Of a stretch of 64,000 nucleotides of DNA, positions 1 to 64,000 are shown in pieces. Both the position numbers and the translations under genes were made by a program. The notes below the pieces were generated by a model. It ran no database searches. It worked only from the letters and a program-made list of their open reading frames with translations, and was not told where the DNA came from. This DNA is from an uncultured Chryseobacterium sp. (GTDB lineage Bacteria > Bacteroidota > Bacteroidia > Flavobacteriales_F > PHOS-HE28): positions 13,828 through 77,827 of the forward strand of contig CAYMXP010000002.1 of NCBI GenBank assembly GCA_964394425.1. The letters are read 5' to 3'. Numbering within the stretch: position 1 is the stretch's first letter; the number at the start of each line of letters is the position of its first letter.

Positions 1-1
1 G

Positions 2-382
2 GCGCTGTATGCCCTGGGCACCTGGCACCTCTTCGGTGTGCATGTCAAAATGGACCGACGTGCCGCTGCCGGTTATCTGGAGCGTGCCTCATCCATGGGC
101 CATCCGGCCGCCGCGTATGACCTCGCCGTTTCCTATGAGAAAGGCGCCGGGGTATCGAGAGACAGGCACCGCGCGTTCAATCTGTACATGAAGGCCGCGC
201 TCCTTGGCGACCGCGATGCGAAGTATGAGGTCTGCCGGTGTTTCTACCACGGGATCGGCACGGCCAGGGACCGTGAAGCGGCGCAGGTATGGCTGGATGC
301 GTACCAACGTGGAAAGCAGGCTTCACGCACCGTGGCCAGGACCGGCATCGCTCAAGGCTGGCGTTCACGGATCGCCGCCTGA
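2..382 (+). CDS. Sel1-like tetratricopeptide repeat protein; 5' end cut by the window edge. The ORF tool's start at 38 is an internal GTG.
   Basis: Repeated Sel1-type motifs: 'AAAGYLERASSMGHPAAAYDLAVSYEKGAGVSRD', 'AFNLYMKAALLGDRDAKYEVCRCFYHGIGTARD'. The reading frame is open from position 2. Confidence 0.55.
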   Translation, partial: ALYALGTWHLFGVHVKMDRRAAAGYLERASSMGHPAAAYDLAVSYEKGAGVSRDRHRAFNLYMKAALLGDRDAKYEVCRCFYHGIGTARDREAAQVWLDAYQRGKQASRTVARTGIAQGWRSRIAA

Positions 383-1603
383 TCGCAGCACCTCGGCCGC
401 CGCCGCTTTGATCGCCGCGATCACCTCATCCACCTGCGTGTCGGCGAGGTCGTAGTACACCGGCAGGCTGATCTCGCGCGCATAGTGTTCGTAGCTGCGC
501 GGAAAGTCCTCGATGCGATAGCCCATGCCCTTGTAGACGCTCAGCATCGGCATGGGCATGAAGTGGACGTTGACGCTCACCTCCCGCTTCGCGATGGCGG
601 CGATGATGGCGTCGCGTTGCGCTTCGGTGGCGCCGGCGATGCGCAACATGTAGAGGTGGTAACTGCTTTCGCGTCGTTCATCGCGCAACGTTGGGACAAT
701 GGAACGCGGATCGCCGGCGAACGCGGCCTGGTAACGCTCGCAGATCGCCTTGCGCCGTGGCAGCGTCTCGCGGTCGTAGCGCTCCAGTTCCACCATGCCG
801 ATGGCCGCCTGCAGGTCGGTCATGTTGCATTTGAAGCCGGCCATGATCACGTCGTAGCGCCACGCGCCGGGCTGCGTCTTGGCGAGCGCGTCCTTGCTCT
901 GGCCGTGCAGGCTCATGGTGTTGAAGTGCGCGTAGAGCGCCGCGTTGTCGAACGGCGGGGGCATGTTCAACGCCAGCGCGCCACCCTCGGCCGTGGTCAG
1001 GTTCTTCACCGCGTGGAAGCTGAAGCCGGTGATGTCGGCCTGCGTTCCCACCTTCCTTCCACCGATGGTGGCGCCGAAGGAATGCGCGGCGTCGGAGAGC
1101 ACGAGCACTCGGCCCAACACGCGCTGGTTGTCGGTTGTCGGTTGTCGGTTGTCGGTCGCACGAAATTTCCCGCGCGCTTCCTCCGCGATGCGCATGATCG
1201 CCGGCACGTCGGCGGGCAGGCCGCCGATGTCCACGGGGATGATGCACTTGGTGCGCGGCGTGATCGCCTTGCGCACGGCATCGGGATCGATCGTGAAGTC
1301 GTCGAGGATGTCGACCATGACCGGCTTCGCGCCGCAGTGCACCACGATGTTGGCCGTGGCGCAATAGCTGTACGCCGGAACGATCACTTCATCGCCCGGT
1401 CCGATGCCGAACCACCGCAGCACCAGTTCGGCGGCGTTGGTCCAGCTGTTCAGCGCGATCACGTTCCGCACGCCGCAGTATTCCGCAAGCCGCTTCTCGA
1501 ATTCCTTGGTGCGCGGTCCGGTGGTGATCCAGCCCGAACGCAGCGCCTCCTCCACGGCCTTCACCGTGCGGTCGTCGATGCGGGGAGGGGAGAAGGGGAT
1601 CAT
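365..1603 (-). CDS. DegT/DnrJ/EryC1/StrS-family PLP-dependent sugar aminotransferase.
   Basis: Conserved family segments across the 412-aa ORF: 'DEVIVPAYSYCATANIVVHCGAKPVMVDI', 'LSDAAHSFGA', 'GFSFHAVKNLTTAEGGAL'. It carries an insertion encoded by a heptanucleotide repeat. Confidence 0.85.
   Translation of the reverse strand: MIPFSPPRIDDRTVKAVEEALRSGWITTGPRTKEFEKRLAEYCGVRNVIALNSWTNAAELVLRWFGIGPGDEVIVPAYSYCATANIVVHCGAKPVMVDILDDFTIDPDAVRKAITPRTKCIIPVDIGGLPADVPAIMRIAEEARGKFRATDNRQPTTDNQRVLGRVLVLSDAAHSFGATIGGRKVGTQADITGFSFHAVKNLTTAEGGALALNMPPPFDNAALYAHFNTMSLHGQSKDALAKTQPGAWRYDVIMAGFKCNMTDLQAAIGMVELERYDRETLPRRKAICERYQAAFAGDPRSIVPTLRDERRESSYHLYMLRIAGATEAQRDAIIAAIAKREVSVNVHFMPMPMLSVYKGMGYRIEDFPRSYEHYAREISLPVYYDLADTQVDEVIAAIKAAAAEVLRSGGDP
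1126..1153. repeat. Perfect heptanucleotide tandem repeat (GGTTGTC)x4 inside the DegT coding sequence. On the coding strand it is GACAACC, encoding 'TDNRQPTTDNQ'.
   Basis: Read directly from the sequence: ggttgtcggttgtcggttgtcggttgtc at 1126-1153. Confidence 0.9.
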
Positions 1604-1696
1604 GGCGATCGGAGGATCAGAAGGTCAGACGCCTCCGCGAAGACGCTTCGGCGTCCAAAGGATGACCAGAGAATGGGAATGCCGGCTTCGGAACGA

Positions 1697-2950
1697 TCAT
1701 GACCGGCGAAGATCGGCTTCGCGGCCCGTCCAGGAGAGGATCAACACCATGAAGGAAAAGAACACCACGCCGGCCTGGACCTCCAGCATGCTCTCCACCG
1801 TCCAGTTGGCGGCGGTGATCAGCAGGAAGAGCACCGCGAAGGGATCGCGCCACGAGAAGATCGCTGGAAAGATGATCATCGCCAGCAGGACGAGGAGCGC
1901 CGGGATGCCCAGGCAGGCCGCGGTCTGCAGGAACTGGTCGTGCGCGTTGAGGCGGTGGGACTCCGCGCCCGTGTAGCCGCGTGCATGGTAGGCGCGCACC
2001 AGTTCATCCTTGATGTCGCCGGTGCCGGTGCCGGCCAGTGGATCCCGTTCGATCAGGTCCAGGGCCGTGCTCCAGGTCAGGCGGCGCACCTCGCTGCTGG
2101 TCACCGTGGCGTCATCGGCATGGCTCGACGTGGTGGCGCGCCACATTTCGCGCACGCGGTCCCAGGCATAGGGCGAGAGCACCACCAGCGCCAGCAGCGC
2201 GATGGCCGACGCGCCGGCGAAGCACAGCAGCGTGCCGCGCATGGCGCGATCACGCCACCGAAGGACGATCAGGACGATGAACAGCGCGCCGAGCAACAGC
2301 CAGCCGATCTTCGATCCGCAGAGCACCACGCCCAGGCAGAGGATCGCGAGCATCGCGCGCGAGGCGGAGGCCGGAAGCCAGCGGTCCACCGGCGGAAGGC
2401 ACCACGCGGCGATGGCGGTGAGCAGATACATGGCGAAGTAGCTCGGGTGCAGGAAGAGCGACCAGCGCGAGCTGAAGATCTCCTGCGCCGCGGAGTGGTC
2501 CGAGCCCTTGATCACGCGAACCGTAGCGGCGAGGATGCAGATGATCACGGCGACCGCATTGCCGAGCGCGAACACGAACAACAGCGGTCCGCGCCCAACG
2601 CGCACCTCGGTCCTGAGCGCCATGGCCAGCAGTGGCAGCACGAACAGGGTGGCCTTCACCTGCAGGTCGAACCAGCCGAAGGCGGTGTTGCTGGTCCAAA
2701 GCATGCCGGCCAGGTGAAGGAGGTACAGGAGGATGGCGTAGGGCAGGGGAGAGCGCCATTCCACGGCCGGCCCCTGGAGATGCCCGCGCCGGAAGACCAG
2801 GGCGATCACCGTGGCGGCGGTGGCCCAGGGAAGCATGGCGGGAGCGAGCACAAGGCTTGCGGAGAGGATCAGGAGGAGGCATGCCGCGGGCCATCCATGC
2901 ACGATGAGGAGATCGGCGAATGCGGTGTGAAGGCTCGTGCGCGCGTTCAT
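1697..2950 (-). CDS. Wzy_C-family polytopic membrane protein (O-antigen polymerase or ligase).
   Basis: About 10 predicted TM helices. Family motifs 'GSKIGWLLLGALF' and 'NAHDQFLQTAACLGIPALL'. Start codon overlaps the stop of the downstream GT4 gene (ATGA). Confidence 0.7.
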   Translation of the reverse strand: MNARTSLHTAFADLLIVHGWPAACLLLILSASLVLAPAMLPWATAATVIALVFRRGHLQGPAVEWRSPLPYAILLYLLHLAGMLWTSNTAFGWFDLQVKATLFVLPLLAMALRTEVRVGRGPLLFVFALGNAVAVIICILAATVRVIKGSDHSAAQEIFSSRWSLFLHPSYFAMYLLTAIAAWCLPPVDRWLPASASRAMLAILCLGVVLCGSKIGWLLLGALFIVLIVLRWRDRAMRGTLLCFAGASAIALLALVVLSPYAWDRVREMWRATTSSHADDATVTSSEVRRLTWSTALDLIERDPLAGTGTGDIKDELVRAYHARGYTGAESHRLNAHDQFLQTAACLGIPALLVLLAMIIFPAIFSWRDPFAVLFLLITAANWTVESMLEVQAGVVFFSFMVLILSWTGREADLRRS

Positions 2951-4197
2951 GGCCTGTCCGGATCCGGACGAACGACGCGTTGAAGGTCGTTCCAGAAGCG
3001 CGCGTTGATCGCCGCGCGATCGAAATGCGCCCGCACATACTCCCTGCCGCGCCCGCCCATGGCCCGCATTCCGGGCCGGTCGGCGTCCAGCCGCAGCACG
3101 GCATCGGCCAGGGCCGCCGGATCCTCCGGTGCGAACGCGATGCCCGCGCCCGCGCGATCGATGAAGTGCGCGCGCGCTTCGCCTTCCACGCCGAGCAACA
3201 GCGGCTTGCCCAGCGCCAGCGCCTCGAAGATCTTGCTGGGGATCGCGCCCTTGAAGAGCTCGTTGCGGCGCAGCGGCACCACCACCGCGTCCACCGCGCG
3301 CAGCAAGGCGAGCAGTTCCGTGCGCGGCATCCTGTCGATGAAGTGTACGCGGCTCGCGTGCAACGCCGTCGCCCTGGCTTGCAAGCGCGCGCGCTCGGGC
3401 CCGTCGCCGATCAGAAGGAAATGGATGTCCGTTCGTGCGCCCAGCCTGGCGGCGGCGTTCAGCACCACCTCAAGCCCCTGCGCGTGGCCGATGATCCCCG
3501 CATAGGCCAGCACCAGGTCGCCATCGCGGATCCCAAGCGCATGCAGGCGCGACCGGTCAGCGGTCGGACCCGTCCCCTCGATCGCATCGAGGTCCACGCC
3601 GTTGGGCACCCAGACCACGCGCTTCGTCGGGCAGCGCCGCTGGATGTCGCGCACGATCCCTTCGGTCTGCCCGGTGATCAGCGCCGACGCCCGATAGCAG
3701 CGCATCTCCAGCCGTTGGCTGAGGGCGATCATCGTTCTGTTCGTGACCAGCCCCAGTTGCACGGCGCTCTCCGGCCAGAGGTCGCTCACGTTGAACACCA
3801 GCTTCGCACCCTTCACCCTGGCCAGCGCCATGGCGGTGATCCCCAGGAACAGGGGCGGCGATTCCACGATGAGCACATCGCTCCGGCGCAGCTTGAACAG
3901 CCCGACGAGCAGCGAGGTGAGGACAAAGGAGAAATAGTTCATCAGCCTCCAGAAGATCCCACGCCGGCGGCTCACCAACAGGCAGGCGCGCACGATGCGC
4001 AAGCCCTCGATCCTTTCCTCCATCACCCATTTCCCGCGATAGGCCGCATGAACGCGCATTTCCGGGTAGTTGGGCATCGCCGTCATCACCGTCACCTCCG
4101 CTCCGTTCAGTGCGAGCGCGCGTGCCATCGCGAAGAGCCGGTTCTGCGGAGCGCCGGTCTCCGGCGGGAAGTACTGCGTGAGCAGGACGATCTTCAT
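2947..4197 (-). CDS. GT4-family glycosyltransferase (WbuB/WcaI-like).
   Basis: N-terminus 'MKIVLLTQYFPPETGAPQNRLFAMARAL' and C-terminal GT-B motifs 'LLLGVEGEA…'. Start taken at the internal ATG at 4197 (MKIVLL), which forms an ATGA overlap with the upstream gene's stop. Confidence 0.8.
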   Translation of the reverse strand: MKIVLLTQYFPPETGAPQNRLFAMARALALNGAEVTVMTAMPNYPEMRVHAAYRGKWVMEERIEGLRIVRACLLVSRRRGIFWRLMNYFSFVLTSLLVGLFKLRRSDVLIVESPPLFLGITAMALARVKGAKLVFNVSDLWPESAVQLGLVTNRTMIALSQRLEMRCYRASALITGQTEGIVRDIQRRCPTKRVVWVPNGVDLDAIEGTGPTADRSRLHALGIRDGDLVLAYAGIIGHAQGLEVVLNAAARLGARTDIHFLLIGDGPERARLQARATALHASRVHFIDRMPRTELLALLRAVDAVVVPLRRNELFKGAIPSKIFEALALGKPLLLGVEGEARAHFIDRAGAGIAFAPEDPAALADAVLRLDADRPGMRAMGGRGREYVRAHFDRAAINARFWNDLQRVVRPDPDRP

Positions 4198-5270
4198 GCG
4201 CGCGAAGCCGGTGAGGTGATGGTGGAAAGCAGCTGCATCATGCGATCCACGCATGCCGACCATTCATAGCGGGACGCGGCCAGGTCGCGTCCGGCTGAAC
4301 CCCACCGGGCGCGCAACGCGGGATCGGCGAGGAGCCGGGAGAGCGCCGCGGCGGCGGCATCCGCATCGCCGATGGGCACCACCGCGCCCGTGCGATCGTG
4401 CTGCACCAGTTCGCGCAGCCCTTCGGCCGCTGAGACCACCACAGGCAGCGCGCTGGCGCAAGCCTCCAGCACCGAGACGCCGAAACTTTCGCGCCGGCTC
4501 AGGGCCACGAACACGTCCATCGCCCGCAGATGCGCGGGCACGTCTTCATGGCGCACCGCGCCGGTGAATTGAACGCGATCGGCGATCGCTCGCGAACGCG
4601 CCGAACGCTCCAGCTCCGCGCGTTGCGGTCCGTCGCCGACGATCCGCAGCGTGGCTCCGGGATGGTCCCCGGCGATCCGCGCGAACGCCGCGATCAGCAC
4701 GTCGATCCCATAGACGGGAGCCAGCGCCTTCACCGTGCCGATCACCGGACCTCCGTCATGATGATCGCTCGATGCGCGCGGGTGGAACACCATGGTGTCC
4801 ACGCCGAAGGGGATCACCGCCACCGGAGGTCCTTGTGGGATCAACGCGCGCGCATGCGCGGCCATGGCTTCGCTGGTGGACACCAGGTGGCTGGCGTGCA
4901 TCAGGTTGCGGCGCAGCCACCACCGGTGGATGGCGCTGCTCGCCGGGAACTCTTCCACGTCGCTTCCCCAAACGTTCAACACCACGGGCACGCCACGCAC
5001 CGCGCGCGCGAGGGTGCCGTAACCGGTGGCGTAATGCGCGTTCACCACGTCGGGACGGAAACCACGGGCCAGCCGCATCACGCGCCCCCGGTTCAGCAGA
5101 TAGCCGGCGCCGGCGCGGTGAGCCAGGTGTTCCACGCGGATCGCCGATGCCAGCGATGGATCGGGCGCATGCTGCGTGACCAGCAACAGATCGCACCCGC
5201 GCGCGGCGAGCGCGTTGGCCCAGCGAACGGCATGCACCGAACTGGCGGCGGCGAGCATGAGCACCTTCAT
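4194..5270 (-). CDS. GT4-family glycosyltransferase.
   Basis: 'MKVLMLAAASSVHAVRWANALAARGCDLLLVT' plus the E-x7-E-like region 'RRESFGVSVLEACASALPVVVSAAEG'. Start taken at the ATG at 5270; the long upstream ORF extension is Arg-rich and looks like a GC artefact. Confidence 0.8.
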   Translation of the reverse strand: MKVLMLAAASSVHAVRWANALAARGCDLLLVTQHAPDPSLASAIRVEHLAHRAGAGYLLNRGRVMRLARGFRPDVVNAHYATGYGTLARAVRGVPVVLNVWGSDVEEFPASSAIHRWWLRRNLMHASHLVSTSEAMAAHARALIPQGPPVAVIPFGVDTMVFHPRASSDHHDGGPVIGTVKALAPVYGIDVLIAAFARIAGDHPGATLRIVGDGPQRAELERSARSRAIADRVQFTGAVRHEDVPAHLRAMDVFVALSRRESFGVSVLEACASALPVVVSAAEGLRELVQHDRTGAVVPIGDADAAAAALSRLLADPALRARWGSAGRDLAASRYEWSACVDRMMQLLSTITSPASRA

Positions 5271-5305
5271 GGACGGATGGTCCCGGCGAAGATCGCGGTT
5301 GGCTC

Positions 5306-7006
5306 TCACGCCCGGGGGAGGTGCCCGGCCGCGGCGCGAAGCCGGCGCATCACCCCGTCGTGATCGTCGGCCCGTACCACGTGGGCGTCCTCGGCACGCC
5401 ACCACAGCCGGTCGCGCGCGGCCTCGTCCGGGCACAGGATGGACGCGGAGAAGAAGGCCGCCAGCTGCGCGATGGCACCGCCGCGCCCGTCGAAGGCGAT
5501 CACCACCGGCGCCGAACAGCACATCACCGTGAGCAGGGCGGCCCCTGGATCATGGCGAACGATGACGACGTCGGGCCGTGCGCGGTGCAGGGCGCGTTTC
5601 AGGCGGCGCCGCTCCATCAGCGAGCCCGATCGCAGCCGTATGGAGAGCGTAGATGATCCCTCCACCGGGCCGGTGCGCCCGCCGGACACCACCTCCACCA
5701 TCCGCGGGTGGTCGGCTCCCGTGGCGGCCAGGCGGTCCAGTTCGGAGCGCACGAAGCGCACATCGCGCCAGGTGGCCCAGCCCAACCACCACAGGGCGAT
5801 CACCATCACCACCGCCATGGTGTACGGCGGGGTGGGCACCACCAGGTGCAGCAACGCGCCGGCCAGCATGATGCCGAAGGCCTTGAGCAGGTTCAAGCCG
5901 TTGCGCGGCGTATGGTGGTAGGCGTCGAGCACGCTGCGCATGCCGAAGAAATAGCCGAAGGGCAGGGCACCGAGGAAGCACAGCCTGCTGATGAAGAGGT
6001 AGCTCCCGGCCGCATCGCCGATGTACGCGCTCAACAACGGGCCGGCGAGCACTTCGAAGCCGAGCATCAATGCCGCGCCCGATCCGATCATCCAGTGCGA
6101 GAGGCGCCCGATGCCCGCCGAAAGTCCGGCGTGGTCGCCGGCCGCCAGTTTTTCGGATGCCGCCGGCAGCAGCAGCAGCGCCACCGGATTGAAAACGGCC
6201 GAGGCCAGGTTGAGCAGCGTGGCACCGAAGCCCACCTGTCCGCCCAGGTCCGCCCCGAAGGTGCGCACCGCCACGTACACCGGCACGGTGAGCAGCGCGC
6301 CCATGGCCACGTCGCCCGGCACGCGCGGCAGCCCGAAGCGCAGCAGCCGGGCACGCTCCACGCGCAACCGCATGGGCGTGCGACCCAGCAGCAGCGCGGC
6401 GATGAGGACCAGCGGAACGGCGATCCAGCCCCAGGCGGTGGCCCAGAGGATCGGGCGCAGGTCGTCGAACAGGAAGAACGACGCGCAGGGGATCGCCGCG
6501 AGCACCGCCACCTGGGCGGCGTTCGCCACGGCGCCCAGGCCGGCGCCCCGCAATTGCGCGTAGGTCATGCCGTGCAGTCCGATGCCGGCGATCATCACCC
6601 CGAGCGGCGGGATCAGTGCGGCACCCGTCGCATCGCCGAAGACGATCCATGAGAGCTCCTCCGGGAGGAGGAGGCCGGCGCAGATCACCAGCGCCGACAG
6701 CGGCAGCACCCAGGTGAGCGCGGCGGCGAGGTAGCGGCGGCGCTCGTCGGGCGAGCCGGTCATGGCCACGAAGCGCGTGAGGCTGATGGCCGCGCCCAGC
6801 AGCAGCACGGGGAAGAGAAAGGACACCGTGCGGCGCACGATCACATAAGAGCCCAGGTCGGCATCGCCGCGCAGGGCGGCCAGCCGGTAGGCGTACACCA
6901 TGCCCAGCATCGCCAGGCCCTCGGCGGCCAGGGTGAGCAGGGCATCGCGTCCCCGCGGCGTGCGCAAACGGCCGATCATGGCCGCCGAAAGTAGCCGAAG
7001 GCCCAC
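5306..7006 (-). CDS. Wzx-like MOP-superfamily polysaccharide flippase carrying a ~150-aa C-terminal cytoplasmic extension that resembles the N-terminal half of a GT4 glycosyltransferase.
   Basis: N-terminal ~400 aa contain 12+ hydrophobic helices typical of polysaccharide biosynthesis/flippase proteins. The C-terminal 'LKRALHRARPDVVIVRHDPGAALLTVMCCSAPVVIAFDGRG' resembles a Glyco_trans_4-like N-terminal domain. Confidence 0.6.
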   Translation of the reverse strand: MGLRLLSAAMIGRLRTPRGRDALLTLAAEGLAMLGMVYAYRLAALRGDADLGSYVIVRRTVSFLFPVLLLGAAISLTRFVAMTGSPDERRRYLAAALTWVLPLSALVICAGLLLPEELSWIVFGDATGAALIPPLGVMIAGIGLHGMTYAQLRGAGLGAVANAAQVAVLAAIPCASFFLFDDLRPILWATAWGWIAVPLVLIAALLLGRTPMRLRVERARLLRFGLPRVPGDVAMGALLTVPVYVAVRTFGADLGGQVGFGATLLNLASAVFNPVALLLLPAASEKLAAGDHAGLSAGIGRLSHWMIGSGAALMLGFEVLAGPLLSAYIGDAAGSYLFISRLCFLGALPFGYFFGMRSVLDAYHHTPRNGLNLLKAFGIMLAGALLHLVVPTPPYTMAVVMVIALWWLGWATWRDVRFVRSELDRLAATGADHPRMVEVVSGGRTGPVEGSSTLSIRLRSGSLMERRRLKRALHRARPDVVIVRHDPGAALLTVMCCSAPVVIAFDGRGGAIAQLAAFFSASILCPDEAARDRLWWRAEDAHVVRADDHDGVMRRLRAAAGHLPRA

Positions 7007-7101
7007 GCTTCCATCCGTGACCCGCGTGCGCCGCTCATCCGGATCGCGCCTTCGCGCTCCGCCTGCCGCTTCTATCTTCAGCCCGTCAACGTTCCGAACA
7101 C

Positions 7102-7548
7102 ATGGACTTCTTTTTCGAATGGCACTGGTGGGCGGGCGCGGCGCTGGTGCTGCTGATCGCCGAGATCTTCGTGCCGGGCTTCTTCCTGCTCTGCCTGGGC
7201 ATCGGTTGCGCGGGCGGCAGCGTGGCGGCCTGGGCCGGTGCCGGCGAGGGCGGCCAGCTGATCGCCTTCAGCATCGTGGCGCTCATCTCCTTCTTCACCA
7301 TCCGCCCGCTGTTGATGAAGAAGTTCTGGAAGGACGGCGGCACCAGGACCAACGTGGACGCGCTGCTGGGCCGCCGCGCGAAGGTGACGCAGGATTTCGA
7401 GCCCTCCCTGCGCCTGGGCCGCGTGGCCATCGACGGCGACGACTGGCGCGCCGAATGCACCACCGACCGCGCGCTGCGCCAGGGCGACATCGTCGAGATC
7501 GTCCGCGTGGACAGCAACACCCTGATCGTGAAACCCATCGAGCCCTGA
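7102..7548 (+). CDS. NfeD-family membrane protein, the usual partner of SPFH/stomatin proteins.
   Basis: Two N-terminal TM helices followed by a C-terminal OB-fold-like segment 'LGRRAKVTQDFEPSLRLGRVAIDGDDWRAECTTDRALRQGDIVEIVRVDSNTLIVKPI'. Immediately upstream of an SPFH gene. Confidence 0.75.
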   Translation: MDFFFEWHWWAGAALVLLIAEIFVPGFFLLCLGIGCAGGSVAAWAGAGEGGQLIAFSIVALISFFTIRPLLMKKFWKDGGTRTNVDALLGRRAKVTQDFEPSLRLGRVAIDGDDWRAECTTDRALRQGDIVEIVRVDSNTLIVKPIEP

Positions 7549-7568
7549 TCGATCGCGGATCGAACCGC

Positions 7569-7665
7569 CAACTGCGAACTGCCAACCGCCAACTGCCAAC
7601 TGCAAACTGCAAACTGCAAACTGCCAACTGCCAACTGCCAACTGCCAACTGCCAACTGCCAACTC
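7569..7665. repeat. Heptanucleotide tandem repeat of ~13 units (AACTGCC, with AACTGCA/AACTGCG/AACCGCC variants) between the NfeD stop and the SPFH start codon.
   Basis: Sequence: caactgcg aactgcc aaccgcc aactgcc aactgca x3 aactgcc x5 aactcc, ending 3 nt before the ATG at 7669. Confidence 0.9.
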
Positions 7666-7668
7666 CTC

Positions 7669-8667
7669 ATGAGCCCCTCCACCATCATCCTCGTCCTCCT
7701 CGCGCTCTTCGTCATCTTCATCATCGCCAAGGGCCTGCGCATCATCCAGCAGAGCGAAGCCATGGTGATCGAGCGCCTGGGCAAATACCACAAGACGCTG
7801 CAGCCGGGCATCAACATCATCATCCCCATCGTGGACAAGCCGCGGGAGATCGTCTTCCGCTTCACGCGCGACCTGCCCGACGGCAACAAGTACGTGCAGT
7901 TCCTGCGCAAGGAGCGGCTCGACCTGCGCGAAACGGTCTACGACTTCCCCCGCCAGAACGTGATCACCAAGGACAACGTGATGACGGAGATCAACGCCCT
8001 GCTCTACTTCCAGATCACCGACCCGGTGAAGGCGATGTACGAGATCGAGAACCTGCCCCTGGCCATCGAGAAGCTCACGCAGACCACCCTGCGCAACGTG
8101 ATCGGCGAACTGGACCTCGACGAGACCCTTACCAGCCGCGACACGATCAACATGAAGCTGCGGCAGATCCTGGACGAGGCCAGCAACAAATGGGGCGTGA
8201 AGGTGAACCGCGTGGAACTGCAGGACATCAACCCCCCGCGCGACATCCGCGAGGCGATGGAGAAGCAGATGCGCGCCGAACGCGACCGCCGCGCGCAGAT
8301 CATCGACGCCGAAGGCGGCAAGCGCGCCCAGATCCTGCAGGCCGAGGGCATCCAGCAGGCGCAGATCACCCAGGCCGAGGGCCAGAAACAATCGCAGATC
8401 CTGGAGGCCGAGGGCGACGCGCAGGCCCGCATCCGCCGCGCGCAAGGTGAGGCGGAGGCCATCACGCTGGTCACCAAGGCCATCACGGGAGGCAGGAGCG
8501 ATCCGTCCAGCTACCTCATCGCCATGAAGTACCTGGAGACCCTCAAGGAGATGACCAGCGGCAAGGACAACAAGGTGATCTACATCCCCTACGAAGCCAC
8601 CGGCGTGCTCAGCAGCGTGGGCGGGATCAAGGACATGCTGGACGCGGGGCGGGCGATGAACAAGTGA
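7669..8667 (+). CDS. SPFH/Band-7 (stomatin/HflC-like) protein with a C-terminal coiled-coil of repeats.
   Basis: N-terminal TM segment, then the SPFH core 'IIQQSEAMVIERLGKYHKTLQPGINIIIPIVDK…FPRQNVITKDNVMTEINALLYFQITDPVKAMYEI'. C-terminal repeats 'AQIIDAEGGKRAQILQAEGIQQAQITQAEGQKQSQILEAEG'. Confidence 0.9.
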   Translation: MSPSTIILVLLALFVIFIIAKGLRIIQQSEAMVIERLGKYHKTLQPGINIIIPIVDKPREIVFRFTRDLPDGNKYVQFLRKERLDLRETVYDFPRQNVITKDNVMTEINALLYFQITDPVKAMYEIENLPLAIEKLTQTTLRNVIGELDLDETLTSRDTINMKLRQILDEASNKWGVKVNRVELQDINPPRDIREAMEKQMRAERDRRAQIIDAEGGKRAQILQAEGIQQAQITQAEGQKQSQILEAEGDAQARIRRAQGEAEAITLVTKAITGGRSDPSSYLIAMKYLETLKEMTSGKDNKVIYIPYEATGVLSSVGGIKDMLDAGRAMNK

Positions 8668-8761
8668 GCAGGACCGCACGCCGGTGCCACGCCAGCACGA
8701 TCGGACTGGGTGCGATGTTTGATGGGTGGGGCCGAACCCCGCTCCAAGTACGAACCCGGCC

Positions 8762-9064
8762 ATGCCCAGCTACGACACCCTTTCGCAGGCCGTGAACGCC
8801 CTGCGCCGCCGCGGATACACCGACGACCTCTCGCTCAAGGACCATTGCGTGGTGTGCGGCGGAAAGAAGACCGAGCTGCACCCGGAGGATTTCCACATCG
8901 ACGAGTTCCACCGCTTCGAAGGCGACAGCGATCCGGCGGACGAGGCCATCGTGTACGCCATCAGCGCGCCGAAGCATGGCATCAGGGGTGTGCTGGTGAA
9001 CGGCTATGGGCCCAGTGCATCAAGCCTCACCCAGGCGATGGTGGCCAAGCTGGCGACGCATTAG
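8762..9064 (+). CDS. Small conserved hypothetical protein (~100 aa); cytoplasmic and Cys-containing.
   Basis: ORF 'MPSYDTLSQAVNALRRRGYTDDLSLKDHCVVCGGKKTELHPEDFHIDEFHRFEGDSDPADEAIVYAISAPKHGIRGVLVNGYG'. Start uncertain: an in-frame GTG at 8726 is the alternative. Confidence 0.45.
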   Translation: MPSYDTLSQAVNALRRRGYTDDLSLKDHCVVCGGKKTELHPEDFHIDEFHRFEGDSDPADEAIVYAISAPKHGIRGVLVNGYGPSASSLTQAMVAKLATH

Positions 9065-9268
9065 AGGCTTTCCCGACAATGTCCTTCGGGCTGCGCGAAG
9101 CCCTTCGCAGCCATGCTTCGTCGCAGCAAGCTTCACGGAGCGACCGGCCATGCTCGGTTCCCGCGCCTTGCCTGGTCGCGCAACACCTCCGGATCGATCC
9201 CAAAAGATGTTGAGGTAACCCCGAGCAATGGGGTCGCTTCGGCGGCTATTTTGCGGGGCCGATCCTCA

Positions 9269-12200
9269 ATGGAACATACCGACCCCAAGGAACCACCGCG
9301 CATCGCCATGAGCGATCGCATGATCGTCGAGCAGTTCAAACGGAACTGCCCCGGTTGGACCGCCGACCAGGTCATTGAACGCTTCCGGCTTGGCCGCTTG
9401 GAGCATGAGCTGGCCGTTCTGGATGCATTCCCCGATGGGCGGGAGAACGCCCGCGTGAAGTGCATGGTGCTGGCTGCACCAGGCGATGCCAGGCCCATGG
9501 GAGCGGATGATGCCGGGCTGATCCGTGGCGTTGCCCAATGGGAAGGGCTGAACGCGGAAGAGAGCGAACACCTCGTTTCCCAATGGAAAACCATCGTGGA
9601 ACGGTTAGGGGTCGGAACATGGCACCCCCGACCTCCATCCATGACCCCGGCGTTGCCCATGCGCGACGTGGACTTCGAGGTACAGGAGGGTCTGGAGATC
9701 ATGAAGGAGCTCGACCAACGCGGTTGGCCGATGGAAAAGAGCGTGATCCGTGTGGGCCGGTTGAGCTTCTACAACCACTTCCGCCTGCTGGAGGTCGTCG
9801 ATCATGCCGCGGGATCCCGGGGATACGCCTTGTATCGCAAGAGCGATGGAGGGCTGGACCTGCGGCCGCTGGATGGCCGCTCTGCCGTGCTTCACGATGC
9901 GAACGGGGTGCCCGGCGAACTGGATCTGGGAGACCTCGAAAAGCAGACCGACTACCTGCGCTTCTTCTGCTGGGCGGTGGATGGCGGGGAGTCAGCCTTC
10001 CTGCTGCCGTCCAGTCCGTGGGAACTGCCGCTGCAACTCGATGCGGACCACAAAGCCATCGAGCAGGTGGTGCCCGAGGGGTGGAGGAAAGAGATGCAGG
10101 CCGTCGCGGGGATCCGTGCCGTGCAGGATGAAGAGGCCGCCACACACAAGTATGCACGGGACGGAGAGGGCCACGACCGGGGCCGCCTGGCCGCTCACGT
10201 CGCCTATGGCACCGCCTTGTTCAAGGGTTGGTTCAAGCTGGAGAAGAACGGCGAGGTGAGCATGGTGGACGACCAGCCCCTGGTGGCCAACCTGCCCATG
10301 AGGATCGAGCGCTTCGGCCATGGTCGTGTCACGATCATCGGACCGAGGCTGCCCAAGGAAGTGCTCGATCCCTACGGAGCGGACCGGGATGCCTTCAAGA
10401 CCGCGGCACCGGCGACGAACAGTGGCCCCGCGTTGATCGCTGAACTGGCCGACCCGGAGCGGGGTCCGCTCGTGGTGCGCGAGCCGGTGAGGATCGACCT
10501 GGCGACCATGCGCGAATGGAGTTCGCGCGAATTGCCCATATCGAACGTCCGGTTCGAGAATACCATGCGACTTTGTTCGCTGGCCACCGGTTGCCGGCTG
10601 AAGTTCATCAACTGCGTATTCGAACAAGGGATCGATGCGCGTCTGGCCACGCTCGATGGCGAGGTGCATCTGGAACGGTGCGACCTGGGGCGCATATCCA
10701 CTGAGCGCTCCGCTGCCCTGGACTGTACCGAAGCGGAAGTGACCCACTCACTGGTTTGCGTGGATTGCCACCTGGGTGGTGGCCTGGCCGGGCACAACCT
10801 GATGGTGGGCAGCGACCTGCGCATACGGGGGTGCCATGTGGGCGGGGAGTTGAGGAATGGTGGATCGGACGACCGCCGCATGCGCCATTGGAACGCGCGT
10901 GATCAGGCCCGTAACAGGGACCGCGCGGCAAGCACCCAGGCGTCCAGCGCGGAGGTCGTTCTCTCCGGGGCGGAGGTCGGTGGATCGCTCGAACTGTGCT
11001 TCCACGGCGGCGGTCAAGCCGACATCGCCCTGGTGTGCCTCGGAGGCCTCGTGGCCGAAGGGTGCGTGGTGCGCGGGGATCTGTCCCTGGAAGGAAGCGT
11101 GTGGCTCGGCGGGCTCGCTCTCAACGGGTGCCGGATCGATGGCGATCTGGTCATGTCGCAGGCCTGGGGAGGAAGGGGCGATTGGAGGTCGGGCCTGGTG
11201 GGCAAGGAACACCTGGCTCTCTGCAATGCGGAGGTGAATGGCAACGTGATCATCGGGTCATGCGACATCGGCGCGAACATCGATCTCAACGGCTTGCGCG
11301 CCCAAGGCGTAATGGACCTCTGCGGCACCCGATGCGACAATGACCTCATTCTGTCCTTTGCCCGGATCAAGGGCTGGATGCGATCGTTCCGGTACCATGG
11401 CGATGAACTGGGCGGAAGAAGCCCGCTATCCATCGGCGGGGAACTGGTTCTGTCGGCGGCCCACATCGGTTACGTGGAATTGCGCGGCCTCACGGTGAAG
11501 AGGAACGTGACCGTGCGCACGGGGCAGTTCGGGCGGTTCATCCTCGGTCCCAGCCCCATGCCGCGAAAGGACAAGGTGCTTGGCATCGAGCGCGGCAGCG
11601 TGGGCGGGTTGTTGATGCGCGGGGTGATGGTCGACGAGGTGGTGGATCTCACCGCCATCAGGGTGAAAAGCTCGCGCGAGGGCGTGGTGAACGAGCAGAA
11701 CCGGCGGGATGAAGAAGGCCAGATGGCCATCAGCTATTGCCGCATCGGCGCCGATCTGCTGCTGTTCCAGCCCGATCTCGCCCAGGTCATCCTTCGCCGT
11801 TGGGACCCCGACAGCCCCTCGGGGGCCTGGATCTGGGACGAGCGCGTGGTGGATGGCACGACACAGAAGCTCCAACCCGGGATCCTTCGAATGGAGATCG
11901 AGAGCGACCTTGACCTTCAAGCCAGCAACGTGGGCGGGAAGCTGGACCTGCGCAACGCGACCGTGGGCGGCAGCATCTGGATGAACGACATGAGCGTGAC
12001 CCTCGACGTTCACATGGGTCACGAGGGAAACCCGCCCTACGGGCATCCGACCCTGTGGGCCGAGGGCCTGCGAACGACCTGCCGCATGATCGATCTTGAG
12101 AAGATCGAATGCCGGGGCGATGTGTTCATGACGGGGCTGGAAGCGACCGGCCCGGCCAAGGACGGCTCCATCGTGAAAGCACGTGAAGCGATGGTGCGCG

Positions 12201-13366
12201 GCGAATTGTTGCTGATGGAAAAGCAAACGGGCGACGAGGTCGCGAAAGCCCTGATCCATGGCCGGGTGGACCTGGCCGCCGCGCGCATCAACCACCTCAT
12301 CATCGGGCGCGATAATTTCCCGCTGCACGATCAGCCGGACCGATGCGGCGTGAACCTGGAACGCGCCACCATTCACCGCCTGGAGGTGCGCAAGCCCGTG
12401 CCTGGTCCGCTGGACCTGCGCGGCGTGGCCGTGCATCAATGGGAGGTCGAAGAGGGATCGGCCGATCAGATCGCGGTGTTGGAGAACATGCATCCCTTCG
12501 ATCGCAGCGTATGGATCGGTGTGGAACGGAACCTGCGCAACGAAGGGCGTGACGCTGAGGCCAACCGGATGTACCGCGCCATGTTGAGGGCCGGTAAGTC
12601 GACCTCCATCGGCCGCCGGTTCCACACCCGTGAGGAACTCCTGGGCGGACTGGGGGTGATGGCGCTGCTGGTGCTGTTGCTCGCGGTCAATTTCAGCCTT
12701 GGATCCTGGCCGGTGCTAATCGCCCTGGTGCTCTTCATTCTGGGGTCCTTCATGATCCGCGCCCTGGGGAAGGGCACGCAAAAACGGTGGCGCAAGCGGA
12801 TCGAAAGCCTGGGCAGGCGCATCGTGGGCGCCAAGGGGGTCCGCTGGGCCGGCATCGGCTGGCATGGCTTCGTTGGCCTGCCCACCGACCACGGCACGCG
12901 CATCTGGAGGCCCATGGTGCTGTGGGTGATCTTGCTATTCCCTTCCTTCTGGATCTTCAACGACCCTCGGAACGTGGAACTGGAGTTGGGCGCGCGGGTG
13001 GTGCGCGTGGCCGATGGCCGTGTGGTGGGATCCGCTGATCCGTTCGTACATATGGATCTTTCGGAAGACCTGGCCGATGATCGCTTCCGGCTGGTGGAAT
13101 TGGGCCGCGACGAAGTGGCCCCCCTGCGTGGCCAGGACTGGTCGCCCGCCGACGCCGCGTTCCTGGTGTTGCGCTATCAGGTGCCGATCCTTGACCTGGC
13201 CTTCCATACGCCCTGGACGGCCGGCCAGGATCCGATCACGCTGGCCGGGGTGGGATCCTTCACCCCCGAGCAATGGGCCTTGTTCGTGAAGGTCTACAGC
13301 TTCATCGCCTGGTCGTTGCTGCTGATCGGTCTGTCGGTGCGGGTCTTCAGGGGCAAACAGGGGTGA
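9269..13366 (+). CDS. Very large (1365 aa) hypothetical membrane protein. It has an N-terminal soluble domain (~470 aa), a central Cys/Gly/Asp-rich beta-solenoid-like repeat region (~450 aa), and a C-terminal region with 3-4 TM helices.
   Basis: Continuous ORF with no recognisable catalytic motif. Central periodic repeats: 'RCDLGRIS…LVCVDCHLGGGLAGHNLMVGSDLRIRGCHVGGEL…LELCFHGGGQADIALVCLGGLVAEGCVVRGDLSLEGSVWLGGLALNGCRIDGDL…LALCNAEVNGNVIIGSCDIGANIDLNGL'. Hydrophobic helices 'GVMALLVLLLAVNFSLGSWPVLIALVLFILGSFMI', 'MVLWVILLFPSFWIF', 'VYSFIAWSLLLIGLSV'. Start set at the ATG at 9269 (MEHTDP); the ORF-track start at 9113 is an upstream in-frame extension. Confidence 0.6.
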   Translation: MEHTDPKEPPRIAMSDRMIVEQFKRNCPGWTADQVIERFRLGRLEHELAVLDAFPDGRENARVKCMVLAAPGDARPMGADDAGLIRGVAQWEGLNAEESEHLVSQWKTIVERLGVGTWHPRPPSMTPALPMRDVDFEVQEGLEIMKELDQRGWPMEKSVIRVGRLSFYNHFRLLEVVDHAAGSRGYALYRKSDGGLDLRPLDGRSAVLHDANGVPGELDLGDLEKQTDYLRFFCWAVDGGESAFLLPSSPWELPLQLDADHKAIEQVVPEGWRKEMQAVAGIRAVQDEEAATHKYARDGEGHDRGRLAAHVAYGTALFKGWFKLEKNGEVSMVDDQPLVANLPMRIERFGHGRVTIIGPRLPKEVLDPYGADRDAFKTAAPATNSGPALIAELADPERGPLVVREPVRIDLATMREWSSRELPISNVRFENTMRLCSLATGCRLKFINCVFEQGIDARLATLDGEVHLERCDLGRISTERSAALDCTEAEVTHSLVCVDCHLGGGLAGHNLMVGSDLRIRGCHVGGELRNGGSDDRRMRHWNARDQARNRDRAASTQASSAEVVLSGAEVGGSLELCFHGGGQADIALVCLGGLVAEGCVVRGDLSLEGSVWLGGLALNGCRIDGDLVMSQAWGGRGDWRSGLVGKEHLALCNAEVNGNVIIGSCDIGANIDLNGLRAQGVMDLCGTRCDNDLILSFARIKGWMRSFRYHGDELGGRSPLSIGGELVLSAAHIGYVELRGLTVKRNVTVRTGQFGRFILGPSPMPRKDKVLGIERGSVGGLLMRGVMVDEVVDLTAIRVKSSREGVVNEQNRRDEEGQMAISYCRIGADLLLFQPDLAQVILRRWDPDSPSGAWIWDERVVDGTTQKLQPGILRMEIESDLDLQASNVGGKLDLRNATVGGSIWMNDMSVTLDVHMGHEGNPPYGHPTLWAEGLRTTCRMIDLEKIECRGDVFMTGLEATGPAKDGSIVKAREAMVRGELLLMEKQTGDEVAKALIHGRVDLAAARINHLIIGRDNFPLHDQPDRCGVNLERATIHRLEVRKPVPGPLDLRGVAVHQWEVEEGSADQIAVLENMHPFDRSVWIGVERNLRNEGRDAEANRMYRAMLRAGKSTSIGRRFHTREELLGGLGVMALLVLLLAVNFSLGSWPVLIALVLFILGSFMIRALGKGTQKRWRKRIESLGRRIVGAKGVRWAGIGWHGFVGLPTDHGTRIWRPMVLWVILLFPSFWIFNDPRNVELELGARVVRVADGRVVGSADPFVHMDLSEDLADDRFRLVELGRDEVAPLRGQDWSPADAAFLVLRYQVPILDLAFHTPWTAGQDPITLAGVGSFTPEQWALFVKVYSFIAWSLLLIGLSVRVFRGKQG

Positions 13367-13514
13367 ACGCCGGCAGCCCCCGGCATGAGCGGGTTGCTCC
13401 GTTCATCGCTTCCGAACGATCCTTCCGCTCCTCGTTCCGCGGATCTGACTTCCGGCGCCACACCTCTATTTTCGTCACATGGTCGGTCCTCCCAAGTTCG
13501 CGCGCATCCTGAAC

Positions 13515-15905
13515 ATGCTGCGTGCCGCCTGCTCCGTCCTGCTGCCCGCCGGCGCCTTCATGCTGCTCTCCACCACGGCCCGCGCGCAGGAGCCCATGCG
13601 CCATTCCAAGGTGACGATCCATTTCGACGGCCGCGCCGAGGCCATGAGGCAGTTGGGCGCGCTCGGCCTGGCGGTGGACCACGGCGAGCTGATCCCCGGC
13701 CGCTCCTTCACCACCGACCTGTCGGAGCGTGAGATCGGGTTGGCGCGCGATGCGGGCTTTGCATGCGAGGTGCTCATCGAGGATGTGTCCTCCTACTACC
13801 GCGCGCGCAACGCCGCCGGCCCGCCGCCGGAACCGCGCGCCGAAGGCTGGCTGTGCGACGGGCCTGAAAGCTTCCCCGTGCCGCAGCACTTCACCTACGG
13901 CAGCATGGGCGGCTATTACACCTGGCAGGAAATGCTCGACGTGCTGGACACCATGGTGGCCCTGTACCCGGGTCTGATCAGCGCGCCGCAGGTGATCGGC
14001 ACGTCCATCGAAGGGCGGCCGATCCACTTCGTGCGGATCTCGAACGACCCGAACGTCGATCAGGCGAAACCCGAGGTACACTACAACGCGCTGCACCACG
14101 CGCGCGAGCCGGGCGGTCTTTCGCAGTTGATCTTCTTCATGTGGCACCTGCTGGAGAACTACGGCACCGATCCGGAGGTCACCTACCTGCTGGACACGCG
14201 CGAGCTCTACTTTGTTCCCTGCGTGAACCCCGACGGCTACGTGTACAACGAGACCACCGATCCCGGCGGCGGCGGCATGTGGCGCAAGAACCGGCGCGAT
14301 AACGGCGACGGCAGCTTCGGCGTGGACCTGAACCGCAACTTCGGCTTTCTCTGGGGCTACGACGACTTCGGCTCCTCGCCCGATCCCGCCAGCGAGGTGT
14401 ACCGCGGCGCGGCACCCTTCTCCGAGCCGGAGACGCAGGCGGTGCGCGACTTCTGCAACGCGCGCCAGTTCCGCAACGCGCTCAGCTACCACACCCACGG
14501 CAACATGGTGATCCATCCCTGGGGCTACGGCGAGGCGGTGCTCTCGGTGGATTCCATGCTCTACCACGCCCACGCCCGGCTGGTGACGCGCAATAACGGC
14601 TACGTGTTCGGCACCACCGACGAGGTGCTCAACTACACGGTGAACGGCACCACCAACGACTGGATGTACGGTGAGGAGGTCACCAAGCCCAAGATCATCA
14701 CCATGACCCCCGAGGCCGGCACCGCCGGCGACGGCTTCTGGCCACCGCAATCGCGCATCATCCCCATCAGCGCTGAGAACCTCGACGCCAACCTGCTCAC
14801 CGCCCACCTGGCCGGCGCTTACGCCCGCACGATCGACCGCGAGCCGCCGGTGATCGAGACGACCACCGCGATGATCGCCTTCGACATCGAATGCCTGGGC
14901 CTGGACACGGCCGACTTCACCGTGACCATCGAACCGCTGGAGAACGTGATCGGCACCGGCGCGCCCGTGGCCTTCCCCGCCATGCACACCCTGGAGGCGC
15001 GCGGCGATTCCATCGAGGTGTTCCTGGACCCTTCGATCGCGGCCGGCGATGAACTGCGGTACATCCTGGCGGTGAGCAACGGCCTTTTCACCCACCGCGA
15101 TACGATCCGCAAGGTCTTCGGCCAGCCGCAGGTGCTGGTGCAGGACGACTGCATCGACCTGGACGACTGGGATGCGGACGACTGGGGCACCACCACCGAA
15201 CACTGGTACTCGCCGCCCGCGTCCTTCACCGATTCCCCGTTCATGTTCTACTGGGCCTACGCGTCGAACGAACTGGTGTACGACGGCACCATCGACCTGA
15301 CCGGCGCCACATCGGCGGCGCTCACCTTCATGGCGCGCTGGGACATCCAGCACAACCGCGACTACGCCCAGGTGCAGGTCTCGCCCGATGGCGTGGACTG
15401 GACGGCATTGTGCGGGTTGTTCACGCGTCCGGGTTCCAATTTCCAGGATGAGGGCCAGCCGCTGTTCGACGGGCGCCAGAACGAATGGGTGGCGGAGGAG
15501 ATGAGCCTGCATGACTTCCTCGGCCAGCCGCTGCTGCTGCGGTTCCGCCTGGTGTCCAACGGCGCGGAGGAGCGCGATGGGTTCTATGTCGATGACCTGC
15601 GGTTGATCTCCACGGGAGCGACGATCGCGGGGATCGATGCGGCGGGCGGCGCGGGCGCGATCACCATCATGCCCGATCCGGCGGCGGACATGGCGCGCAT
15701 CGCCTATGCGCTTCCGTCGGGGGGAGCAGAGGCCCGACTGGAGATCCATGACGCGCTGGGGGCTGTGATCGCCGCCAGCGCGCTGCCCGAAGGACGCGGG
15801 ACCATCGATCTGAACGCGGAACGGTTCGCGCCCGGCTTATACCACGTTTCCATCCTTGGTGAGGGCGGTCCGGCACTGCACGCCAGGCTGATGGTCGCCC
15901 GCTGA
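13515..15905 (+). CDS. Secreted M14-family zinc carboxypeptidase with a T9SS C-terminal sorting domain.
   Basis: Signal peptide 'MLRAACSVLLPAGAFMLLSTTARAQE'. Zn ligands 'HYNALHHAREP' and 'LSYHTHGN'. C-terminal Por/T9SS-type tail 'MPDPAADMARIAYALPSGGAEARLEIHDALGAVIA…GLYHVSILGEGG'. Confidence 0.85.
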   Translation: MLRAACSVLLPAGAFMLLSTTARAQEPMRHSKVTIHFDGRAEAMRQLGALGLAVDHGELIPGRSFTTDLSEREIGLARDAGFACEVLIEDVSSYYRARNAAGPPPEPRAEGWLCDGPESFPVPQHFTYGSMGGYYTWQEMLDVLDTMVALYPGLISAPQVIGTSIEGRPIHFVRISNDPNVDQAKPEVHYNALHHAREPGGLSQLIFFMWHLLENYGTDPEVTYLLDTRELYFVPCVNPDGYVYNETTDPGGGGMWRKNRRDNGDGSFGVDLNRNFGFLWGYDDFGSSPDPASEVYRGAAPFSEPETQAVRDFCNARQFRNALSYHTHGNMVIHPWGYGEAVLSVDSMLYHAHARLVTRNNGYVFGTTDEVLNYTVNGTTNDWMYGEEVTKPKIITMTPEAGTAGDGFWPPQSRIIPISAENLDANLLTAHLAGAYARTIDREPPVIETTTAMIAFDIECLGLDTADFTVTIEPLENVIGTGAPVAFPAMHTLEARGDSIEVFLDPSIAAGDELRYILAVSNGLFTHRDTIRKVFGQPQVLVQDDCIDLDDWDADDWGTTTEHWYSPPASFTDSPFMFYWAYASNELVYDGTIDLTGATSAALTFMARWDIQHNRDYAQVQVSPDGVDWTALCGLFTRPGSNFQDEGQPLFDGRQNEWVAEEMSLHDFLGQPLLLRFRLVSNGAEERDGFYVDDLRLISTGATIAGIDAAGGAGAITIMPDPAADMARIAYALPSGGAEARLEIHDALGAVIAASALPEGRGTIDLNAERFAPGLYHVSILGEGGPALHARLMVAR

Positions 15906-15918
15906 TCGACCGTGCGGA

Positions 15919-16839
15919 TCACTCCTGGGCCGGCTCGCCGCCCAGCAGGTCGCGCAGCATCTTCAGATCGGCCACGCGCTCGGGGTCGTTGAGCTTCTCG
16001 TAGCTGTGGACCAGGTTGTTCAACTGCCGGCGCACGATGTCCAGGTTGGTGCAGGGGTGGTAGAAGTCCTGCTTGTTGGGCAGGTTCAGCTTCTGCAGGA
16101 ACTCATCGATCTCGTTGCGGCCCAGGATGTCGCCCTGGCTGAAGGCGTTCACATAGAAGAGGATGTTCTGCCTGCCGTCCTGCCCGCCGCCCACGCTGCC
16201 CTCGTCCATGTAGGCCAGCACGAAGTGGTTGGGCAGGTTCACGCCGCGCAAGGGAAGATCAAGGTCCTCGGCCAGCACCTGGTAGATGATCGCCAGGCTG
16301 AGCGGATTGCCCTTGCGCGCGTCGAGCACCTCGTTCAGGTAGCTGTTCTGCGGCGCGTGGTAGTTGCGCTTGTTGCCCTTGAAGCCATGCACCTGGAAGA
16401 GGATGTGGTTGAACACGCGCACCTTCTCGAAGGCGGTCAGGTGGTCGTTCAGCTCCAGCCAGATGTCCTGCCGGATGGCGCTGAGGCGCGCCTTCACGCG
16501 CTGCTCGTCAAGGTCGGGATAGCGGTATCGGCAGATGATCATCGCCCCTTCCAGCAGGTCCTCGCCGCTGGAGGCCGCCCAGGCGCGCAGGCGGGCCTGC
16601 ACGCTGCTGATGTGGATCGAGTGCAGGATGTCCTCGATGCGCGTGCGGAACAGGTCGCCCAGTTGGTCCACCTCCCAGGCACGCTCCAGCACGGGCACCA
16701 CCGGATCGCCCAGCGACACGATGCGGTCGCGCACCTGGCGGTAGATGCCCTCGTCGGGGTCGTCGATCAGGCTGATCAACGCGGTGATCTCGCGCTGTGG
16801 GCCGTGTGCGGGTCCTGAAGGTGCGGGAACGTTGCGCAT
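15919..16839 (-). CDS. Transglutaminase-like/TPR-containing protein (UPF0162/SirB1-like).
   Basis: 'YLNEVLDARKGNPLSLAIIYQVLAEDLDLPLRGVNLPNHFVL' is typical of the transglutaminase-like superfamily, followed by a C-terminal helical region. Start at the ATG at 16839 (MRNVPAP). Confidence 0.65.
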   Translation of the reverse strand: MRNVPAPSGPAHGPQREITALISLIDDPDEGIYRQVRDRIVSLGDPVVPVLERAWEVDQLGDLFRTRIEDILHSIHISSVQARLRAWAASSGEDLLEGAMIICRYRYPDLDEQRVKARLSAIRQDIWLELNDHLTAFEKVRVFNHILFQVHGFKGNKRNYHAPQNSYLNEVLDARKGNPLSLAIIYQVLAEDLDLPLRGVNLPNHFVLAYMDEGSVGGGQDGRQNILFYVNAFSQGDILGRNEIDEFLQKLNLPNKQDFYHPCTNLDIVRRQLNNLVHSYEKLNDPERVADLKMLRDLLGGEPAQE

Positions 16840-16957
16840 GGTCTGGGTTCTGCGCGGGCCAAAGTATTCCCGCCTCCGGGGGGCGGTCCGGCCCGCGCAT
16901 CCCGACTTTCCAGCAAGGCCCTGTTGATCGCAGCTTGCGTCGATCTTCGCGCCGCGC

Positions 16958-18115
16958 ATGCGGCGGTCCCTCACCATCGGTTACCTCACCGTCGACGATC
17001 CACGCGACCGGCGCACCTGGTCGGGGATCAACCACTTCCTGCTGCGCGCCATCGAAGGAGAGGGCCATCGCGTCGTGGTGCTCGGGCCGTTGCGCCCCCA
17101 AGCGGCGCTCCTATTCTGCCGCCTGGTCAACCAGGTGGCCCTGCGGCTGTTCGGAAAGCGATTCCACTACCGCGACTCCTTCATCATGGCGCGCGCGTAC
17201 GCGCGCGTGCTGCAACGGCGCCTCGCGCACGAGCGCATGGACCTGATCATCGCCCCGGCGGGCATCGCCACCACGGCGCTGCTGCGCACCACGGTGCCCA
17301 TCGTGTACATCAACGACCGGTGCATCGCCGGCGCCATCGGCTACCACAAGGTGTTGAAGGATCTGCTGGCTTTTTCGCGCCGCCAGAGCCTCGCACTGGA
17401 GCGCAAGGCCTTGGAGCGCGCGCATCGGGTGATCTACGCCTCGCACTGGGCGGCCGATGCCGCGCGAGCGGCTTATCCCGACCTGGCGGCCGGGATCCAG
17501 GTGATCCCCTTCGGCGCGAACCTGGAGAAGTCGCCTCCCGCGCCCGCGCCCCGCGCCTTTCCGCCGGAGAAGCTCAAGCTCCTCTTCCTCGGCGTGTATT
17601 GGGACGACAAGGGCGGGCCGATCGCGTACCGCGCGTTGATCGAACTGAAGCGGCGTGGCGTTGACGCGGAACTGGTGGTCTGCGGATGCGACCCCCCGCC
17701 GGAATGCGATGATCCCGACCTGGTGCGCGAAGGCTTCCTCAACAAGAACATCCCCGCCGACCTGGAAAAGCTGGAGCGCCACCTGGACAGCGCGCACTTC
17801 CTGATCGTACCCACGCGGTTCGAGGCCTATGGCATCGTGTTCTGCGAGGCGGCGGCCCACGGGCTTCCGGTGCTGGCCACGCGCACCGGTGGGGTGCCCA
17901 CCATCGTGGAAGACGGCCGCACGGGCTTCCTCTTCGACCTGGATGAAGGCGGAGCGGCTTATGCGGAAAGGATCGCGCGGCTGATCGGCGATCCGCAAGG
18001 CTGGCGGATGATGCGCGCGAACGCGCGCGCGCGCTACGAAGGCTCGCTTACGTGGACGGCCTTCACGCGCGCGATGCTCGATCAGCTGGACGCCGGCGCG
18101 AGCAACGCCCGGTAG
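16958..18115 (+). CDS. GT4-family glycosyltransferase.
   Basis: GT-B motifs 'KLKLLFLGVYWDDKGGPIAY…' and 'FLIVPTRFEAYGIVFCEAAAHGLPVLATRTGGVPTIVEDGRTGFL'. Confidence 0.8.
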   Translation: MRRSLTIGYLTVDDPRDRRTWSGINHFLLRAIEGEGHRVVVLGPLRPQAALLFCRLVNQVALRLFGKRFHYRDSFIMARAYARVLQRRLAHERMDLIIAPAGIATTALLRTTVPIVYINDRCIAGAIGYHKVLKDLLAFSRRQSLALERKALERAHRVIYASHWAADAARAAYPDLAAGIQVIPFGANLEKSPPAPAPRAFPPEKLKLLFLGVYWDDKGGPIAYRALIELKRRGVDAELVVCGCDPPPECDDPDLVREGFLNKNIPADLEKLERHLDSAHFLIVPTRFEAYGIVFCEAAAHGLPVLATRTGGVPTIVEDGRTGFLFDLDEGGAAYAERIARLIGDPQGWRMMRANARARYEGSLTWTAFTRAMLDQLDAGASNAR

Positions 18116-20058
18116 CGCATGCTGAAGACGCCGGGATCGAATTCGATCCCGGCATGAGCGAGCGCGGCCTCTTTCATTCGCCGCAACCGTTCGCGATCGG
18201 CATCCAGCGCGAGGATCGCGGCCTCCATCTCCGCGACCGCCGTGGATCCCTCCACCGAGGAGGTGAGGATGGCCGTTCGTTCGTCCAGCCGCCCGGGCAC
18301 ATCGCCCACCGGGGTGCTGATCACGGCCAGCCCATGCGCCATCGCCTCGGCCACCACCATCGGGAAGCCCTCGCGCGAGGAGGTGAGCACCAGCACGTCG
18401 TGTTCGCCGTAGGTCCGGTCCAGCGCCGTAGGATCGCGGACGGTGCCGGTGAAGGTCACGTGGGCATGACCGGGCCGCGCCCCGGAGCCCGCCACGGTGA
18501 AGCGGAAGCGGCCGGCGCGCGCGTGATCAAGCCGGCGCGCGAGATCCAGGAAGAGGTCGAGCCGCTTCTCGGGGGAATCGCGCCCCACGAAGAGCACGCC
18601 CAGCCGTTGGTGGTCCTTCACCGCGCCGAACGATCCCACGGCGTTGGTGATCATCTCCACGCGGGGAAGGCGCGATCGCGGGACATGGTTGGCGAGCAGG
18701 AACTTCTCGAACTCGCCCATGGCGTGCCTGGCCACGAACACGAAGCGATCCACGCGGTGGATCAGCGGCAACCAGCCACGCTGCGCCAGGTTGCCGGCCG
18801 GCTGATGCAGGAAGGCGTGCTGCAGATGGATCGCGCGCACCCGCGGTCCCAGCAGGGGCAGCAGTTCCCAGAAGGTGGCCGTGAGCGAGGAGAACAGCAC
18901 CGGGGCGCGCCCGGCGTTGATCGCCGCCGCGATGGCGCGCACGGCGGCGGCCCGCGTGAGCGGATGGTTCAGCAGGCGCGGCAGTTCGACCACCGTGCCC
19001 GCGCGGCGAAAGCGCTCTTCGAAGGCGCGGTCCGTGGAGAACCCGGTGATCAGAACCAGCGGTCGCCGGTCGTTGACCGACGCGATGATCCGCGCATGCA
19101 CGTTCTCCGCGCCGCCCGCATCGAGGTATGGGAACAGAAAGAGGTGCCCGCCGTTCCACTGATCCAGTGCCGCGCTCAATGCCCTCCGCTCCCGCAGGAG
19201 CCTGATCGGCGAATAGGAAAGGAGGCGCCATGCGCCGCGGGCCAGCGGCATGCCCACGTTGCGCACGAGGTGCCGCGCCAGCGAGCGCGCCTGCGCCACG
19301 ATCACGCGGAGGTGGATCGGGCTCGCGCGAAGCCGCGACCAGTCCCCGACCAGGAAGCGGTGCCGTGCCTTGAGCAAGCGGAGCTCCACGGCTTTCTTCT
19401 TCTCGCCGGCCATGATGCTGCCCGCGTGCATGCGCAACCGAAGCAGGGGCTCGGGGATCTTCGCCAGCCGGTGGCCGCGCGCGAGGAGGCGCAGCCACAG
19501 GTCCCAATCTTCGGCGTGGCGCTGGCGCGGGGAATAGCGCAGCGCGCGCATCGCCTCCGCGCGGACCATCACCGAGCCGTGCGCGATGCAATTGGTGCGC
19601 GGCAGCATGCGCCGGATCGAGGCCTCGTCGGGCGTGGCGCGGTCCACGTCCCAGGTGCCGGTCGCCTCGCCGTCGGCGTTGATCAGCTCCACGAAGGAGG
19701 CCACGAGCGAAACCTGTGGGTGGTGGGCCAGGAAGTCGAGCTGCTTTCGCAGCCGTTCGGGGTGCATCACGTCGTCGGCGTCCATGCGCGCGATGAAGGC
19801 GCCGCGGGCGTGATCGATCCCTTCGTTCAGCGAAGCGATCAGGCCCATGTTCCCCGCATGATCGATCATGCGCACCCGCGGATCGGCGAAGGAGCGCAGG
19901 ATGTCCGCGCTTTCGTCCGTCGAGCCATCGTCGATCGCCAGCAGTTCGAGGTCGGTGAAGGACTGATCCAGCACGCTGCGCACCGCTTCGCGCAGGTGCG
20001 GTGCCGCGTTGTACACGGGCATCAGCACGGTGATGGCCGGTATGGCGGGGTCAGCCAT
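18082..20058 (-). CDS. Dual-domain glycosyltransferase: GT2 at the N-terminus, GT4 at the C-terminus. Likely the chain-extending enzyme of the ABC-dependent glycan.
   Basis: N-terminus 'ITVLMPVYNAAPHLREAVRSVLDQSFTDLELLAIDDGSTDES…MDADD' (GT2 DxD). C-terminal GT-B 'VLFVGRDSPEKRLDLFLDLARRL…VLVLTSSREGFPMVVAEAMAHGLAVISTPVGDVP'. Confidence 0.8.
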   Translation of the reverse strand: MADPAIPAITVLMPVYNAAPHLREAVRSVLDQSFTDLELLAIDDGSTDESADILRSFADPRVRMIDHAGNMGLIASLNEGIDHARGAFIARMDADDVMHPERLRKQLDFLAHHPQVSLVASFVELINADGEATGTWDVDRATPDEASIRRMLPRTNCIAHGSVMVRAEAMRALRYSPRQRHAEDWDLWLRLLARGHRLAKIPEPLLRLRMHAGSIMAGEKKKAVELRLLKARHRFLVGDWSRLRASPIHLRVIVAQARSLARHLVRNVGMPLARGAWRLLSYSPIRLLRERRALSAALDQWNGGHLFLFPYLDAGGAENVHARIIASVNDRRPLVLITGFSTDRAFEERFRRAGTVVELPRLLNHPLTRAAAVRAIAAAINAGRAPVLFSSLTATFWELLPLLGPRVRAIHLQHAFLHQPAGNLAQRGWLPLIHRVDRFVFVARHAMGEFEKFLLANHVPRSRLPRVEMITNAVGSFGAVKDHQRLGVLFVGRDSPEKRLDLFLDLARRLDHARAGRFRFTVAGSGARPGHAHVTFTGTVRDPTALDRTYGEHDVLVLTSSREGFPMVVAEAMAHGLAVISTPVGDVPGRLDERTAILTSSVEGSTAVAEMEAAILALDADRERLRRMKEAALAHAGIEFDPGVFSMRYRALLAPASS

Positions 20059-21241
20059 GCGGGGTGTTCACGAGCCGTTGGTAGTGCTCGAGGTATCGGT
20101 CGGCGATGATTCGCCAGGTGAACTTCTCCTTCCATGCACGGCGCCCCCGTGATCCGGCCGCTTGCAGACCTGTCCGGTCGGCGAGGAGACGTTCGAGCGT
20201 TCGCGCGCCCTCGTTCACATCGATCATCGTCCAGCCGATCGCATCGGTCCTGCCGGGGATCGTCCACCCGCCGCCGGTCCACGCGGCGACCTCCTTCGCG
20301 TTGCCGGCTTCCGAAGCCAGGAAGGGCACGCCGGCGGCCACCGACTCGAACAACACAAGCGGTGAGTTCTCCACGCGGCTGGGGAAGAGGAAGAGGTCGG
20401 CCTGCTTCATCGCATCCACGGTGGCCGCGCGGTCCGGCTCGAGGAAAAGGATGCGCTTCCTTCCCAGCCATGCGCGCAGGCGAAGGGCGAGGTAGCGCCA
20501 GTGCCCGCGGAAATGGCGGGCAAGGCGGTGGGCGCCGTGGCCGATGAAGACCAGCACCGCGTCGTTGGTCGCCGCGCGCACGAAGAGCCCGATCGCTTCG
20601 CGGTGGCCCTTGAGCCCGGTGTAGGCTCCCACGTGCAGCACCACGAGCTGGCGGGGGTGCAGGCCCAGTGATCCACGGAAGTCCGTCGAAGCCGGAGGAT
20701 CGAACTCCTCCTCCGCCGCGCCATTGGGGATCACCACGAGGTTGGTCACGCCGTGGTCCTGCGCGAACCGGATGTCCTGCGTGTGTTCGGACAGGAACAC
20801 GTTCAGGTCGATGGTCCGCATCCAGTGCGGCATGCGCCGGTAGTAGTCCGCGTAGCGCGGATCGTGCAGGCGGGAGAAGCCGGTGGGCACGAAGACCACC
20901 TTCGCGCGCGATCCGTCGGCGATGGGCAGTACCACGTCGGCCGTCCATTGCTGGGCGGCGAAGAGGGTGATCACGTCGAAGGGACCATCGCGCACCGCCT
21001 GGCGGTAGGTGGCCACGTCGCCGTGCAGGCCTTCCACCGCGTTGCCGCTGATGGCGAAGGAGCGCACCTGCACGCCGTTCATGGTGGCCGGGCCGCGGTC
21101 AGCGTGCGCCGAGGTGAACACCGTGACGCGGTGGCCGCGCGCGGCCATGCGTTCGCTGAGCTGCCGCACCACTTCGGCCATGCCGCCCATGGCGGGCGGG
21201 TAGTGCTCCACGCAATGGGCGATGTTCAGCGGGCGATCCAT
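20051..21241 (-). CDS. GT4-family glycosyltransferase.
   Basis: 'MDRPLNIAHCVEHYPPAMGGMAEVVRQLSERMAARGHRVTVFT' and C-terminal 'LFLFPSRVENSPLVLFESVAAGVPFLAS'. Start set at the internal ATG at 21241. Confidence 0.75.
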   Translation of the reverse strand: MDRPLNIAHCVEHYPPAMGGMAEVVRQLSERMAARGHRVTVFTSAHADRGPATMNGVQVRSFAISGNAVEGLHGDVATYRQAVRDGPFDVITLFAAQQWTADVVLPIADGSRAKVVFVPTGFSRLHDPRYADYYRRMPHWMRTIDLNVFLSEHTQDIRFAQDHGVTNLVVIPNGAAEEEFDPPASTDFRGSLGLHPRQLVVLHVGAYTGLKGHREAIGLFVRAATNDAVLVFIGHGAHRLARHFRGHWRYLALRLRAWLGRKRILFLEPDRAATVDAMKQADLFLFPSRVENSPLVLFESVAAGVPFLASEAGNAKEVAAWTGGGWTIPGRTDAIGWTMIDVNEGARTLERLLADRTGLQAAGSRGRRAWKEKFTWRIIADRYLEHYQRLVNTPHG

Positions 21242-22107
21242 CCGGCGGGAAGATCGGGGGCCTGTGCCGAAGCGAACCATTTCCTGGGAGCGATCACCGT
21301 CTTGTCGTTCCGGTCGTTGAGCCAGGCACCCCACCAGCTGAAGCTGCTGTTGGCGATGATGTGGTGACGGCACTGCTTCATCAACCAGAGGTCCCAATGG
21401 CCGTTGCGCCCCGTGTTGTGGTCCACCACGGTGTGCGGCAGCCCGAGGTCCAGATGCTCGCGCACCCATTCGGGGTCGTCGGTGAACACGAAGAAGTGCA
21501 GGGCTCCCTTCTCCGCCGCGAGCCAGCGTGCCGCCTCGCGGTGGTAGGCGGGATCCAGCAGGCCGTGGTGGGCGTGCGTCGGCGCGTTGTCCGCGTAGTC
21601 GCCGCGCCGCACATGCAGGCTGGCGCTCACGGTGGCGCCGATCGCATCGCGCAATGCGAGGTTCGCCTCCGAGGGTGGATCATGCGGCACGAAGAGCCGT
21701 TCGCGCAGGGCGCGCGCATGCGGCGCGAAGTACCGCTCGTCCTGCCAGTAGCCTTCGATCAACACGGGCGCGCGCTGATCGAACAGCGCGGGATCGAACG
21801 CCGTTGAGCGCTCCATGTAATGCCGCCGCCCGCCACCGGCAATGCGGCCGATCGTCCGGCGGACGATGTTCCCGCTTCCGCCCGGCCCGCCGGCCCCATC
21901 CTCACCGGCGATCCGCACCGGACATTGGAACACGTCGAGTTCCAACGCGCGCGGCGTCCAGTCCATGCCGGCCGGCCGCGCATCCAGGGCGCTCCGATCC
22001 ACGAGCAACGGCACGCCCAGGCGCTCAGCCAGTGCGTATCCGGCCGCGTACTGGAACATCTGGTTGCCCAGTCCGCCCTTGAGCCGGGTGATCACGCAGG
22101 GCTCCAT
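21226..22107 (-). CDS. GT11-family alpha-1,2-fucosyltransferase.
   Basis: Hallmark motifs 'LKGGLGNQMFQYAAGYALAERLGVPLLVD' and 'VSASLHVRRGDY'. Start at the ATG at 22107 (MEPCVITR), which overlaps the methyltransferase stop (ATGA). The 236 codons upstream in the same ORF are Arg/Gly/Pro-rich GC artefact. Confidence 0.8.
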   Translation of the reverse strand: MEPCVITRLKGGLGNQMFQYAAGYALAERLGVPLLVDRSALDARPAGMDWTPRALELDVFQCPVRIAGEDGAGGPGGSGNIVRRTIGRIAGGGRRHYMERSTAFDPALFDQRAPVLIEGYWQDERYFAPHARALRERLFVPHDPPSEANLALRDAIGATVSASLHVRRGDYADNAPTHAHHGLLDPAYHREAARWLAAEKGALHFFVFTDDPEWVREHLDLGLPHTVVDHNTGRNGHWDLWLMKQCRHHIIANSSFSWWGAWLNDRNDKTVIAPRKWFASAQAPDLPAGWIAR

Positions 22108-22847
22108 CACGCGAGGTTGCGTGTGGCCACCAGCCCGCAGAACGGCGAGAACGCGCGGCCCTCGGGCATCGCTCGAAGCAACGGACCGATCATGCGCAGC
22201 GCCCGGTCGCCCATGCGCACCAGCGCATTGCGGCGCGGGCTGTCGTGCCAGAAGGCGAAGCGGCCGAAGCAACGCGCGTCGCGGATGGTGAAGCCTTCGC
22301 GCTCCAGCAGCCGCGACCAGGCGCGCGGATCCATCGCGGGGACGTGATGGCGCTTGAAATTCTCCGCATCGAGCAGAGCGTGCAGCAGGCGCTGGCCCCA
22401 GCCGCCGAAGTTGGGCGTCTCGATCAGGAGCGTGCCGCCGGGGCGCACCAGCGCCGCGTGCCTCAGCAACACGCCACGCCAGTCGGTGAAGTGCTCGATG
22501 AAGCCGAAGGAACACACCAGGTCGTAGGTGCGCGCGAACGGATGCTGGAGGAAGTCGCCGTGCGTGAACAGGCCGGTGCGCAGGCCCATGGCCTCCATCG
22601 CCGCCCGCATGCGCGCCACCTCCGGCGTGAGGTCGATCCCATGCACCGTGTAGCCAAGCGCGCCGATCACCGCGAGGTAGCGGCCGGGGAAGCAGCCTAT
22701 CTCGATCGCGTGGCGCTCGTCCTTCACCGGAGGGACGTGCGTTCCGATCCACCGGCGCACCGGATCGTCCGCCGCGGCCATCACGGGTTCCATGCCCGCG
22801 TAGGCGCGGTCCCAATAGGACTGGTCGACCAGCACGCGATCGCTCAT
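22107..22847 (-). CDS. Class I SAM-dependent methyltransferase.
   Basis: SAM-binding motif I 'AIEIGCFPGRYLAVIGALGYTVHGIDL' and 'LVRPGGTLLIETPNFG'. Translationally coupled to both wzt (upstream) and the fucosyltransferase (downstream). Confidence 0.75.
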   Translation of the reverse strand: MSDRVLVDQSYWDRAYAGMEPVMAAADDPVRRWIGTHVPPVKDERHAIEIGCFPGRYLAVIGALGYTVHGIDLTPEVARMRAAMEAMGLRTGLFTHGDFLQHPFARTYDLVCSFGFIEHFTDWRGVLLRHAALVRPGGTLLIETPNFGGWGQRLLHALLDAENFKRHHVPAMDPRAWSRLLEREGFTIRDARCFGRFAFWHDSPRRNALVRMGDRALRMIGPLLRAMPEGRAFSPFCGLVATRNLA

Positions 22848-24049
22848 GGCGTGATGGCGCCGCAGGTGGCGCGGGGCACCAGCAGCACGTCGGGTACGCG
22901 GTCGTGCGCGATGCCGCGGTTGCTCGGGCTGAGCAGCATGGCGTTCTCGATCACCACGCTGTACGGTTCGTCCTTCGCCGGGCGGATCCCCAGGTCCAGC
23001 CGGATGTCGCGATCCACCAGGCCGGGGTTGTTCACGGAGAAGCGCACGCCACGGGCGGCGGGATCATCCGAGGAGAACCCGGGCATGGTGTGGCTTTGCA
23101 GCGCGAAGAGCTTCTCGCCCTCCAGCGTGTAGCAGGCGATGTCGGCGTGCCAGCCCGGTGCGAAGCGCCCGCGATCCCAGGCGATGTCGATCCGCAGCGC
23201 GGTTCCTTGCGCCCATTCACCGGAGGGATCCTCGGGCGTGGCGCTGATCGCGAAGCCGCCGTGCGTGGCGCGGTGACCGACGCCGAAGTACAGCGGCAGC
23301 ACCTTGTCGGTGGCGTCGAAGGCCTGCACGCGCCCCTGGTCCAGGAAGATGCATCGCTCGCAGAAGGCGCGGATGGCGCCCATGTTGTGGCTCACGAAGA
23401 GGATGGTGCGGCCCTGCGTGGTGCTGATCTCCCGCATGCGGCCCAGGCATTTGCGCTGGAACTCCGCGTCGCCCACGGCCAGCACCTCGTCCACCAGCAG
23501 GATCTCCGGCTCCAGGTGCGCGGCCACCGCGAAGGCCAGCCGCACGTACATGCCGCTGGAGTACCGCTTCACCGGGGTATCCAGGAATTTCTCCACCTCG
23601 GCGAAGGCCACGATCTCCTCGAAGCGATGGTCGATCTCCGAGCGGCCCATGCCCAGGATCGAACCGTTCAGGTAGATGTTCTCCCGGCCGGTGAGCTCGG
23701 GATGGAATCCGGTGCCCACCTCGAGCAGGCTGGCCACGCGGCCTTCGAGCACCACGCGGCCCGCGCTGGGTTCCACGATGCGGCTGAGGATCTTCAGCAG
23801 CGTGCTCTTGCCCGCGCCGTTGCGGCCGATGATGCCCACGCGCTCGCCGGGCTTCACGCTGAACGACACGTCCCGCAACGCGTGGAACTCCTCGCGCGTC
23901 AGGGGTGCGTTCGCGCGCGGACGGAAGAGGGCGCGCGCGCGGTCGGCGATCACGTCGCGCAGCGCCACGTAACGCTGCGGCTGCTGGTGGCGGAGGGTAT
24001 ATCGCTTGCCCAGGCCTTCGACGGTGATGATCGGCGTGCTCATGCGCAT
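22844..24049 (-). CDS. wzt: Wzt-like ABC transporter ATP-binding protein for polysaccharide export, with a ~150-aa C-terminal extension that is a putative glycan-binding domain.
   Basis: Walker A 'GIIGRNGAGKSTLLKIL', signature 'YSSGMYVRLAFAVA', Walker B 'ILLVDEVLAVGD', H-loop 'ILFVSHNM'. A further ~150 aa follow the NBD. Start at 24049 (MRMSTP) overlaps the wzm stop. Confidence 0.85.
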   Translation of the reverse strand: MRMSTPIITVEGLGKRYTLRHQQPQRYVALRDVIADRARALFRPRANAPLTREEFHALRDVSFSVKPGERVGIIGRNGAGKSTLLKILSRIVEPSAGRVVLEGRVASLLEVGTGFHPELTGRENIYLNGSILGMGRSEIDHRFEEIVAFAEVEKFLDTPVKRYSSGMYVRLAFAVAAHLEPEILLVDEVLAVGDAEFQRKCLGRMREISTTQGRTILFVSHNMGAIRAFCERCIFLDQGRVQAFDATDKVLPLYFGVGHRATHGGFAISATPEDPSGEWAQGTALRIDIAWDRGRFAPGWHADIACYTLEGEKLFALQSHTMPGFSSDDPAARGVRFSVNNPGLVDRDIRLDLGIRPAKDEPYSVVIENAMLLSPSNRGIAHDRVPDVLLVPRATCGAITP

Positions 24050-24891
24050 CAGATCACATCGGCGAAGGAGCGTTCCATGCGGCGGAAGGTGCGGATGCCC
24101 AGCTGCAGCAGCAGCAGGCCCACGCCCACGCTGATGGCGAAGCCCGTGGCGTGCAGCGGCACGCCGCCGCCCAGCAGGCACCAGCGGAAGCCGTCGATCA
24201 CGCCCACCATCGGGTTCAGGGTGTAGATGAACTTGATCGCGTCCGGGATGCGCGTGCTGGCATGGATGTCCTCGCTGGTGAAGGCGATGGGGGAGACGTA
24301 GAGGCCGAACTGCACGATGAAGGGCACCACGTAGCGGAGATCACGGTAGCGCACGTTCAGCGCGGCCGTGTACAGGCCCGCGCCCATCGCGGTGACCAGC
24401 GCCAGCAGCAGGAAGAGCGGCAGCAGGAGGATCTTTTCATCGGGCACGAACCGGTACAGCAGCATCAGGACCAGCAGGATCGCGAGGGAGATCGCGAAGT
24501 CCAGCAGGCTCACCAGCACCGCGCCGGCCGGCACGATCATGCGTGGGAAGTAGACCTTGGTGAGCAGGTTGCTGTTGGCGATGAGGCTGTTGCTCGCTTC
24601 GCTGAAGGCCGAGGCGAAGAAGGTCCAGGGCAGGGTGGCGGCGGCCACCAGCAAAAGCCGCGGCACGCCCTGGGGCACTTCGCTGTGGAAGAGCCAGCCG
24701 ATGAAGGCCATCATCGCGAGCGTCAGGAGCGGACGGATCACCGCCCACGCCACGCCGATGGCCGTCTGCTTGTAGCGCACCAGCACGTCGCGCCAGGCCA
24801 GGAAATAGAACAGGCCGCGGTAGGTGGCCAGATCGCGCCAATACCGCCGCCCGCTGGATCCCGGTTCGATGACGATGCGATGGGTGCTCAT
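24049..24891 (-). CDS. wzm: ABC-2-type polysaccharide export permease (Wzm/KpsM-like).
   Basis: Six TM helices and the ABC-2 pattern 'YRGLFYFLAWRDVLVRYKQTAIGVAWAVIRPLLTLAMMAFIGWLF'. Adjacent to wzt. Confidence 0.8.
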   Translation of the reverse strand: MSTHRIVIEPGSSGRRYWRDLATYRGLFYFLAWRDVLVRYKQTAIGVAWAVIRPLLTLAMMAFIGWLFHSEVPQGVPRLLLVAAATLPWTFFASAFSEASNSLIANSNLLTKVYFPRMIVPAGAVLVSLLDFAISLAILLVLMLLYRFVPDEKILLLPLFLLLALVTAMGAGLYTAALNVRYRDLRYVVPFIVQFGLYVSPIAFTSEDIHASTRIPDAIKFIYTLNPMVGVIDGFRWCLLGGGVPLHATGFAISVGVGLLLLQLGIRTFRRMERSFADVI

Positions 24892-24982
24892 GCGGCGGAC
24901 GCAATAATACCGATCGCCCTCCGGGCCGGGGATGGATCGCGCGGCATCCGGCTACCTTCGGCGGCGTTCAACCCCATCGCGC

Positions 24983-25477
24983 ATGCCCACCCACTTCCTC
25001 CCCGACGCCACGGGCCGCACCGAGCGCCCCGGCGTGATCGCCGTGTTCGGCCTCTTGAGCTTCATCAACTGCGGGATCTTCCTGATCGTGTACGCGCTGG
25101 TGGCGATGGCCATGGTGGCCTTCCAGAGCATGCCGCTGGAGGAGGTGACGGCCGCGATGCACGAGGGCATGGCCCAATACAGCGGCATGTTCAGCGAGGA
25201 ACAGCTGGCGCAGGTCGATGAGATCGTCCCCATCCTTCACGCCAACGGGGTCACGGTGCTGCTGTTGCTGCTCGGTCGCACGGTGGCGCGCCTGATCGGC
25301 GCGATCGGGATCTGGAAGGGGAGGAGGAGCGGTTACTTCACCTATGCCACCGCGCAGGTCGCGGGCATCTTCCTGCCGCACCTGGTGCTGCCCCTCAAGT
25401 ACCTGGGGATCTTCGGTCCGCTGATGGCCGTGGCCATGTGCGTGATCTACGGCACGCAGCTCAAGCGCATGCAATGA
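24983..25477 (+). CDS. Hypothetical small membrane protein.
   Basis: Four hydrophobic helices ('GVIAVFGLLSFINCGIFLIVYALVAMAMVAF', 'VLLLLLGRTVARLIGAIGIW', …) and no recognisable family motif. Start uncertain. Confidence 0.4.
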   Translation: MPTHFLPDATGRTERPGVIAVFGLLSFINCGIFLIVYALVAMAMVAFQSMPLEEVTAAMHEGMAQYSGMFSEEQLAQVDEIVPILHANGVTVLLLLLGRTVARLIGAIGIWKGRRSGYFTYATAQVAGIFLPHLVLPLKYLGIFGPLMAVAMCVIYGTQLKRMQ

Positions 25478-25855
25478 TCACTTGCGCACCGCGATCCCGC
25501 TGATCTCCACGTTCACCAGGCGGGGCAGTTCCTTGATGGCGATGGTCTCGCGCGCGGGCGCATCGCCCTTGAAGTAGCCCAGGTACACGCGGTTCATCTC
25601 GGCATAGTGCTGCATGTTGGTCAGGTACACGGTGCATTTCACCAGGTCGTCGTAGTCCAGCCCGGCGGCCTTGAGCACCTCGCCCAGGTTGTCCATCACC
25701 TGCTTGGTCTCCTCGGCGATGTTGCCCGTGCGCAGCTGGCGCGTTTCCTTCACGTTGGCGATCTGGCCGCTGATGAACACGAAGCCGTTGGCCTCGACGG
25801 CCGCGGTGTAGGGGGTGTCGGTGGGGGCGCCGGCGGGGCGGATGGAGCGTTTCAT
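25478..25855 (-). CDS. ridA: RidA/YjgF/L-PSP-family reactive-intermediate deaminase.
   Basis: The 125 aa 'MKRSIRPAGAPTDTPYTAAVEANGFVFISGQIA…VKCTVYLTNMQHYAEMNRVYLGYF…ARETIAIKELPRLVNVEISGIAVRK' match the family. The long upstream in-frame extension in the ORF track is not credible. Confidence 0.85.
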   Translation of the reverse strand: MKRSIRPAGAPTDTPYTAAVEANGFVFISGQIANVKETRQLRTGNIAEETKQVMDNLGEVLKAAGLDYDDLVKCTVYLTNMQHYAEMNRVYLGYFKGDAPARETIAIKELPRLVNVEISGIAVRK

Positions 25856-25936
25856 GGGAGGGCGAAGTTGCGCAACGAACGGCAAAGGTCCACCCTCGCC
25901 GCCCTCAACCTCCACCGCGGATAGCTTTGCCGCCCC

Positions 25937-26710
25937 ATGGACCGGCCGCTCATCCTCGCCACCAACGACGACGGCATCTTCGCCGGCGGCCTGCGCGTGC
26001 TGGTGGAGGAGATGAAAGCCTTCGGCCGGGTGCTGGTGGTGGCGCCCGACAAGCCGCAGAGCGCCATGGGCCACGCGATCACCGTGCATCATTACCTCCG
26101 GCTGGAGAAGGAAAGCTTCGTGGATGGCGTGGAGGCCTGGAAATGCAGCGGCACCCCGGTGGACTGCGTGAAGCTGGCGATCTACAAGCTGCTGGGCGGG
26201 AGCAAGCCCGACCTGCTGGTGAGCGGCATCAACCACGGAAGCAACATCTCGATCAACGTGCTCTACAGCGGCACCATGAGCGCGGCGGTGGAAGGCGCGC
26301 TGGAAGGGATCCCATCCATCGGCTTCAGCCTGATGGACCACAGCATCGAGGCCTCCTTCGCGCACGCGCGCCCGGTGGTGCGTTCGGTGATGACCAACGC
26401 GATGAAGCACGGCCTGCCCGACCGGACCTGCCTGAACGTGAACATCCCCACCGAGGAGAAGGGGCCGCTGAAGGGCATCCGCGTCTGCCGGCAGGCACGC
26501 GCATACTGGGAGGACGACTTCGAGACCCGCCGCGATCCTTCCGGAAAGGAGTATTACTGGTTGCGCGGCGAGTTCCGCAACCACGACGAGGGCGAGGACA
26601 CCGACGTGTGGGCCACCCAGCACGGCTTCGTGAGCGTGGTGCCCGTGCAGTACGACATGACCGCCCATCATGGCATCGCGGCGCTCAACGGCTGGACACA
26701 TGCGCTTTGA
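25937..26710 (+). CDS. surE: 5'/3'-nucleotidase SurE.
   Basis: 'MDRPLILATNDDGIFAGGLRVLVEEMKAFGRVLVVAPDKPQSAMGHAIT…SGINHGSNISINVLYSGTMSAAVEG'. Confidence 0.9.
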   Translation: MDRPLILATNDDGIFAGGLRVLVEEMKAFGRVLVVAPDKPQSAMGHAITVHHYLRLEKESFVDGVEAWKCSGTPVDCVKLAIYKLLGGSKPDLLVSGINHGSNISINVLYSGTMSAAVEGALEGIPSIGFSLMDHSIEASFAHARPVVRSVMTNAMKHGLPDRTCLNVNIPTEEKGPLKGIRVCRQARAYWEDDFETRRDPSGKEYYWLRGEFRNHDEGEDTDVWATQHGFVSVVPVQYDMTAHHGIAALNGWTHAL

Positions 26711-26996
26711 TCGCATGAGCACGGGCCTCATCGCCGGACTGGTCGCGCCGGTGATCGGCTTCTTCCTGTACGGGCTGATCCACACCGGGTTGATCCGCCC
26801 GCACCTGGAGATGCAGGATTACATCTTCGACCTCTTCCTGGGCACGCGCGAATACCAGCCCAAGATCCTCTCCCTGTCGCTGATCGCCAACGTGCCGTTG
26901 TTCTTCTGGTTCGATCGCATGGGCTGGCACCGCGCCATGCGCGGGGTGATCGCTTCGATGTTCATCTACGGCATCGTGATCGTGGTGCTCTGGTGA
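26700..26996 (+). CDS. Small hypothetical membrane protein between surE and lpxB.
   Basis: Three hydrophobic helices ('GLIAGLVAPVIGFFLYGLIHTGLI', 'LSLSLIANVPLFFWF', 'VIASMFIYGIVIVVLW'). The alternative start ATG at 26715 would avoid overlap with surE. Its stop overlaps the lpxB start. Confidence 0.4.
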   Translation: MRFDRMSTGLIAGLVAPVIGFFLYGLIHTGLIRPHLEMQDYIFDLFLGTREYQPKILSLSLIANVPLFFWFDRMGWHRAMRGVIASMFIYGIVIVVLW

Positions 26997-28114
26997 TGCC
27001 GCGCCGGATCTACATCATCGCCGGCGAAGCCAGCGGCGACCTGCACGGCGCCAACCTGGTGAAGGCCCTCGGGCGCATCGATCCATCGCTCCAGGTGCGG
27101 GCCTGGGGCGGCGACCGCATGGCCGATGCCGGCGCGGAGGTGGTGAAGCACATCCGCGAACTGGCCTTCATGGGGTTCACCGAGGTGCTGATGAACCTGA
27201 ACACGATCGCGCGCAACCTGCGCTTCTGCAAGCAGGACATCGCGGCATGGAAGCCCGACGCGCTGGTGCTGGTCGATTACCCGGGCTTCAACCTGCGGAT
27301 CGCCGAACACGCGCACGCGCTCGGCATCAAGGTCATCTGGTACATCAGCCCGCAGCTCTGGGCCTGGAAGGCGGGCCGCGTGGAGAAGATCCGCCGCTGC
27401 GTGGACCGCATGATGGTGATCCTGCCGTTCGAGAAGGAGTGGTATGCGCGCCATGGCGTGGACGTGGACTTCGTGGGCCACCCGTTGCTGGATGCGATCG
27501 CCGAAGAAGGCACGCATCCGGCGGCCCCATTGCCCGGCGATGATGGACGGAAGGTGATCGCCCTGCTGCCCGGCAGCCGCCGCCAGGAGATCGAGCGCAT
27601 GCTGCCGGTGATGCTCGATGCGTCGGGGTCGTTCACCTCGCACCGCGTGGTGGTGGCCGCCGCGCCCGCGATCCCCGAGGCGTACTATCATGGGACCATG
27701 AAAGGAAGCGATGCGGTGCTGCTCACCGGCCGCACGTACGACCTGCTGCGCACGGCGGAGGCCGCGCTGGTCACCTCCGGCACCGCGACGCTTGAAACGG
27801 CGCTGTTCGGCGTACCCGAAGCGGTGTGTTACAGCGGCGGTGCGTTATCGGTGGCCATCGCGCGCCGCGTGATCAAGGTGCCTTTCATCTCGCTGGTGAA
27901 CCTGATCATGGAGCGCGAGGTGGTGCGCGAGTTCATCCAGCGCGGCATGAACGCGACGGCCTTGCGCGCCGAGCTGGACCGGCTGCTGAACGATGCCCCG
28001 TACCGCGCCCGGATCAAGGCCGACCTCGCTGAACTGCGAGCGCGGCTGGGCGGCAGCGGGGCATCGGACAAAGCGGCCGCCCTCGTGTGGAAAAGTCTGA
28101 AGGAGGGTTCCTGA
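26993..28114 (+). CDS. lpxB: Lipid-A-disaccharide synthase LpxB.
   Basis: 'RIYIIAGEASGDLHGANLVKAL…VDYPGFNLRIAEHAHALGIKVIWYISPQLWAWKAGRVEKI…GSRRQEI'. Confidence 0.9.
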   Translation: MMPRRIYIIAGEASGDLHGANLVKALGRIDPSLQVRAWGGDRMADAGAEVVKHIRELAFMGFTEVLMNLNTIARNLRFCKQDIAAWKPDALVLVDYPGFNLRIAEHAHALGIKVIWYISPQLWAWKAGRVEKIRRCVDRMMVILPFEKEWYARHGVDVDFVGHPLLDAIAEEGTHPAAPLPGDDGRKVIALLPGSRRQEIERMLPVMLDASGSFTSHRVVVAAAPAIPEAYYHGTMKGSDAVLLTGRTYDLLRTAEAALVTSGTATLETALFGVPEAVCYSGGALSVAIARRVIKVPFISLVNLIMEREVVREFIQRGMNATALRAELDRLLNDAPYRARIKADLAELRARLGGSGASDKAAALVWKSLKEGS

Positions 28115-28156
28115 GGTCCGGAAGGGGTGCCGATACTTTTGGCCGCGGTCGGACGT

Positions 28157-29353
28157 ATGAGCACCCGTCACGCGTTCTTCCTCGGCATGCGGCGATCCAC
28201 GGTATTCCTTCTTCTCCTTTCGCTTCGCGCTTCGGCACAGATGCAGGAGGTGCAGATCGGCCTGCTGCGCGACCGGTCGGTGAAGCAGGTGATCGTGCTC
28301 TTCGGCAAGGGCGGCGCGGAGGTGCAGGTCGATGGACGCAAGGTGGGCGAACTGGTGGCCAACGATGGCATCCGCATCGAGGCCACCGCGACCGGTCTCG
28401 AAGGCCGGTCCCTGGCGTCGACGTTCTCGGCGCACCAGCGCCTCACGCTGATCCCCAAGGCCGGAAGCGGCGGGTTCCGCATGCGCGCACTGGACGGAGG
28501 GAAGATGGCCGAACGCAACTACCCCGGCTGGTTCGAAGCGCGCCTGGCCGGTGGCCGCATGGTGCTGGTGAACCAGGTGAAGCTGGAGGAATATGTCGCG
28601 GGCGTGGTGCTGGCCGAGGCGGGGCGCGACCAGGCCGTGGAGTACTACAAGCTGCAGGCGGTCAGCTGCCGCACCTACGCGCTGGCCAACCTGCGCCGCC
28701 ACGCGGCCGAAGGCTTCGAGCTCTGCGACGGCGTGCATTGCCAGGTGTACCACGGCCGAAGCGATCACGATGCCATCGCCGCCGCGTCGCGCGCGACGCG
28801 CGGCATGGTCGCGGTCGATGCGTCGATCCGCCTGATCCACGCCACCTTCCACAGCAACTGCGGCGGCGAGACCATGAACGCCGAAGACCTCTGGAGCAAG
28901 CCGGAGCCCTACCTGCGATCAACGCGCGACACCTTCTGTCTCGATGCGCCGCATGCCACCTGGCAGCGAGCCATCGCGCGCGGGGAATGGCTGGGTTACC
29001 TCCAGCGCCGGTTCAACGTGCCCATCGACGACAAGCACGTGGTGGCGGCCGTCACGCGCTTCACTCCGAACTGCCGTGAGCTTTACCTGCCGGGTGCGCG
29101 CTCGCTCGTTCCGTTGGAGGATGTGCGCACCGACCTGAAGTTGAACTCGGCCTTCTTCTCGATCGAACCGAAAGGGGAGGAGGTGATCCTCTCCGGGCGC
29201 GGTTTCGGCCACGGCGTGGGCGTGTGCCAGGAAGGGGCCATGAGCATGGCCCGCTCCGGCCGCTCGTTCGTGGACATTCTGCACCACTACTATGCGGAGG
29301 TGCATCTGGTGGATCTCTCCACCCTGGATTTCTTCAGGGATGAAGGAGAGTGA
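28157..29353 (+). CDS. SpoIID/LytB-domain protein, a putative cell-wall amidase activator.
   Basis: Signal peptide, then SpoIID-type motifs 'NQVKLEEYVAGVVLAEAG…EYYKLQAVSCRTYAL…GFELCDGVHCQVYHG' and 'ATFHSNCGGETMNAEDLW'. Confidence 0.8.
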   Translation: MSTRHAFFLGMRRSTVFLLLLSLRASAQMQEVQIGLLRDRSVKQVIVLFGKGGAEVQVDGRKVGELVANDGIRIEATATGLEGRSLASTFSAHQRLTLIPKAGSGGFRMRALDGGKMAERNYPGWFEARLAGGRMVLVNQVKLEEYVAGVVLAEAGRDQAVEYYKLQAVSCRTYALANLRRHAAEGFELCDGVHCQVYHGRSDHDAIAAASRATRGMVAVDASIRLIHATFHSNCGGETMNAEDLWSKPEPYLRSTRDTFCLDAPHATWQRAIARGEWLGYLQRRFNVPIDDKHVVAAVTRFTPNCRELYLPGARSLVPLEDVRTDLKLNSAFFSIEPKGEEVILSGRGFGHGVGVCQEGAMSMARSGRSFVDILHHYYAEVHLVDLSTLDFFRDEGE

Positions 29354-29419
29354 GCATCCGGCGGATGCCGGACGATCGATCACGGGAAGGCGATCGTGTC
29401 TTCCGGTCCAGGCGGGGCC

Positions 29420-30118
29420 CTACGGGATGGCGTTGCCGGTGAAGTAGCCCACGAAGATCCCGTCCACGCAGTCCTTGGCATCTCCATTGGCGTTCTGCAA
29501 CCGGCACTGCCAGGTCGCACGCATCTTGATGCCGGCAGAGCCCGATCCATCGTCATAGGGCTGCACATCGGTCACCGTGAAGTGCGAGCCCGCCGGTTGT
29601 GAAGCCACGAAACTGGTCTGGTAGATGGAATTGATATCTCCCGAATCATCCACGGCCATGCTGATGCTCACGCTCGCGCTGGGTCCCATTCCGAACGTCT
29701 TCGTACCCGTGGTGAAGAACATGTCCATTTCCGCCTGGGTGGCATCCGCTCCTGTCCAGGTGAAGCCATAGAACGATACGTTGGTCAGGTAGGGCATGAT
29801 GCCGAACCCGAATTGGGAAACGGCCTGCGTAGCGCCCCCCGCATTGCTCAACAAGGCCGAATGCCAGGAAGTGCTGTCGTAAAGCACGTAGTCCGTGCCG
29901 CTGCCGTCGCAGCTCCAGATCGGTTCGCTGCCGATGTCGATGGAATCGGGATCCACCGGACCGGTCTGGCTGCCGCCACCTCCGCCACTGCCACCGCTGC
30001 CGCCGGAAGGCCCCCCGCCTGTTGGATGCACGGTCGCGGCCTCCTGATCCTTCTCGCACGATGAGAAGGGGATCATGAACAGGATCATCAAGATCAGCAG
30101 CAGTGGGTTGAAACGCAT
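29420..30118 (-). CDS. Hypothetical lipoprotein with a Gly-rich linker.
   Basis: Lipobox 'MRFNPLLLILMILFMIPFSSC', then 'GGGPSGGSGGSGGGGGS', then a globular domain. Start at the ATG at 30118. Confidence 0.5.
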   Translation of the reverse strand: MRFNPLLLILMILFMIPFSSCEKDQEAATVHPTGGGPSGGSGGSGGGGGSQTGPVDPDSIDIGSEPIWSCDGSGTDYVLYDSTSWHSALLSNAGGATQAVSQFGFGIMPYLTNVSFYGFTWTGADATQAEMDMFFTTGTKTFGMGPSASVSISMAVDDSGDINSIYQTSFVASQPAGSHFTVTDVQPYDDGSGSAGIKMRATWQCRLQNANGDAKDCVDGIFVGYFTGNAIP

Positions 30119-30224
30119 GAGGAGGTGATCTTTTCCGGCGCGGCGCAAGATAGACAACGGCCCCGTTCGGCTCGGTGCGAGGTCGGCCGGATACCTTCGC
30201 AGCCCTGTTGATCGCGCCCACCGG

Positions 30225-31403
30225 ATGCCCACCGCCCGCCTGTTCATCAGCGATCCCCAGGGGCGGGTGGCACGAGGCCACCCGTGGGTCTTCGCCTCGC
30301 AAGTGCTGCGCATGGAAGGCGAGCCCGCCCCCGGGGACATCGTTGAGGTGATCGACGTGAAGCTGGGACCCGCCGGCCTGGGCTATTTCAACCCCCGCTC
30401 CCAGATCCGCGTCCGCCTGCTCACGCGCGACGTGCGAACGGCCATCGACGATGGCTTCTTCCGCGACCGCATCCGCAAGGCCTGGGGACTCCGGAAGCGC
30501 ACCATGCCTGATGCGACGAGCCTGCGCGTGGTCTTCGGCGAGAGCGATGGACTGCCCGCGCTGGTGGTGGACAAGTTCAACGACGTGCTGGTGGTCCAGA
30601 CCTTGGCCCTGGGCATCGACCGGTGGAAGGAGAGCATCGTGGAGAGCCTGCGCGAGCTGATCGCGCCGCGCGGCATCTACGAGCGCAACGACGTGGCCAT
30701 CCGGGAAAAGGAGGGGCTTCCACAGGTGAAGGGCTTCATCGGGGAGGGGTTCGACACGCGGATCATCATCGAGGAGAACGAACTGAAATTCCAGATCGAC
30801 GTGGCCGCCGATCAGAAGACCGGGCATTTCCTGGATCAGCGCCTGAACCACGCCGCCATGCGGATGATCGCGCGCGATGCGCGGGTGCTGGATCTGTTCG
30901 CCCACACCGGCGGCTTCGCCCTTCACGCGGCGAACCACGGTGCGGCTTCGGTGCTGGGCATCGACATTTCTGAAAGCGCCGTGGAGCGCGCGCGATCGAA
31001 CGCGGCCCTCAACGGCGTGCAGGATCGCTGCACGTTCGAGGCGGTCAATGTGTTCGACTTCCTGGGCAGTGCGAGCCGTGAACGGAAGCAGTGGGACGTG
31101 ATCGTGCTGGACCCGCCGGCCTTCGCCAAGAGCCGGGCGGCCCTCGATGCCGCCGTGCGCGGCTACAAGGAGATCAACCTGCGCGCGCTGCAATGCCTGC
31201 CACCCGGAGGTTTTCTGCTGACCTGTTCCTGCTCCTTCCACCTGAGCCCGCAACGCTTCCGCGACATGCTTGCCGATGCGGCGCAGGATGCGGGCCGGAG
31301 CCTGCGCGAGATCTACCGCGGCACACAACCGCCGGATCACCCGATCCTTTGGGGCGCACCGGAGACGCACTACCTCAAGTGCCTGGTCGTGCAGGTGTTA
31401 TGA
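30225..31403 (+). CDS. RlmI/RlmK-like 23S rRNA (cytosine-C5) methyltransferase with PUA and class I methyltransferase domains.
   Basis: SAM motifs 'VLDLFAHTGGFALHAA' and 'DVIVLDPPAFAKS'. Catalytic 'LLTCSCS'. PUA-like N-terminus. Confidence 0.8.
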   Translation: MPTARLFISDPQGRVARGHPWVFASQVLRMEGEPAPGDIVEVIDVKLGPAGLGYFNPRSQIRVRLLTRDVRTAIDDGFFRDRIRKAWGLRKRTMPDATSLRVVFGESDGLPALVVDKFNDVLVVQTLALGIDRWKESIVESLRELIAPRGIYERNDVAIREKEGLPQVKGFIGEGFDTRIIIEENELKFQIDVAADQKTGHFLDQRLNHAAMRMIARDARVLDLFAHTGGFALHAANHGAASVLGIDISESAVERARSNAALNGVQDRCTFEAVNVFDFLGSASRERKQWDVIVLDPPAFAKSRAALDAAVRGYKEINLRALQCLPPGGFLLTCSCSFHLSPQRFRDMLADAAQDAGRSLREIYRGTQPPDHPILWGAPETHYLKCLVVQVL

Positions 31404-31562
31404 GATCCGGTCTCGACCGGAACATCGGGGAGATGCAGGTGGGACCCCGGGACAGCGGATCGAGCCGTGGTGCCGGTGTCGCATGGATGGAGATCGAACG
31501 CATGGACCGACCCCGCCCCAGGCTCGATCCATGGAAGGCGCGGACCGGCGATCTTCGAGCGG

Positions 31563-33668
31563 ATGGATCCTCAGTTGCGAAGCGATCTGGCCCGCGCTCC
31601 GGCCTTGCGCACCGCGATCCCCTTCATGGCGGGGCTTGCGCTGGCCCGCTGGCTGGTGCCTTCCATGGCCGTGTTCCTGGCGGCCGGCATCGCCGTCGGA
31701 GCATGCATGCTGGTGATGGTCGCCGTTCGGGTGAAGTACCCGATGCGCTGGACGCGCGGGGTGCTGCTTACGCTCTCGATGCTCGGGCTCGGCCTGCTCT
31801 GGCAGGGCCTTCGCGATCCGCGATCGGACCGCCATGCGTTCCATCCCTCCAAAAGCGACGCGGTGCTGCTGATCGAGCTCCGGGATCCTGTGTACATCGG
31901 CTCGCGCAGCGCCCGTTTTGAGGCATCGCCGATCGCCCTCCGCGAGGGATCCTTCGCGCGCGAGGTCTCCGGTCGGGTCTACCTGACCCTGGCATTGGAA
32001 ACCCCTGGAGCGGTGCCCGCGAAAGGCGACCGCCTGTGGATCGAAACGCGCATGAGGGCGATCGACCGCGTTCCCGATCCGGGCGGTTTCGATCGCGCGG
32101 CATACGCCGCCGGCCAGGGCATCTTCCTCGAGGCCTACGCGCCGGCGGACCGCTGGCGGAAGGCTTCGCATCGAGCGAGCTGGACCGACGGTTTCGCCGG
32201 CGCGCGCGAACGCATTTCCACCTGGCTGGTGGAAAGCGGCCTCCCCGCGCGTGAACGGGCGCTGGCCAAGGCGTTGCTGCTGGGTGTGCGCGATGAGCTG
32301 GATCAGGACCAGAAGACCGCCTTCGCACGCAGCGGCACCATGCACGTGCTGGCGGTGAGCGGCATGCATGTGGGCTTGATCTTCATCGTGTTCAGCACGT
32401 TGCTGAACTGGTGGGGCGAGCGCCGCGTTCCGCGGATCGCGCGTGGGATCATCGTCCTTTCGGCGCTCTGGGGCTACGCGGGCCTCACCGGCGCCGCGCC
32501 CTCGGTATTGCGCGCGACCATCATGTTCACGCTTTTCACGTTGGCGGGGATGAGCGGCAGGCAGGGCGGCGCGCTCAACAGCCTGTTCATGGCGGCTTTC
32601 CTGTTGCTGGTCTGGGATCCCCTGATGCTCGTGCAGCTCAGTTTCCAGCTTTCGTTCCTGGCCGTGCTGGGGATCGTGCTGTTCTACAAGCCGCTCCTGC
32701 GGCTATGGTCCCCGCCCAACCGCGTGCTGCATTACGCCTGGTCGGCCGCGGTGGTGAGCGTGGCCGCGCAATTGACCACCACGCCGCTGTCGATCTGGGT
32801 GTTCAAGGCCTTTCCGATCTGGTTCCTGCCGGCCAACATCCTGATCGTGGGCGTGGTGTCGCTGGCGGTGTATGGCGGCGCGCTGCTGGTGCTCTTTTTC
32901 AAGGTCCCGTTCATCGGCGCGGCGCTCACCTGGAGCATGACCGGACTGCTCAACTTCCTCGGCTGGAGCACGGCCGTGTTCGGGTGGCTTCCAGGAGCCT
33001 ATCCGGGCGTGCGGATAGGCGTCGCGCTCTGCATCGCGCTCTACCTGCTCATCGCCCTGGGCGCCGGTGCGCTCACCTGGCGGATCCGGGCCATGCGATG
33101 GTCGTTCGCGATGGTCCTGCTGGCGACGTTGGTCCTATGGGCCTGGAGCGCGCATCGAACGGGCCGCATCCAACGGTTCGTGGTCCACGATCAACGCGCC
33201 GATCTCGTTGCGTCGATCCAGGTCGGAAGGGACCTGGTGCTGATCGCGGACAGCGCGCTCGCCGCCGAACCCTGGATGGCCGGGAGGATCGAGGCTCAAC
33301 AACGTGCCACCGGGGCGGTGATCAGGGATCTTTCGCGTTGGGAGGAGGTTCACGCCACGGGATGGCGCACCCGTGGTCCCGTCATGTTCGGGTCAGGGTT
33401 CATCTCCTGGTCCGATGGACGCGCAAGGTTCCAGGGCCTGGAGATCCCGAAGTCGCCATCCGGACCAGTTCCGGTGGATGTGCTGGTACTGACCGATGAG
33501 GGCAGGTACGACCTGGAGGCGCTGGTGGCCGCCTTCACCCCGGGAACGCTGGTGCTTTCGCCGGGGATCAACGGGCTTGAGCGGTACCGGGTTCGGCAAT
33601 GGTGCGGAACCGCCAGGCTGGCCTGCCACGATGTGAAACGGCAGGGGGCGTTCATTTTTGAACGGTGA
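31563..33668 (+). CDS. comEC: ComEC/Rec2-family DNA internalization channel protein.
   Basis: Competence-domain motifs 'ARSGTMHVLAVSGMHVGLI' and 'LRATIMFTLFTL', with many TM helices. The C-terminal ~200 aa are non-membrane. Start ambiguous: the ORF opens at 31467 and MDPQLRS at 31563 was chosen. Confidence 0.8.
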   Translation: MDPQLRSDLARAPALRTAIPFMAGLALARWLVPSMAVFLAAGIAVGACMLVMVAVRVKYPMRWTRGVLLTLSMLGLGLLWQGLRDPRSDRHAFHPSKSDAVLLIELRDPVYIGSRSARFEASPIALREGSFAREVSGRVYLTLALETPGAVPAKGDRLWIETRMRAIDRVPDPGGFDRAAYAAGQGIFLEAYAPADRWRKASHRASWTDGFAGARERISTWLVESGLPARERALAKALLLGVRDELDQDQKTAFARSGTMHVLAVSGMHVGLIFIVFSTLLNWWGERRVPRIARGIIVLSALWGYAGLTGAAPSVLRATIMFTLFTLAGMSGRQGGALNSLFMAAFLLLVWDPLMLVQLSFQLSFLAVLGIVLFYKPLLRLWSPPNRVLHYAWSAAVVSVAAQLTTTPLSIWVFKAFPIWFLPANILIVGVVSLAVYGGALLVLFFKVPFIGAALTWSMTGLLNFLGWSTAVFGWLPGAYPGVRIGVALCIALYLLIALGAGALTWRIRAMRWSFAMVLLATLVLWAWSAHRTGRIQRFVVHDQRADLVASIQVGRDLVLIADSALAAEPWMAGRIEAQQRATGAVIRDLSRWEEVHATGWRTRGPVMFGSGFISWSDGRARFQGLEIPKSPSGPVPVDVLVLTDEGRYDLEALVAAFTPGTLVLSPGINGLERYRVRQWCGTARLACHDVKRQGAFIFER

Positions 33669-33960
33669 TCGGGATCCAGGCACTGGGGGGGCCGTGCCGG
33701 GGATCCTTTCCGCCGCATGCAATGATCGCCCGCCGGGCCCCGTTATCCAGCCAAATGCAGACACAACCCCTTTCCGCATGAGGCTTTCGACCCTTCCCCG
33801 CAACTCCTCCCGACCCCGACAGCGCCGCCTCGAACACCAGCCCACCCCAGGGCCTCGGCACGCCACGCTCAAGAAGATCATGGACTACTCCAGGGCGCTG
33901 CGCGTGGTGGATGCACCGCCGCTCGGGCAGGTGGATGTCATCCTGAACTGAGGCTCCGGT

Positions 33961-34596
33961 TCAGCGGAAGAGATCCTTCCTGCCCACCACCGAGCAGATC
34001 GGGCATTTTCGTGGGTCATGTCCCTTGGCCGGACAATGCTCCCTGCCGAAGTGAATGATGCGCAGGTGCAGATCGGCCCATTGATCCTCGGGATAGAGCT
34101 TCTTCAGATCGGCCTCGGTGCGCTCCACGCTTTTCCCGGTGCTGAGCGTCCAGCGCCAGGCGAGGCGATGGATGTGCGTGTCCACCGGGAAGGCCGGCAC
34201 CCTGAAGGCCTGCACCATCACCACGCTGGCGGTCTTGTGGCCGACCGAGGGAAGCGCTTCCAACTCTTCCAGCGTTCCCGGCACCTTGCCACCATGCTTT
34301 TCCAGGATGATCCTGCTGAGACCATGGATCCCTTTCGCTTTCGCCGGTGCCAGCCCGCACGGCCGGATGATGTCCTCGATCTCCTGCACGCGCAGCTTCA
34401 CCATCTGCTGCGGCGTGCGCGCCCTGTCGAAGAGCAGCGGCGTGATCTCGTTCACCTTTTTGTCCGTGCATTGGGCGCTGAGCACCACGGCCACCAGCAG
34501 GGTGTAGGGATCCCCGTGGTCGAGCGGGATGCGCGTGCGCGGGTAGAGCTCGGCGAGCTTCGTGGTGACGAATTCAGCCTTCTCCTTCCGGTTCAT
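33961..34596 (-). CDS. nth: Endonuclease III (Nth), a base-excision DNA glycosylase.
   Basis: HhH-GPD 'LPSVGHKTASVVM' and FeS cluster loop 'CPAKGHDPRKCPIC'. Confidence 0.9.
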   Translation of the reverse strand: MNRKEKAEFVTTKLAELYPRTRIPLDHGDPYTLLVAVVLSAQCTDKKVNEITPLLFDRARTPQQMVKLRVQEIEDIIRPCGLAPAKAKGIHGLSRIILEKHGGKVPGTLEELEALPSVGHKTASVVMVQAFRVPAFPVDTHIHRLAWRWTLSTGKSVERTEADLKKLYPEDQWADLHLRIIHFGREHCPAKGHDPRKCPICSVVGRKDLFR

Positions 34597-35378
34597 CGGG
34601 GAAGCCAGTGCTGGCGGACGATGTCAGTGAAGTGTACCACACGTTCAGCCAGCGCCGCATCGAAGAGGAAGGGTCGCACATCCTCGGCTTGGGCCTTCAT
34701 GTCGAGTTTGGCACAATGGGCGATGAGCTTCTCGGCTAGCTCCTTCTGCGAGTTAACGCCGATGCGCTTCGCCATGTATCCTACGTCCGGCTCCGCGTTG
34801 CGACCGAGCAGGAAGACCGCGTCGAAGAAGTCCCGGCCCTTGTTGCGAGGACGGCCGAGGATGGCGTGGCACTTCTGCGCGAGCAGCAAGGAAGGGGAGC
34901 AACACGGCAAGCTGAACGACACATCGAACTTGTCGAGTCGGAGCAACTCCGGTGTGTAGTCGAAATGCTGCGGTTCGGTATCGAATTGGATCAGCACGCT
35001 CTGCTCCACGTGCCCGCTCAGGCCGTGCTGGAAGAGCAGGCCGGGGAAGCGCACCTTGCAGCGGAAGGCGGTCTTGCTGCGCACCTGCACGTCCACCGTG
35101 TAGCCTTCGCGCTCCAAGCCTTCTCCTACGAGTTCGGCCAGACGCTTGAACTCATCCTTGTCCAGCCCAAGGTTGTCGAAGTCCAGATCCTCGCTGAAGC
35201 GCTGGTTGCCGTGCAGCAGCCGCAGGCAGGTGCCGCCGAGAAAGACGAGCTGCCGTGACTGCTCCGTGCGGTAGATGAGCTGCAGTATGCGGTACTGCAA
35301 GTACTCGCGCAGCAGGAACGATGTCCTGTCGTGCAGCTGCGGCGGATAGCCCGCCCTTATTTCATCCAGCGTGATCAT
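34593..35378 (-). CDS. AbiEii/AbiGii-family nucleotidyltransferase toxin (type IV toxin-antitoxin / abortive infection).
   Basis: DUF1814-like pattern 'LVFLGGTCLRLLHGNQRFSEDLDFD…'. Start overlaps the stop of the upstream AbiEi-like gene. Confidence 0.75.
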   Translation of the reverse strand: MITLDEIRAGYPPQLHDRTSFLLREYLQYRILQLIYRTEQSRQLVFLGGTCLRLLHGNQRFSEDLDFDNLGLDKDEFKRLAELVGEGLEREGYTVDVQVRSKTAFRCKVRFPGLLFQHGLSGHVEQSVLIQFDTEPQHFDYTPELLRLDKFDVSFSLPCCSPSLLLAQKCHAILGRPRNKGRDFFDAVFLLGRNAEPDVGYMAKRIGVNSQKELAEKLIAHCAKLDMKAQAEDVRPFLFDAALAERVVHFTDIVRQHWLPR

Positions 35379-36060
35379 GCAACCATCTTCTCAAACGGCG
35401 GTAGCGCGTGAGCAAGGCACGCGAACCTTCCGCATTGGCGAAGTCGTCCAAGCGCGCGTGATCGACCCGTTCGTTGATCTCCTCAGCGTTCAAGCGCCAT
35501 GACTCGAATGCGTCGGGGCCATCCACGGTCGGTTCCAAATAGAGCAGATCGAGCAGCGTCTTCTCCGGGCTGGCCATCATGATCGTCACTCCGTTGCGCT
35601 CGATGAAGGTGTAGCCGTAGTAGAAGTTCGGCCGCACGTTGCGATAGCTGAAGTCCGTTCCGGCGAAGGAAAAACGCTTCGTGTGGATCGTGGTAACGCT
35701 TTCGATATGGAAGACGCCCTCAGGAATGAAGCCGTGATAAGCCAGCGCGCTGCGAAGGCTCACATAGCTCGGTGCGTAGATGGTGTTCGCGATGGCCCAG
35801 CGATCGTGCTCGTTGCTGGGGCGTTCGGCGATGCGGTAGAAGCCGTTACGGATCTTCAACAGCAGGCCGCGCCGCTGCCATTGGCTCAGGCGGCTGCGGT
35901 GCATGTCAGGGAATCGGATAGCGATGTCCGACAGGGAGATCACCGGCCTATCCAGGTAGGTCTTGCGGAAGTCGGCGTAGCGGTGCCGGTCGATAGCCTC
36001 CCTTCTTCGCGGCTGCTGGTTTGTGTTCAAAACATGCGCAAAATAGCACGAAATAGACAC
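35362..36060 (-). CDS. AbiEi-family antitoxin / transcriptional regulator.
   Basis: N-terminal winged-helix AbiEi_4-like 'ISLSDIAIRFPDMHRSRLSQWQRRGLLLKIRNGFYRIA' and C-terminal 'PEKTLLDLLY'. Start uncertain. Confidence 0.7.
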   Translation of the reverse strand: MSISCYFAHVLNTNQQPRRREAIDRHRYADFRKTYLDRPVISLSDIAIRFPDMHRSRLSQWQRRGLLLKIRNGFYRIAERPSNEHDRWAIANTIYAPSYVSLRSALAYHGFIPEGVFHIESVTTIHTKRFSFAGTDFSYRNVRPNFYYGYTFIERNGVTIMMASPEKTLLDLLYLEPTVDGPDAFESWRLNAEEINERVDHARLDDFANAEGSRALLTRYRRLRRWLHDHAG

Positions 36061-36230
36061 GGACCGGCATTTCTGGAGGACTTGCCTCGGCGTGGCCGAT
36101 GGTGGTTTATGTCAGGAAAGGCCTGGAGCCGGGCTTTGGTGACATAAAGCGAGTGCGATCGGTATGTGCGTGTGGGGGTAGAGCTCGGAGAGATCGAGAG
36201 AGACGAAGGCGGCTTTCTCCTTCCTGGTCA

Positions 36231-36704
36231 TCACCACAAGAACGTGTGCGGCAACGAACCTCGGATGAACGTATGCGACCGCGTCGGCATCTTCTCGCCC
36301 TCCACATGCACCAGGTTCTGCTGCTCGCCGAAGACATCCTGCAGCAAGGTGTTGCCCACCATCAGGCTATCGGGTGTGGAGATGCCTTCCACCTGCAGGT
36401 AGCAGTAAAGCGTTTCCCCATCGAGCTCCTTGCCGATCCATTTCCACGCGAGCTGCCTCCCCTGGAAGAGCGTGAGGTGCTCCATGAAGTAGCGGTTCAG
36501 CAGGCTGTCGGCCTTGGGGTGCTCGTTGGTGGAGCCGAGCTTGAGTTCGCCGCGCGGGGCAAGCACATGCTCGATGTCGTGCGCGGTGATGCGCCAGGTG
36601 AGGTCGAGGGTCTTGGTCTCCGGCTTGTGGCGGATCGTGAGGATGGAGACGAAGAAGTCGTGCGGGGCGAACGCGAGCGAAGCGGCGAGGAGCAGGGCCT
36701 TCAT
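36231..36704 (-). CDS. Small secreted hypothetical protein.
   Basis: Signal peptide 'MKALLLAASLAFAPHDFFVSILTI', then a ~130-aa domain. Divergent from the M1 peptidase gene. Start at the ATG at 36704. Confidence 0.45.
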   Translation of the reverse strand: MKALLLAASLAFAPHDFFVSILTIRHKPETKTLDLTWRITAHDIEHVLAPRGELKLGSTNEHPKADSLLNRYFMEHLTLFQGRQLAWKWIGKELDGETLYCYLQVEGISTPDSLMVGNTLLQDVFGEQQNLVHVEGEKMPTRSHTFIRGSLPHTFLW

Positions 36705-36927
36705 GGGAGCGAAGTTCGGAACGAATGCGATGAACCGCGACGACCGTGCCTGCGCGAAGCCGCTTCGGCGAAGGCAAGGCGCAACGACGCGACGGGCGCG
36801 CAGCGCTGAGGGGAATGTGATGGACTTCGCCAATAGGGCGACAACCCAACCTCTTTGGATCCACGTTGTGATCCCGTCGCGTCGTTGCGTCGTTGCGGTG
36901 GAAACTCCCCTCCATACTTTCGCATTC

Positions 36928-39300
36928 ATGCTTCAAAAGCACCTCTTCGCTTCGCTGCTCATTGCCTTGAACAGCATCGCCTCCGCCCAGGACTCCCCCC
37001 GCTACGGCCGCGACAAATTCCGCCAGCTCGACCAGGAACTGCCCACGCCCAACGAGCAGCGCACCGCCAGTGGAGCGCCTGGCCATGCCTATTGGCAGAT
37101 GAAGGCCGACTACGATATCCACGTGGAGATCACCGAACCGAAGGCGAGCGAAGGCGTACTGCCCAAGCTGACCGGCTACGAGACCATCACCTACCACAAC
37201 CAAAGCCCCGACAAGCTGGGCTACCTCTGGCTGCAGCTGGACCAGAACATCTTCGAGCCGGGCAGCGATGCGAACACCACGCGCACCGGCACCCTCGGCG
37301 ACAGCGTGAGCCTCGCACAGGTGGAGAAGTGGGCGAGGCCCTTCGATGGCGGATACAAGATCACCGCCGTGACCGATGCCAGCGGCGGCGAGTTGAAGTA
37401 CACCATCAACAAGACCATGATGCGCGTGGACCTGCCCAAGCCGCTCGCACCAGGCGCCACCTTCAGCTTCAAGGTGAGCTGGTGGAACTGGATCAACGAT
37501 CGCTTCAAGTGGGGCGGCCGCGGCGGCTACGAGTACTTCCCCGATGAGGACAACTACATCTACACCATCGCGCAGTTCTACCCGCGCATGGCCGCCTACA
37601 TGGACTACAGCGGCTGGATGCACAAGCAGTTCCTCGGCCAGGGCGAGTTTACCCTCGACTTCGGCGACTACACCCTCAGCATCACTGCGCCGAGCGACCA
37701 TATCGTGGCAGCCACCGGCGAATGGGCGAACGCGTCGGCGGTGCTCACCACCGCGCAACAGAAGCGCCTCACTCAGGCACGCTCCAGCGACAAGCCGGTG
37801 ATGATCGTCACGCCACAAGAAGCGATGGACAACGAGAAGGAGCGGAGCGGTGGAACGAAAACCTGGGTGTTCAAAAGCAGGAACGTGCGCGACGTGGCCT
37901 TTGCCAGCAGCCGCAAGTTCATCTGGGATGCGATGAACCAGCCGGTGAAGACCAACAACGTGCTCTGCATGAGCTACTACCCCAAGGAGGGCAACCCGCT
38001 CTGGGAGCAGTACAGCACCAAGGTGGTGGCGCACACGATCAAGACCTACAGCAAGTTCACGGCCGACTACATCTACCCCGTGGCCATCAGCGTGCATACC
38101 GACCGCATCGGCATGGAGTACCCCATGATCTGCTTCAACGGCGGGCGGCCGGAGAAGGACGGCACCTACAGCGAACGCACCAAGTATGGCATGATCGGCG
38201 TGATCACCCACGAGGTGGGCCACAACTTCTTCCCGATGATCATCAACAGCGATGAGCGCCAGTGGACCTGGATGGATGAGGGTCTGAACACCTTCGTACA
38301 ATACCTCACCGAGCAGGAGTGGGACAAGGACTACCCCAGCTGGCGCGGCAAGCCCCGCAACATCGTGGACTACATGAAGGGGGATCCCAACGCCGCGCCC
38401 GACAAGGTGAAGGCGCGCATCGAGCCGATCATGACCAACAGCGAGAGCATCACGCAGTTCGGCAACAACGCGTACGGCAAGCCCTGCACCGCGCTCAACA
38501 TCCTGCGCGAAACCGTCATGGGCCGCGATCTCTTCGATCACGCCTTCAAGACCTATTGCGAACGCTGGAAATTCAAGCACCCCACACCGGCCGATTTCTT
38601 CCGCACCATGGAGGATGCCAGCGGCGTGGACCTCGATTGGTTCTGGCGCGGCTGGTTCTACACCACCGACCATGTGGACATCGAACTGGCCAACCTGCGC
38701 TACAAGCGGATGGATCCGCGCGATCCCTCGCTCGCCGAGAGCCTGAAGCGCGAGGACAAGGCCCGCGAAGTGCCGGACCTCAGCCGCCAGCGCAACATCG
38801 ATGACCACCTTGATTTCGTCGTGGACCGCGATCCCGCCACGCGCGATTTCTACAACAGCTACGATCCCCTCACCGCCACCGAGCGCGATAGGTCGGCCTA
38901 CGAGAAGTGGAAGAAGGGCCTGAAGCCGGAAGAACTCGCCCTGCTCGACGAGGATCTGCACCTTTACGAACTGCAGTTCAAGAACATCGGCGGGCTGGTG
39001 ATGCCGCTGATCCTGGAATGGGAATACGTGGATGGCACCAAGGAAGTGGAGCGCATCCCCGCGGAGATCTGGCGCATCAGCGACGACATCTCCAAGGTCT
39101 TCGTGAAGCGCAAGGAGGTGAAGAGCGTGGTGCTCGATCCCTTCCTCGAAACCGCCGACTGCGACCTGAACAACAACAGCTGGCCGCCACGCATGGTGCC
39201 CACGCGCTTCGACGTGTTCAAGGAGAACCAGTGGCGCGCCCCCAACCCCATGCAGGAGGAACGACAGAAGTTGACGGGAGGGGAGATGAAGGGCCAGTAG
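36928..39300 (+). CDS. Secreted M1-family zinc metallopeptidase (aminopeptidase N-like).
   Basis: Signal peptide 'MLQKHLFASLLIALNSIASAQ'. Gluzincin motif 'VITHEVGHNFF' and a downstream 'WMDEGLNTF' Glu. Start at the ATG at 36928; the upstream part of the ORF is not credible. Confidence 0.85.
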   Translation: MLQKHLFASLLIALNSIASAQDSPRYGRDKFRQLDQELPTPNEQRTASGAPGHAYWQMKADYDIHVEITEPKASEGVLPKLTGYETITYHNQSPDKLGYLWLQLDQNIFEPGSDANTTRTGTLGDSVSLAQVEKWARPFDGGYKITAVTDASGGELKYTINKTMMRVDLPKPLAPGATFSFKVSWWNWINDRFKWGGRGGYEYFPDEDNYIYTIAQFYPRMAAYMDYSGWMHKQFLGQGEFTLDFGDYTLSITAPSDHIVAATGEWANASAVLTTAQQKRLTQARSSDKPVMIVTPQEAMDNEKERSGGTKTWVFKSRNVRDVAFASSRKFIWDAMNQPVKTNNVLCMSYYPKEGNPLWEQYSTKVVAHTIKTYSKFTADYIYPVAISVHTDRIGMEYPMICFNGGRPEKDGTYSERTKYGMIGVITHEVGHNFFPMIINSDERQWTWMDEGLNTFVQYLTEQEWDKDYPSWRGKPRNIVDYMKGDPNAAPDKVKARIEPIMTNSESITQFGNNAYGKPCTALNILRETVMGRDLFDHAFKTYCERWKFKHPTPADFFRTMEDASGVDLDWFWRGWFYTTDHVDIELANLRYKRMDPRDPSLAESLKREDKAREVPDLSRQRNIDDHLDFVVDRDPATRDFYNSYDPLTATERDRSAYEKWKKGLKPEELALLDEDLHLYELQFKNIGGLVMPLILEWEYVDGTKEVERIPAEIWRISDDISKVFVKRKEVKSVVLDPFLETADCDLNNNSWPPRMVPTRFDVFKENQWRAPNPMQEERQKLTGGEMKGQ

Positions 39301-39552
39301 GCGCCTGTCCGGTGGATGTTGGTGCGGAAGGGCAGGAGGGTCCAAGCGGCAGGTCCGGTCCTGAGCGCCCACTGGGAACGGCCTGACGCGGCCCAGCCCC
39401 GTCTGCCATGTCGTTGATGCCTGGATGAAGCCGGCATTGCGGGGGAATGATCGCGGGATCTTTGCTCACACGGGTTGTTCACACACCCTCCGGTCCTGCT
39501 ATTCTTGCAGCATCGGTCGATCATGCTTGATCTCCCAGAGGCCGTCCGACCC

Positions 39553-41865
39553 ATGCGCGTGACGTTCACCATCGCCGCGGGCCTGCTCGCGGCGGGGGTT
39601 GGCGCTCAATGTTGCGACTACACCCTGAGCATGCTGGACGGCTATGGCGATGGCTGGAACGGCGGCACGCTCGAAGTGGACGTGAACGGCGCGTCCGTGG
39701 GCGTTTACTCCGCCACGGGGTACGGAAGCTCGGCCTCGTTCAGCGTTTGCAATGGCGATGTGGTCACGCTGACCTACACCGCCGGGGATTGGGAGAACGA
39801 GAACAGCTACTGGCTCACCTCGGGCAATGGCGCGGTGATCTGGAGCGACGGCCCCGATCCGGGGACCGGGACGGTCTTCTCGACCTCGGGCGATTGCGTT
39901 TCAGTTCCGGCGCCGGGCAGCGCGCCCTGTGCGCCCCTGCCGATCGACACCACGGATTGTGTGACGGTGAACAACACCGGCGTGGCAGGCACGGGCATAT
40001 CGCCCGGCTGCGGCGACTACGCCGGAGGGGACCTGTGGTTCGCCATGCCCATGACCGCGTCGCGGAACGTGGAGGTGAGCACCGCGGGCACGGGCGGCCT
40101 GGATGACACCGCCCTCGCCCTGTGGACCGGTCCCGATTGTTCGAACCTGACCCTGCGCGCCTGCGACGACGACAGCGGCCCCGGCTATCTGTCGTGGCTT
40201 TCCCTGCTCGAACTGCCCGCCACCGACAGCCTGTACATACAGGCCTTCGGTTATGGAGGCGGCACGGGTCCGTTCGATGTGTGCGTCACCGACCCGGGCT
40301 TGCTCAGCGTGGACAGTTCCGAGCTGCCCATCGTGCTGATCCACACGCTGGGCCAGGCGATCCCGTTCGGGCAGAAGATCGATGCACGGATGGAGGTGAA
40401 GTACAACGGGCCGGGCACCATCACCCACCTCACCGACCCATCCAACGTGTACGACGGCCACATCGGCATCGAGGTGCGGGGTGCGACCTCCGCCGGCTAT
40501 CCCCAGCGGCCTTACAACGTGGAGACGCGCGACAGCCTGGGCGGGAACCTGGACGTGCCCCTGCTCGGCATGCCCGAGGAGAACGACTGGTTCCTGTTGA
40601 GCAACTACAACGACCGCTCCTTCGTGCGGAACGCGCTGGCCTTCGACCTCTCGCGCCGCATGGGCCAATGGGCGCCGCGCACGCACCTGTGCGAAGTGCT
40701 CGTGGACAGCGCCTACCGCGGCGTGTACGTGCTGGGTGAGCGCGTCAAGCGCGATGGCGACCGCGTGGATATCGCCAAGCTGACCTCCACCGAGATCAGC
40801 GGCGACGACCTCACCGGCGGTTACATCCTGGAACAGAACCTCTGGGACTGGAGCAACAGCTTCCAGTCGAACTGGTCGCCCATCGACCACCCCGGGTTCG
40901 ACATCCACTTCATCTACAAGTACCCCGATCCCGACAGCATCGCCCAGGAGCAGAAGGACTACATCGCCGCCTACGTGGACAGCCTGGAGACCGCCCTGTA
41001 CGCTCCTGACTTCGCCGACCCGGTCACGGGCTATCGCAAGTACCTCGATGTGCCATCGTTCATCACCTACTTCCTGGTGAACGAACTGTCGCGCAACAAC
41101 GACGGCTTCAAGAAGAGCCGCTACTGGCACAAGGACAAGCACAGCAATGGCGGCCGGCTGAAGGCGGGACCTGTATGGGATCTCGACTGGGCCTGGAAGG
41201 ACCTGTGGGGGTGCGAGATCTTCGAGAACACCGATGGCAGCGGGTGGGCGCACCTGATCAACGACTGTCCAACGGACAATTACGGCTGCGGATGGTACGT
41301 GCGCCTTTTGCAGGACAGCGCCTTCGCCGGCGAACTCCGATGCGCGTATGACGAACGACGCGCCGACGTCCTTTCAGAGAGCAGCATCAACGCATACATC
41401 GACAGCGTGGGCGCGCTCGTGCAGAACGCGCAGGCCCGGCACTTCCAACGATGGCCCATCCTCGGCATGAGCGGTCCGGCGCCGGAGGTGGGGGCCATCG
41501 CCACCACCTATTCCGCGGAACTGGACACGCTGAAGGCGTGGATCGCCGAACGGCTGGGCTGGCTGGATGCCAACATCCCGGGTCTCTGCCTGGTCACCTC
41601 CGTGCAGAACATCGCTCCGGTCGCCGTGCTCGAAGTGCATCCGGACCCCACTGACGGCCGGTTCACCGTCTCGGTGCAGCCGCCGCCCCATGGACCCGCT
41701 GAACTCACGATCCGCGACATGACCGGTCGCATCGTGCAGCGCCAGGGCATCCAGGCAGGGGACACACGGCATTTCTTCCACCTCGCGACGGCGGGCGCCT
41801 ATGTCGTCAGCCTCACCTCATCGGGTGGCCTCGTGGCACAACGACGGGTGAACGTGGTGAGATGA
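39553..41865 (+). CDS. CotH-family (atypical kinase-like) protein with a T9SS C-terminal sorting domain.
   Basis: Signal peptide 'MRVTFTIAAGLLAAGVGAQ'. N-terminal Cys-rich domain. CotH core 'DWFLLSNYNDRSFVRNALAFDLSRRMGQWAPRTHLCEVLVDSAYRGVYVL…KSRYWHKDKH'. Por_Secre_tail-like end 'LEVHPDPTDGRFTVSV…AGAYVVSLTSSGGLVAQRRVNVVR'. Confidence 0.8.
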   Translation: MRVTFTIAAGLLAAGVGAQCCDYTLSMLDGYGDGWNGGTLEVDVNGASVGVYSATGYGSSASFSVCNGDVVTLTYTAGDWENENSYWLTSGNGAVIWSDGPDPGTGTVFSTSGDCVSVPAPGSAPCAPLPIDTTDCVTVNNTGVAGTGISPGCGDYAGGDLWFAMPMTASRNVEVSTAGTGGLDDTALALWTGPDCSNLTLRACDDDSGPGYLSWLSLLELPATDSLYIQAFGYGGGTGPFDVCVTDPGLLSVDSSELPIVLIHTLGQAIPFGQKIDARMEVKYNGPGTITHLTDPSNVYDGHIGIEVRGATSAGYPQRPYNVETRDSLGGNLDVPLLGMPEENDWFLLSNYNDRSFVRNALAFDLSRRMGQWAPRTHLCEVLVDSAYRGVYVLGERVKRDGDRVDIAKLTSTEISGDDLTGGYILEQNLWDWSNSFQSNWSPIDHPGFDIHFIYKYPDPDSIAQEQKDYIAAYVDSLETALYAPDFADPVTGYRKYLDVPSFITYFLVNELSRNNDGFKKSRYWHKDKHSNGGRLKAGPVWDLDWAWKDLWGCEIFENTDGSGWAHLINDCPTDNYGCGWYVRLLQDSAFAGELRCAYDERRADVLSESSINAYIDSVGALVQNAQARHFQRWPILGMSGPAPEVGAIATTYSAELDTLKAWIAERLGWLDANIPGLCLVTSVQNIAPVAVLEVHPDPTDGRFTVSVQPPPHGPAELTIRDMTGRIVQRQGIQAGDTRHFFHLATAGAYVVSLTSSGGLVAQRRVNVVR

Positions 41866-42744
41866 TCACGGAGAAGGGGCCGAGCGGCTGATCACCAGCA
41901 ACCGCCTTGGCTCGAGGCGGAAGCTTAGGTCACCGCCGATCACCACCGGCTCTCCGTCCAGGTGAGCGAGCGTACCAGCCTGTTGCACCTTCGCTTCGCG
42001 GGTGACGATGGTCCGGATGTGTCGGTTGCGGTCCGCGCGACCGGTGTACACGTCATAGAAGGCCTTGAGCAGGGGCAGGAGCGAAGGCTTGCGCACCACT
42101 TGCAGTTCCGCCAGGCCATCGTCGGGCATCGAGCCGGGACTGATGATCGCCCCATTGCCGAATTCACGCGTATTGGCGAAAACCATCATCAGCACCTCAT
42201 CCTCTATGGTGGCGTTGTTCGCCTTCACCAACACGCGCATGGGCTTCGCACCGAAGATCTCCTGGAGGATGATCTTCATGTAGTTCCAGGGACCACGCCG
42301 GCTGTGTTCGAAAGCCGCGGCCACGCGCGCGTCGAACCCGATGCCCGCCGTGCCGAGGAACAATCTGTCGTTGAGGTAGCACACGTCCATGAGCCCCGGC
42401 CTGCCCGTGAGCGCGATGCGCAGGGCCTGCTCCGGCTTCAGCGGAAGATGCAGGGATCGCGCATAGCCGTTACCGCTGCCCATCGGCACGATCCCCAGCG
42501 GCGTGTCCGTGCCGACCAGCCCGGCCGCCACGGCGTTCAAGGTGCCATCACCTCCGGCGCTGATCACCCGATCGGCGCCGCTTTCATGTGCCTGGCGCGC
42601 GAGTTCCGTGCCATGGCCCGGACCTTCGATGGTCCGGATGTGCAGGTCAACGTGGAGTTCGTCGGCCATCCGTTGCGCGACCGCCTTCACCGTTGGTGCC
42701 TTGCGCTTTCCGCTGTGCGGGTTGACGATCAACGTGACCTTCAT
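41866..42744 (-). CDS. Diacylglycerol-kinase-family lipid kinase (YegS/DgkB-like).
   Basis: DAGK_cat 'MKVTLIVNPHSGKRKA…RVISAGGDGTLNAVAAGLVGTDTPLGIVPMGSGNGYAR'. Confidence 0.85.
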   Translation of the reverse strand: MKVTLIVNPHSGKRKAPTVKAVAQRMADELHVDLHIRTIEGPGHGTELARQAHESGADRVISAGGDGTLNAVAAGLVGTDTPLGIVPMGSGNGYARSLHLPLKPEQALRIALTGRPGLMDVCYLNDRLFLGTAGIGFDARVAAAFEHSRRGPWNYMKIILQEIFGAKPMRVLVKANNATIEDEVLMMVFANTREFGNGAIISPGSMPDDGLAELQVVRKPSLLPLLKAFYDVYTGRADRNRHIRTIVTREAKVQQAGTLAHLDGEPVVIGGDLSFRLEPRRLLVISRSAPSP

Positions 42745-44576
42745 GGCTTCGCCGTCAGATCGCCGCGCAGCAGGTGGCCGTTGAATTGCTGGATGGCGGC
42801 TTTCAACCAGGGCTCCATGTCCCGCGTGGGCGCGTCGGCCGCGGTCGCCGGTGGTGGAAGCACATGCTCGCCATCGAACTTCAACTGCCGCCGGCCGCTG
42901 CCGATCGCCATGTAGATGCTGTTGCTCGAGCTGATCGCGATCGGTGGACGATCAGCCTGAAGCACGCTGTGCCCGAAGCTGAAGAAGCGCCCGTGGTGGC
43001 CGATCAGATGGAGCACCGTGGGAAGGATGTCGATGTGCTGCACCACGCGATCGTCCGCACCGGGTTCGATGCGCTCCGGCATGTAGAAGAGCAGCGGCAC
43101 CCAGTAGTCACGTTCGTCGCGGACCAGCTGCCCGTCGCGCTTCAGGTCGGCCGTGTGGTCGGCGGTGATCACGAACAGTGTGTTGCGGAACCACTTCGAG
43201 CCGCGAACCGTCGCGAAGAACCGTCGCAGGGCATCATCCGCGTATCGCAGGGTGGGTTCGATCCGGTGATCGCCGCCGGCGAAGCGGGCCGCCACGGGGT
43301 CGGGAAGCTTGTAGGGGTGATGCGAGGTGAGCGTGAACAACGTGCTGAAGAAGGGCTGTTGTTCCTTCTGGAGTTCCTGCGCGAAGAATTGCAGGAAGGG
43401 CCGGTCGAGGACGCCCCAGGTGCCGTCGTCGTCCGACCGGTCCGGGTATTCATCGTAGCCCACGTAGCGTTCGATGCCCGCCTGCCGCGCGAAACCATCG
43501 AAGCCCATCGTGCCGTTGTGCCCGCCGTGGTAGAAGCTGGTGCGATACCCCTCTTCCTTCAGCACGCCTGGCAACGAGGTGAAGGGCAGTTGCGCATAGC
43601 GCGATGCGACGAACGCCTCGTTCATGAGTTCCGGCAGCGAAGCGAGGATCGCCGGCAGGCCATCGATGCTCCGTCGGCCGTTCGCATAGGCATGCTCGAA
43701 ATTGAGCCCGGTGCCCATCAACGAGTCGAGGAAAGGCATGCACCTGCCCGCGTGGCCGGACAGCCGTTCGCTGTACGCAGCGGAAAAACTCTCCAGGATG
43801 ATCACCACCACGTTGGGTCGTGCGCCGGCGATCGCGCTGTCGGCGAACTGGTGGATGACCGGCCACAGGCGATCGGCTTCCTCCTGGCTCATGTAATGCC
43901 TTTCCGACAGGGCCGGCTTGCCCAGGCCGTGGAAGAACGTGAAGGCCGAGTTAAGGACCAGGGGTGAATACGCCGCATCGGCGTAGCGCGTGGCGGTCGC
44001 CGGGCCGATGGGCACCAGCTGAAGTCCGCCGCGCCATAGCACGGCCATCAACGCGACGACCATGGCGCGCCAGGACCACCGCCGCCAGCCGGCCGCCGCG
44101 CCCGTTGCACGGCCGCTCCAACGCCAGAGCAGCTCGGCGAGCACGAGGCAGGCGATGAAGATCGCGGCGACATGCCAGAACTCGACAAGGAACCCCCCGG
44201 CCAGGTGCCGCAGGTCCGTGCCCGCCGTGCCGATGGTGAGCAGGTCGCTGGTGCTGCGCTTGAGCGTGAACCTGTAGTATTCGATGTCGACGGCGTTGAG
44301 AAAGAAGCCGATCGCGTTGCCCAGGTGGAAGAGCGGGCGTTGCGTGACCGCGGCCCATCGCGAGGGGGATGGCCACATCAGAAAAAGCGTGATCCACGGG
44401 ATGTTCAGCCAGGCGATGGCCACCAGGTCGAACCTCATCCCGCCGAGGAATGCGCTGAACGGCGCGGAGGGGAAGCTGTCCTGGTTGAGCGCCCAGAACG
44501 CCAGCCGGAGCAGCGAATGGATCAGGGCCAGCCCGGCCAGGCGTGCGAGCACTACGGACAATGGACCGCGCAGCAT
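42741..44576 (-). CDS. LTA-synthase/sulfatase-family membrane-anchored phosphotransferase (LtaS/OpgB-like, alkaline-phosphatase superfamily).
   Basis: N-terminal TM helices, then 'RPNVVVIILESFSAAYSERLS' and 'NTLFVITADH'. Start ambiguous: 44576 vs 44642. Its stop overlaps the DAGK start. Confidence 0.75.
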   Translation of the reverse strand: MLRGPLSVVLARLAGLALIHSLLRLAFWALNQDSFPSAPFSAFLGGMRFDLVAIAWLNIPWITLFLMWPSPSRWAAVTQRPLFHLGNAIGFFLNAVDIEYYRFTLKRSTSDLLTIGTAGTDLRHLAGGFLVEFWHVAAIFIACLVLAELLWRWSGRATGAAAGWRRWSWRAMVVALMAVLWRGGLQLVPIGPATATRYADAAYSPLVLNSAFTFFHGLGKPALSERHYMSQEEADRLWPVIHQFADSAIAGARPNVVVIILESFSAAYSERLSGHAGRCMPFLDSLMGTGLNFEHAYANGRRSIDGLPAILASLPELMNEAFVASRYAQLPFTSLPGVLKEEGYRTSFYHGGHNGTMGFDGFARQAGIERYVGYDEYPDRSDDDGTWGVLDRPFLQFFAQELQKEQQPFFSTLFTLTSHHPYKLPDPVAARFAGGDHRIEPTLRYADDALRRFFATVRGSKWFRNTLFVITADHTADLKRDGQLVRDERDYWVPLLFYMPERIEPGADDRVVQHIDILPTVLHLIGHHGRFFSFGHSVLQADRPPIAISSSNSIYMAIGSGRRQLKFDGEHVLPPPATAADAPTRDMEPWLKAAIQQFNGHLLRGDLTAKP

Positions 44577-44632
44577 CACGGCGAAGATGGCGCGAACACG
44601 GCCAACGGCCTCCCTGTACTTTCGCGGCCGCG

Positions 44633-46648
44633 ATGCCCACACTGACCACCGAGGACCTCCAGACGCGCTTCCAGAAGGGGAACCTCACCGACGCCTTCCT
44701 GTTGAAGACCCATGAGCTTCTCGTCCGTCCGCGGATGATCGAGGAGAAGATGCTCAGCCTGCTGCGGCAAGGCAAGATCAGCAAGTGGTTCAGCGGCATC
44801 GGGCAGGAGGCCATCAGCGTGGGCGCGGCCATGGTGCTGCGCGACGACGAGTACATCCTGCCCATGCACCGCAACCTGGGCGTGTTCACCACGCGCGGCA
44901 TGCCCTTCACCAGGCTCTTCGCGCAATGGCAGGGCAAGGCCACCGGCTTCAGCAAGGGCCGCGAGCGCAGCTTCCACTTCGGCAGCAAGGAGCACCGGGT
45001 GGTGGGCATGATCAGCCACCTCGGCCCGCAGATGGGCATCGCCGACGGCATCGCGCTGGCGCACAAGATGAAGAAGGAGGCCCGCTGCACGATCGTCTTC
45101 ACCGGCGACGGCGCCACCAGCGAGGGCGACTTCCACGAGAGCGTGAACGTGGCCGCGGTGTGGGACCTGCCCGTGCTTTTCATCATCGAGAACAACGGCT
45201 ATGGCCTCAGCACGCCCAGCCGGGAGCAGTTCCGCATGAGGAGCTTCGTGGACAAGGCCGTGGGTTACGGGATCGAAGGCGTGCAGGTCGCCGGCAACAA
45301 CATCCTGGAGGTGTACAACACCCTGGCGAAGCTGGCCGATCGCGTGCGCGAGAACCCGCGGCCGGTCCTGGTGGAGTGCGTCACCTTCCGCATGCGCGGG
45401 CACGAGGAGGCCAGCGGCACCAAATACGTGCCCAAGGAATTGTTCGAGGAGTGGGGGAGGAAGGACCCCGTGGTGAATTATGAGAACTGGCTGTTGAAAG
45501 AGGGCGTTCTCAGCGAGAAGGTGAAGGGCGATGTCCGCGACGCGATCAAGCAGGAGATCGAGGAGGGGCTGAAGGTGGCCTTCGATGAGCCGGAACCGGT
45601 GCCGGTGAAGGAGGTGGAGGAGGGGGATGTGTATGCGCCACAAGCTTCAGGCTTCAAGCCTCAAGCTTCAAACCCGACGGTGCGGAAGAGCGAGAAACGT
45701 TTCATCGACGCGATCAGCGACGGCATGGCGCAGAGCATGGAGCGTCACCCGAACCTCGTGCTCATGGGCCAGGACATCGCGGAGTACGGCGGGGCCTTCA
45801 AGATCACCGAGGGTTTCGTGGAGCGCTTCGGGAAGGAGCGCGTGCGGAACACGCCGCTGTGCGAGAGCGCGATCATCGGCGCGGGGCTCGGCCTCAGCAT
45901 CAAGGGCATGAAGGCGATGGTGGAGATGCAGTTCGCCGACTTCGTGAGCGAGGGCATGACCCAGATCTGCAACAACCTGGCGAAAATGCACTACCGCTGG
46001 GGGCAGAACGCCGACGTGGTGGTGCGCATGCCCACCGGCGCGGGCGTGGGCGCGGGGCCCTTCCACAGCCAGAGCAACGAGATGTGGTTCGTGAAAACGC
46101 CGGGCCTGAAAGTGGTCTACCCCGCGACCGTCCACGACGCGAAGGGCCTGCTCATGGCAGCCTTCGACGATCCCAACCCGGTGATCTTCTTCGAACACAA
46201 GGCGCTCTACCGCAGCATCACGGAGAGCATCCCCGACGAGCCCTACACCGTGCCGATCGGCAAGGCGCGCGTGGCGCGTGAGGGCCATGCGATGAGCATC
46301 ATCACCTACGGCATGGGCGTGCACTGGGCGCTGGAAGCCGTGAAGGAGGCCGCCGTGGACGCCGAGATCATCGACCTCCGCACGCTCCTACCCATGGACA
46401 CCGAGGCGATCTACGCCAGCGTGCGCAAGACCGGTCGCGCACTGGTGTTGCACGAGGACACGCTCACGGCCGGTCTGGGCGGCGAGATCAGCGCGTTGAT
46501 CACCGAACATTGTTTCGAAAGCCTCGACGCGCCGGTGATGCGCGTGGCCAGCTGGGATACGCCCGTGCCTTTCGCCATACCGCTGGAGCAGGGCTTTCTG
46601 GCGAAGGGGAGGGTGAAGGAGGCGATCGTCAAGCTGGCGGAGTACTAG
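44633..46648 (+). CDS. Fused alpha-beta 2-oxoacid dehydrogenase E1 component, TPP-dependent.
   Basis: Alpha part 'IVFTGDGATSEGDFHESVNVAAVWDLPVLFIIENNGYGLSTP' (TPP motif GDG…N). Beta part 'RNTPLCESAIIGAGLGLSIKGMKAMVEMQFADF…YTVPIGKARV'. Confidence 0.9.
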   Translation: MPTLTTEDLQTRFQKGNLTDAFLLKTHELLVRPRMIEEKMLSLLRQGKISKWFSGIGQEAISVGAAMVLRDDEYILPMHRNLGVFTTRGMPFTRLFAQWQGKATGFSKGRERSFHFGSKEHRVVGMISHLGPQMGIADGIALAHKMKKEARCTIVFTGDGATSEGDFHESVNVAAVWDLPVLFIIENNGYGLSTPSREQFRMRSFVDKAVGYGIEGVQVAGNNILEVYNTLAKLADRVRENPRPVLVECVTFRMRGHEEASGTKYVPKELFEEWGRKDPVVNYENWLLKEGVLSEKVKGDVRDAIKQEIEEGLKVAFDEPEPVPVKEVEEGDVYAPQASGFKPQASNPTVRKSEKRFIDAISDGMAQSMERHPNLVLMGQDIAEYGGAFKITEGFVERFGKERVRNTPLCESAIIGAGLGLSIKGMKAMVEMQFADFVSEGMTQICNNLAKMHYRWGQNADVVVRMPTGAGVGAGPFHSQSNEMWFVKTPGLKVVYPATVHDAKGLLMAAFDDPNPVIFFEHKALYRSITESIPDEPYTVPIGKARVAREGHAMSIITYGMGVHWALEAVKEAAVDAEIIDLRTLLPMDTEAIYASVRKTGRALVLHEDTLTAGLGGEISALITEHCFESLDAPVMRVASWDTPVPFAIPLEQGFLAKGRVKEAIVKLAEY

Positions 46649-46660
46649 CCTCTCAGAGTT

Positions 46661-46685
46661 GACGCTCGCGTCTTTCGCGAGCGTC
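46661..46685. terminator. Perfect 10-bp-stem hairpin between the convergent E1 and hicA genes; a candidate bidirectional intrinsic terminator.
   Basis: gacgctcgcg-tcttt-cgcgagcgtc read directly from the sequence. No U-tract. Confidence 0.5.
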
Positions 46686-46712
46686 GCATTCGCTTAGGGC
46701 CTCCGGCCCGCC

Positions 46713-46997
46713 TTATTTGTTCACCACCACATATCGCTCTCCCGCCTTCCGTATCACCTTGCGTCCCTCCATGATATCGTGGTAGTCATCGCGCGTCAAC
46801 CCAAGCAGCTTGATGAGTTTGCGGGCGATCCGCTCAGGTACAGGATCAACGTGCGATTGGATGATCACCGGCCGGAAGAGATCGGAGCGCGTCCATTTCT
46901 CATGCCCGCCCTTGGTATGGATGTACTTGCAACCGGCCAGCTCAAGGAAGGCCTGGAACTCGCGCAGCGGAATGTTGCTGAGCTTGCGCGAGGACAT
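46713..46997 (-). CDS. hicA: HicA-family mRNA-interferase toxin (YcfA-like).
   Basis: 'LREFQAFLELAGCKYIHTKGGHEKWTRSDLFRPVIIQSHVDPVPERIARKLIKLLGL' fits the HicA dsRBD-like fold with the conserved H/G. Immediately downstream of a HicB-like gene. Confidence 0.65.
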   Translation of the reverse strand: MSSRKLSNIPLREFQAFLELAGCKYIHTKGGHEKWTRSDLFRPVIIQSHVDPVPERIARKLIKLLGLTRDDYHDIMEGRKVIRKAGERYVVVNK

Positions 46998-46999
46998 GG

Positions 47000-47380
47000 T
47001 TACAGCGCAAAGGCCACCTCGCGCTTTTCGCTTTTCACATCCAGCCGGCCAGCGATCTCACGGTAGTCCTCATTGTCGGCGAGGAGCTCGGCGTGTTCGG
47101 GAGCTCTGAGCCGTTTCTTCTTCTTGTTCATCGTCCAGCCCAGGCGCTCCAGTTCCTTGTAGATGGTGCCTTTGTTGTGGGTGTATTCCATGAACTCATC
47201 CAGCATGACGTCCAGGGAGCGTCTGGCTTCCTCCTCCGACTTGCCATACCCGGTGATGTCCAACGAGGGCGCGAATGCGTAGTGGATCCCATCGTCCTCC
47301 CACAGGAACACGACCAGCCCGACGATGACCCGGTCACCGCCCTTGACCGAATAGGATCTGATAATGCGCTTCTTGCTCAT
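47000..47380 (-). CDS. hicB: HicB-family antitoxin (UPF0150).
   Basis: 'YSVKGGDRVIVGLVVFLWEDDGIHYAFAPSLDITGYGKSEEEARRSLDVMLDEFME' is an RNase-H-like HicB N-domain. Its stop lies 3 nt before hicA. Confidence 0.65.
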   Translation of the reverse strand: MSKKRIIRSYSVKGGDRVIVGLVVFLWEDDGIHYAFAPSLDITGYGKSEEEARRSLDVMLDEFMEYTHNKGTIYKELERLGWTMNKKKKRLRAPEHAELLADNEDYREIAGRLDVKSEKREVAFAL

Positions 47381-47416
47381 GGATCGTTCGAGAATGATGT
47401 GTAGAGCGGGGACAAG

Positions 47417-47958
47417 TTACGGCGGCGACCCAGTAACACTTAACTGGAGCACCCGCGTTATCGCCGTGATCGTGTTCCAGTTGCGCGTGGTGACCGGCAC
47501 CCCGAAGTGGCGGTCGAGCGTGCCGAGGTGGCCGATCACCTTCATGTGGCGGCGGTAAAGGCCCAGGACGAACTGGTCCTGTCGCCCGATGATCTTCAAC
47601 AGCCACTTGCCATCAGCGGGGATCGTGATGGGCATCGCTGGTTCCTTGCGGGGCGTTTGGACAGCACGCTCACGAAGCGCACGATGTCCGGCCCTGCTGG
47701 CTGGCCTGCGAAGGGGTCGTCGGACACGAGATCCAAGATCTCCCGGCCATCGCAGAGGATCATCTCCGTTTCGAACGGAAGCCTCCGCGCCAGTTCCGCC
47801 CGTAGCTGCGTTCTGTTGACCGGTCGCCGGATCACCAGCGTACCCGCCGCACCGATGTTCACCGCATCGAAGCGCTTCAGCTGTTCCCCGATCGCTTTGG
47901 GCCGGAAGGTCCGATGACCGCCGACGTTGACCCCTCGCAGCAGGACCACGGTCGCCAT
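47417..47958 (-). pseudogene. DUF1697-family gene disrupted by a frameshift at a C4/G4 homopolymer (~47651-47654).
   Basis: N-terminal part in one frame ('MATVVLLRGVNVGGHRTFRPKAIGEQL…DIVRFVSVLSKRP', ORF 47596-47958). C-terminal family end in another frame ('MPITIPADGKWLLKIIGRQDQFVLGLYRRHMKVIGHLGTLDRHFGVPVTTRNWNTITAI', ORF 47417-). The switch lies in 'aaacgccccgcaagg'. Confidence 0.6.
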
Positions 47959-47972
47959 GGATCACGCCACGA

Positions 47973-48344
47973 CTAGTCCCCCGTCGGCCGGATCTCGCTG
48001 GTTTCCACCATCAGCACCACCACCTTCCGGGGCGCGCGGGTGCGGTGCAGCACGCCCTTGCTGATCGTGATCCCCTGTTGCGGCCCAAGCTCGATCGTTC
48101 GGTCCTCCAGGTCGATCAGCAACAGACCTTCCAGCACGAAGAAGAACTCGTCCTCCTGGTCGTGCTTGTGCCAGTGGAACTCCCCTTCGAGCATGCCCAG
48201 GCGAACGACGCTATCGTTCACACGCGTGAGCGTGCGGTTGGCCCATTTCTCCTTGGTGGCAGCGACGACCGAAGGCACGTCGATCCGCTGGAGATGTTCG
48301 AACTGGACGTTCAGATCGATGTTGTATACGGTCTCGTTCTGCAT
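47973..48344 (-). CDS. Cupin-domain protein.
   Basis: 'GEFHWHKHDQEDEFFFVLEGLLLIDLEDRTIELGPQQGITISKGVLHRTRAP' is a two-motif cupin pattern (G(X)5HXH…G…P…H). Start taken at MQNETV. Confidence 0.6.
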   Translation of the reverse strand: MQNETVYNIDLNVQFEHLQRIDVPSVVAATKEKWANRTLTRVNDSVVRLGMLEGEFHWHKHDQEDEFFFVLEGLLLIDLEDRTIELGPQQGITISKGVLHRTRAPRKVVVLMVETSEIRPTGD

Positions 48345-48381
48345 GGCCGATGCGTGAAATGGTGCCTGGTGAAGATAGCCT

Positions 48382-49149
48382 TCAAGCCAGTCGCCCGAGG
48401 AATTTTCGCACCGCCCCATTGAAGGCCTGCGGATCCTCCAGGTTGGATACGTGACCCACGCCGGGGATCACGACCAGTTCGCTTCCGGGTATTGCCGCCA
48501 CCATCGCTTCACTTTCCATCGGCGGGATCAAGGTGTCCAGCTCTCCGGTGATGACAAGCGTGGGCACCGCGATCGATGGGAGCATCGGGGTGCGATCGGG
48601 GCGCGCCGCCATGCCTCGCAAGGCGGCGATCGCTCCGCCGGGTCGCTGGCGTTCCATCATCGCCTTCAGCATCGAGGCGACCTCCGGTTTCGAAGTGCGC
48701 GTGGCCTCCGCCAGCAGCTTGGGGACCATCATCTCCGCCGTCGGCCCCATGCCTTCATCAGCGATCTTCTTCGCCGATGCCTTGCGCCCTTCCCGGCCTT
48801 GCTCGCTGTCAGCGCCGGGGCGCGTGTTGCAGAGGATCAGACCCTTCACGGCACGCGGGTGTTTCGCCAGCAATGCCAGTGCGACATAGCCGCCCATCGA
48901 TAGTCCGCAGATCACCGCTTGGTCGACCCCGAGCCGGTCGAGCAGATCCTTTACGTCGGTGGCGTAGCCGTCCATGGTCATCGTTTCCGGCGCCTCCTCC
49001 GCGCCGCCGAAGCCGCGCAGGTCGGGTGCGATCACCCGGGCGACGTCCTTCATGCCCTCCAGCTGCGGCATCCACTGCGAGCGGTCGAACGGAAAGCCGT
49101 GGATCAATACCAGGGCGGTCCCGTTGCCGATATCGTCGAATGTGCTCAT
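48382..49149 (-). CDS. Alpha/beta-hydrolase-fold protein.
   Basis: 'ALVLIHGFPFD' and nucleophile elbow 'ICGLSMGGYVAL'. His in 'GVGHVSNLEDP'. Confidence 0.85.
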   Translation of the reverse strand: MSTFDDIGNGTALVLIHGFPFDRSQWMPQLEGMKDVARVIAPDLRGFGGAEEAPETMTMDGYATDVKDLLDRLGVDQAVICGLSMGGYVALALLAKHPRAVKGLILCNTRPGADSEQGREGRKASAKKIADEGMGPTAEMMVPKLLAEATRTSKPEVASMLKAMMERQRPGGAIAALRGMAARPDRTPMLPSIAVPTLVITGELDTLIPPMESEAMVAAIPGSELVVIPGVGHVSNLEDPQAFNGAVRKFLGRLA

Positions 49150-49430
49150 CGCTGTTCTGCTCGAGGAGCCATCCTGACACGACGCATCGTATCCGTGATC
49201 GCGTTTTCCCTTTCCCGCACGAGCGAGTCGAGCAGCCCGCGCTGCGTTCGGGCATCATCCATGGCGCGCTCCTGGGCATCGGTCGCCCGCTTCGCCGAGT
49301 CGATCTGGTCGAACACATCCACCTGCCGGGATGGAGGTGATGGCGGCGGTGGCACGATGCGCGGCCCGGCGCCGGGACGGTCCACGCAAGCCGCCATGCC
49401 GATCGCCATGAGGATCAAGCCGACACGCAT
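49146..49430 (-). CDS. Small hypothetical protein with a signal peptide or lipobox.
   Basis: 'MRVGLILMAIGMAAC' followed by a Pro-rich segment, then a helix. Weak evidence. Confidence 0.35.
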   Translation of the reverse strand: MRVGLILMAIGMAACVDRPGAGPRIVPPPPSPPSRQVDVFDQIDSAKRATDAQERAMDDARTQRGLLDSLVRERENAITDTMRRVRMAPRAEQR

Positions 49431-49470
49431 CGCCCAAAGCTATGCCGGTCGGCCCATCGCGCCGTTCCGA

Positions 49471-49881
49471 TCAGTTGTTGTTGATGATGATCACCGGGTT
49501 GTCCTGGATCTTCTTCGCCGAACGCGAAACGAAGGACAGGACATGCTCGCCTTTCTTGTTCACCTTCACCTTGTACACCACCGAAACGGGACCCTTGGCG
49601 TTCACTCCGGGTTCGGCGATCTGCAGGTTCTTCTTCTCGATGGTGGGAATGGCGGTGTTCTCGAAGACGACCTTCACCAGTGCGTAGTCGTTGTTGGTGT
49701 TCTCGACCTTCGCGTTGGCGGCGGGTCCGGCGTTGATCTGTTCCCCGTTCACGAAGAGGGTGAACTTGTCGCCGTCCTCGGAATAGACCGCCAGGTCATG
49801 GGCGATCTGGGCGTTGGCGGCGGTCGCGGGAAGGATCGCGAGCGCGATCAGGAGGGAAAGGGCGTCGATGGTGGATCGCAT
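49471..49881 (-). CDS. Small secreted hypothetical protein with lower local GC.
   Basis: Signal peptide 'MRSTIDALSLLIALAILPATAANA', then a beta-rich domain ending 'NPVIIINNN'. Confidence 0.45.
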   Translation of the reverse strand: MRSTIDALSLLIALAILPATAANAQIAHDLAVYSEDGDKFTLFVNGEQINAGPAANAKVENTNNDYALVKVVFENTAIPTIEKKNLQIAEPGVNAKGPVSVVYKVKVNKKGEHVLSFVSRSAKKIQDNPVIIINNN

Positions 49882-49962
49882 GTTGTTCGGAAGGTCCAGG
49901 TGGAGGCGAAAATAGATCGCGTTCGCCGCCCTGCCGCGAGCCGGACCGATCGCGTCGACCGG

Positions 49963-51555
49963 TCAGGGCAGGCTCGTCACCTTGAGGAATTGGATGCCCC
50001 GGCCCTTGGTGAGGGCGATGATCATGGACCCATCCGCCGCGCGCAGCGAGCAGCCATTGAGCATGTAGTCCAGCGACGTGGAGCGCTGCAAGGGCATGCG
50101 CTCGATCGGGCCGCCGGATCCCTCCACATGCACCACGGGATCGAACGCGCCGGCTCCCTCCAGCGTGGCCACGTTGATCCGGGCGAACTTGTCGGGTATG
50201 GCGGCGCCCCGGGCGAATTCATGCTTTTCCCAATCGTTGAAGAAGAAGAGCAGCCTTCCCCGGTCGTACCGCACCAACGTGCGCGTGGGATCACCGAAGC
50301 CCGGCACGCCTTCCTCGACGAGGAACTTGCGCACCACGCCGGCGCGGGGATCGCCGGTGGCGGGCATGATCGCGTAAAGCAACTGATCGCGCACGTTGCC
50401 GGTGGGCGCCGCCTCGGCGGGATCGCCCAGGTAGTCGTTGCGCACCTGCACCTCGCTGGCGAAGAGCAGCGAGTCACCCGGCAGCATCTCCACGAGGATG
50501 GGCCGCGACCTGGCCAGCACGGCGGCCAGCGCCTTCGATCGCGCCTGTGGGTCGGGTTTTTCCGGCTTGGAGCTCTCCATCTCCTTGGGATCGCGCGACC
50601 GGTCGGCCAGCTGGCGCGTGCGTTCCTCGTCCAGGGGATGGATCCACCAGTCGATGGGTGTATCGGATCCTGCCAGGAAGCGGGCATGTACGATCGCGGG
50701 GGTCGATCGATCGTCGCTCACGGCGAGGCCGGCGCAGCGTGCCATGCCGGAGTTCTCCAGCACGCAGGCCACGCATCCTGGAACATGCCCGGGCACGGCG
50801 ACCTGCATGAACGCCACGCCGCCATCGGCCTTCAGGCTCACCAGCCACGACCGCCATTCAGTCCATCCGTCCTTCTTCGTCGCGGGATCCGTTCCGGTGA
50901 TCGCCAGCAGCGCGTCCCCGGCGTCGTTGGCCGAAAGGTGCTGGAACGTGATGCCCGAGAGCGGCCTGGGCAGCAGCACCTCCTGCGTGCGTGCCTTGCC
51001 CGTGCGCCAGTTCACCACCGCCACCACCAGGCTCGTGCATTCCTTCTTCTTCATGTGCGGCACCAACCAGAACGCATGGTGCCCGCCGACGAGCACCGCC
51101 GAGGAAGCCCATGAGAGCGGGGCGCTCTGGTCGGCGTTCGCGAGCCTGCCGATCGGATGGGGTTCGGCGGGGTCGGGCTTCAGCGGATCGACGAAACCCC
51201 AGATGATCTCGCCTTCACCCGCCGCATCCTCCGGCGGCCCGAAGACCACGTTGAAGATCTTGCCTTCCTCCATGCGCCAGGCGGCCAGGTCCGTGGCGCG
51301 GCGCGTGAGGTCGATGCCCGTGCGCGGTGAGCCCTTGTGTCCGGTGCTGTCGTAGCGGAAGGCCTTGGGTGCGCGCGTCATGCCGCCCACCATCAGGTAG
51401 AAGCCGTCGCCATCGGGAAGGAAGGCGTAAGGCCAGCCGTCGGAAGCCACCGTGTAGGTCGCGTGCTTTTCCACGGCCACGGTGGTGGGATCCTGGGCGG
51501 CCGATGAACTCGCGATCGCGCAGGCCACGATGGCCGCCGGGAACGATGAACGCAT
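49963..51555 (-). CDS. Large secreted hypothetical protein, possibly a beta-propeller.
   Basis: Signal peptide 'MRSSFPAAIVACAIASSSAAQ'. No catalytic motif recognised. Confidence 0.5.
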   Translation of the reverse strand: MRSSFPAAIVACAIASSSAAQDPTTVAVEKHATYTVASDGWPYAFLPDGDGFYLMVGGMTRAPKAFRYDSTGHKGSPRTGIDLTRRATDLAAWRMEEGKIFNVVFGPPEDAAGEGEIIWGFVDPLKPDPAEPHPIGRLANADQSAPLSWASSAVLVGGHHAFWLVPHMKKKECTSLVVAVVNWRTGKARTQEVLLPRPLSGITFQHLSANDAGDALLAITGTDPATKKDGWTEWRSWLVSLKADGGVAFMQVAVPGHVPGCVACVLENSGMARCAGLAVSDDRSTPAIVHARFLAGSDTPIDWWIHPLDEERTRQLADRSRDPKEMESSKPEKPDPQARSKALAAVLARSRPILVEMLPGDSLLFASEVQVRNDYLGDPAEAAPTGNVRDQLLYAIMPATGDPRAGVVRKFLVEEGVPGFGDPTRTLVRYDRGRLLFFFNDWEKHEFARGAAIPDKFARINVATLEGAGAFDPVVHVEGSGGPIERMPLQRSTSLDYMLNGCSLRAADGSMIIALTKGRGIQFLKVTSLP

Positions 51556-51578
51556 GCTGGAAATGTACCGGTTCCGGG

Positions 51579-51923
51579 TCAAGATCCACGCTGCCGCCCG
51601 GGTTTTTTGGGGCGGGCATTGCTCCAGGCGGCATCCAGCGCCTCCTTGAAGATCACGGGGCTCACGCGATCCAGTCGAACGAGCGTGGCGCCCTTTTCAC
51701 CCCACTTGCCGGGATGCGGCATGAAGGCCTCGCTGCGATGGCTGATCAGTTCCACCTGCTGTTCAACCGTGAGCATCAGCACGGCGGTACCGGCTTCAAG
51801 TTGCTGGGTCATGAAGATGCGCCCGCCTTTTCCGCGCGCGCGGTAGCTGGGGTTCCCGAAGTGGTCCCGCTCCTCGGATTCCAGCATCGCCAGGGCCAGG
51901 TCGCGCGCGGCGCCGATGTCCAT
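51579..51923 (-). CDS. MmcQ/YjbR-family small DNA-binding protein.
   Basis: 'FGNPSYRARGKGGRIFMT…AFMPHPGKWGEKGATLVRLDRVSPVIFKEALDAAW' matches the family consensus (F..P.FRV.GKIFA … F.PA.Y.GK.GW..V.LD). Start at the ATG at 51923. Confidence 0.6.
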   Translation of the reverse strand: MDIGAARDLALAMLESEERDHFGNPSYRARGKGGRIFMTQQLEAGTAVLMLTVEQQVELISHRSEAFMPHPGKWGEKGATLVRLDRVSPVIFKEALDAAWSNARPKKPGRQRGS

Positions 51924-51933
51924 CGCGTGCTGG

Positions 51934-52485
51934 TCAGCGGGGATGGTGGGTGTTCGGCCGCGTGATGGATGTCGGCCCCTCACGCTGCCACACCTGCCGG
52001 CTCGTGAGGCATTCGGGCCGCTGCAGCGACAAGGCCAGTTGCTCGCGCAGGGAAGCGGTGGACACCACGGAATCCACGCCGCCGTCGAGCAGCGAGAAGT
52101 CGTGCGTGACCAGCTGGTCGCCATCCAATTCATAGCCGTAGTGGTAGTACTTGCCTTCCGTGTCGGCGAGCGCCACGATGAATTTCCGCCCGTCCAGTTC
52201 GGTGGTCCAGCCGGTGTAGAGGGAATCCTGGGCCATGAAGTTCTCGGTTGTTCCAAGGAGTTCGATCCGGCACGTGCCATCCTCCCTGGCGGTGAGCCGC
52301 ACCCGGCTGATCTCCGCCGATCCATCCTCGTTCAGGTTCTTCCATGTGCCGAGCAACCCGGGATCGGCGGCGGCGCCGGCGCGTTCTTCAAGGGGATGAT
52401 CCAGCCCGACGGGGCAGGCCTGGAGGCTCAGGATCACCAGGGTGGCCGCCGGGGCGCGCGCGATCCGGGACGTGATGTTGTTCAT
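51934..52485 (-). CDS. Lipocalin-like lipoprotein of unknown function.
   Basis: Lipobox 'LVILSLQAC', then 'LLGTWKNLNEDGS…GKYYHYGYELDGDQLVTHDF'. Start at the ATG at 52485. Confidence 0.5.
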   Translation of the reverse strand: MNNITSRIARAPAATLVILSLQACPVGLDHPLEERAGAAADPGLLGTWKNLNEDGSAEISRVRLTAREDGTCRIELLGTTENFMAQDSLYTGWTTELDGRKFIVALADTEGKYYHYGYELDGDQLVTHDFSLLDGGVDSVVSTASLREQLALSLQRPECLTSRQVWQREGPTSITRPNTHHPR

Positions 52486-52597
52486 CTTCGGAGGATGGGG
52501 GCCAAAACTATTCCGGACAAGCGAGAACGGTCTAAGGTGAAGCACTGAAAAGGACCGTCGATCGCCGCGATCGCCGTGGATGCCGATCTTTCCGCCC

Positions 52598-53173
52598 ATG
52601 ACCAGGAACCGCCTCGAAGCCTTCAGCGATGGGGTGATCGCCATCATCATCACCATCATGGTGTTGGAGATGAAGGTTCCGCACGGCCCCGAGCTTTCGG
52701 CCTTGAAGCCGTTGTGGCCGGTGTTCTCCAGCTACCTGCTGAGCTTCGCCTACCTCGCGCTGTACTGGAACAACCACCACCATCTGCTGCACACCCTGCA
52801 CCGGGTGAACGGCGCGGTGATGTGGGCGAACCTGCACCTGCTCTTCTGGCTGTCGCTCATCCCCTTCGCCACCGCGTGGATGGGGGAGAACCACTTCGCG
52901 CCGTGGCCCACGGCGATCTATGGCGTGGTCCTGCTCCTGAGCGCGCTGGCCTGGGCGATCCTGCAACACGCGATCATCCACCTGGAGGGATCGGGTTCGG
53001 CGCTGGCGCGGGCGGTCGGACGGGACCGCAAGTGGAAGATCAGCATGGCCTGCCAGATCGCGGCCATCCCGTCGGCCTTCGTGCATGCCGCGCTCGCCGG
53101 CGCGTTGTACACCGTGGTCGCGCTGATCTGGATCATCCCCGACCGGAGGATCGAGAAAGCCCTGCGCGAATGA
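52598..53173 (+). CDS. TMEM175/DUF1211-family putative K+ channel.
   Basis: Signature 'RLEAFSDGVIAIIITIMVLE' at the start of TM1, plus six hydrophobic helices. Confidence 0.75.
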   Translation: MTRNRLEAFSDGVIAIIITIMVLEMKVPHGPELSALKPLWPVFSSYLLSFAYLALYWNNHHHLLHTLHRVNGAVMWANLHLLFWLSLIPFATAWMGENHFAPWPTAIYGVVLLLSALAWAILQHAIIHLEGSGSALARAVGRDRKWKISMACQIAAIPSAFVHAALAGALYTVVALIWIIPDRRIEKALRE

Positions 53174-53222
53174 CGCCCGGTCATCGCATGCCTTGGATAC
53201 CTTGCCCGCCCGACCACGTCGC

Positions 53223-54065
53223 ATGCCCCATCGATCCATGATCGCCGGTCGTTCTCCAGGCCTGGCCGGCCTGATCGCCCTGGCCGCGCTCCACGCATCG
53301 GCGCAGGAACCGACGCCCTTCGTGTTCGGCGAGGTGCATGTGCTTCGATCGGAGATCCTCGGCGAGGAGCGCACGCTGAACGTGTTCCTGCCGGATGGGT
53401 ACGCCGACAGCACGCTCACCTGCCCGGTGATCTACCTGCTGGACGGATCGGCCAACGAGGATTTCCCGCACATCGCGGGGCTCGCCCAGTTCATGAACAT
53501 GTACGGCCTGCTACCGAAGAGCATCGTGGTGGGCATCGCGAACGAGGGCCGCTCACGCTACCGGGACTTCACGCATGCCACCACCAACGACAGCGATCTG
53601 GTCTGGGTGCCGACCGGCGGCGGTTCGGCGCGCTTCATCGCCTTCATCGAGCGGGAGGTGCAGCCCTTCGTCGCGGGGCATTACAGGACGAACGGCACGC
53701 GCACCCTCATCGGCCAGTCGTTCGGAGGCCTGCTCGGCACGGAGATCCTCTTCAAGAAGCCGGAGCTCTTCGACAACTATGTGCTGGTGAGCCCGAGCCT
53801 GTGGTGGGACAACGGCTCGCTCGCGGCCTCGGCGGATCCATGGGCGAAGGCCAATGGCGCATCGCCGAAGCACGTCTTCATCGCCGTGGCGCGCGACGAC
53901 GACATGATGCAGGCGCAGATCGACCAGGTGGTGGCCGCCTTCAAGGCGCATGCGCGGCCTCCGTTCCAATGGATCTATCTCCCGTTCCCGGAGGAAAGTC
54001 ACATGACGATCCTGCACCGCGCGGTGTATCGGGCGTTCGAGCTGATGAACGCGAGGAAGGAATGA
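53223..54065 (+). CDS. Secreted esterase-family alpha/beta hydrolase (enterochelin-esterase-like).
   Basis: Signal peptide, then 'PVIYLLDGSANEDF' and nucleophile 'LIGQSFGGLLG'. Start ambiguous: 53193 or 53223. Confidence 0.7.
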   Translation: MPHRSMIAGRSPGLAGLIALAALHASAQEPTPFVFGEVHVLRSEILGEERTLNVFLPDGYADSTLTCPVIYLLDGSANEDFPHIAGLAQFMNMYGLLPKSIVVGIANEGRSRYRDFTHATTNDSDLVWVPTGGGSARFIAFIEREVQPFVAGHYRTNGTRTLIGQSFGGLLGTEILFKKPELFDNYVLVSPSLWWDNGSLAASADPWAKANGASPKHVFIAVARDDDMMQAQIDQVVAAFKAHARPPFQWIYLPFPEESHMTILHRAVYRAFELMNARKE

Positions 54066-54227
54066 TCGACCATGCCGATGGTGACCGCCACCGCGTGAGC
54101 CCCGCGCCATTTCTTCGCTTTCGCTCTTCTTCCCCTCCTTCAGCATTGCCCACCCCGCCCGGTCGATGCCTGCCTGCCACGCTCCCAGCGCACGCGTACC
54201 ATGCGGTGCCGGCTGCCCCCTTGGCGG

Positions 54228-54944
54228 TCAGGTCTGGGGCCGGGACCTGGGTCCCAGCCCGCCGAACAAATGCTTCTTGGCCCGTGCCACCTCCACCGTG
54301 GTGCCATCGGTGAGCTGCAATGTTGCAGCATACTTCGTCGGCGTGTAACGCATGATGTGTTTGACATTGACCAGGTGGGCGCGATGGGCGCGAACAAAGC
54401 CACGACCCTCCAATGCGGCCTCGAGCTCGCCCAGCTTGCGCGAGATCGATCGCGGCTTCGGAAGGCCGCTGGCGTGGATCACGCTGTAGCTTCCGGAGGC
54501 TTCGATGCGCGTGATCGTCGCCAGCTCGATCAGTTCGGTTCCCTTGGTGGTATGCACCGGCAGCCGATCGGCGAGGGCGGCACGCAGGGCCTGCGCGCGA
54601 GCGCCACCGGCGAGCGAGCGGCGTTTCTGCTTCAAACGCTGCACCATCGCAGCGAGCTCGTCCACGTCGATCGGCTTCAACAGGTGGTCGAACGCGCACA
54701 AGCGCAAGGCGCTCAGGATGCGATCACCGTGCGCGGTGACGAAGACCACTTCGAAGGCGCGGTCGATGCCCAGACGTTCCAGCAGTTCGATGCCCGAGAC
54801 GTGCGGCGTGCAGGATGTCCAGGAAGACCACGGCCAGCGGCGGAATGCCTTATGAGCACAAGGATCCCCTGGACGGACCTCGCAGGCCATTCCGGACATG
54901 ACATGGGTCATGCGGTATCCAGCGAGCGTATCATTATTTTTCAT
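54228..54944 (-). CDS. LytTR-type DNA-binding regulator with only a partial or degenerate receiver domain; it may be frameshifted.
   Basis: C-terminal LytTR 'HTTKGTELIELATITRIEASGSYSVIHASGLPKPRSISRKLGELEAAL…FVRAHRAHLVNVKHI'. Only the receiver alpha3-beta5 ('VSGIELLERLGIDRAFEVVFVTAHGD…FDHLLKPID') is in frame. Beta1-like 'ILVLIRHSAAGRGL' and 'PLAVVFLDI' lie in the two other frames. Confidence 0.5.
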   Translation of the reverse strand: MKNNDTLAGYRMTHVMSGMACEVRPGDPCAHKAFRRWPWSSWTSCTPHVSGIELLERLGIDRAFEVVFVTAHGDRILSALRLCAFDHLLKPIDVDELAAMVQRLKQKRRSLAGGARAQALRAALADRLPVHTTKGTELIELATITRIEASGSYSVIHASGLPKPRSISRKLGELEAALEGRGFVRAHRAHLVNVKHIMRYTPTKYAATLQLTDGTTVEVARAKKHLFGGLGPRSRPQT

Positions 54945-54991
54945 GCCCGTTCTTTTCCCGGCCTTCCAGTGTTGCACCAACCAACGGAACA

Positions 54992-57784
54992 ATGCATACC
55001 TCGAAGATCATGCTCCTGCCCGCGTCGATCCTGTGGGCAGCGGCCCATGCCCAACCCGGCGCGCTCGACCCCACCTTCGGCAGCGGTGGGAAAGTGCTGA
55101 CCGACATTGGCTACGGCAACGTCCGGTTCGACCCGGTGGTCGTGCAGCCAGATGGGCGCATCGTAAGCGCCGGCGGGACGGAGTACCTCTACTCCATATG
55201 GGGCTGTTTTACGTTGATGCGCCACAACATCGATGGAACCCTGGACAGTGGTTTTGGGAACGGGGGCATCGTGTCCACCAACCTCAACGCGGGCGATCCA
55301 GGGTGGAACAGCTATGTGGGCAACAACAGCAAAGTGACCGACCTGGCTCTGTTGCCCGATGGCCGCTTGCTCGCCGTGGGCAGGTCGTTCACGGTCGTCA
55401 GTGGCAGCGGGTGGAACCGACTGGCCATGGCGCGCTACCTCACGGATGGGAGCCTCGATCCCTCATTCGGCACGAATGGCTGGCTGGTGGACCTTGGTCT
55501 GAATTGCTTGGATGCATACGTTGCATTGATGGATGACGGTCGCTTCGTGGTGGCCGCCGCACATGGCTCTGGAGAGTTCCATGTGCTGCGCTACAACGCC
55601 GATGGCACGCCCGATGCCAGCTTCGACGGTGACGGGCACATCACCCATCAGGTGGGAACGGGAGGGAACACGGTCTGCGGAACGGGAATACTGGCGGATG
55701 GACGGATCGTCGTGGGTGGGAGTGTCTACAATGGCACCGATGATGATGCGTACCTGGTGCGGTTCGATGCCGATGGAGCCGTGGACAGCACATACAATGG
55801 GACCGGTGTGATCACTTCGGCTCCCGGGATCTACGAAGACCTGCTGAACGACATGATCGTGCATGATGATGGGACCGTGATCGCGGTCGGTTCCACCGTT
55901 CTCACAACATGGGTCACCCAGTGGTTCCTGCAACGTTACCTGCCCGACGGCACGCCCGACCCCGGCTTCGGGACCGGTGGGACGGTGATCCACGAGATCG
56001 GCCCCGATGGTGGCGATCTGCAAGCCGTGGCGGAGCGTTCGGACGGAGAGATCATCGTCACTGGATCTCGCGTTGTGGTCGGCGGGGGGAGTTCCGAACA
56101 GCTCTCGGCTGCCTTCACCGCCCAGGGAGTGCTGGACATCGCCTATGGCGCGGGGGGCTACTGCGTCTTCAACTTCGCACCGGATGTGCTGTATCCGGGC
56201 GGGATCGCCTTGGGCGTGAACGACCAGGCCGCGGTTGCCGGCTCGGTTTCCATCGATGGTATGAATTGGATCTACGAGGCGGGTGTGGTCAGCATCTCGT
56301 CGAACGGCACGCTTGATCCCGTGTTCAATGGAACCGGCTTTACCGTGCAGAACTCGGGGATCGGCGGCGACCTCGGGCACGCGGTGGCCAGGCAACCGGA
56401 TGGGAAACTCCTGGTCGCGAGCGAAACACAGATGGACGGAGCCACCCATGCAGTCGTGACCCGCTATCTCTCCGACGGGTCCATCGATCCAAGCTTCGGC
56501 ACCAATGGAAGCGCGCAACTGCCGTCAAACAGACCGCTCTGCATCGCCGTGCAGCCCGACGGCAAGATCCTGATCGGGATCGATTACATGTTCACCATTT
56601 ACCGCTTGAACGGCGACGGCACCATCGACCTTGGCTTCAATGGCCTGGGCTTTGTCACCATCATGGACTTCCTCGGAAGCAACAACATCGGTGCCGTGCG
56701 CGGCATCGCCGTGCAACCCGATGGCAAGGTCGTGGCCGCTGGTTTCGCGGGCATTGTTGGAATCGACAAGTCCTTCGCACTGGCCCGCTTCAACCCCGAT
56801 GGATCCCTGGACCCCGGATTCGGCGGGGATGGCAAGGTGGTCACGGATCTGATGTTCGGCCTTTGGGAGGAGATCGATGACATGGCCTTGATGCCCGATG
56901 GCCGGATCGTGGTGACCGGCTACGCCGAGACCGCCGAGGGATTCGTGGTCGCGCGGTATGAGCCCGACGGCGATCTCGATCCCACCTTCGGTGGCGGCGA
57001 TGGGATCATCAACCATACGGTCACGGGATATTGGACCCAGTCGAAGCGGATCGACTTGCGCACCGATGGACGGATCCTGCTGGCCGGCTACGCGCAGGAG
57101 GACTTGGATCCGTCCAACTTCGACATCGCCCTGATGCAGTTGCTTGCCAACGGGTCGCTCGATGCGAGCTTCGGCACGGGCGGCAAGGTGATCATGGACA
57201 TCGGTGCCACGATGCAGGAGATCACGGGCCTGGTGTTGCAGGCCGATGGCAAGGCCCTCGTGGCCGGCTACGCCATCTTCGGCGGCAATGACGACTTCGT
57301 GCTGCTGCGTTACGGCATCGACGGTCAACTGGACAATTCCTTCGGCACGGGCGGGGTGGTCACCACCGACTTCGGCCCCTACGCGGAGCGCGGCCACGAC
57401 CTGCTGATCCAGCCCGATGGCAAGGCCGTGGTGGTGGGGTTCGCTGTAACGCAGAGCGACCTCGACATCGCATTGGCCCGCTACGACTTGGGGACGATCA
57501 TCGGAGTGCCCGATCTGCCCGCACCCGCACCCGATCTGCAGGTGTGGCCTTCGCCACTCGCGCCATCCTCCGTGGCGTCCTACACGCTTGCCATGCCCGC
57601 ATCGGTCAACATGGGGCTCTTCGACGCGCAAGGCCGCCTCGCGCTCGAACTGCTTTCCGGCGAACGGATGCCGATGGGCACACACCGGATCTCCCTGGCC
57701 GGGGCACAGCGGCTGTCGCCCGGCCCCTACACGCTGGTCCTGCGCACCGCGGAGGGCGCCGCCAAGGTGATGTTGGTGCGTTGA
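54992..57784 (+). CDS. Delta-60-repeat beta-propeller protein with a T9SS C-terminal sorting domain (copy 1, 930 aa).
   Basis: Signal peptide 'MLLPASILWAAAHAQ'. About 14 repeats of ~60 aa, each starting 'G(S/T)LDP(S/T)FG(T/G)(N/G)G' (e.g. 'GALDPTFGSGGKV', 'GSLDPSFGTNG', 'GSIDPSFGTNG', 'GSLDASFGTGG'). T9SS-type tail 'PYTLVLRTAEGAAKVMLVR'. Confidence 0.8.
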   Translation: MHTSKIMLLPASILWAAAHAQPGALDPTFGSGGKVLTDIGYGNVRFDPVVVQPDGRIVSAGGTEYLYSIWGCFTLMRHNIDGTLDSGFGNGGIVSTNLNAGDPGWNSYVGNNSKVTDLALLPDGRLLAVGRSFTVVSGSGWNRLAMARYLTDGSLDPSFGTNGWLVDLGLNCLDAYVALMDDGRFVVAAAHGSGEFHVLRYNADGTPDASFDGDGHITHQVGTGGNTVCGTGILADGRIVVGGSVYNGTDDDAYLVRFDADGAVDSTYNGTGVITSAPGIYEDLLNDMIVHDDGTVIAVGSTVLTTWVTQWFLQRYLPDGTPDPGFGTGGTVIHEIGPDGGDLQAVAERSDGEIIVTGSRVVVGGGSSEQLSAAFTAQGVLDIAYGAGGYCVFNFAPDVLYPGGIALGVNDQAAVAGSVSIDGMNWIYEAGVVSISSNGTLDPVFNGTGFTVQNSGIGGDLGHAVARQPDGKLLVASETQMDGATHAVVTRYLSDGSIDPSFGTNGSAQLPSNRPLCIAVQPDGKILIGIDYMFTIYRLNGDGTIDLGFNGLGFVTIMDFLGSNNIGAVRGIAVQPDGKVVAAGFAGIVGIDKSFALARFNPDGSLDPGFGGDGKVVTDLMFGLWEEIDDMALMPDGRIVVTGYAETAEGFVVARYEPDGDLDPTFGGGDGIINHTVTGYWTQSKRIDLRTDGRILLAGYAQEDLDPSNFDIALMQLLANGSLDASFGTGGKVIMDIGATMQEITGLVLQADGKALVAGYAIFGGNDDFVLLRYGIDGQLDNSFGTGGVVTTDFGPYAERGHDLLIQPDGKAVVVGFAVTQSDLDIALARYDLGTIIGVPDLPAPAPDLQVWPSPLAPSSVASYTLAMPASVNMGLFDAQGRLALELLSGERMPMGTHRISLAGAQRLSPGPYTLVLRTAEGAAKVMLVR

Positions 57785-57829
57785 CGTGTTCGATGAGGGG
57801 CGGTACGCTGCGTGCGTCGCCGAAATCCA

Positions 57830-58423
57830 TCAGGGATGCATCACACGGAGGATCGGCGTTCCATCGGTGGCGTCGCGCACCAGGTAAAGGCCGGGCGGAG
57901 CGAGGTGGTACGCACCGTCCAGTTCCGCAGGGGTGCCATGCGCGAGCGATCGCCCTTGCGGATCGATCAGTACGAGCCCCGGCAGGCCCGGGGGCAGCAC
58001 CTCCGACAAGCGATCGGCGATCGCGACGCGTGATGCCGTCCGGAAGGAGGAAGGTGCCTCGTTCACGTGCGTGGTGGCATCCGTGCTGAACGCCGTGAGC
58101 GAGATCTCGGTGTGCTTGTTGAGGATGTTGAGCGTGTCGAAGGTGGCGGCGGAAAGCACGAAGAGCGTTTCGCCTGTAAGCGCCGTGGCGTGCAGGATGT
58201 CGTGTGTGTTGGTGACAGCGTCGTTGAATAGGAAATGCGTTGCGATCGTGCCGTCGGAACCATCGAAGCGGCTCACCTCGATGTCCTGCCCGATCGTTCC
58301 AGCAGTTCGATGCCCGAGACGCGCGGCATGCGGATGTCCAGGAAGACCACGGCCAGCGGCGGAATGCCGGATGAGCACAGAGATCCCATGGACGGACCTC
58401 GCAGGCCATTTCGAACATGACAT
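57830..58423 (-). pseudogene. Chimeric ORF at the duplication junction. The 5' ~35 codons derive from the LytTR-regulator gene and are fused in frame to the last ~165 codons (T9SS C-terminal domain) of the 61337-62857 gene.
   Basis: The ORF 'MSCSKWPARSVHGISVLIRHSAAGRGL…' continues as 'IGQDIEVSRFDGSDGTIATHFLFNDAVTNTHDILHATALTGETLFVLSAATFDTLNILNKHTEISLTAFSTDATTHVNEAPSSFRTASRVAIADRLSEVLPPGLPGLVLIDPQGRSLAHGTPAELDGAYHLAPPGLYLVRDATDGTPILRVMHP'. That stretch is ~95% identical to the C-terminus of the 506-aa protein. Confidence 0.6.
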
Positions 58424-58510
58424 GGGTCATGCGGTATCCAGCGAGCGGTTCATTATTTTTCATGCCCGTTCTTTTCCCGGCCTTCCAGTGTTGCACCAAC
58501 CAACGGAACA

Positions 58511-61291
58511 ATGCATACCTCGAAGATCATGCTCCTGCCCGCGTCGATCCTGTGGGCAGCGGCCCATGCCCAACCCGGCGCGCTCGACCCCACCTTCGGC
58601 AGCGGTGGCAAAGTGCTCACCGACATTGGCTACGGCAACGACTTTTTCGATCCGGTGGTCGTGCAGACCGATGGAAGGATCGTGAGCGCCGGCGGCACGG
58701 AAAACGCTTTGGGGGGGTGCTTCACCTTGATGCGTCACAACACGGACGGGAGCCTGGACAGCGGTTTTGGAGGGGATGGCATCGTGTCCACCAACGTCAA
58801 TGCGGGCGATCCGGGTTGGCACACCTATGTGGGCAATTACAGCCGCGCCACCGATCTGGCCCTGCTGCCCGACGGTCGCGTGCTGGCCGTGGGCCGGTCG
58901 TTCACGATGATCAGCGGGATCGGAGTGAACCGACTGGCCATGGCGCGCTACCTCCCCGATGGCAGCCTCGATCCCACCTTCGGAACGGACGGCTGGTCGG
59001 TGGATCTGGACGTGGCCATCCTCGATGCCTTCGTGGCAGTGATGGATGATGGCCGTTTTGTGATCGCCGCCGCACTTGGGTTCGGAGATTTCCACGTGCT
59101 GCGCTACAACGAGGACGGTACGCCGGACATGAGCTTCGCCGGCATCGGCCACATCACCCATCAGGTGGGAACGGGAGAGAACACGGTCCGCGGAACGGGA
59201 ATACTGGCGGATGGACGGATCGTCGTGGGTGGGAATGTCTTCAATGGCACCGATGATGATGCGTACCTGGTGCGGTTCGATGCCGATGGAGCCGTGGACA
59301 GCACATACAATGGGACCGGTGTGATCACTTCGGCTCCCGGGATCTACGATGACCTGCTGAACGACATGATCGTGCGTGACGATGGGACCGTGATCGTGGT
59401 GGGCACCACCGTTCCCACGCCGTGGACCCAGCAATGGTTGCTGCAACGGTATCTGCCCGATGGTTCACCGGACCCCACGTTCGCCGGCACCGGCACCCTG
59501 GTCCATGAGGTCACCGTGGATGGCGGCGACCTGCAGGCGGTCGTTGAGCGTTCCGATGGTGAACTCATCGTCGCGGGATCGCGCTATTGGGGAGGGAGTT
59601 CTGAAGCGGTGACGGCCGCGTTCACGGCTTCGGGAGCGTTCGATGCCGCTTATGGCGCCGGTGGCTACTGCGTCCCACCGTTCACGCCCGATGTGTTCTA
59701 CCCTGGTGCGATCGCACTGGGATCGAACGATCAGGTGGCGGTGGCGGGCGGTTTCTCGATCGACGGCATGATGAACGTCATCGCTGTTGGGGTGGTCAGC
59801 ATCACCACCGCTGGCCTGCTCGATCCGGCGTTCAATGGCACCGGCTTCACCGTGCAGAACTCGGGGATCGGCGGCGACCTCGGGCACGTGGTGGCCAGGC
59901 AACCGGATGGAAAACTCCTGGTCGCGAGCGAAACGCAGATGGGCAGCATGGTCCAGGTGATGGTGACCCGCTACCACGCCGACGGATCCATCGATCCGAC
60001 CTTCGGGGTCAACGGAACCGCGCAGGTGCCGGGCACAAGGCCGGCAAGCATCGCCCTACAGCCCAATGGCGGGATCCTGATCGGCGACGCGTTCATGTTC
60101 ACCCTTTCCCGCTTGAACAGCGACGGCACCATCGACCTTGGCTTCAATGGTCTGGGCGTCGTCACCATCATGGACTTCCTCGGTAGCAACAACTTCGGCG
60201 CCGTGCGCGGCATCGCCGTGCAGCCCGATGGCAAGATCGTGGCCGCAGGTTTCGCGGGCCTGGTCGGATCCGACAAGTCCTTCGCACTGGCCCGCTTCAA
60301 CCCCGATGGATCCCTGGACCCCGGATTCGGCGGGGATGGCAAGGTGGTCACGGATCTGATGTTCGGCCTTTGGGAGGAGATCGATGACATGGCCTTGATG
60401 CCCGATGGCCGGATCGTGGTGACCGGCTACGCCGAGACCGCCGAGGGATTCGTGGTCGCGCGGTATGAGCCCGACGGCGATCTCGATCCCACCTTCGGTG
60501 GCGGCGATGGGATCATCAACCATACGGTCACGGGATATTGGACCCAGTCGAAGCGGATCGACTTGCGCACCGATGGACGGATCCTGCTGGCCGGCTACGC
60601 GCAGGAGGACTTGGATCCGTCCAACTTCGACATCGCCCTGATGCAGTTGCTTGCCAACGGGTCGCTCGATGCGAGCTTCGGCACGGGCGGCAAGGTGATC
60701 ATGGACATCGGTGCCACGATGCAGGAGATCACGGGCCTGGTGTTGCAGGCCGATGGCAAGGCCCTCGCGGCGGGCTACGCCATTTTCGGCGGCGTGGACG
60801 CCTTCGTGCTGCTGCGTTATGACATCGCCGGGGCGTTGGACCCGGCCTTTGGCACGGGTGGGGTGGTCACCACCGACTTCGGTCCCTACGCGCAGCGCGG
60901 CCACGATCTGCTGATCCAACCCGATGACAAGGCGGTGGTGGTGGGTTTCGCGGTGACGCAGAGCGATCTCGACATCGCATTGGCCCGCTACGACCTGGGG
61001 ACGATCATCGGAGTGCCCGATCTCCCCGCACCCGCACCCGATCTGCAGGTGTGGCCTTCGCCACTCGCGCCATCCTCCGTGGCGTCCTACACGCTTGCCA
61101 TGCCCGCATCGGTCAACATGGGGCTCTTCGACGCGCAAGGCCGCCTCGCGCTCGAACTGCTTTCCGGCGAACGGATGCCGATGGGCACACACCGGATCTC
61201 CCTGGCCGGGGCACAGCGGCTGTCGCCCGGCCCCTACACGCTGGTCCTGCGCACCGCGGAGGGCGCCGCCAAGGTGATGTTGGTGCGTTGA
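58511..61291 (+). CDS. Delta-60-repeat beta-propeller protein with a T9SS C-terminal sorting domain (copy 2, 926 aa).
   Basis: The first ~40 aa and last ~330 aa are (near-)identical to copy 1; the central repeats have diverged. Confidence 0.8.
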   Translation: MHTSKIMLLPASILWAAAHAQPGALDPTFGSGGKVLTDIGYGNDFFDPVVVQTDGRIVSAGGTENALGGCFTLMRHNTDGSLDSGFGGDGIVSTNVNAGDPGWHTYVGNYSRATDLALLPDGRVLAVGRSFTMISGIGVNRLAMARYLPDGSLDPTFGTDGWSVDLDVAILDAFVAVMDDGRFVIAAALGFGDFHVLRYNEDGTPDMSFAGIGHITHQVGTGENTVRGTGILADGRIVVGGNVFNGTDDDAYLVRFDADGAVDSTYNGTGVITSAPGIYDDLLNDMIVRDDGTVIVVGTTVPTPWTQQWLLQRYLPDGSPDPTFAGTGTLVHEVTVDGGDLQAVVERSDGELIVAGSRYWGGSSEAVTAAFTASGAFDAAYGAGGYCVPPFTPDVFYPGAIALGSNDQVAVAGGFSIDGMMNVIAVGVVSITTAGLLDPAFNGTGFTVQNSGIGGDLGHVVARQPDGKLLVASETQMGSMVQVMVTRYHADGSIDPTFGVNGTAQVPGTRPASIALQPNGGILIGDAFMFTLSRLNSDGTIDLGFNGLGVVTIMDFLGSNNFGAVRGIAVQPDGKIVAAGFAGLVGSDKSFALARFNPDGSLDPGFGGDGKVVTDLMFGLWEEIDDMALMPDGRIVVTGYAETAEGFVVARYEPDGDLDPTFGGGDGIINHTVTGYWTQSKRIDLRTDGRILLAGYAQEDLDPSNFDIALMQLLANGSLDASFGTGGKVIMDIGATMQEITGLVLQADGKALAAGYAIFGGVDAFVLLRYDIAGALDPAFGTGGVVTTDFGPYAQRGHDLLIQPDDKAVVVGFAVTQSDLDIALARYDLGTIIGVPDLPAPAPDLQVWPSPLAPSSVASYTLAMPASVNMGLFDAQGRLALELLSGERMPMGTHRISLAGAQRLSPGPYTLVLRTAEGAAKVMLVR

Positions 61292-61336
61292 CGTGTTCGA
61301 TGAGGGGCGGTACGCTGCGTGCGTCGCCGAAATCCA

Positions 61337-62857
61337 TCAGGGATGCATCACACGGAGGATCGGCGTTCCATCGGTGGCGTCGCGCACCAGGTAAAGGCCG
61401 GGCGGAGCGAGGTGGTACGCACCGTCCAGTTCCGCAGGGGTGCCATGCGCGAGCGATCGCCCTTGCGGATCGATCAGTACGAGCCCCGGCAGGCCCGGGG
61501 GCAGCACCTCCGACAAGCGATCGGCGATCGCGACGCGTGATGCCGTCCGGAAGGAGGAAGGTGCCTCGTTCACGTGCGTGGTGGCATCCGTGCTGAACGC
61601 CGTGAGCGAGATCTCGGTGTGCTCGTTGAGGATGTTGAGCGTGTCGAAGGTGGCGGCGGAAAGCACGAAGAGCGTGTCGCCCGCGACGGCCGCGGCGTGC
61701 AGGATGTCATGCGTGTTGGTCACGGCGTCGTTGAAGAGGAAGTGCGTGGCGATCGTGCCGACGGATCCATCGAACCGGGTGACCTCGATATCCTGCCCGA
61801 TCGTGCTTCCGTCCTTGCGGCCATTCACCAGCACCGCGCCGTCCGGAGCGGCGATCAGCTGCATGCCGGGGTAGTACGAATAGATGTACGAGGTGTCTCC
61901 CCATTGCGGTTCGAGCGCATCATCGTAGCGGAACAGGAAGCGGTTGGTGGTGGCGATGTAGGCCGCGTGGTCCTTCACCAGCAGGTCGCCGAGCGTCGGT
62001 GTAATGGCGAGCGTGTCGATGTTCTCCGTCAGGAGCTGTCCGGTGATCACCGAGCGGAACGACAGGCGCAATTGGCCGGACCAGGTGGTGATGGCCGTGA
62101 GCAATGTGTCCTGCGTCCACGGTCTTGTGATCGCCGCGGCGTTCACCAGAAAGCCGGTGGTGTCCGTGAGGTAGGTGCTCCACGCCACGCTCAGGTCGCT
62201 GGTGTCGATCAACGCTTCCCACGGCACGGTGGTGAAGGCATCGGGGTGCTGCACCATGGCGTCTACCAACAAGCCATGGCCGGGGATGAAACTTGCGTGC
62301 AGTTCTTGCACGGGATGCGGCATCGGGATGCTTTGGGCCATGGCCACGCCTGCCGTGCGCTCGCAGGCCATCACATGGATGAATGCGCTGTCGTTGCGCT
62401 CGCCTGCGGCCACCACCCAGGCGTTCGGTGAGGAGCCACTACCTACGGGGGGTGTCAAATGATCCACCTCGAAGTCATGAAAGGCGTGCGACCAGTCCAG
62501 CATCGGCCCATCGAGGTCGAGGCCGAGGATGCGCAAGCCCTGTCCGCCGTTGATCACGCACTGGTAAGCCAGCAGCGCGCCATCATCAAGGAAGCATGTG
62601 CCGCCCTGGAAGAGCGCGGAGTCGAACTGGGCGAAGCTCCAGAGCAGGGAACCGTCCGTGGTGAGCAGGTCCAGCGCGGGAACGTGGTTGTAGCTGCGGC
62701 CCGCGAGCAAGCTGTCGTGGCGCAACGCGAGGCCCAGGCCCACATCGCCGAAGCCGTTCTGGTTACCGCTGTTCGCGTGGCGCATGGTCCAGAGCTGCTG
62801 CTGGGCGGCTATTGTGCTCAAGGACGCAAGGAGAACGATGGTAAGGAGGGTGCGCAT
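61337..62857 (-). CDS. Secreted hypothetical protein with a T9SS C-terminal sorting domain (506 aa).
   Basis: Signal peptide 'MRTLLTIVLLASLSTIAAQQ'. C-terminal tail identical to the chimera's. Start at the ATG at 62857. The 358 upstream codons of the ORF are a GC artefact. Confidence 0.65.
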   Translation of the reverse strand: MRTLLTIVLLASLSTIAAQQQLWTMRHANSGNQNGFGDVGLGLALRHDSLLAGRSYNHVPALDLLTTDGSLLWSFAQFDSALFQGGTCFLDDGALLAYQCVINGGQGLRILGLDLDGPMLDWSHAFHDFEVDHLTPPVGSGSSPNAWVVAAGERNDSAFIHVMACERTAGVAMAQSIPMPHPVQELHASFIPGHGLLVDAMVQHPDAFTTVPWEALIDTSDLSVAWSTYLTDTTGFLVNAAAITRPWTQDTLLTAITTWSGQLRLSFRSVITGQLLTENIDTLAITPTLGDLLVKDHAAYIATTNRFLFRYDDALEPQWGDTSYIYSYYPGMQLIAAPDGAVLVNGRKDGSTIGQDIEVTRFDGSVGTIATHFLFNDAVTNTHDILHAAAVAGDTLFVLSAATFDTLNILNEHTEISLTAFSTDATTHVNEAPSSFRTASRVAIADRLSEVLPPGLPGLVLIDPQGRSLAHGTPAELDGAYHLAPPGLYLVRDATDGTPILRVMHP

Positions 62858-63052
62858 CTGCTTGTGCGGAGTGGATGACGGGAACGGGTTGCTGTGCGGC
62901 GCATGTCCGGGTCGTGCGATCAATGGATCACAACCCCAGAGGGAAGTTGCGCCCCCTTTCGCCAGCCCATACCTTCGGCTAAGGTATCGGCACGGCGGTG
63001 CCTGAAGTGATGCGGAAAGGGCGCCGCCACCATGCCGCAAGAACGATCCGCC

Positions 63053-63988
63053 ATGAGAACACGACCGCTCCCCATCGCCGCCTTGGCCATCGCCTGTGCT
63101 GCGAACGGCCAGGTGGCCTACGACTTTCCGGATGCCGTGCCGCCGATGGGCACCTATTCGATCGACTTCCACCAATCGACCGGTGCGGTGGGCACGATCC
63201 CCGACGCTCCGCCGTGGGATCTTTCCGCGATCGCGATGGATCCGGGCACGCCCTCGTCCTATCAATGGCTGCCACCTTCGACCTCGCCCGATGCCGGTTC
63301 TTTTCCCACGGCCACCCACCGGTTGCTCGACAACTTCAACGAAATGGATGAGTTCATGATCGTTGGGTCGGATGGCATCACGCTGCTGGGTGGCGTGTAC
63401 AGCGGGCTGCCGCCCACGGTGCTCATCGACCCGTTCGGGTTCCGCGTGTTCCCGAGCATGGTGGGTGCGACCTACACGGACACCCTGATCGCCCCGCCGG
63501 CCGACACCAGCGTATGGAACCATGAGCCCACGGGACTGGGCACGTTGATCACGGCCTGGGGCACCTTCACCGACGTGGTGCGGGTGGAGCGCACGCGCAC
63601 CATCGGCACCACCACCTATCCGGACCACGTGTTCTGGTATTCGACCACGAACCTGCTCGAACCGCTGGCCTATCTGTCCGTCAACTGGGATGTGCTTGTC
63701 ATCCTTCACCCCACGGGCTTCACCGGCATCGGGGAGCGCGACGATGAACATGCGTTGAAGGCGTATCCCAATCCGACACGTGACCAGGTCATCATCGAAT
63801 GGAACGGAGAACATCTGCGTTCGATCGCGCTGCGAGATGCCACGGGGCGCTGTGTGCTCGAGCGGCCATGGATGAACGGTGCTCGACAGGAGTTCGATCT
63901 GCCTGCGGATCTGGCGCCCGGCAATTACCACCTGAGCTTGACGACGGATCGGATGGTGATCCAGCGGCCGCTGGTCGTCGTGCGTTGA
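63053..63988 (+). CDS. Secreted hypothetical protein with a T9SS C-terminal sorting domain (Por_Secre_tail).
   Basis: Signal peptide 'MRTRPLPIAALAIACAANGQ'. Tail 'KAYPNPTRDQVIIEWNGEHLRSIALRDATGRCVLERPWMNGARQEFDLPADLAPGNYHLSLTTDRMVIQRPLVVVR' matches the canonical T9SS pattern (YPNPT…D..GR.V……L..G.Y). Confidence 0.65.
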   Translation: MRTRPLPIAALAIACAANGQVAYDFPDAVPPMGTYSIDFHQSTGAVGTIPDAPPWDLSAIAMDPGTPSSYQWLPPSTSPDAGSFPTATHRLLDNFNEMDEFMIVGSDGITLLGGVYSGLPPTVLIDPFGFRVFPSMVGATYTDTLIAPPADTSVWNHEPTGLGTLITAWGTFTDVVRVERTRTIGTTTYPDHVFWYSTTNLLEPLAYLSVNWDVLVILHPTGFTGIGERDDEHALKAYPNPTRDQVIIEWNGEHLRSIALRDATGRCVLERPWMNGARQEFDLPADLAPGNYHLSLTTDRMVIQRPLVVVR

Positions 63989-64000
63989 ACCGCCCGGGAC

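Follow-up and report, generated by a model that had tools for sequence, protein, structure and literature searches.

The window (the whole stretch of DNA that was analysed, 64 kb) carries a sugar aminotransferase gene with a heptamer tract inside its coding sequence. The features of the locus are the following:

365..1603, minus strand: intact gene of a putative Spr1654-like sugar 4-aminotransferase of the DegT/DnrJ/EryC1/StrS family, 412 aa (from the ORF, PF01041, PDB 6EWJ and an AF2 model)
1109..1165, minus strand: variable surface segment F147..R165 (FRATDNRQPTTDNQRVLGR; from an alignment of 120 homologues, the model, the Spr1654 paper and the arrays of relatives)
1126..1156, minus strand: perfect heptanucleotide array (from TRF, the sequence, the codon layout and a chance test)
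1082..1093, minus strand: codons of D171-A-A-H174, with the PLP-contacting Asp and His (from invariant columns and His173 of Spr1654)
1004..1006, minus strand (ctt on the plus strand): AAG codon of K200 in FSFHAVKN, the predicted PLP Schiff-base lysine (from the Spr1654 alignment)

The 412-aa product was matched by Pfam PF01041 at 331.6 bits (cut-off 19.8, E=8.2e-99), in two stretches split at the loop, while none of the NCBIfam equivalogs scored above its cut-off. The nearest solved structure was that of Spr1654 from S. pneumoniae (PDB 6EWJ; E=1e-114, about 45% identity), and the AF2 model of the protein (pLDDT 87.8, pTM 0.89) superposed on 6EWR with a TM score of 0.91 and on ArnB with a score of 0.81. 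Model and alignments agreed on a type-I aminotransferase fold with the PLP lysine and the Asp and His of the SDAAH motif. Residues D171, H174 and K200 were invariant among 53 homologues, as were the columns of A172 and A173. K200 aligned to Lys199 of Spr1654, which is bonded to PLP and lies in the FSFHAVKN motif (PMC5936713), and H174 to His173. Spr1654 is a putative 4-aminotransferase that would convert UDP-4-keto-6-deoxy-GlcNAc into UDP-AATGal, the product with which the teichoic-acid repeat unit starts (PMC5936713), and it is essential in S. pneumoniae. The window protein shares with Spr1654 (PDB 6EWJ/6EWQ/6EWR) both the PLP residues and the surface insertion of the subfamily, and we regard it as a putative Spr1654-like UDP-sugar 4-aminotransferase, whose substrate we infer.

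The assignment of the gene to a glycan locus, made in an initial annotation of the sequence, was borne out by its neighbours. Within the window these are the genes of a Wzy_C protein and of two glycosyltransferases of family GT4; some 0.7 kb downstream of the aminotransferase gene, just beyond the window edge but still on its contig (L001), follows the gene of a Bac_transf (PF02397) initiating transferase. A Bac_transf gene was also found directly 3' of the aminotransferase gene in L004, L093, L095 and L176-L180. As in the Spr1654-like subfamily, the gene is thus linked in the genome to an initiating sugar-phosphate transferase, which would use the amino sugar.

The heptamer tract and the loop in which it lies

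TRF reported a period of 7 with 4.4 copies and 100% matches at 1126..1156, with the unit GGTTGTC on the plus strand, where the letters read ctg, four times GTTGTCG, then gtcgca. The perfect 7-bp repeat first described within the DegT ORF is therefore present, with an extent of 31 nt, and its unit is correct for the plus strand; the ORF however lies on the minus strand, and the coding unit is GACAACC. Read in that direction the tract is ACC(GACAACC)x4 (31 nt, CDS nt 448-478), with the first GACAACC at CDS nt 451, that is at codon 151. It encodes T150-D-N-R-Q-P-T-T-D-N159 within FRA-TDNRQPTTDN-QRVLGRVLVLSDAAHSFGA, and the peptide FRATDNRQPTTDNQRVLGRVLVLSDAAHSFGA had been read correctly.

In 200 Markov-1 versions of the 64-kb window, the longest perfect period-7 tract reached at most 23 nt (mean 15.4), as compared with the 31 nt of the real tract. 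The doublet GACAACCGACAACC occurs at a single site in the window, which is the tract. Two Logan contigs (SRR36123268 and SRR18853680) were 100% identical to the window across 4603 bp, tract included. The source is a metagenome assembly, which calls for general caution only; since three independent assemblies are identical, the tract is not an assembly artefact. Given that the simulated maximum is exceeded and that relatives from other, unrelated samples have homologous arrays, there is a negligible probability that the tract arose by chance or through an error of assembly or sequencing. The heptamer tract is thereby confirmed: it exceeds chance and recurs unchanged in each assembly.

The tract is accompanied in the window by two further heptamer arrays, one intergenic and one in a housekeeping gene. 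The intergenic array consists of 14.6 copies of AACTGCC/AACTGCA; it fills the spacer between the NfeD and SPFH genes, at 7563-7664, and ends 4 nt 5' of the SPFH start codon. No Rfam family was found in positions 1-9000 of the window, and hence there is no evidence of the tract or the intergenic array lying within a known RNA. The housekeeping array is located as follows:

45641..45671: heptamer array, 4.4 copies, 83% identity, in the linker of a fused 2-oxoacid dehydrogenase E1

This array is in frame and lies in the linker (QASGFKPQASN) between the E1_dh and Transket_pyr domains. A second array of about four units, placed where a linker can tolerate it and outside the surface genes, fits the expectation from a passive process, in which 7-nt slippage is combined with tolerance of the segment and with selection for the frame.

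When periods 5 to 11 were compared, period 7 was the most marked, with 3 tracts of at least 2.5 copies in the window against 0.03 expected; for period 6, there were 4 short tracts against 0.39. The presence of the other arrays, one of them in the linker of a housekeeping E1, argues for a genome-wide mutational habit. According to Mrazek 2007, as quoted in PMC4679880, heptanucleotides are the most abundant class of long SSRs in most genomes, and the same article mentions TAACTGA arrays in Beggiatoaceae, Cyanobacteria and Bacteroidetes. The window resembles these prokaryotic long heptamer SSRs in that period 7 is favoured, several arrays are present in one genome and one of them is intergenic and abuts a start codon. 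Reported long heptamer SSRs are however mostly intergenic and built on one conserved unit, whereas here the units vary, the site is coding and the frame is kept.

The segment F147..R165, in which the tract lies, is the counterpart of the 'insertion 150-164' of Spr1654, one of two insertions unique to that protein which lie together on its surface (PMC5936713). Both Spr1654-specific insertions (residues 150-164 and 212-217) are present in the window protein. The alignment to 6EWJ was unbroken over both, save where Spr1654 has 6 residues fewer, at those encoded by the repeat: the short loop of Spr1654 (FFTASSK-WQKAFNR) is without these six residues, and no DNA repeat has been reported for it. 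The tract had been thought to encode an extra loop relative to generic DegT enzymes. In favour of this, the Pfam and PseC HMM matches both break at residues 142/166, and the ArnB alignment has a 21-residue gap at the insert. About two thirds of the 'insert', however, is, as judged from the alignments, conserved throughout the Spr1654-like subfamily, and the repeat contributes only 6 additional aa, with 15 residues between F147 and the LGR motif against 9 in the short form. Among the matches listed, relatives with 47-61% identity from across Bacteroidota have this short form (F-x9-LGR). Metagenome relatives, again among the matches listed, were all at most 61% identical and all had the short loop; they were used as an outgroup, and L169 came from among them. 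In a large sister clade an insert of 7 additional aa (FTPKVN-LRVAGSN-PQMRLGR) is conserved, without DNA periodicity.

The prediction that the insert is a surface loop agreed with the AF2 model, where residues 147-158 form a coil (block pLDDT 65) matching the surface insertion of Spr1654. The coil is flanked by a helix (133-146) and by a short helix and strand (159-163/167-171), with pLDDT 94-96. Its placement beside the PLP lysine needs correction. SDAAH is the region of the PLP-contacting D171 and H174, and the Schiff-base lysine, K200, is found 29 residues beyond it.

Arrays at the same codon site in relatives

We compared the DNA of the closest homologues, which have 74-84% identity and come from MAGs named 'Flavobacteriales bacterium'. 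At the same codon site were found:

Window: ACC(GACAACC)x4, 31 nt, perfect
P0003: ACG(AACAACG)x4, 31 nt, perfect
P0017: AACAACC units, 27 nt, perfect
P0002: (AACAACG)x2 followed by (AGCAACG)x3, 25 nt, perfect
P0008: TTCACAC CTCACAC CTCACAC TTCACAC CTCACAG, i.e. (YTCACAC)x5, an unrelated unit, product FTPHTSHFTPHSS
P0005, P0007, P0016 and P0019: similar arrays, decayed, with a 27-nt insertion in addition in P0005
P0003 and P0019: a second small array, TTCGTKG x2.5, just upstream of the main one
L011 (short form): 2-unit proto-repeat, AACAGCG AGCAGCG
L169 (short form, 49% identity): (CCAGCAA)x3.4, 24 nt, perfect

The array-bearing relatives derive from unrelated samples. From lineage to lineage the arrays encode dissimilar peptides (TDNRQPT, NNEQRAT, EQPTTNN, TPHTSHF). 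A 7-nt period read over three frames yields no peptide repeat, so that selection on the protein cannot have produced the periodicity, which must be mutational. As far as the aligned sequences tell, at least three unrelated unit families have been acquired independently in one loop, the frame being kept at each net change. Direct repeats serving as a binding site for a regulator were considered and rejected, because the unit sequence varies between lineages.

At four-fold sites, loop excluded, the divergence of the window gene from its relatives ranged from 0.38 (P0002) to 1.06 substitutions per site. About six or more changes per lineage would be expected in a weakly constrained segment of 31 nt, and the perfect arrays therefore appear to be younger than the lineage splits, even the nearest. 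In a neighbour-joining tree built with the loop masked, array carriers were mixed among short forms. In none of 200 bootstraps did the sequences with arrays form a clade, and an array form and a short form were paired as sisters for P0019 with P0042 (194/200) and for P0017 with P0006 (176/200), P0042 and P0006 being the short members. The interspersed tree and the unrelated unit families together show that arrays have repeatedly and independently expanded, been lost or been re-homogenised at this one loop. The absence of monophyly, the unrelated unit families and the youth of the arrays relative to the splits speak against one ancestral insert that later decayed, and this reading was rejected. 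The comparison shows that, in one clade of Flavobacteriales MAGs with high GC content, the loop is a recurrent hotspot at which heptanucleotide arrays expand; within the Spr1654-like subfamily as a whole, the segment F147..R165 is, on the sequences aligned, the hotspot of indels and slippage.

A fixed insert devoid of repeats in related genomes had been named as an observation that would speak against switching. Such a state is approached in P0005 and P0007, where the repeats are decayed; the perfect, fresh arrays of other relatives, however, show that slippage continues on an evolutionary timescale.

The arrays also bear on whether the polar residues of the loop are themselves selected, tuning activity, stability or partner binding, with the DNA repeat as their mere origin. 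The sister clade conserves its 7 additional aa without DNA periodicity, so that an insert at this site can come under purifying selection, and the activity of NeuO, an O-acetyltransferase with a translated heptad array, reportedly increases with repeat number (PMC13001214). The peptides of the arrays are however unrelated between lineages, insert-free short forms are the sisters of array forms, the loop has low model confidence and matches a surface insertion, and Spr1654, a structurally characterised PLP-dependent aminotransferase, does without these residues. We consider selection on the peptide very improbable.

Frame effects, possible switching and probable slippage

The tract has the sequence properties of a phase-variable locus: the repeat is perfect, the length of its unit is not divisible by 3, and altered copy numbers can shift the frame. 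The predicted products for 1 to 7 units are 405, 303, 196, 412, 310, 203 and 419 aa, respectively, of which those of 1, 4 and 7 units (405, 412 and 419 aa) are in frame. As initially proposed, the gain or loss of one unit frameshifts the gene, 3 units giving 196 aa and 5 units 310 aa, and both products are without D171, H174 and K200. From the sequence, a one-unit change can be predicted to truncate the enzyme before its PLP-binding residues, and switching would be possible in principle. The tract could accordingly be a contingency locus of low frequency, in which slippage by one GACAACC unit turns the aminotransferase and the glycan that depends on its amino sugar OFF, reversibly; selection for this switchability would explain the continual reappearance of perfect arrays at the site. 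A surface-glycan locus with a Wzy-like protein, two GT4 enzymes and a Bac_transf is a typical home of phase-variable genes, and at least five lineages have kept or regenerated perfect or near-perfect arrays although their neutral divergence is 0.4-1.1.

The proven heptamer switches are longer. In the coding array (AAGACTC)n of NeuO, carried by the CUS-3 prophage of E. coli K1 and subject to phase variation, 3-53 heptads were counted (mode 20), the gene was OFF in 65.6% of 64 genomes, and about 7% of alleles were non-modal in culture (PMC13001214). The window tract resembles neuO as a 7-nt coding repeat in the gene of a surface-polysaccharide enzyme, translated, with a full-length product at every third copy number. 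It differs in that the neuO array is long and lies in the 5' region of the gene, whereas here there are 4.4 units in mid-gene (codon 151 of 412), with peptides that differ between lineages, and neither an OFF allele nor a copy-number variant in the available sequences. In H. influenzae, heptanucleotide SSRs are likewise tied to surface structures: the promoter tracts of hmw1A and hmw2A have 13-38 copies and vary between strains, and strain PittAA has (AATTTTG)14 inside hmw1a, associated with a frameshift (PMC2651432). Unlike the window tract, the H. influenzae tracts are mostly in promoters and modulate transcription, not the reading frame. A length of 4.4 units is above the threshold of at least 3 heptamer units used for candidate SSRs in H. 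influenzae (PMC2651432), which favours a contingency locus, but it is far under the 13-53 of proven switches. [quoted passage not shown] Null alleles arising by a one-unit change at 4.4 units would be rare.

The sequences available were searched for such alleles. All 12 alleles read as DNA were in frame (full-length protein matches being in frame by ascertainment), and 10 of the 12 carried arrays, of 3.4-5 units only; this contrasts with the OFF fraction of neuO. No copy-number or OFF polymorphism was present among the three identical assemblies, but the power to detect variants is low, the allele being present on just 4 contigs, each a consensus assembly. Variants of 405 or 419 aa were absent from the homologues, among which the next after the 100% match had 84% identity. 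A protein search with the N-terminal 159 aa returned nothing above 87% identity and no 196-aa product of a one-unit loss; its matches were all of at most 277 aa, with P0001 missing, so that the search was apparently length-banded, with 196 aa within its reach. With the 310-aa product of a one-unit gain as query, the best match was the intact P0001, and no OFF allele appeared. A scan of metagenomes for the flanks (TTTCGTGCGAC-N{7,37}-CAGCGCGTGTTGG) gave 0 matches, wild type included, indicating that the strain is absent from the collection.

Truncated relatives do exist. In P0121, P0123, P0124 and P0126, which lie on long contigs, the frame is lost farther downstream, at about residues 197-215, and not at an array; P0123 has in addition a short locally shifted stretch across the loop, after which it is back in frame. 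Three distant short-form fragments (P0138, P0140 and P0152) show, at the protein level, a shift within the loop region.

The claim that the repeat is the hallmark of phase variation was thus not upheld: the 12 alleles are in frame, the three assemblies are identical and the protein searches revealed no OFF allele. Together with the shortness of the tract, its position in mid-gene, the similar array of about 4.4 units in the dehydrogenase linker of the same window, and the several relatives that keep the insert while the array decays, this makes a contingency locus unlikely. The tract as a regulated or selected ON/OFF switch is unsupported.

We consider it probable that the tract is a young, slippage-born, in-frame microsatellite in a permissive surface insertion of a Spr1654-like aminotransferase, at a recurrent heptamer hotspot of the clade. 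Replication slippage would have created the tract recently on the evolutionary scale, in a genome that, like many others, may slip preferentially by 7 nt. Selection for an intact enzyme would then filter the outcomes, leaving only states that are in frame on balance (for this allele 1, 4 or 7 units), and the encoded peptide would have no function of its own. The tract would persist because it is in frame within a structurally permissive, surface-exposed coil.

Unit turnover in the arrays touches on this reading. Homogenising an array needs the gain or loss of units, and since single steps shift the frame, either rarer 3-unit steps or transient null alleles have to be supposed. Turnover by single steps would imply out-of-frame intermediates, the strongest point in favour of a contingency locus; transient null alleles are in themselves contingency-locus behaviour, and they count against the passive reading. 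A selected low-copy contingency site may also be envisaged for this clade of uncultured Flavobacteriales, where arrays are time and again regenerated in one permissive loop of the aminotransferase of an initiating amino sugar and rare slips switch the whole surface polysaccharide; we hold this to be quite unlikely. That the polysaccharide is switched off and on, for instance under phage pressure, is equally doubtful.

The phylum is better known for glycan switching by invertible promoters. Were the tract a true switch, SSR-mediated phase variation of glycans would extend to environmental Flavobacteriales, but the evidence so far is unfavourable. Coding non-triplet SSRs in glycan genes are of an already known kind, of which the window tract is another example. 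Annotators, and tools that predict phase variation from SSRs, should not infer a contingency locus solely from the presence of a perfect non-triplet repeat within a glycan gene; DNA comparisons with relatives are able to separate such a locus from a passive repeat. On the best-supported reading, that of an in-frame microsatellite born by slippage, a bias towards 7-nt slippage and a permissive surface insertion would jointly shape indel evolution in this aminotransferase.

The aminotransferase loop in related lineages

We compared the aminotransferase loop with the same site in other lineages (L176-L178, L169, L010 and L093) and found expansions of unrelated heptamer units. The homologous protein of loci L176-L178 (P0008), which is present on 17 contigs, is encoded with a (YTCACAC)x5 array whose first unit lies at the Phe codon of the loop, and L169, a 49%-identical relative, carries (CCAGCAA)x3.4 in the loop. 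Two further homologues (P0003 and P0019) have an additional small array, TTCGTKG x2.5, just upstream.

Several homologues were truncated. Three of them, found on long contigs (P0121, P0123 and P0126), share a common frameshift in the PPPF region, at about residue 215, and the out-of-frame tail is identical in P0121 and P0123. In three distant fragments with the short form of the loop (P0138, P0140 and P0152), the reading frame changes within the stretch that encodes the loop. Genuine pseudogenes and errors of sequencing are both possible explanations for these sequences.

Other reading frames around the glycan locus

38..382, plus strand: Sel1-repeat ORF, convergent with the aminotransferase ORF
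5306..7006, minus strand: 566-aa ORF within the glycan locus

The 3' ends of the aminotransferase ORF and of the convergent Sel1-repeat ORF overlap by 18 nt (window 365..382). A Pfam search with the 566-aa ORF at E<=0.001 gave no match. Judged by eye, the N-terminal half of its translation appears hydrophobic, and the protein may be a membrane protein of the flippase or polymerase type that has gone unrecognised.

Heptamer arrays elsewhere in the window

7102..7548, plus strand: NfeD-like ORF
7563..7664: heptanucleotide array, 14.6 copies
7669..8667, plus strand: SPFH/Band-7 ORF
44543..46648, plus strand: fused 2-oxoacid dehydrogenase E1 alpha/beta ORF
45641..45671: third heptamer array of the window, within the E1 ORF, 4.4 copies, 83% identity

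The array at 7563..7664 occupies the whole ~120-nt spacer between the NfeD-like and SPFH ORFs and ends 4 nt before the SPFH/Band-7 ATG. It is made of about seven perfect AACTGCC units and 3.9 copies of AACTGCA, with variants at the 5' end. It does not occur a second time within the 64-kb window, and an Rfam search of window 1-9000 returned no match to it. In Beggiatoaceae, Cyanobacteria and a few Bacteroidetes, TAACTGA arrays are known that lie immediately 5' of start codons (PMC4679880), and the present array resembles them in its placement and its AACTG core.

The third array (CAAGCTT CAGGCTT CAAGCCT CAAGCTT CAAAC) lies in frame within the coding sequence of an inter-domain linker, QASGFKPQASN. 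As the E1 dehydrogenase is a housekeeping gene, glycan genes are not the only ones with heptamer insertions in permissive segments.

Repeat periods across the window

Window 56500..62500 contains a pair of paralogous stretches spaced about 3.5 kb apart (86% identity over 300 nt). Both are internally repetitive, and their repeats, about 171-180 nt long, carry an RYxPDGxLDPTFG-like motif. The two stretches probably encode tandem paralogues of a secreted, repeat-rich protein, and they account for the occurrence of identical CCCGCA hexamer tracts at both 57518 and 61025.

When perfect tracts were counted over the whole 64 kb, with a minimum of 2.5 copies, 7 was the most prominent period among 5-11, with three tracts observed against 0.03 expected; for period 6, four short tracts were observed against 0.39 expected. 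These counts suggest that slippage in the genome as a whole is biased towards 7-nt steps.

Follow-up and report, generated by a model that had tools for sequence, protein, structure and literature searches.

The spacer between an NfeD gene and the SPFH/Band 7 gene downstream of it, in an uncultured Flavobacteriales lineage known from metagenome-assembled genomes, holds a true tandem array of the heptamer AACTGCC that lies in sense orientation against the SPFH start codon. The array is confined to the host species and a sister lineage, and both its copy number and its interior units vary between strains. The array is nothing out of the ordinary within a bacterial class of heptamer repeats that is known but poorly understood, and it is not a new switch. 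The reading we lean towards is that it is a heptanucleotide microsatellite in the transcribed intercistronic NfeD-SPFH leader, with an effect no greater than that of an inert spacer whose length varies. Throughout, the window is the whole 64-kb stretch of DNA that was analyzed (65% GC).

Position and structure of the array

The upstream cistron encodes a 148-amino acid NfeD protein (7102-7548, + strand; PF01957, E = 1.2e-15), is present as a gene in the JGI record, and ends in a TGA stop codon at 7546-7548. The downstream cistron encodes a stomatin-like SPFH/Band 7 protein of 332 amino acids (7669-8667, + strand; PF01145, E = 1.5e-41), whose orthologs with 77-89% identity begin at the equivalent ATG. 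The 120-nt spacer between them (7549-7668) has a composition of A.29, C.40, G.17, and T.14. Its non-repetitive 5' edge, directly 3' of the NfeD stop, is an inverted repeat, TCGATC-GCG-GATCGA (7549-7563, + strand), which is present in all alleles seen and identical in L203 to L209, including the sister lineage L206.

The remainder of the spacer, up to the SPFH ATG, is filled by the array, which Tandem Repeats Finder places at 7563-7664 with a period of 7, 14.6 copies, 92% matches, no indels, and a score of 162. Direct reading of the sequence, all on the + strand, gives 14 full units and one degenerate unit. A degenerate 5' half of 8 units (7563-7618), evident both in the sequence and in the Tandem Repeats Finder output, runs AACCGCC (7563-7569), AACTGCG (7570-7576), AACTGCC (7577-7583), AACCGCC (7584-7590), AACTGCC (7591-7597), and three copies of AACTGCA (7598-7618). 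It is followed by a pure tract of six perfect AACTGCC units (units 9-14, 7619-7660) and by the degenerate last unit AACTCCT (7661-7667), after which a single C at 7668 leads to the SPFH ATG at 7669. The last unit and junction, AACTCCTC (7661-7668, + strand), contain no Shine-Dalgarno or GGAG-like motif. A first-pass annotation of this DNA had correctly described a tandem 7-bp array with three AACTGCA variants that lies in a 120-nt spacer and abuts the SPFH ATG, but the array begins 6 nt earlier than it had proposed and comprises 14 full units and one degenerate unit instead of about 13.

A two-unit probe allowing up to 2 mismatches gave 14 overlapping matches in the window, all of them at the array and on the + strand, compared with 0.46 expected from shuffled sequence; 14 matches were reached in 0 of 100 shuffles. 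Within the window the array is thus specific to this locus, as had been suggested. Its copies are head-to-tail, free of spacers, and longer than chance, which places it in the heptanucleotide microsatellite class. The contiguity of the units also bears out the earlier remark that the array is not CRISPR-like, and together with its single locus in the window rules out a dispersed or REP-like element. A coding role was rejected since the SPFH start and the NfeD stop match those of orthologs; in the SPFH frame the array offers no ATG, GTG, or TTG, though it is open in all six frames. No inverted companion array occurs in the 64-kb window, compared with about 25 of 120 metagenome loci that have one.

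Two further heptamer repeats lie in the window, both within coding sequence and both identified by Tandem Repeats Finder: GGTTGTC with 4.4 copies (1126-1156) and CAAGCTT, also with 4.4 copies (45641-45671). The window therefore holds one intergenic heptamer array and two coding ones, and these three are the only arrays in it that have a period longer than 2 and reach 4 copies. Period 7 is also the commonest among arrays with at least 4 copies when the window is pooled with 80 Bacteroidota loci (8 of 17). The presence of two heptamer repeats within 10 kb, which the first-pass annotation had noted as unusual, is real but reflects a heptamer-prone genome, in which the locus on its own is one more heptanucleotide microsatellite.

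Alleles of the array and orthologous loci

Alleles were drawn from Logan assemblies of other sequencing runs. The same strain recurs in L203, L205, and L212, which are 100% identical to the window; L203 and L205 reproduce the left part of the array exactly and L212 its right part. The species has different alleles in other assemblies, which establishes that copy number varies. L208 and L209 carry 8 units in a 71-nt spacer, against 15 units in the window, with flanks that are 98.4% identical and free of indels; the L208 allele ends AACCGCCC-ATG. L207 and L220, which are 97-98% identical to the window, depart from it in the 5' pattern of the array and at its 3' junction, the L220 allele ending AACCCTCCCC-ATG. 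The sister lineage L206 shows a third array pattern in a background that is 93.5% identical in the NfeD region, its divergence from the window being 6.5% there and 15% in the upstream gene. The L207/L220 and L206 alleles differ from the window in their interior units. The degenerate 5' half is identical in the same-strain assemblies L203 and L205, which locates the instability in the pure tract, and is arranged otherwise in L206, L207, and L208. The six-unit pure 3' tract is the most slippage-prone stretch of the array and probably the one currently active.

Because unit number differs between close relatives, the distance from the NfeD stop to the SPFH start changes in 7-nt steps. The earlier proposal that copy number would alter spacing is therefore right for this stop-to-start distance, as the 8 units of L208 and the 15 of the window illustrate; for the spacing of an internal promoter it finds no support, as no sigma-70-like site and no Bacteroidetes TAnnTTTG motif was found. 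Persistence of the array across the sister lineage could reflect maintenance by selection.

The order NfeD then SPFH is kept in about 40 relatives, and the comparison of orthologous operons that the first-pass annotation had called for found the array in none of them. The distribution of spacer lengths at these loci is bimodal: 14 of 39 spacers measure 2-5 nt, and most of the remainder 30-77 nt. In the longer group C and A predominate and G is scarce (on average A.24, C.50, G.10, T.16, where the background has C.32 and G.30), and the leaders of SPFH in relatives are rich in CCAAC motifs and have no Shine-Dalgarno sequence. In two relatives a heptamer already occurs twice, as (CTCCAAC)2 in L003 and (CACCAAC)2 in L005, each directly before cccctcatc-ATG, both spacers ending ccaaccccctcatc-ATG. 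Read in the same register, the window becomes (TGCCAAC)n-tcctc-ATG. The window junction AACTCCTC also resembles the CCAACCCCCTC ending of relatives' spacers. A distant Flavobacteriales relative, L056, has an independent array of six AACTGAW units 1 nt before its SPFH ATG.

One contig, L211, is of a different kind. Its left 214 nt are 86% identical to the window and the next 86 nt 87%, whereas the remaining 3.5 kb are 100% identical. The left part belongs to a closer congener (86% nucleotide identity) with a spacer of only 3 nt. We did not count L211 as an array-less allele of the host species, since either recombination or chimeric assembly at k=31 produced it. The 3-nt spacer of this congener weakens the argument from a precursor, and the history of the spacer is not simple.

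The proposed intercistronic leader

The first-pass annotation had raised the possibility of an mRNA structure element, and folding gives it no support. The z score was 0.03 for the spacer alone and 0.11 with flanks, and the centroid is almost unpaired, at about −2 kcal/mol. No Rfam family matched at its gathering score anywhere in the window, and none matched in the spacer at E ≤ 10; at that relaxed threshold the only matches were chance snoRNA-like ones inside the SPFH coding sequence. The spacer also contains no terminator-like site. On these grounds a structured leader, riboswitch, or attenuator was rejected. An internal promoter or terminator was rejected as well, in a scan that covered sigma-70-type promoters and one Bacteroidetes motif and leaves other promoter types outside its verdict: no sigma-70-like promoter was found in or near the array, and the Bacteroidetes TAnnTTTG motif was absent within kilobases of it.

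Accessibility of the SPFH start codon was computed from −20 to +15 around the ATG, as a thermodynamic prediction that serves as an in silico proxy for expression. It was 0.44 with no units, 0.62 with 1 unit, and 0.66-0.72 with 2 to 30 units, while random 98-nt genomic inserts gave 0.54 ± 0.10. The array lies outside the reading frames, and this predicted accessibility is flat from 2 to 30 units, both of which count against the locus-specific switch that had been envisaged. In phase-variable loci a change in unit number shifts a reading frame or the spacing of a promoter; here the units lie between a stop and a start codon. Contingency loci are associated with surface, host-interaction, or restriction-modification genes, and the neighbors here are NfeD and SPFH/Band 7.

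Replication slippage would have grown the array inside the C/A-rich, G-poor, CCAAC-full leader without a Shine-Dalgarno sequence that relatives have at this position, and the two-copy NNCCAAC heptamer in the leaders of two relatives is a possible precursor. Horizontal acquisition is disfavored. The flanks contain no mobile elements and relatives have CCAAC-rich leaders with two-copy heptamers in the same place, and for these reasons growth in place appears the better account. Ribosomes of Bacteroidia ignore Shine-Dalgarno sequences, and mRNA structure and upstream nucleotides tune initiation (PMC6847099, PMC7797042). The sense strand of the array leaves the leader G-poor and unfolded, as ribosomes that do not use Shine-Dalgarno pairing would need, and this is probably why the array is tolerated. 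The array would also set the start of SPFH apart from the stop of NfeD. SPFH would then be initiated independently here, where relatives with 2-5 nt between the two genes would rely on termination-reinitiation coupling. Under this model a change in copy number would have little or no graded effect and would produce no ON/OFF switching.

Related heptamer repeats and alternative explanations

Direct repeats of the heptamer TAACTGA have been described upstream of start codons in Beggiatoaceae, Cyanobacteria, and five Bacteroidetes, with the Flavobacteriaceae Gramella forsetii and Aequorivita sublithincola among their hosts (MacGregor 2015; PMC4679880). The array resembles them in many respects. 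Both consist of 7-nt direct tandem units that are intergenic, run in the sense ("forward") direction, and end a few nucleotides from a start codon, and the stretch from repeats to ATG is free of Shine-Dalgarno motifs (here from the unit end at 7667 to the ATG at 7669). Both are long in Flavobacteriales, both are missing from closest relatives that keep the neighborhood with a shorter spacer, and both differ between strains in 7-nt steps. Since the two unit sequences have only the AACTG core in common, the array, with its unit AACTGCC, is the same kind of element but falls outside the TAACTGA family in the strict sense. Unlike the TAACTGA repeats, it belongs to an uncultured Flavobacteriales host of 65% GC and sits inside an operon between two cistrons. 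It is also the sole intergenic array in the 64 kb seen, whereas the "Maribeggiatoa" genome contains a network of 169 TAACTGA repeat sets (PMC4679880).

Heptamers are the most abundant class of long repeats, with polymerase slippage proposed as their cause, in the work of Mrazek 2007 as outlined in PMC4679880 and PMC4692102. The array shares with the prokaryotic long simple sequence repeats of 5-11 nt a dominant heptamer period, a mostly intergenic location, extensive differences in length and sequence among close relatives at the same intergenic position, and a proposed origin by slippage (Mrazek 2007; PMC4679880, PMC4692102). The GGGAATC repeats of Xanthomonas and the GGGGA(T/C)T repeats of Nostoc can form G-quadruplexes, whereas AACTGCC, which has no G runs, cannot, and the host phylum is a different one.

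The short tandemly repeated repetitive (STRR) heptanucleotides of cyanobacteria include the units CCCCAGT, TTGGTCA, and CAACAGT. Like the array, they are tandem and lie in intergenic DNA, and ACTG/CAGT occurs in several STRR units and in AACTGCC. STRR heptanucleotides are found in Calothrix and Anabaena (cited in PMC4692102). In these low-GC heterocystous cyanobacteria each genome has many copies at dispersed sites, whereas the array is known from one locus of a Bacteroidota genome.

Arrays of AACTGCC itself occur on more than 120 unrelated metagenome contigs. The first-pass annotation had held that an array both invariant and present at many unrelated loci would be something other than a locus-specific switch; the array does vary, but arrays of the same unit are found at many loci in unrelated organisms, which assigns it to a general heptamer class and not to a device specific to NfeD-SPFH. 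The most serious alternative to an inert spacer is nonetheless a sequence-specific leader element, in which (AACUGCC)n would bind a single-strand RNA-binding protein such as S1 or a cold-shock-domain protein, one ligand per heptamer. The bound protein would recruit or block ribosomes at the SPFH start, and copy number would set the NfeD:SPFH translation ratio, a hypothesis already put forward for the TAACTGA repeats. We regard this as unlikely. Where AACTGCC arrays adjoin a long open reading frame, 14 face its start codon and 2 are reversed (p = 0.002, window excluded), and many of the start-facing arrays precede clearly real genes. The AACTG core is shared with TAACTGA, mixed arrays of AACTGCC, AACTGAA, and AACTGAC exist, and ACTG leads all 4-mers in unrelated heptamer units, at 14 of 66 where about 3.6 would be expected. 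The independent (AACTGAW)6 array before the SPFH ATG of L056 points the same way, as do the identical geometry reported by MacGregor 2015, who named S1, Csp, and CsrA as candidate binders (PMC4679880), and a Nostoc preprint in which deletion of heptamer repeats changed reporter output.

Several observations weigh against protein recognition. There is no known binding protein, about 80% of surveyed AACTGCC arrays lie away from start codons, and some 40 orthologous operons do without the array. The heptamer units on contigs that carry AACTGCC arrays are very diverse, which suggests a process driven by length and not by motif. Among viral contigs, (AACTGCC)3 gave 19 matches, a modest excess over the 6, 2, and 13 of scrambles with the same composition, compared with 107 for (TAACTGA)3; motif specificity of AACTGCC was rejected because this excess is too small. 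Selection against G-rich, structure-forming leaders could equally yield the orientation bias. A G-poor sense strand prevails in other start-proximal heptamer arrays by 10 to 3 (p = 0.09, with some arrays interrelated), which is only suggestive of a general rule. The passive-spacer model, for its part, predicts neither the start-facing bias of AACTGCC arrays elsewhere nor the independent array in L056.

A broader version of protein recognition is more doubtful still. Heptamers with an AACTG core (AACTGCC, AACTGAA, AACTGAC, AACTGGC, and TAACTGA) might form one widespread, orientation-specific class of 5' leader elements, read by protein and serving as a copy-number dial for initiation without Shine-Dalgarno pairing. 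If so, the class would be used across Bacteroidota, Cyanobacteria, and other phyla, with S1 or a cold-shock-domain protein reading each heptamer. Slippage would then be a heritable dial on the translation of individual cistrons, here on the NfeD:SPFH ratio, and the L056 array at the same SPFH start codon would reflect selection and not coincidence.

Reversible changes in SPFH expression within a population, brought about by a hypermutable repeat under selection, would make the array a contingency locus or phase-variation rheostat. The models for such a role are the 7-bp repeats of Haemophilus influenzae hmw1A/hmw2A, with 13-38 copies 69-106 bp upstream (PMC2651432), and the AGAT repeats in the 5' UTR of Moraxella uspA2, as recounted in PMC4679880. 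A comparable tract, (AACAACC)1-7, precedes a TonB-dependent receptor gene by 13 bp (PMC2651432). These repeats are of similar size, lie between an upstream region and a start codon, and vary in copy number between strains, as does the array; AACAACC is also a C/A-rich unit like AACTGCC. Strains of one species differ in unit number at the array too, and its long pure tract is of a kind that slips readily. However, those repeats come from host-adapted pathogens, where they belong to defined promoters or 5' UTRs, the genes encode surface or uptake proteins, and copy number has a measured effect on expression. The array adjoins a gene of another class, for a housekeeping-type membrane scaffold and not a surface antigen or restriction system, and its host is an environmental Flavobacteriales lineage. 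It sits neither in a reading frame nor between promoter elements that can be recognized, and the predicted accessibility of the start codon stays constant from 2 to 30 units. Heptamer arrays inside ordinary enzymes of the same genome indicate a mutational tendency and not a selected switch, and several samples of one strain agree fully in the degenerate half. We consider a contingency locus improbable.

A role at the DNA level, as direct-repeat sites for a transcription factor or nucleoid protein at an SPFH promoter or as a hotspot of recombination or rearrangement, is less probable again. Three units make 21 bp, or two helical turns, so every third unit would present the same face of the helix, and heptad TTTTGAT repeats control the ctxAB promoter of Vibrio cholerae (bioRxiv 10.1101/2021.05.14.444153). 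MacGregor suggested a role in rearrangement for long Flavobacteriaceae arrays (PMC4679880), and the junction of two lineages in L211 falls exactly at the array locus. Against this, no promoter-like motif occurs in or beside the array, no candidate binding protein is encoded next to it, and such a role does not predict an orientation relative to the gene. L211 may also be no more than a k=31 chimera, joined at the point where the repeat interrupts the true assembly path. An array created, collapsed, or expanded by faulty assembly is barely conceivable and was rejected. Short-read assemblies at k=31 do break within the pure tract, but independent assemblies from at least four other runs (L203, L204, L205, L212) agree exactly with the window at both junctions and across the first 12 units, and further runs hold distinct alleles.

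With the inert spacer as the favored reading, the locus is a clean natural test case for an old question, the role of heptamer arrays that abut start codons. It offers natural 8- and 15-unit alleles and further ones in near-identical backgrounds, array-less relatives with spacers of 2-5 or 30-77 nt, a host phylum whose ribosomes do without Shine-Dalgarno pairing, and a second, independent array before the SPFH gene of another lineage. With these alleles an inert spacer, a translational dial, and a protein-binding platform could be told apart. The locus also bears on assembly. Heptamer arrays interrupt metagenome assembly at k=31 and may give rise to chimeric joins, and at such loci operon structure read from short contigs should be treated with care. 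The Logan k=31 contigs L203 and L205 stop inside the pure tract and L212 begins inside it, and the exact number of pure units is accordingly taken from the JGI contig only.

Anatomy of the array and its flanks

Read directly, the 7-nt units run head-to-tail on the + strand from 7563 to 7667, with the NfeD gene (7102-7548, PF01957) on the 5' side and the SPFH/Band 7 gene (7669-8667, PF01145) on the 3' side. Tandem Repeats Finder reported period 7 at 7563-7664, with 14.6 copies, 92% matches, no indels, and the consensus AACTGCC. The first-pass annotation had rightly described a heptamer array in the spacer before the SPFH ATG, with coordinates and a count (about 13 units at 7569-7665) that were slightly off. 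At the 5' end, from 7563, the first five units are AACCGCC, AACTGCG, AACTGCC, AACCGCC, and AACTGCC, followed by three copies of AACTGCA (7598-7618), a pure tract of six perfect AACTGCC units (7619-7660), and a degenerate last unit, AACTCCT, which a single C separates from the SPFH ATG at 7669. A two-unit probe allowing up to 2 mismatches gave 14 overlapping matches in the window, all at the array and all on the + strand, versus 0.46 expected in shuffled sequence. The units are contiguous, with no spacers between them and no second copy of the array in the window, which agrees with the annotation that it is not CRISPR-like.

Two roles suggested in that annotation, an mRNA structure element and an internal promoter, found no support. 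Folding of the spacer RNA gave no significant structure (z of 0.11 with flanks and 0.03 alone, with an almost unpaired centroid), and the spacer matched no Rfam family. No sigma-70-like promoter, terminator-like hairpin, or Bacteroidetes TAnnTTTG motif was found in or near the array, and its SPFH frame contains no start codon.

Several other features surround the array. Right after the NfeD stop lies an inverted repeat, TCGATC-GCG-GATCGA (7549-7563), which contains two GATC sites and is kept in every allele described below, including that of the sister lineage L206; a similar tcgcggatcc occurs in L007. Within the SPFH coding sequence, a repeat of 33-nt period (8329-8415, 2.6 copies, 74% matches) corresponds to a repetitive AEG..Q..I.. 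segment in the C-terminal region. Downstream, a 100-aa protein without a Pfam match (8762-9064) precedes a very long ORF (9113-13366; 1417 aa as listed, 1365 aa in the JGI record), for which the Pfam search returned only a sub-threshold pentapeptide-repeat match.

Strain alleles and ortholog spacers

The window, with a mean GC of about 65%, corresponds exactly to a stretch of the 182,911-bp JGI metagenome contig Ga0131077_10000170. Among species-representative genomes, the closest matches of the SPFH protein are Flavobacteriales metagenome-assembled genomes at no more than 89% identity. Contigs of this lineage and of close relatives were located in other assemblies through exact matches to NfeD and to the 100-aa protein encoded downstream. 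Four Logan contigs (L203, L204, L205, and L212) are 100% identical to the window, and each ends or starts inside the pure tract, where breaks are expected of a k=31 assembly; they independently confirm both array junctions and the first twelve units. Contigs L203, L204, L205, L206, L207, and L209 (3' ends) and L212 and L220 (5' ends) all terminate inside the array, mostly in the pure AACTGCC tract, and therefore most short-read assemblies break the locus in two and its copy number is unreadable there.

The array is polymorphic among strains, bearing out the length variation that had been proposed. L208/L209, whose flanks are 98.4% identical to the window without indels, carry a complete allele of 8 units in a 71-nt spacer, reading AACCGCC AACTGCG AACCGCC AACCGCC AACTGCC AACCGCC AACTGCA AACCGCCC-ATG. 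L207 (left side) and L220 (right side) come from a single run and are 97-98% identical to the window; their array opens with AACCGCC AACTGCG AACTGCG and then 4 or more pure units, and closes with 4 or more pure units before AACCCTCCCC-ATG. L206 represents a sister lineage, given identities of 93.5% in the NfeD region and 84.6% in the upstream gene, and its array opens with AACAGCC AACTGCA AACCGCC AACCGCC and then at least 3 pure units. The array therefore predates the species, and it is length-variable, with turnover of both unit number and unit sequence. Within one strain, the degenerate 5' half is unchanged across several samples.

We did not count L211 as an array-less allele. Its first 300 nt hold a congeneric NfeD end (86% nucleotide identity to the window), a 3-nt spacer (TGA-ACC-ATG), and then SPFH, which is 87% identical over the first 86 nt and 100% identical afterwards; the 11 mismatches present over 3.6 kb are confined to the first 75 nt of SPFH. 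The contig is either a chimera of k=31 assembly or the product of recombination at the array locus.

The distribution of the array is restricted. The NfeD-then-SPFH order is kept in about 40 orthologous loci, none of which contains an AACTGCC array, upholding the earlier view that its presence is locus-specific. In 14 of 39 orthologs the spacer is 2-5 nt, a type of junction usually linked with translational coupling, and in most of the remaining loci it is 30-77 nt. These long spacers are C/A-rich and G-poor: base frequencies average A.24, C.50, G.10, and T.16, compared with C.32 and G.30 in the locus background. CCAAC motifs abound in them, and nothing resembling a Shine-Dalgarno sequence is present. 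This fits known initiation in Bacteroidia, where ribosomes do without Shine-Dalgarno pairing and where mRNA structure and upstream nucleotides tune initiation (PMC6847099, PMC7797042).

At the array position, two relatives carry two-copy heptamers, ctccaac-ctccaac-cccctcatc-ATG in L003 and caccaac-caccaac-cccctcatc-ATG in L005; in the same register the window reads (tgccaac)n-tcctc-ATG. From these sequences, we infer that slippage expanded a CCAAC-type heptamer like those of L003 and L005 into the array at this very position. The same start codon has an independent heptamer array in L056, a distant Flavobacteriales genome (64% GC, SPFH 67% identical), where (AACTGAW)6 at 2934-2975 stops 1 nt short of the SPFH ATG (2977). 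A third lineage, the Bacteroidales gut genome L075, carries (ATAGTTA)4.9 at 2906-2939, just past the NfeD stop and some 50 nt ahead of SPFH. The region of L056 from the end of NfeD to SPFH (2800-2979) holds three repeat types, the first being (CAACCT/CAACCA)x9, a PQ repeat in one frame, the second a ~45-nt duplication with a GC hairpin, and the third the (AACTGAW)6 array itself.

Start-site accessibility

The best-supported reading is that the array is a heptanucleotide microsatellite within a transcribed NfeD-SPFH leader, presumably generated by slippage during replication of a leader heptamer and presumably co-transcribed with both genes. It would persist as tolerated sequence because its sense strand carries one G in every seven bases and keeps the leader G-poor and unfolded. 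This is supported by thermodynamic modelling of the NfeD 3' end, spacer, and SPFH 5' end, scored as mean unpaired probability from -20 to +15 around the ATG: predicted values were 0.44 without units, 0.62 with one unit, and 0.66-0.72 with 2 to 30 units, whereas random genomic inserts of equal length gave 0.54 +/- 0.10. The array would, on this evidence, act as an inert spacer that keeps the start site open and distances it from the NfeD stop, so that SPFH would be initiated independently rather than coupled. Copy number has little predicted effect and is probably functionally neutral. The main value of the locus lies in its natural allelic series, with which the function of start-codon heptamer arrays could be tested.

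Heptamer arrays at other loci

The array belongs to a known class, heptanucleotide long simple sequence repeats abutting start codons. According to PMC4679880 and PMC4692102 (citing Mrazek 2007), heptamers outnumber every other class of long simple sequence repeat in prokaryotes, with polymerase slippage as the proposed cause. As described by MacGregor (2015; PMC4679880), TAACTGA repeats occur in Beggiatoaceae, Cyanobacteria, and five Bacteroidetes, with the same geometry relative to the start codon as the AACTGCC and L056 arrays, and Gramella and Aequorivita have long arrays that their nearest relatives lack. The known experimental hints of function are limited to reporter deletions in Nostoc. 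In 565 kb comprising the window and 80 Bacteroidota SPFH loci, period 7 was the commonest, accounting for 8 of 17 arrays of at least 4 copies, and two of these eight (L056 and L075) occupy the NfeD-SPFH spacer in distant relatives.

Perfect (AACTGCC)3 was found in at least 120 metagenome contigs of 26% to 71% GC, many of which also bear heptamer arrays of unrelated units. The first-pass annotation had held that an invariant array present at many unrelated loci would be a dispersed repeat; the alleles differ, and the occurrence at many loci is real. (AACTGCC)3 also occurs in 19 IMG/VR viral contigs (same-composition scrambles in 2, 6, and 13) and (TAACTGA)3 in 107; such heptamer arrays are therefore also present on phage-like contigs.

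Among 75 AACTGCC arrays with sufficient flank on both sides, the window excluded, an ORF of 100 or more codons with its ATG no more than 25 nt downstream was faced in the AACTGCC sense by 14, in the opposite sense by 2, and in both by none (one-sided binomial p = 0.002). Recognisable enzymes and transporters are among the proteins encoded downstream. The main rival to a tolerated, unfolded leader is that such arrays are sequence- or orientation-specific platforms that bind S1-like or cold-shock-domain proteins and control translation. This hypothetical binding would account better than a purely passive model for this 14:2 bias and for the recurrence at the L056 SPFH start; it fits poorly with the great diversity of heptamer units. 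The switch first proposed, read as a contingency locus, is unlikely, since the array has no frame or recognisable promoter to work on, the predicted copy-number effect is small, the host is an environmental lineage, and SPFH is a housekeeping-type gene.

About 25 of the 120 metagenome loci have an inverted companion, (GGCAGTT)n, 14-120 nt upstream of the AACTGCC array (L168 540-625, L192 5428-5501, L128 3294-3374, L133, L132, and about 20 others), with which it could form a long hairpin; the window has no such companion. In L132, L133, L168, and L192, ORFs diverge from the paired arrays, one start codon per array. On these contigs (L082-L201), heptamer arrays lying over 300 nt away from every AACTGCC array have highly diverse units, ACTG/CAGT being the top 4-mer (14 of 66 versus ~3.6 expected), and one contig can carry several different arrays (13 in L150, 7 in L149).

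The window itself holds two further heptamer arrays, one of them the second array within 10 kb that had already been noticed. This one, (GGTTGTC)4.4 at 1126-1156, lies inside a minus-strand DegT/DnrJ/EryC1 aminotransferase gene (365-1603) and codes for an in-frame insertion, TDNRQPTTDNQ, that cuts the Pfam match of the DegT-family enzyme into two stretches; the repeat therefore appears to have been taken into the enzyme as a loop. The third, (CAAGCTT)4.4 at 45641-45671, falls within the gene for a fused E1 dehydrogenase of 701 aa (44543-46648; E1_dh, Transket_pyr, and Transketolase_C), in the linker between its alpha-like and beta-like halves (..APQASGFKPQASNP..).

What the first reader, a model, noticed from the sequence alone, without database searches (positions are those of the whole stretch)
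54777..61814. A recent 3519-bp direct tandem duplication has doubled the delta-60 propeller gene and created a chimeric junction ORF
Segments 54777-58295 and 58296-61814 are near-identical direct repeats with a period of 3519 bp. The left end lies inside the LytTR-regulator-like gene and the right end inside the 506-aa T9SS cargo gene. The junction at about 58290-58300 ('…ctgcccgatcgt|tccagcagttcgatgcccgagac…') fuses the 3' part of the cargo gene to the 5' part of the regulator gene. Short shared motifs (cgatcg / tgccc) at both parental sites suggest microhomology-mediated recombination. The result is two paralogous 930-aa and 926-aa secreted propeller proteins in tandem, a classic route to surface-protein family expansion.
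Basis: seen in the sequence. Interest (0 to 1): 0.7.

Follow-up and report, generated by a model that had tools for sequence, protein, structure and literature searches.

The report
Diverged tandem copy of propeller gene
A 3.5-kb stretch carrying a secreted beta-propeller gene really is present twice in tandem, but the copies are only about 87% alike and patchy, so this is an ordinary gene-family expansion, probably involving DNA from a related strain, and not a fresh near-identical duplication.

Summary
The tandem duplication is real. Unit 1 (54767-58297) and unit 2 (58287-61804) are colinear. They are joined head to tail at an 11-nt imperfect microhomology inside a degenerate LytTR-regulator gene and a 506-aa gene. 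Each unit holds an intact delta-60 propeller gene (930 and 926 aa).

Support:
- An independent JGI assembly of the same population contains the junction.
- More than 18 contigs from related strains show the unduplicated order regulator, propeller, 506-aa gene.

The copies are neither "near-identical" nor simply "recent":
- Overall identity is 88% nt (86.5% in the JGI version) and 85% aa.
- Identity per 100 nt runs from 64% to 100%, and synonymous divergence per block from 0 to 1.5.
- Unit 1 is an outgroup to unit 2 plus the single-copy strains.
- The truncated 506-aa-gene fragment at the junction diverged under purifying selection.

The sequence divergence is therefore probably older than the junction: two diverged alleles were brought together by recombination between lineages.

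The two longest 100%-identical blocks exist only in this assembly. All 55 differences from the JGI contig point toward unit 2, so they reflect very recent gene conversion or assembly homogenisation.

This is an ordinary kind of event, of modest interest.

The parts
54767..58297 (.). Repeat unit 1: regulator 5' end, short divergent spacer, propeller gene P1, and a 3' fragment of the 506-aa gene
   Evidence: blastn self-alignment; profile of identity
58287..61804 (.). Repeat unit 2: regulator 5' fragment, spacer, propeller gene P2, and the 3' end of the intact 506-aa gene
   Evidence: It is 95.6-96.0% identical to the single-copy loci L005 and L015.
58287..58297 (.). Junction microhomology TGCCCGATCGT. 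The right parent is ...CTGCCCGATCGT|GCTTCC and the left parent is ...GATGCCCAGACGT|TCCAGCAG.
   Evidence: The junction sequence is identical in JGI contig L002.
54992..57784 (+). P1, 930 aa: signal peptide, 14 LDxxFG blades (13 delta-60 repeats by HMM), C-terminal CTD-like domain
   Evidence: TIGR02608 at 481 bits against a cut-off of 76.5; PF17164; blades; custom CTD profile 36.8 bits at residues 849-929. It equals NCBI protein P0123.
58511..61291 (+). P2, 926 aa, paralogue of P1 (84.8% aa identity)
   Evidence: It equals P0002. dS to the single-copy strains is 0.06.
54228..54944 (-). LytTR-type regulator with a degenerate receiver domain. It carries a 1-nt deletion near 54861 and a compensating +A at 54812, which together scramble about 20 codons around the phospho-acceptor.
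   Evidence: LytTR 48.4 bits. Response_reg reaches only 27.5 bits, below its cut-off of 30.2, and covers only profile positions 53-111. Frames and indels. JGI calls a 238-aa gene here.
58298..58510 (-). Copy of the regulator 5' end plus spacer, truncated at the junction. Its receiver-domain frame (FLDIRMPRVSGIELLERS) stops 5 codons past the join.
57830..58297 (-). Copy of the last 155 codons of the 506-aa gene. It forms most of the 197-aa junction ORF 57830-58423, which JGI calls as 182 aa.
   Evidence: Against the intact gene dS is 0.12-0.17 and dN/dS 0.17-0.29, with no stop codons or indels.
61337..62857 (-). Intact 506-aa gene of unknown function with an N-terminal signal-like segment. The right boundary of the duplication lies 468 nt from its 3' end.
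   Evidence: No Pfam or NCBIfam match.
54931..55089 (.). 159-nt run identical in both units (the partner is 58450-58608). It covers the spacer, the start codon and the signal peptide. All three JGI contigs break here.
56764..57260 (.). Tract of unit 1 identical to unit 2 in this assembly only (33 sites differ in JGI contig L002)
57518..58116 (.). Second tract of unit 1 identical to unit 2 in this assembly only (22 sites differ in L002)

Best explanation
This is a genuine two-unit tandem duplication of the segment [regulator 5' end, propeller gene, 3' end of the 506-aa gene]. The units are joined by illegitimate recombination at a short microhomology (TGCCC..CGT).

The two units are not fresh copies of one another. 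They are two diverged, mosaic alleles of a highly polymorphic surface-propeller locus, and most of their divergence arose before the junction existed. There are two ways this could have happened:
- An allelic segment from a related lineage was inserted next to the resident copy in one step, with a homologous crossover on one side and a microhomology join on the other.
- A plain duplication was followed by replacement of one copy's interior with DNA from another lineage.

Afterwards, short tracts were homogenised between the copies.

The result is two intact, probably expressed, secreted 14-blade delta-60 propeller paralogues that differ mainly in blades 3, 6, 7 and 9. Two dead gene fragments remain at the junction.

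Shown: the structure, the junction, the single-copy parental state, the mosaic divergence and the outgroup position of unit 1.
Inferred: the order of events, the direction of transfer, and expression.
For: Structure:
- The two units form one colinear alignment.
- The junction lies inside JGI contig L002, which comes from an independent assembly.
- The three JGI contigs cover 43238-55074 at 100.000%, 54946-58593, and 58465 onward at 99.98%. They break exactly at the shared 159-nt run.
- Three Logan contigs from other sequencing runs end at 54842. That is the last 31-mer unique to unit 1 before a 31-mer shared only with unit 2.

Parental state:
- L005-L015, from more than 18 contigs and many samples, carry regulator, one propeller and the 512/506-aa gene.
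- These loci run straight through both breakpoints.
- Both microhomology sites are intact in them.

Divergence older than a simple copy:
- Synonymous differences are wildly uneven along the gene (chi-square 106, 18 df, p = 1.5e-14). dS is about 0 in some blocks and 0.9-1.5 in others.
- In three-way site patterns unit 1 is the odd one at 376 sites, against 55 sites where unit 1 and unit 2 agree and the single-copy strain S5 (contig L005) is odd.
- dS is 0.35 for P1 against P2 and 0.35 for P1 against S5, but 0.06 for P2 against S5. Flanking genes between these strains give 0.18-0.48.
- L100 shares the esterase flank at 99-100% up to about 54220. It then drops to 83-93% through the regulator and carries an S5-like propeller.

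Junction younger than the divergence:
- The truncated 506-aa-gene fragment has dN/dS 0.29 (0.17 in the window version), with no stop codon or indel.
- This is significantly below neutrality (p = 0.0009) and below the value expected if one branch had been a pseudogene throughout (p = 0.03; 0.004 for the window version).
Against: - Units 1 and 2 share a 1-nt deletion near 54861 and a 12-nt patch at 54936-54947 that the single-copy strains lack.
- In the first 200 nt of the unit the three lineages are equidistant. That part therefore looks like an in-genome copy or a conversion tract.
- No donor with a P1-type sequence was found among 5.8 billion proteins, GTDB genomes or JGI contigs.
- The dN/dS argument rests on only 21-34 substitutions.
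- The direction of transfer is unresolved. P2's unusual closeness to the single-copy strains could mean that P2, not P1, is the import.
- Integration by one-sided homology is reported to be orders of magnitude rarer than ordinary homologous recombination (PMC5361080).
Confidence: 0.55

Rival explanations
1. This is an old duplication made in place. The segment was copied long ago, before this strain split from the single-copy strains. The two propeller genes then diverged as paralogues, with occasional gene conversion keeping some blocks identical. The single-copy relatives lost unit 1 by recombination between the repeats.
For: - Unit 1 is an outgroup to unit 2 plus the single-copy strains.
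- Blocks with dS of 0.9-1.5 alternate with blocks of dS about 0.
- Units 1 and 2 share an indel and a patch near the 5' end.
- A crossover within the 159-nt identical run would remove unit 1 cleanly and leave a P2-type single copy.
Against: - The junction fragment of the 506-aa gene shows purifying-selection-like divergence (dN/dS 0.17-0.29), with no indel or stop. A long-dead fragment should look neutral.
- All three single-copy lineages (S5, S15, L100) would each need a loss, or one loss followed by spread.
- P2 is closer to S5/S15 (dS 0.06) than the flanking genes are (0.18-0.48), which needs recombination between lineages anyway.
Confidence: 0.3
2. A very recent in-genome tandem duplication gave two near-identical units that have barely diverged.
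For: - This assembly has long 100% identical runs at 56764-57260 and 57518-58116, plus the 159-nt run at the 5' end.
- The join has the microhomology typical of new duplications.
Against: - Overall identity is 88% nt, and 64-76% across 55860-56360.
- Mean dS is 0.31-0.35.
- Unit 2 is far closer to other strains' single copy (96%) than to unit 1 (86.5%).
- The two longest identical runs are missing from the independent JGI contig.
Confidence: 0.02
3. This is an assembly artefact. The genome has one unit, and the assembler stitched two co-occurring strain haplotypes (P1-type and P2-type) one after the other.
For: - The source is a metagenome-assembled contig.
- The short-read JGI assembly could not resolve the region and broke it into three contigs.
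- The two assemblies disagree within unit 1.
Against: - The junction sequence joins two non-adjacent genes at only 3+5 nt of shared sequence. A k-mer assembler cannot create it without reads that contain it, and it lies inside JGI contig L002, flanked by P1 on one side and the propeller start on the other.
- The flanks are identical between assemblies: 0 differences in 11,837 nt and 1 in 5,536 nt.
- Logan contigs from other runs break exactly where co-occurrence of both units predicts.
Confidence: 0.05

Closest known systems
Bacterial tandem duplications formed at short or micro-homologies (RecA-independent join points, as described for Salmonella and E. coli; from general knowledge)
   Same: There is a head-to-tail join between two unrelated sites that share only a few bases. 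The unit is a few kb long and cuts through genes, leaving a novel junction. The array can be lost again by recombination between the copies.
   Different: New duplications of that kind are sequence-identical. Here the units differ by 12-13.5% in a mosaic pattern, and unit 1 branches outside unit 2 plus other strains' single copy.
Homology-facilitated illegitimate recombination, and the 'displacement' arrays it is proposed to create (T6SS effector-immunity arrays, Rhs orphan 3' ends; PMC5361080, PMC3240628)
   Same: In both, incoming homologous DNA would be anchored on one side and joined illegitimately on the other. The new allele then sits beside the resident one and leaves orphaned gene fragments. 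Here there is an identity step near 54250 relative to L100 on one side and a microhomology join at 58297 on the other.
   Different: No donor has been identified and the direction of transfer is unresolved. Both full-length genes are retained rather than one being displaced. No experimental system or evidence of competence exists beyond a ComEC homologue in the window.
Mosaic surface-protein genes and concerted evolution of tandem paralogues (gene conversion; mosaic outcomes of transformation, e.g. PMC13344027 abstract)
   Same: Blocks of near-identity alternate with blocks 25-35% diverged, at synonymous sites too. Different segments support different sister relationships. Other strains (L100) carry their own patches.
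   Different: No silent cassettes or further paralogues lie within the 64-kb window. The sources of the patches are unknown.
Delta-60 repeat / DUF5122 beta-propeller proteins (TIGR02608, PF17164) with a T9SS C-terminal sorting domain
   Same: P1 and P2 match strongly (481 and 458 bits). Thousands of homologues exist, many from Bacteroidota MAGs and many carrying PF18962.
   Different: The curated CTD models do not reach P1 or P2. Only a profile built here does. The function of the family is unknown, and no paper in the library uses the term.

Membership tests
Tandem segmental duplication | Two adjacent colinear copies in direct orientation | tested here: met
   There is a single blastn alignment, 54767-58297 against 58287-61804.
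Tandem segmental duplication | A novel junction joins the right end of the unit to its left end, and this is reproducible | tested here: met
   The junction is at 58287-58297 and is identical in the independent JGI contig L002. No read-level data were available.
Tandem segmental duplication | An unduplicated parental arrangement exists in relatives | tested here: met
   L005-L015 are single-copy and colinear through both breakpoints.
Recent (near-identical) duplication | The copies are nearly identical, and each is the other's closest relative | tested here: not met
   Identity is 86.5-88% nt. Unit 2 is 96% identical to other strains' copy. Unit 1 is the odd one at 376 of 518 variable sites.
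Delta-60 repeat protein (TIGR02608 / PF17164) | The curated HMM scores above its cut-off, with multiple repeats | tested here: met
   Scores are 481.3 and 457.5 bits against a cut-off of 76.5, with 13 stretches. PF17164 scores 290.7 and 275.4 bits.
T9SS type A cargo (TIGR04183 / PF18962 C-terminal domain) | A C-terminal sorting domain is recognised, together with an N-terminal signal peptide | tested here: inconclusive
   The curated models give no hit at E <= 10 for P1, P2 or the 506-aa protein. A profile built from the CTDs of PF18962-bearing homologues hits P1 849-929 and P2 845-925 at about 37 bits, but the 506-aa protein at only 3.5 bits. The signal peptide was judged by eye only.
LytTR-family response regulator | An intact receiver domain with the phospho-acceptor Asp, plus a LytTR DNA-binding domain | tested here: not met
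   The LytTR domain is present (48.4 bits). The receiver scores 27.5 bits, below its cut-off of 30.2, and only profile positions 53-111 are in frame. The acceptor region is scrambled by two indels. In relatives the acceptor is Ala and the N-terminal half is short.
Product of homology-facilitated illegitimate recombination | One end is joined by extended homology and the other at a microhomology, and the inserted DNA comes from another lineage | tested here: inconclusive
   The microhomology join is met. A step in identity near 54250 relative to L100 is compatible with a homologous crossover. Unit 1 is an outgroup, but no donor was found, and part of the 5' end looks like an in-genome copy.

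The most novel reading that the evidence does not exclude
The tandem pair was made in a single step by allele capture. A roughly 4-kb segment (regulator, P1, tail of the 506-aa gene) from a diverged relative was integrated by a homologous crossover near 54250 and an illegitimate microhomology join at 58297. It landed beside the resident P2-type gene instead of replacing it. Surface-propeller families in these Bacteroidota would then expand by capturing other strains' alleles at a hyper-mosaic locus, not by copying their own gene.
Probability: 0.25. Interest if true: 0.45.

Novelty: new member of a known kind. Interest (0 to 1): 0.25.

Why it matters
- Biology: this is one more example of how secreted repeat-protein families grow and diversify in uncultured Bacteroidota. 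It comes with an unusually clear before-and-after comparison, because single-copy strains and the duplicated strain are both available.
- Dating: identity between tandem copies is a poor clock here, because recombination between lineages and between copies has overwritten the signal.
- Assembly: the two assemblies of the same population differ only inside the repeat, and always toward the other copy. Long 100% blocks inside diverged repeats in metagenome-assembled genomes may therefore come from repeat resolution and not from biology.
- Function: nothing here opens a long-standing question, and the function of delta-60 propellers remains unknown.

Tried and rejected
- Exact look-ups of P1, the esterase from its TTG start, and the junction ORF were not on record. 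This contig's gene positions appear not to be indexed, so nothing can be inferred from that.
- A genome-contig scan with P2 alone found nothing. With an alignment, the nearest hits were only 49-66% identical Flavobacteriales-type MAGs. That is useful for taxonomy only.
- The junction 25-mer gave 0 hits in metagenome contigs, even though JGI contig L002 contains it. The collection evidently lacks that contig, so the result is not evidence against the junction.
- P1 in metagenome contigs found only a P2-type single-copy locus, L096.
- A homologue search with the junction ORF found only the JGI copy, P0133.
- I tested whether the divergent patches come from other blades of the same gene. The self-alignment shows at most about 71-72% identity between internal repeats, so this was rejected.
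- I tested whether the patches come from P0003- or P0004-type alleles. These are no closer, at 62-74% identity.
- I considered positive selection as the cause of the divergence. dN/dS is 0.31 overall and dS itself is high in the divergent blocks, so this was rejected.
- I looked for a sharp drop in similarity to S15 exactly at the right boundary (61804), which would mark an imported unit 2. None is seen, and the flank is itself mosaic.
- A literature search for 'delta-60 repeat' returned 0 papers.
Full report
**Observation**

A self-alignment of 53-64 kb gives one colinear direct-repeat alignment. It pairs 54767-58297 with 58287-61804 at 88.3% identity over 3544 columns, with 374 mismatches and 16 gap openings.

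The spacing between the copies is 3520/3519 nt at the left end. It slips to 3513 and then 3507 nt because of small indels.

A global alignment scored in 100-column steps shows a strongly mosaic pattern, from 65% to 100% identity. The repeat is real and far beyond chance, but 'near-identical' is wrong.

**Anatomy**

- **Propeller genes.** Each unit carries an intact propeller ORF: P1 at 54992-57784 (930 aa) and P2 at 58511-61291 (926 aa). They are 84.8% identical in protein, and the window holds no other paralogue.
  - Both match the delta-60 repeat model far above its cut-off (481 and 458 bits against 76.5, 13 repeats) and also match PF17164.
  - Counting LDxxFG motifs gives 14 blades. Blades 3, 6, 7 and 9 are the most diverged (64-73% aa). 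The C-terminal 81 residues are 98-100% identical.
- **Left boundary.** It lies in a minus-strand regulator gene (54228-54944).
  - The LytTR domain is intact.
  - The receiver domain scores below the Pfam cut-off, and only its second half is in frame.
- **Right boundary.** It lies 468 nt from the 3' end of a minus-strand 506-aa gene (61337-62857), which has no family match.
- **Junction.** The junction reads ...CTGCCCGATCGT|TCCAGCAG....
  - The two parental sites share TGCCC and CGT, which is 8 of 11 nt.
  - Both parental sites are present unchanged in single-copy relatives. A microhomology-mediated illegitimate join is therefore a sound reading.
- **Junction ORF.** It is not an in-frame protein fusion.
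  - In unit 2 the receiver-domain frame (FLDIRMPRVSGIELLERS) stops 5 codons past the join.
  - The 197-aa ORF 57830-58423 reads the regulator fragment in another frame.
  - That ORF lacks the signal-like N-terminus of the 506-aa protein.

**Is it an assembly artefact?**

The window is part of a 110,943-nt NCBI contig. Its P1 and P2 are proteins P0123 and P0002.

An independent JGI assembly (sample 3300009873) split the locus into three contigs:

| Contig | Length | Window coordinates | Identity to window |
|---|---|---|---|
| L098 | 182.9 kb | 43238-55074 | 100.000% |
| L002 | 3,648 nt | 54946-58593 | 98.49% |
| L001 | 77.5 kb | 58465 onward | 99.98% |

- All three breaks fall in the 159-nt run that is identical in both units.
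- L002 contains P1, the junction and the start of the next propeller gene. The junction therefore exists in reads assembled independently, and it cannot be explained without at least two units.
- Three Logan contigs from other sequencing runs are identical to the window and end at 54842.
  - That position is the last 31-mer containing the unit-1-specific base A54812.
  - The next 31-mer occurs only in units 1 and 2, and not in the single-copy strains.
  - This is the graph branch expected if both units co-occur in those samples.
- I could not examine reads. Copy number (two units or more) is untested.

**Parental state**

The 90% cluster of P2 includes P0121 and P0122.

- Their contigs (L005-L015) come from more than 18 contigs across JGI, ENA and Logan samples. 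All show one regulator remnant, one propeller and the 512/527/506-aa gene.
- L005 and L015 align continuously with the left flank, one unit and the right flank of the window, straight through both breakpoints.
- A more distant relative, L003 (P0003, 72-76% aa), also has one copy. There the propeller lies on the other side of the 506-aa-gene homologue.
- L004 has one copy in an unrelated context.

The duplicated state is therefore derived and specific to this strain.

**How old, and from where?**

Several results contradict a simple recent copy.

1. Synonymous divergence between P1 and P2 is extremely uneven.
   - dS is about 0 in codons 1-50, 251-300, 601-650 and 851-942. It is 0.9-1.5 in codons 51-100 and 301-450.
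   - The heterogeneity test gives chi-square 106, 18 df, p = 1.5e-14.
   - dN/dS is about 0.3 throughout, so positive selection does not explain the divergent blocks.
2. Unit 1 branches outside the other copies.
   - In a three-way comparison of unit 1 (JGI version), unit 2 and the single-copy strain S5, unit 1 is the odd one at 376 sites.
   - S5 is odd at 55 sites and unit 2 at 73.
   - Unit 2 is 95.6-96.0% identical to S5 and S15, whereas unit 1 is 86.5-87% identical to all of them.
3. Calibration against neighbouring genes:

   | Comparison | dS |
   |---|---|
   | P2 vs S5/S15 | 0.06 |
   | P1 vs P2 | 0.35 |
   | P1 vs S5 | 0.35 |
   | Flanking genes, this strain vs S5/S15 | 0.18-0.48 |

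   P2 is therefore closer to other strains' genes than its own neighbours are. P1 sits at about background divergence, with patches far beyond it.
4. L100 shares the esterase flank at 99-100% up to about 54220.
   - It then drops to 83-93% through the regulator.
   - Its propeller is S5-like but has its own 74-80% patches.
   - The propeller is therefore a mosaic, highly polymorphic locus across strains, and the window's regulator-P1 block has a different history from its left flank.
5. The truncated tail of the 506-aa gene at the junction differs from the intact gene.
   - dS is 0.17 and dN/dS 0.29 (0.12 and 0.17 in the window version), with no stop codon or indel.
   - This is below neutrality (p = 0.0009). 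It is also below the value expected if the fragment had been a pseudogene for the whole divergence time (p = 0.03; 0.004 for the window version).
   - Most of that divergence was therefore laid down while both sequences were parts of working genes, that is, before the junction formed.

Together these results favour two diverged alleles brought together by recombination between lineages. This could have happened in one step or by duplication followed by allelic replacement.

Evidence on the other side:
- Units 1 and 2 share a 1-nt deletion near 54861 and a 12-nt patch at 54936-54947 that S5 and L100 lack.
- No P1-type donor was found.

An old in-place duplication with conversion and later loss in relatives remains a serious rival.

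**The 100% blocks**

The window and L002 differ at 55 positions.

- All 55 lie in 56845-57187 and 57583-58042.
- At every one of them the window's unit 1 carries the unit-2 base.
- Some of those bases are unit-2-specific relative to S5.
- Outside the repeat the two assemblies differ at 0 of 11,837 nt and 1 of 5,536 nt.

The L002 variants cannot be invented by an assembler, so a unit 1 that is only 86.5% identical to unit 2 exists in the population. The window's two long identical runs (497 and 599 nt) are either very recent unit-2-to-unit-1 gene conversion in a subpopulation or homogenisation during repeat resolution. I lean toward the latter but cannot decide without reads.

**Function**

P1 and P2 have a signal-peptide-like N-terminus (MHTSKIMLLPASILWAAAHA|Q, judged by eye) and 14 delta-60 blades.

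Their C-terminal roughly 80 residues get no hit from the curated T9SS models. They match a profile I built from the CTDs of PF18962-bearing homologues at about 37 bits.

The window also holds clear or borderline TIGR04183 proteins (39475-41865; 63032-63988). The nearest genomes are Flavobacteriales-type MAGs. Secretion of the propellers by the T9SS is therefore plausible.

For the 506-aa protein it is not supported (3.5 bits).

The regulator is degenerate in every strain examined.
- The receiver's N-terminal half is short everywhere.
- The acceptor is Ala in S5 and L100.
- In the window two compensating indels scramble about 20 codons around the acceptor.
- In S5-type strains the LytTR half is replaced by a mobile or defence island.

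The 213 nt upstream of the propeller gene are duplicated with it, and 61 of those nt are in the identical run. Both genes therefore keep the same immediate upstream sequence. Expression of either is untested.

**Comparison with known systems and verdict**

The structure is a standard microhomology-joined tandem duplication. The sequence pattern is that of mosaic surface-protein genes shaped by recombination between strains and between copies.

The one-step version resembles homology-facilitated illegitimate recombination. That mechanism has been proposed for T6SS effector-immunity arrays and for Rhs orphan ends (PMC5361080; PMC3240628). It is reported to be rare, and here it is only compatible with the data, not shown.

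Nothing about the locus is outside known kinds. It is a new member of a known kind, of modest interest. Its main value is as a clean before-and-after example and as a caution about identity blocks inside repeats of metagenome-assembled genomes.

Noticed in passing
window 54228-54944 (minus strand); also L100 1508-2191 and L005 9430-9921: The LytTR regulator next to the propeller has a degenerate receiver domain in every strain seen. The N-terminal half is short everywhere. The acceptor Asp is Ala in S5 and L100. In the window a 1-nt deletion (about 54861) and a compensating +A (54812) scramble about 20 codons.
   Followed up: partly
L005 1-9430, L006, L007: In the S5-type single-copy strains the LytTR half of the regulator and the esterase flank are replaced by an island. 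It carries ORF6N genes, PemK/PIN toxin-antitoxin genes, a DNA methylase with an HNH protein, RhuM and Bro-N. Homology to the window starts only at about 54578.
   Followed up: no
L003 1566-7343 compared with window 54992-63988: In the more distant relative L003 the single propeller gene lies downstream of the 506-aa-gene homologue and the Por_Secre_tail gene, not between the esterase and the 506-aa gene. L003 has no regulator. The locus has therefore been rearranged as well as duplicated.
   Followed up: partly
window 63032-63988; L015 4997-5902; absent from L005 and L008: A 318-aa gene with a weak T9SS C-terminal domain (23-24 bits, at or just below the cut-offs) lies next to the 506-aa gene. 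It is present in this strain, S15 and L003 but missing in S5-type strains.
   Followed up: no
L100 2271-5069 (corresponds to window 55660-55859 and 56060-56559): Another strain's propeller allele is 96% identical to S5 overall but has its own patches of 74-86% identity. They sit in places where P1, P2 and S5 agree. Patchwise replacement therefore seems to be a general feature of this gene. The sources of the patches are unknown.
   Followed up: partly
window 58511-61291 compared with L005 and L015, and flanks: P2 is much closer to the propellers of S5 and S15 (dS 0.06) than the neighbouring genes of the same strains are (dS 0.18-0.48). Likewise P2 vs P0003 gives dS 0.44 while the flanks give 0.73-0.87. 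This suggests the propeller gene spreads between lineages faster than its surroundings.
   Followed up: partly
window 39475-41865 and 31467-33668: The window holds a 796-aa protein with a clear T9SS type A sorting domain (31 bits against a cut-off of 23) and a ComEC/Rec2 homologue. These give context for secretion and for possible DNA uptake.
   Followed up: no
window 36367-39372 (-) / 36514-39300 (+), and many other places: Long ORFs overlap on opposite strands throughout the window, as expected at 65% G+C. ORF length alone is not evidence of a gene here. An example is the 301-aa ORF 57606-58511 across the junction.
   Followed up: no
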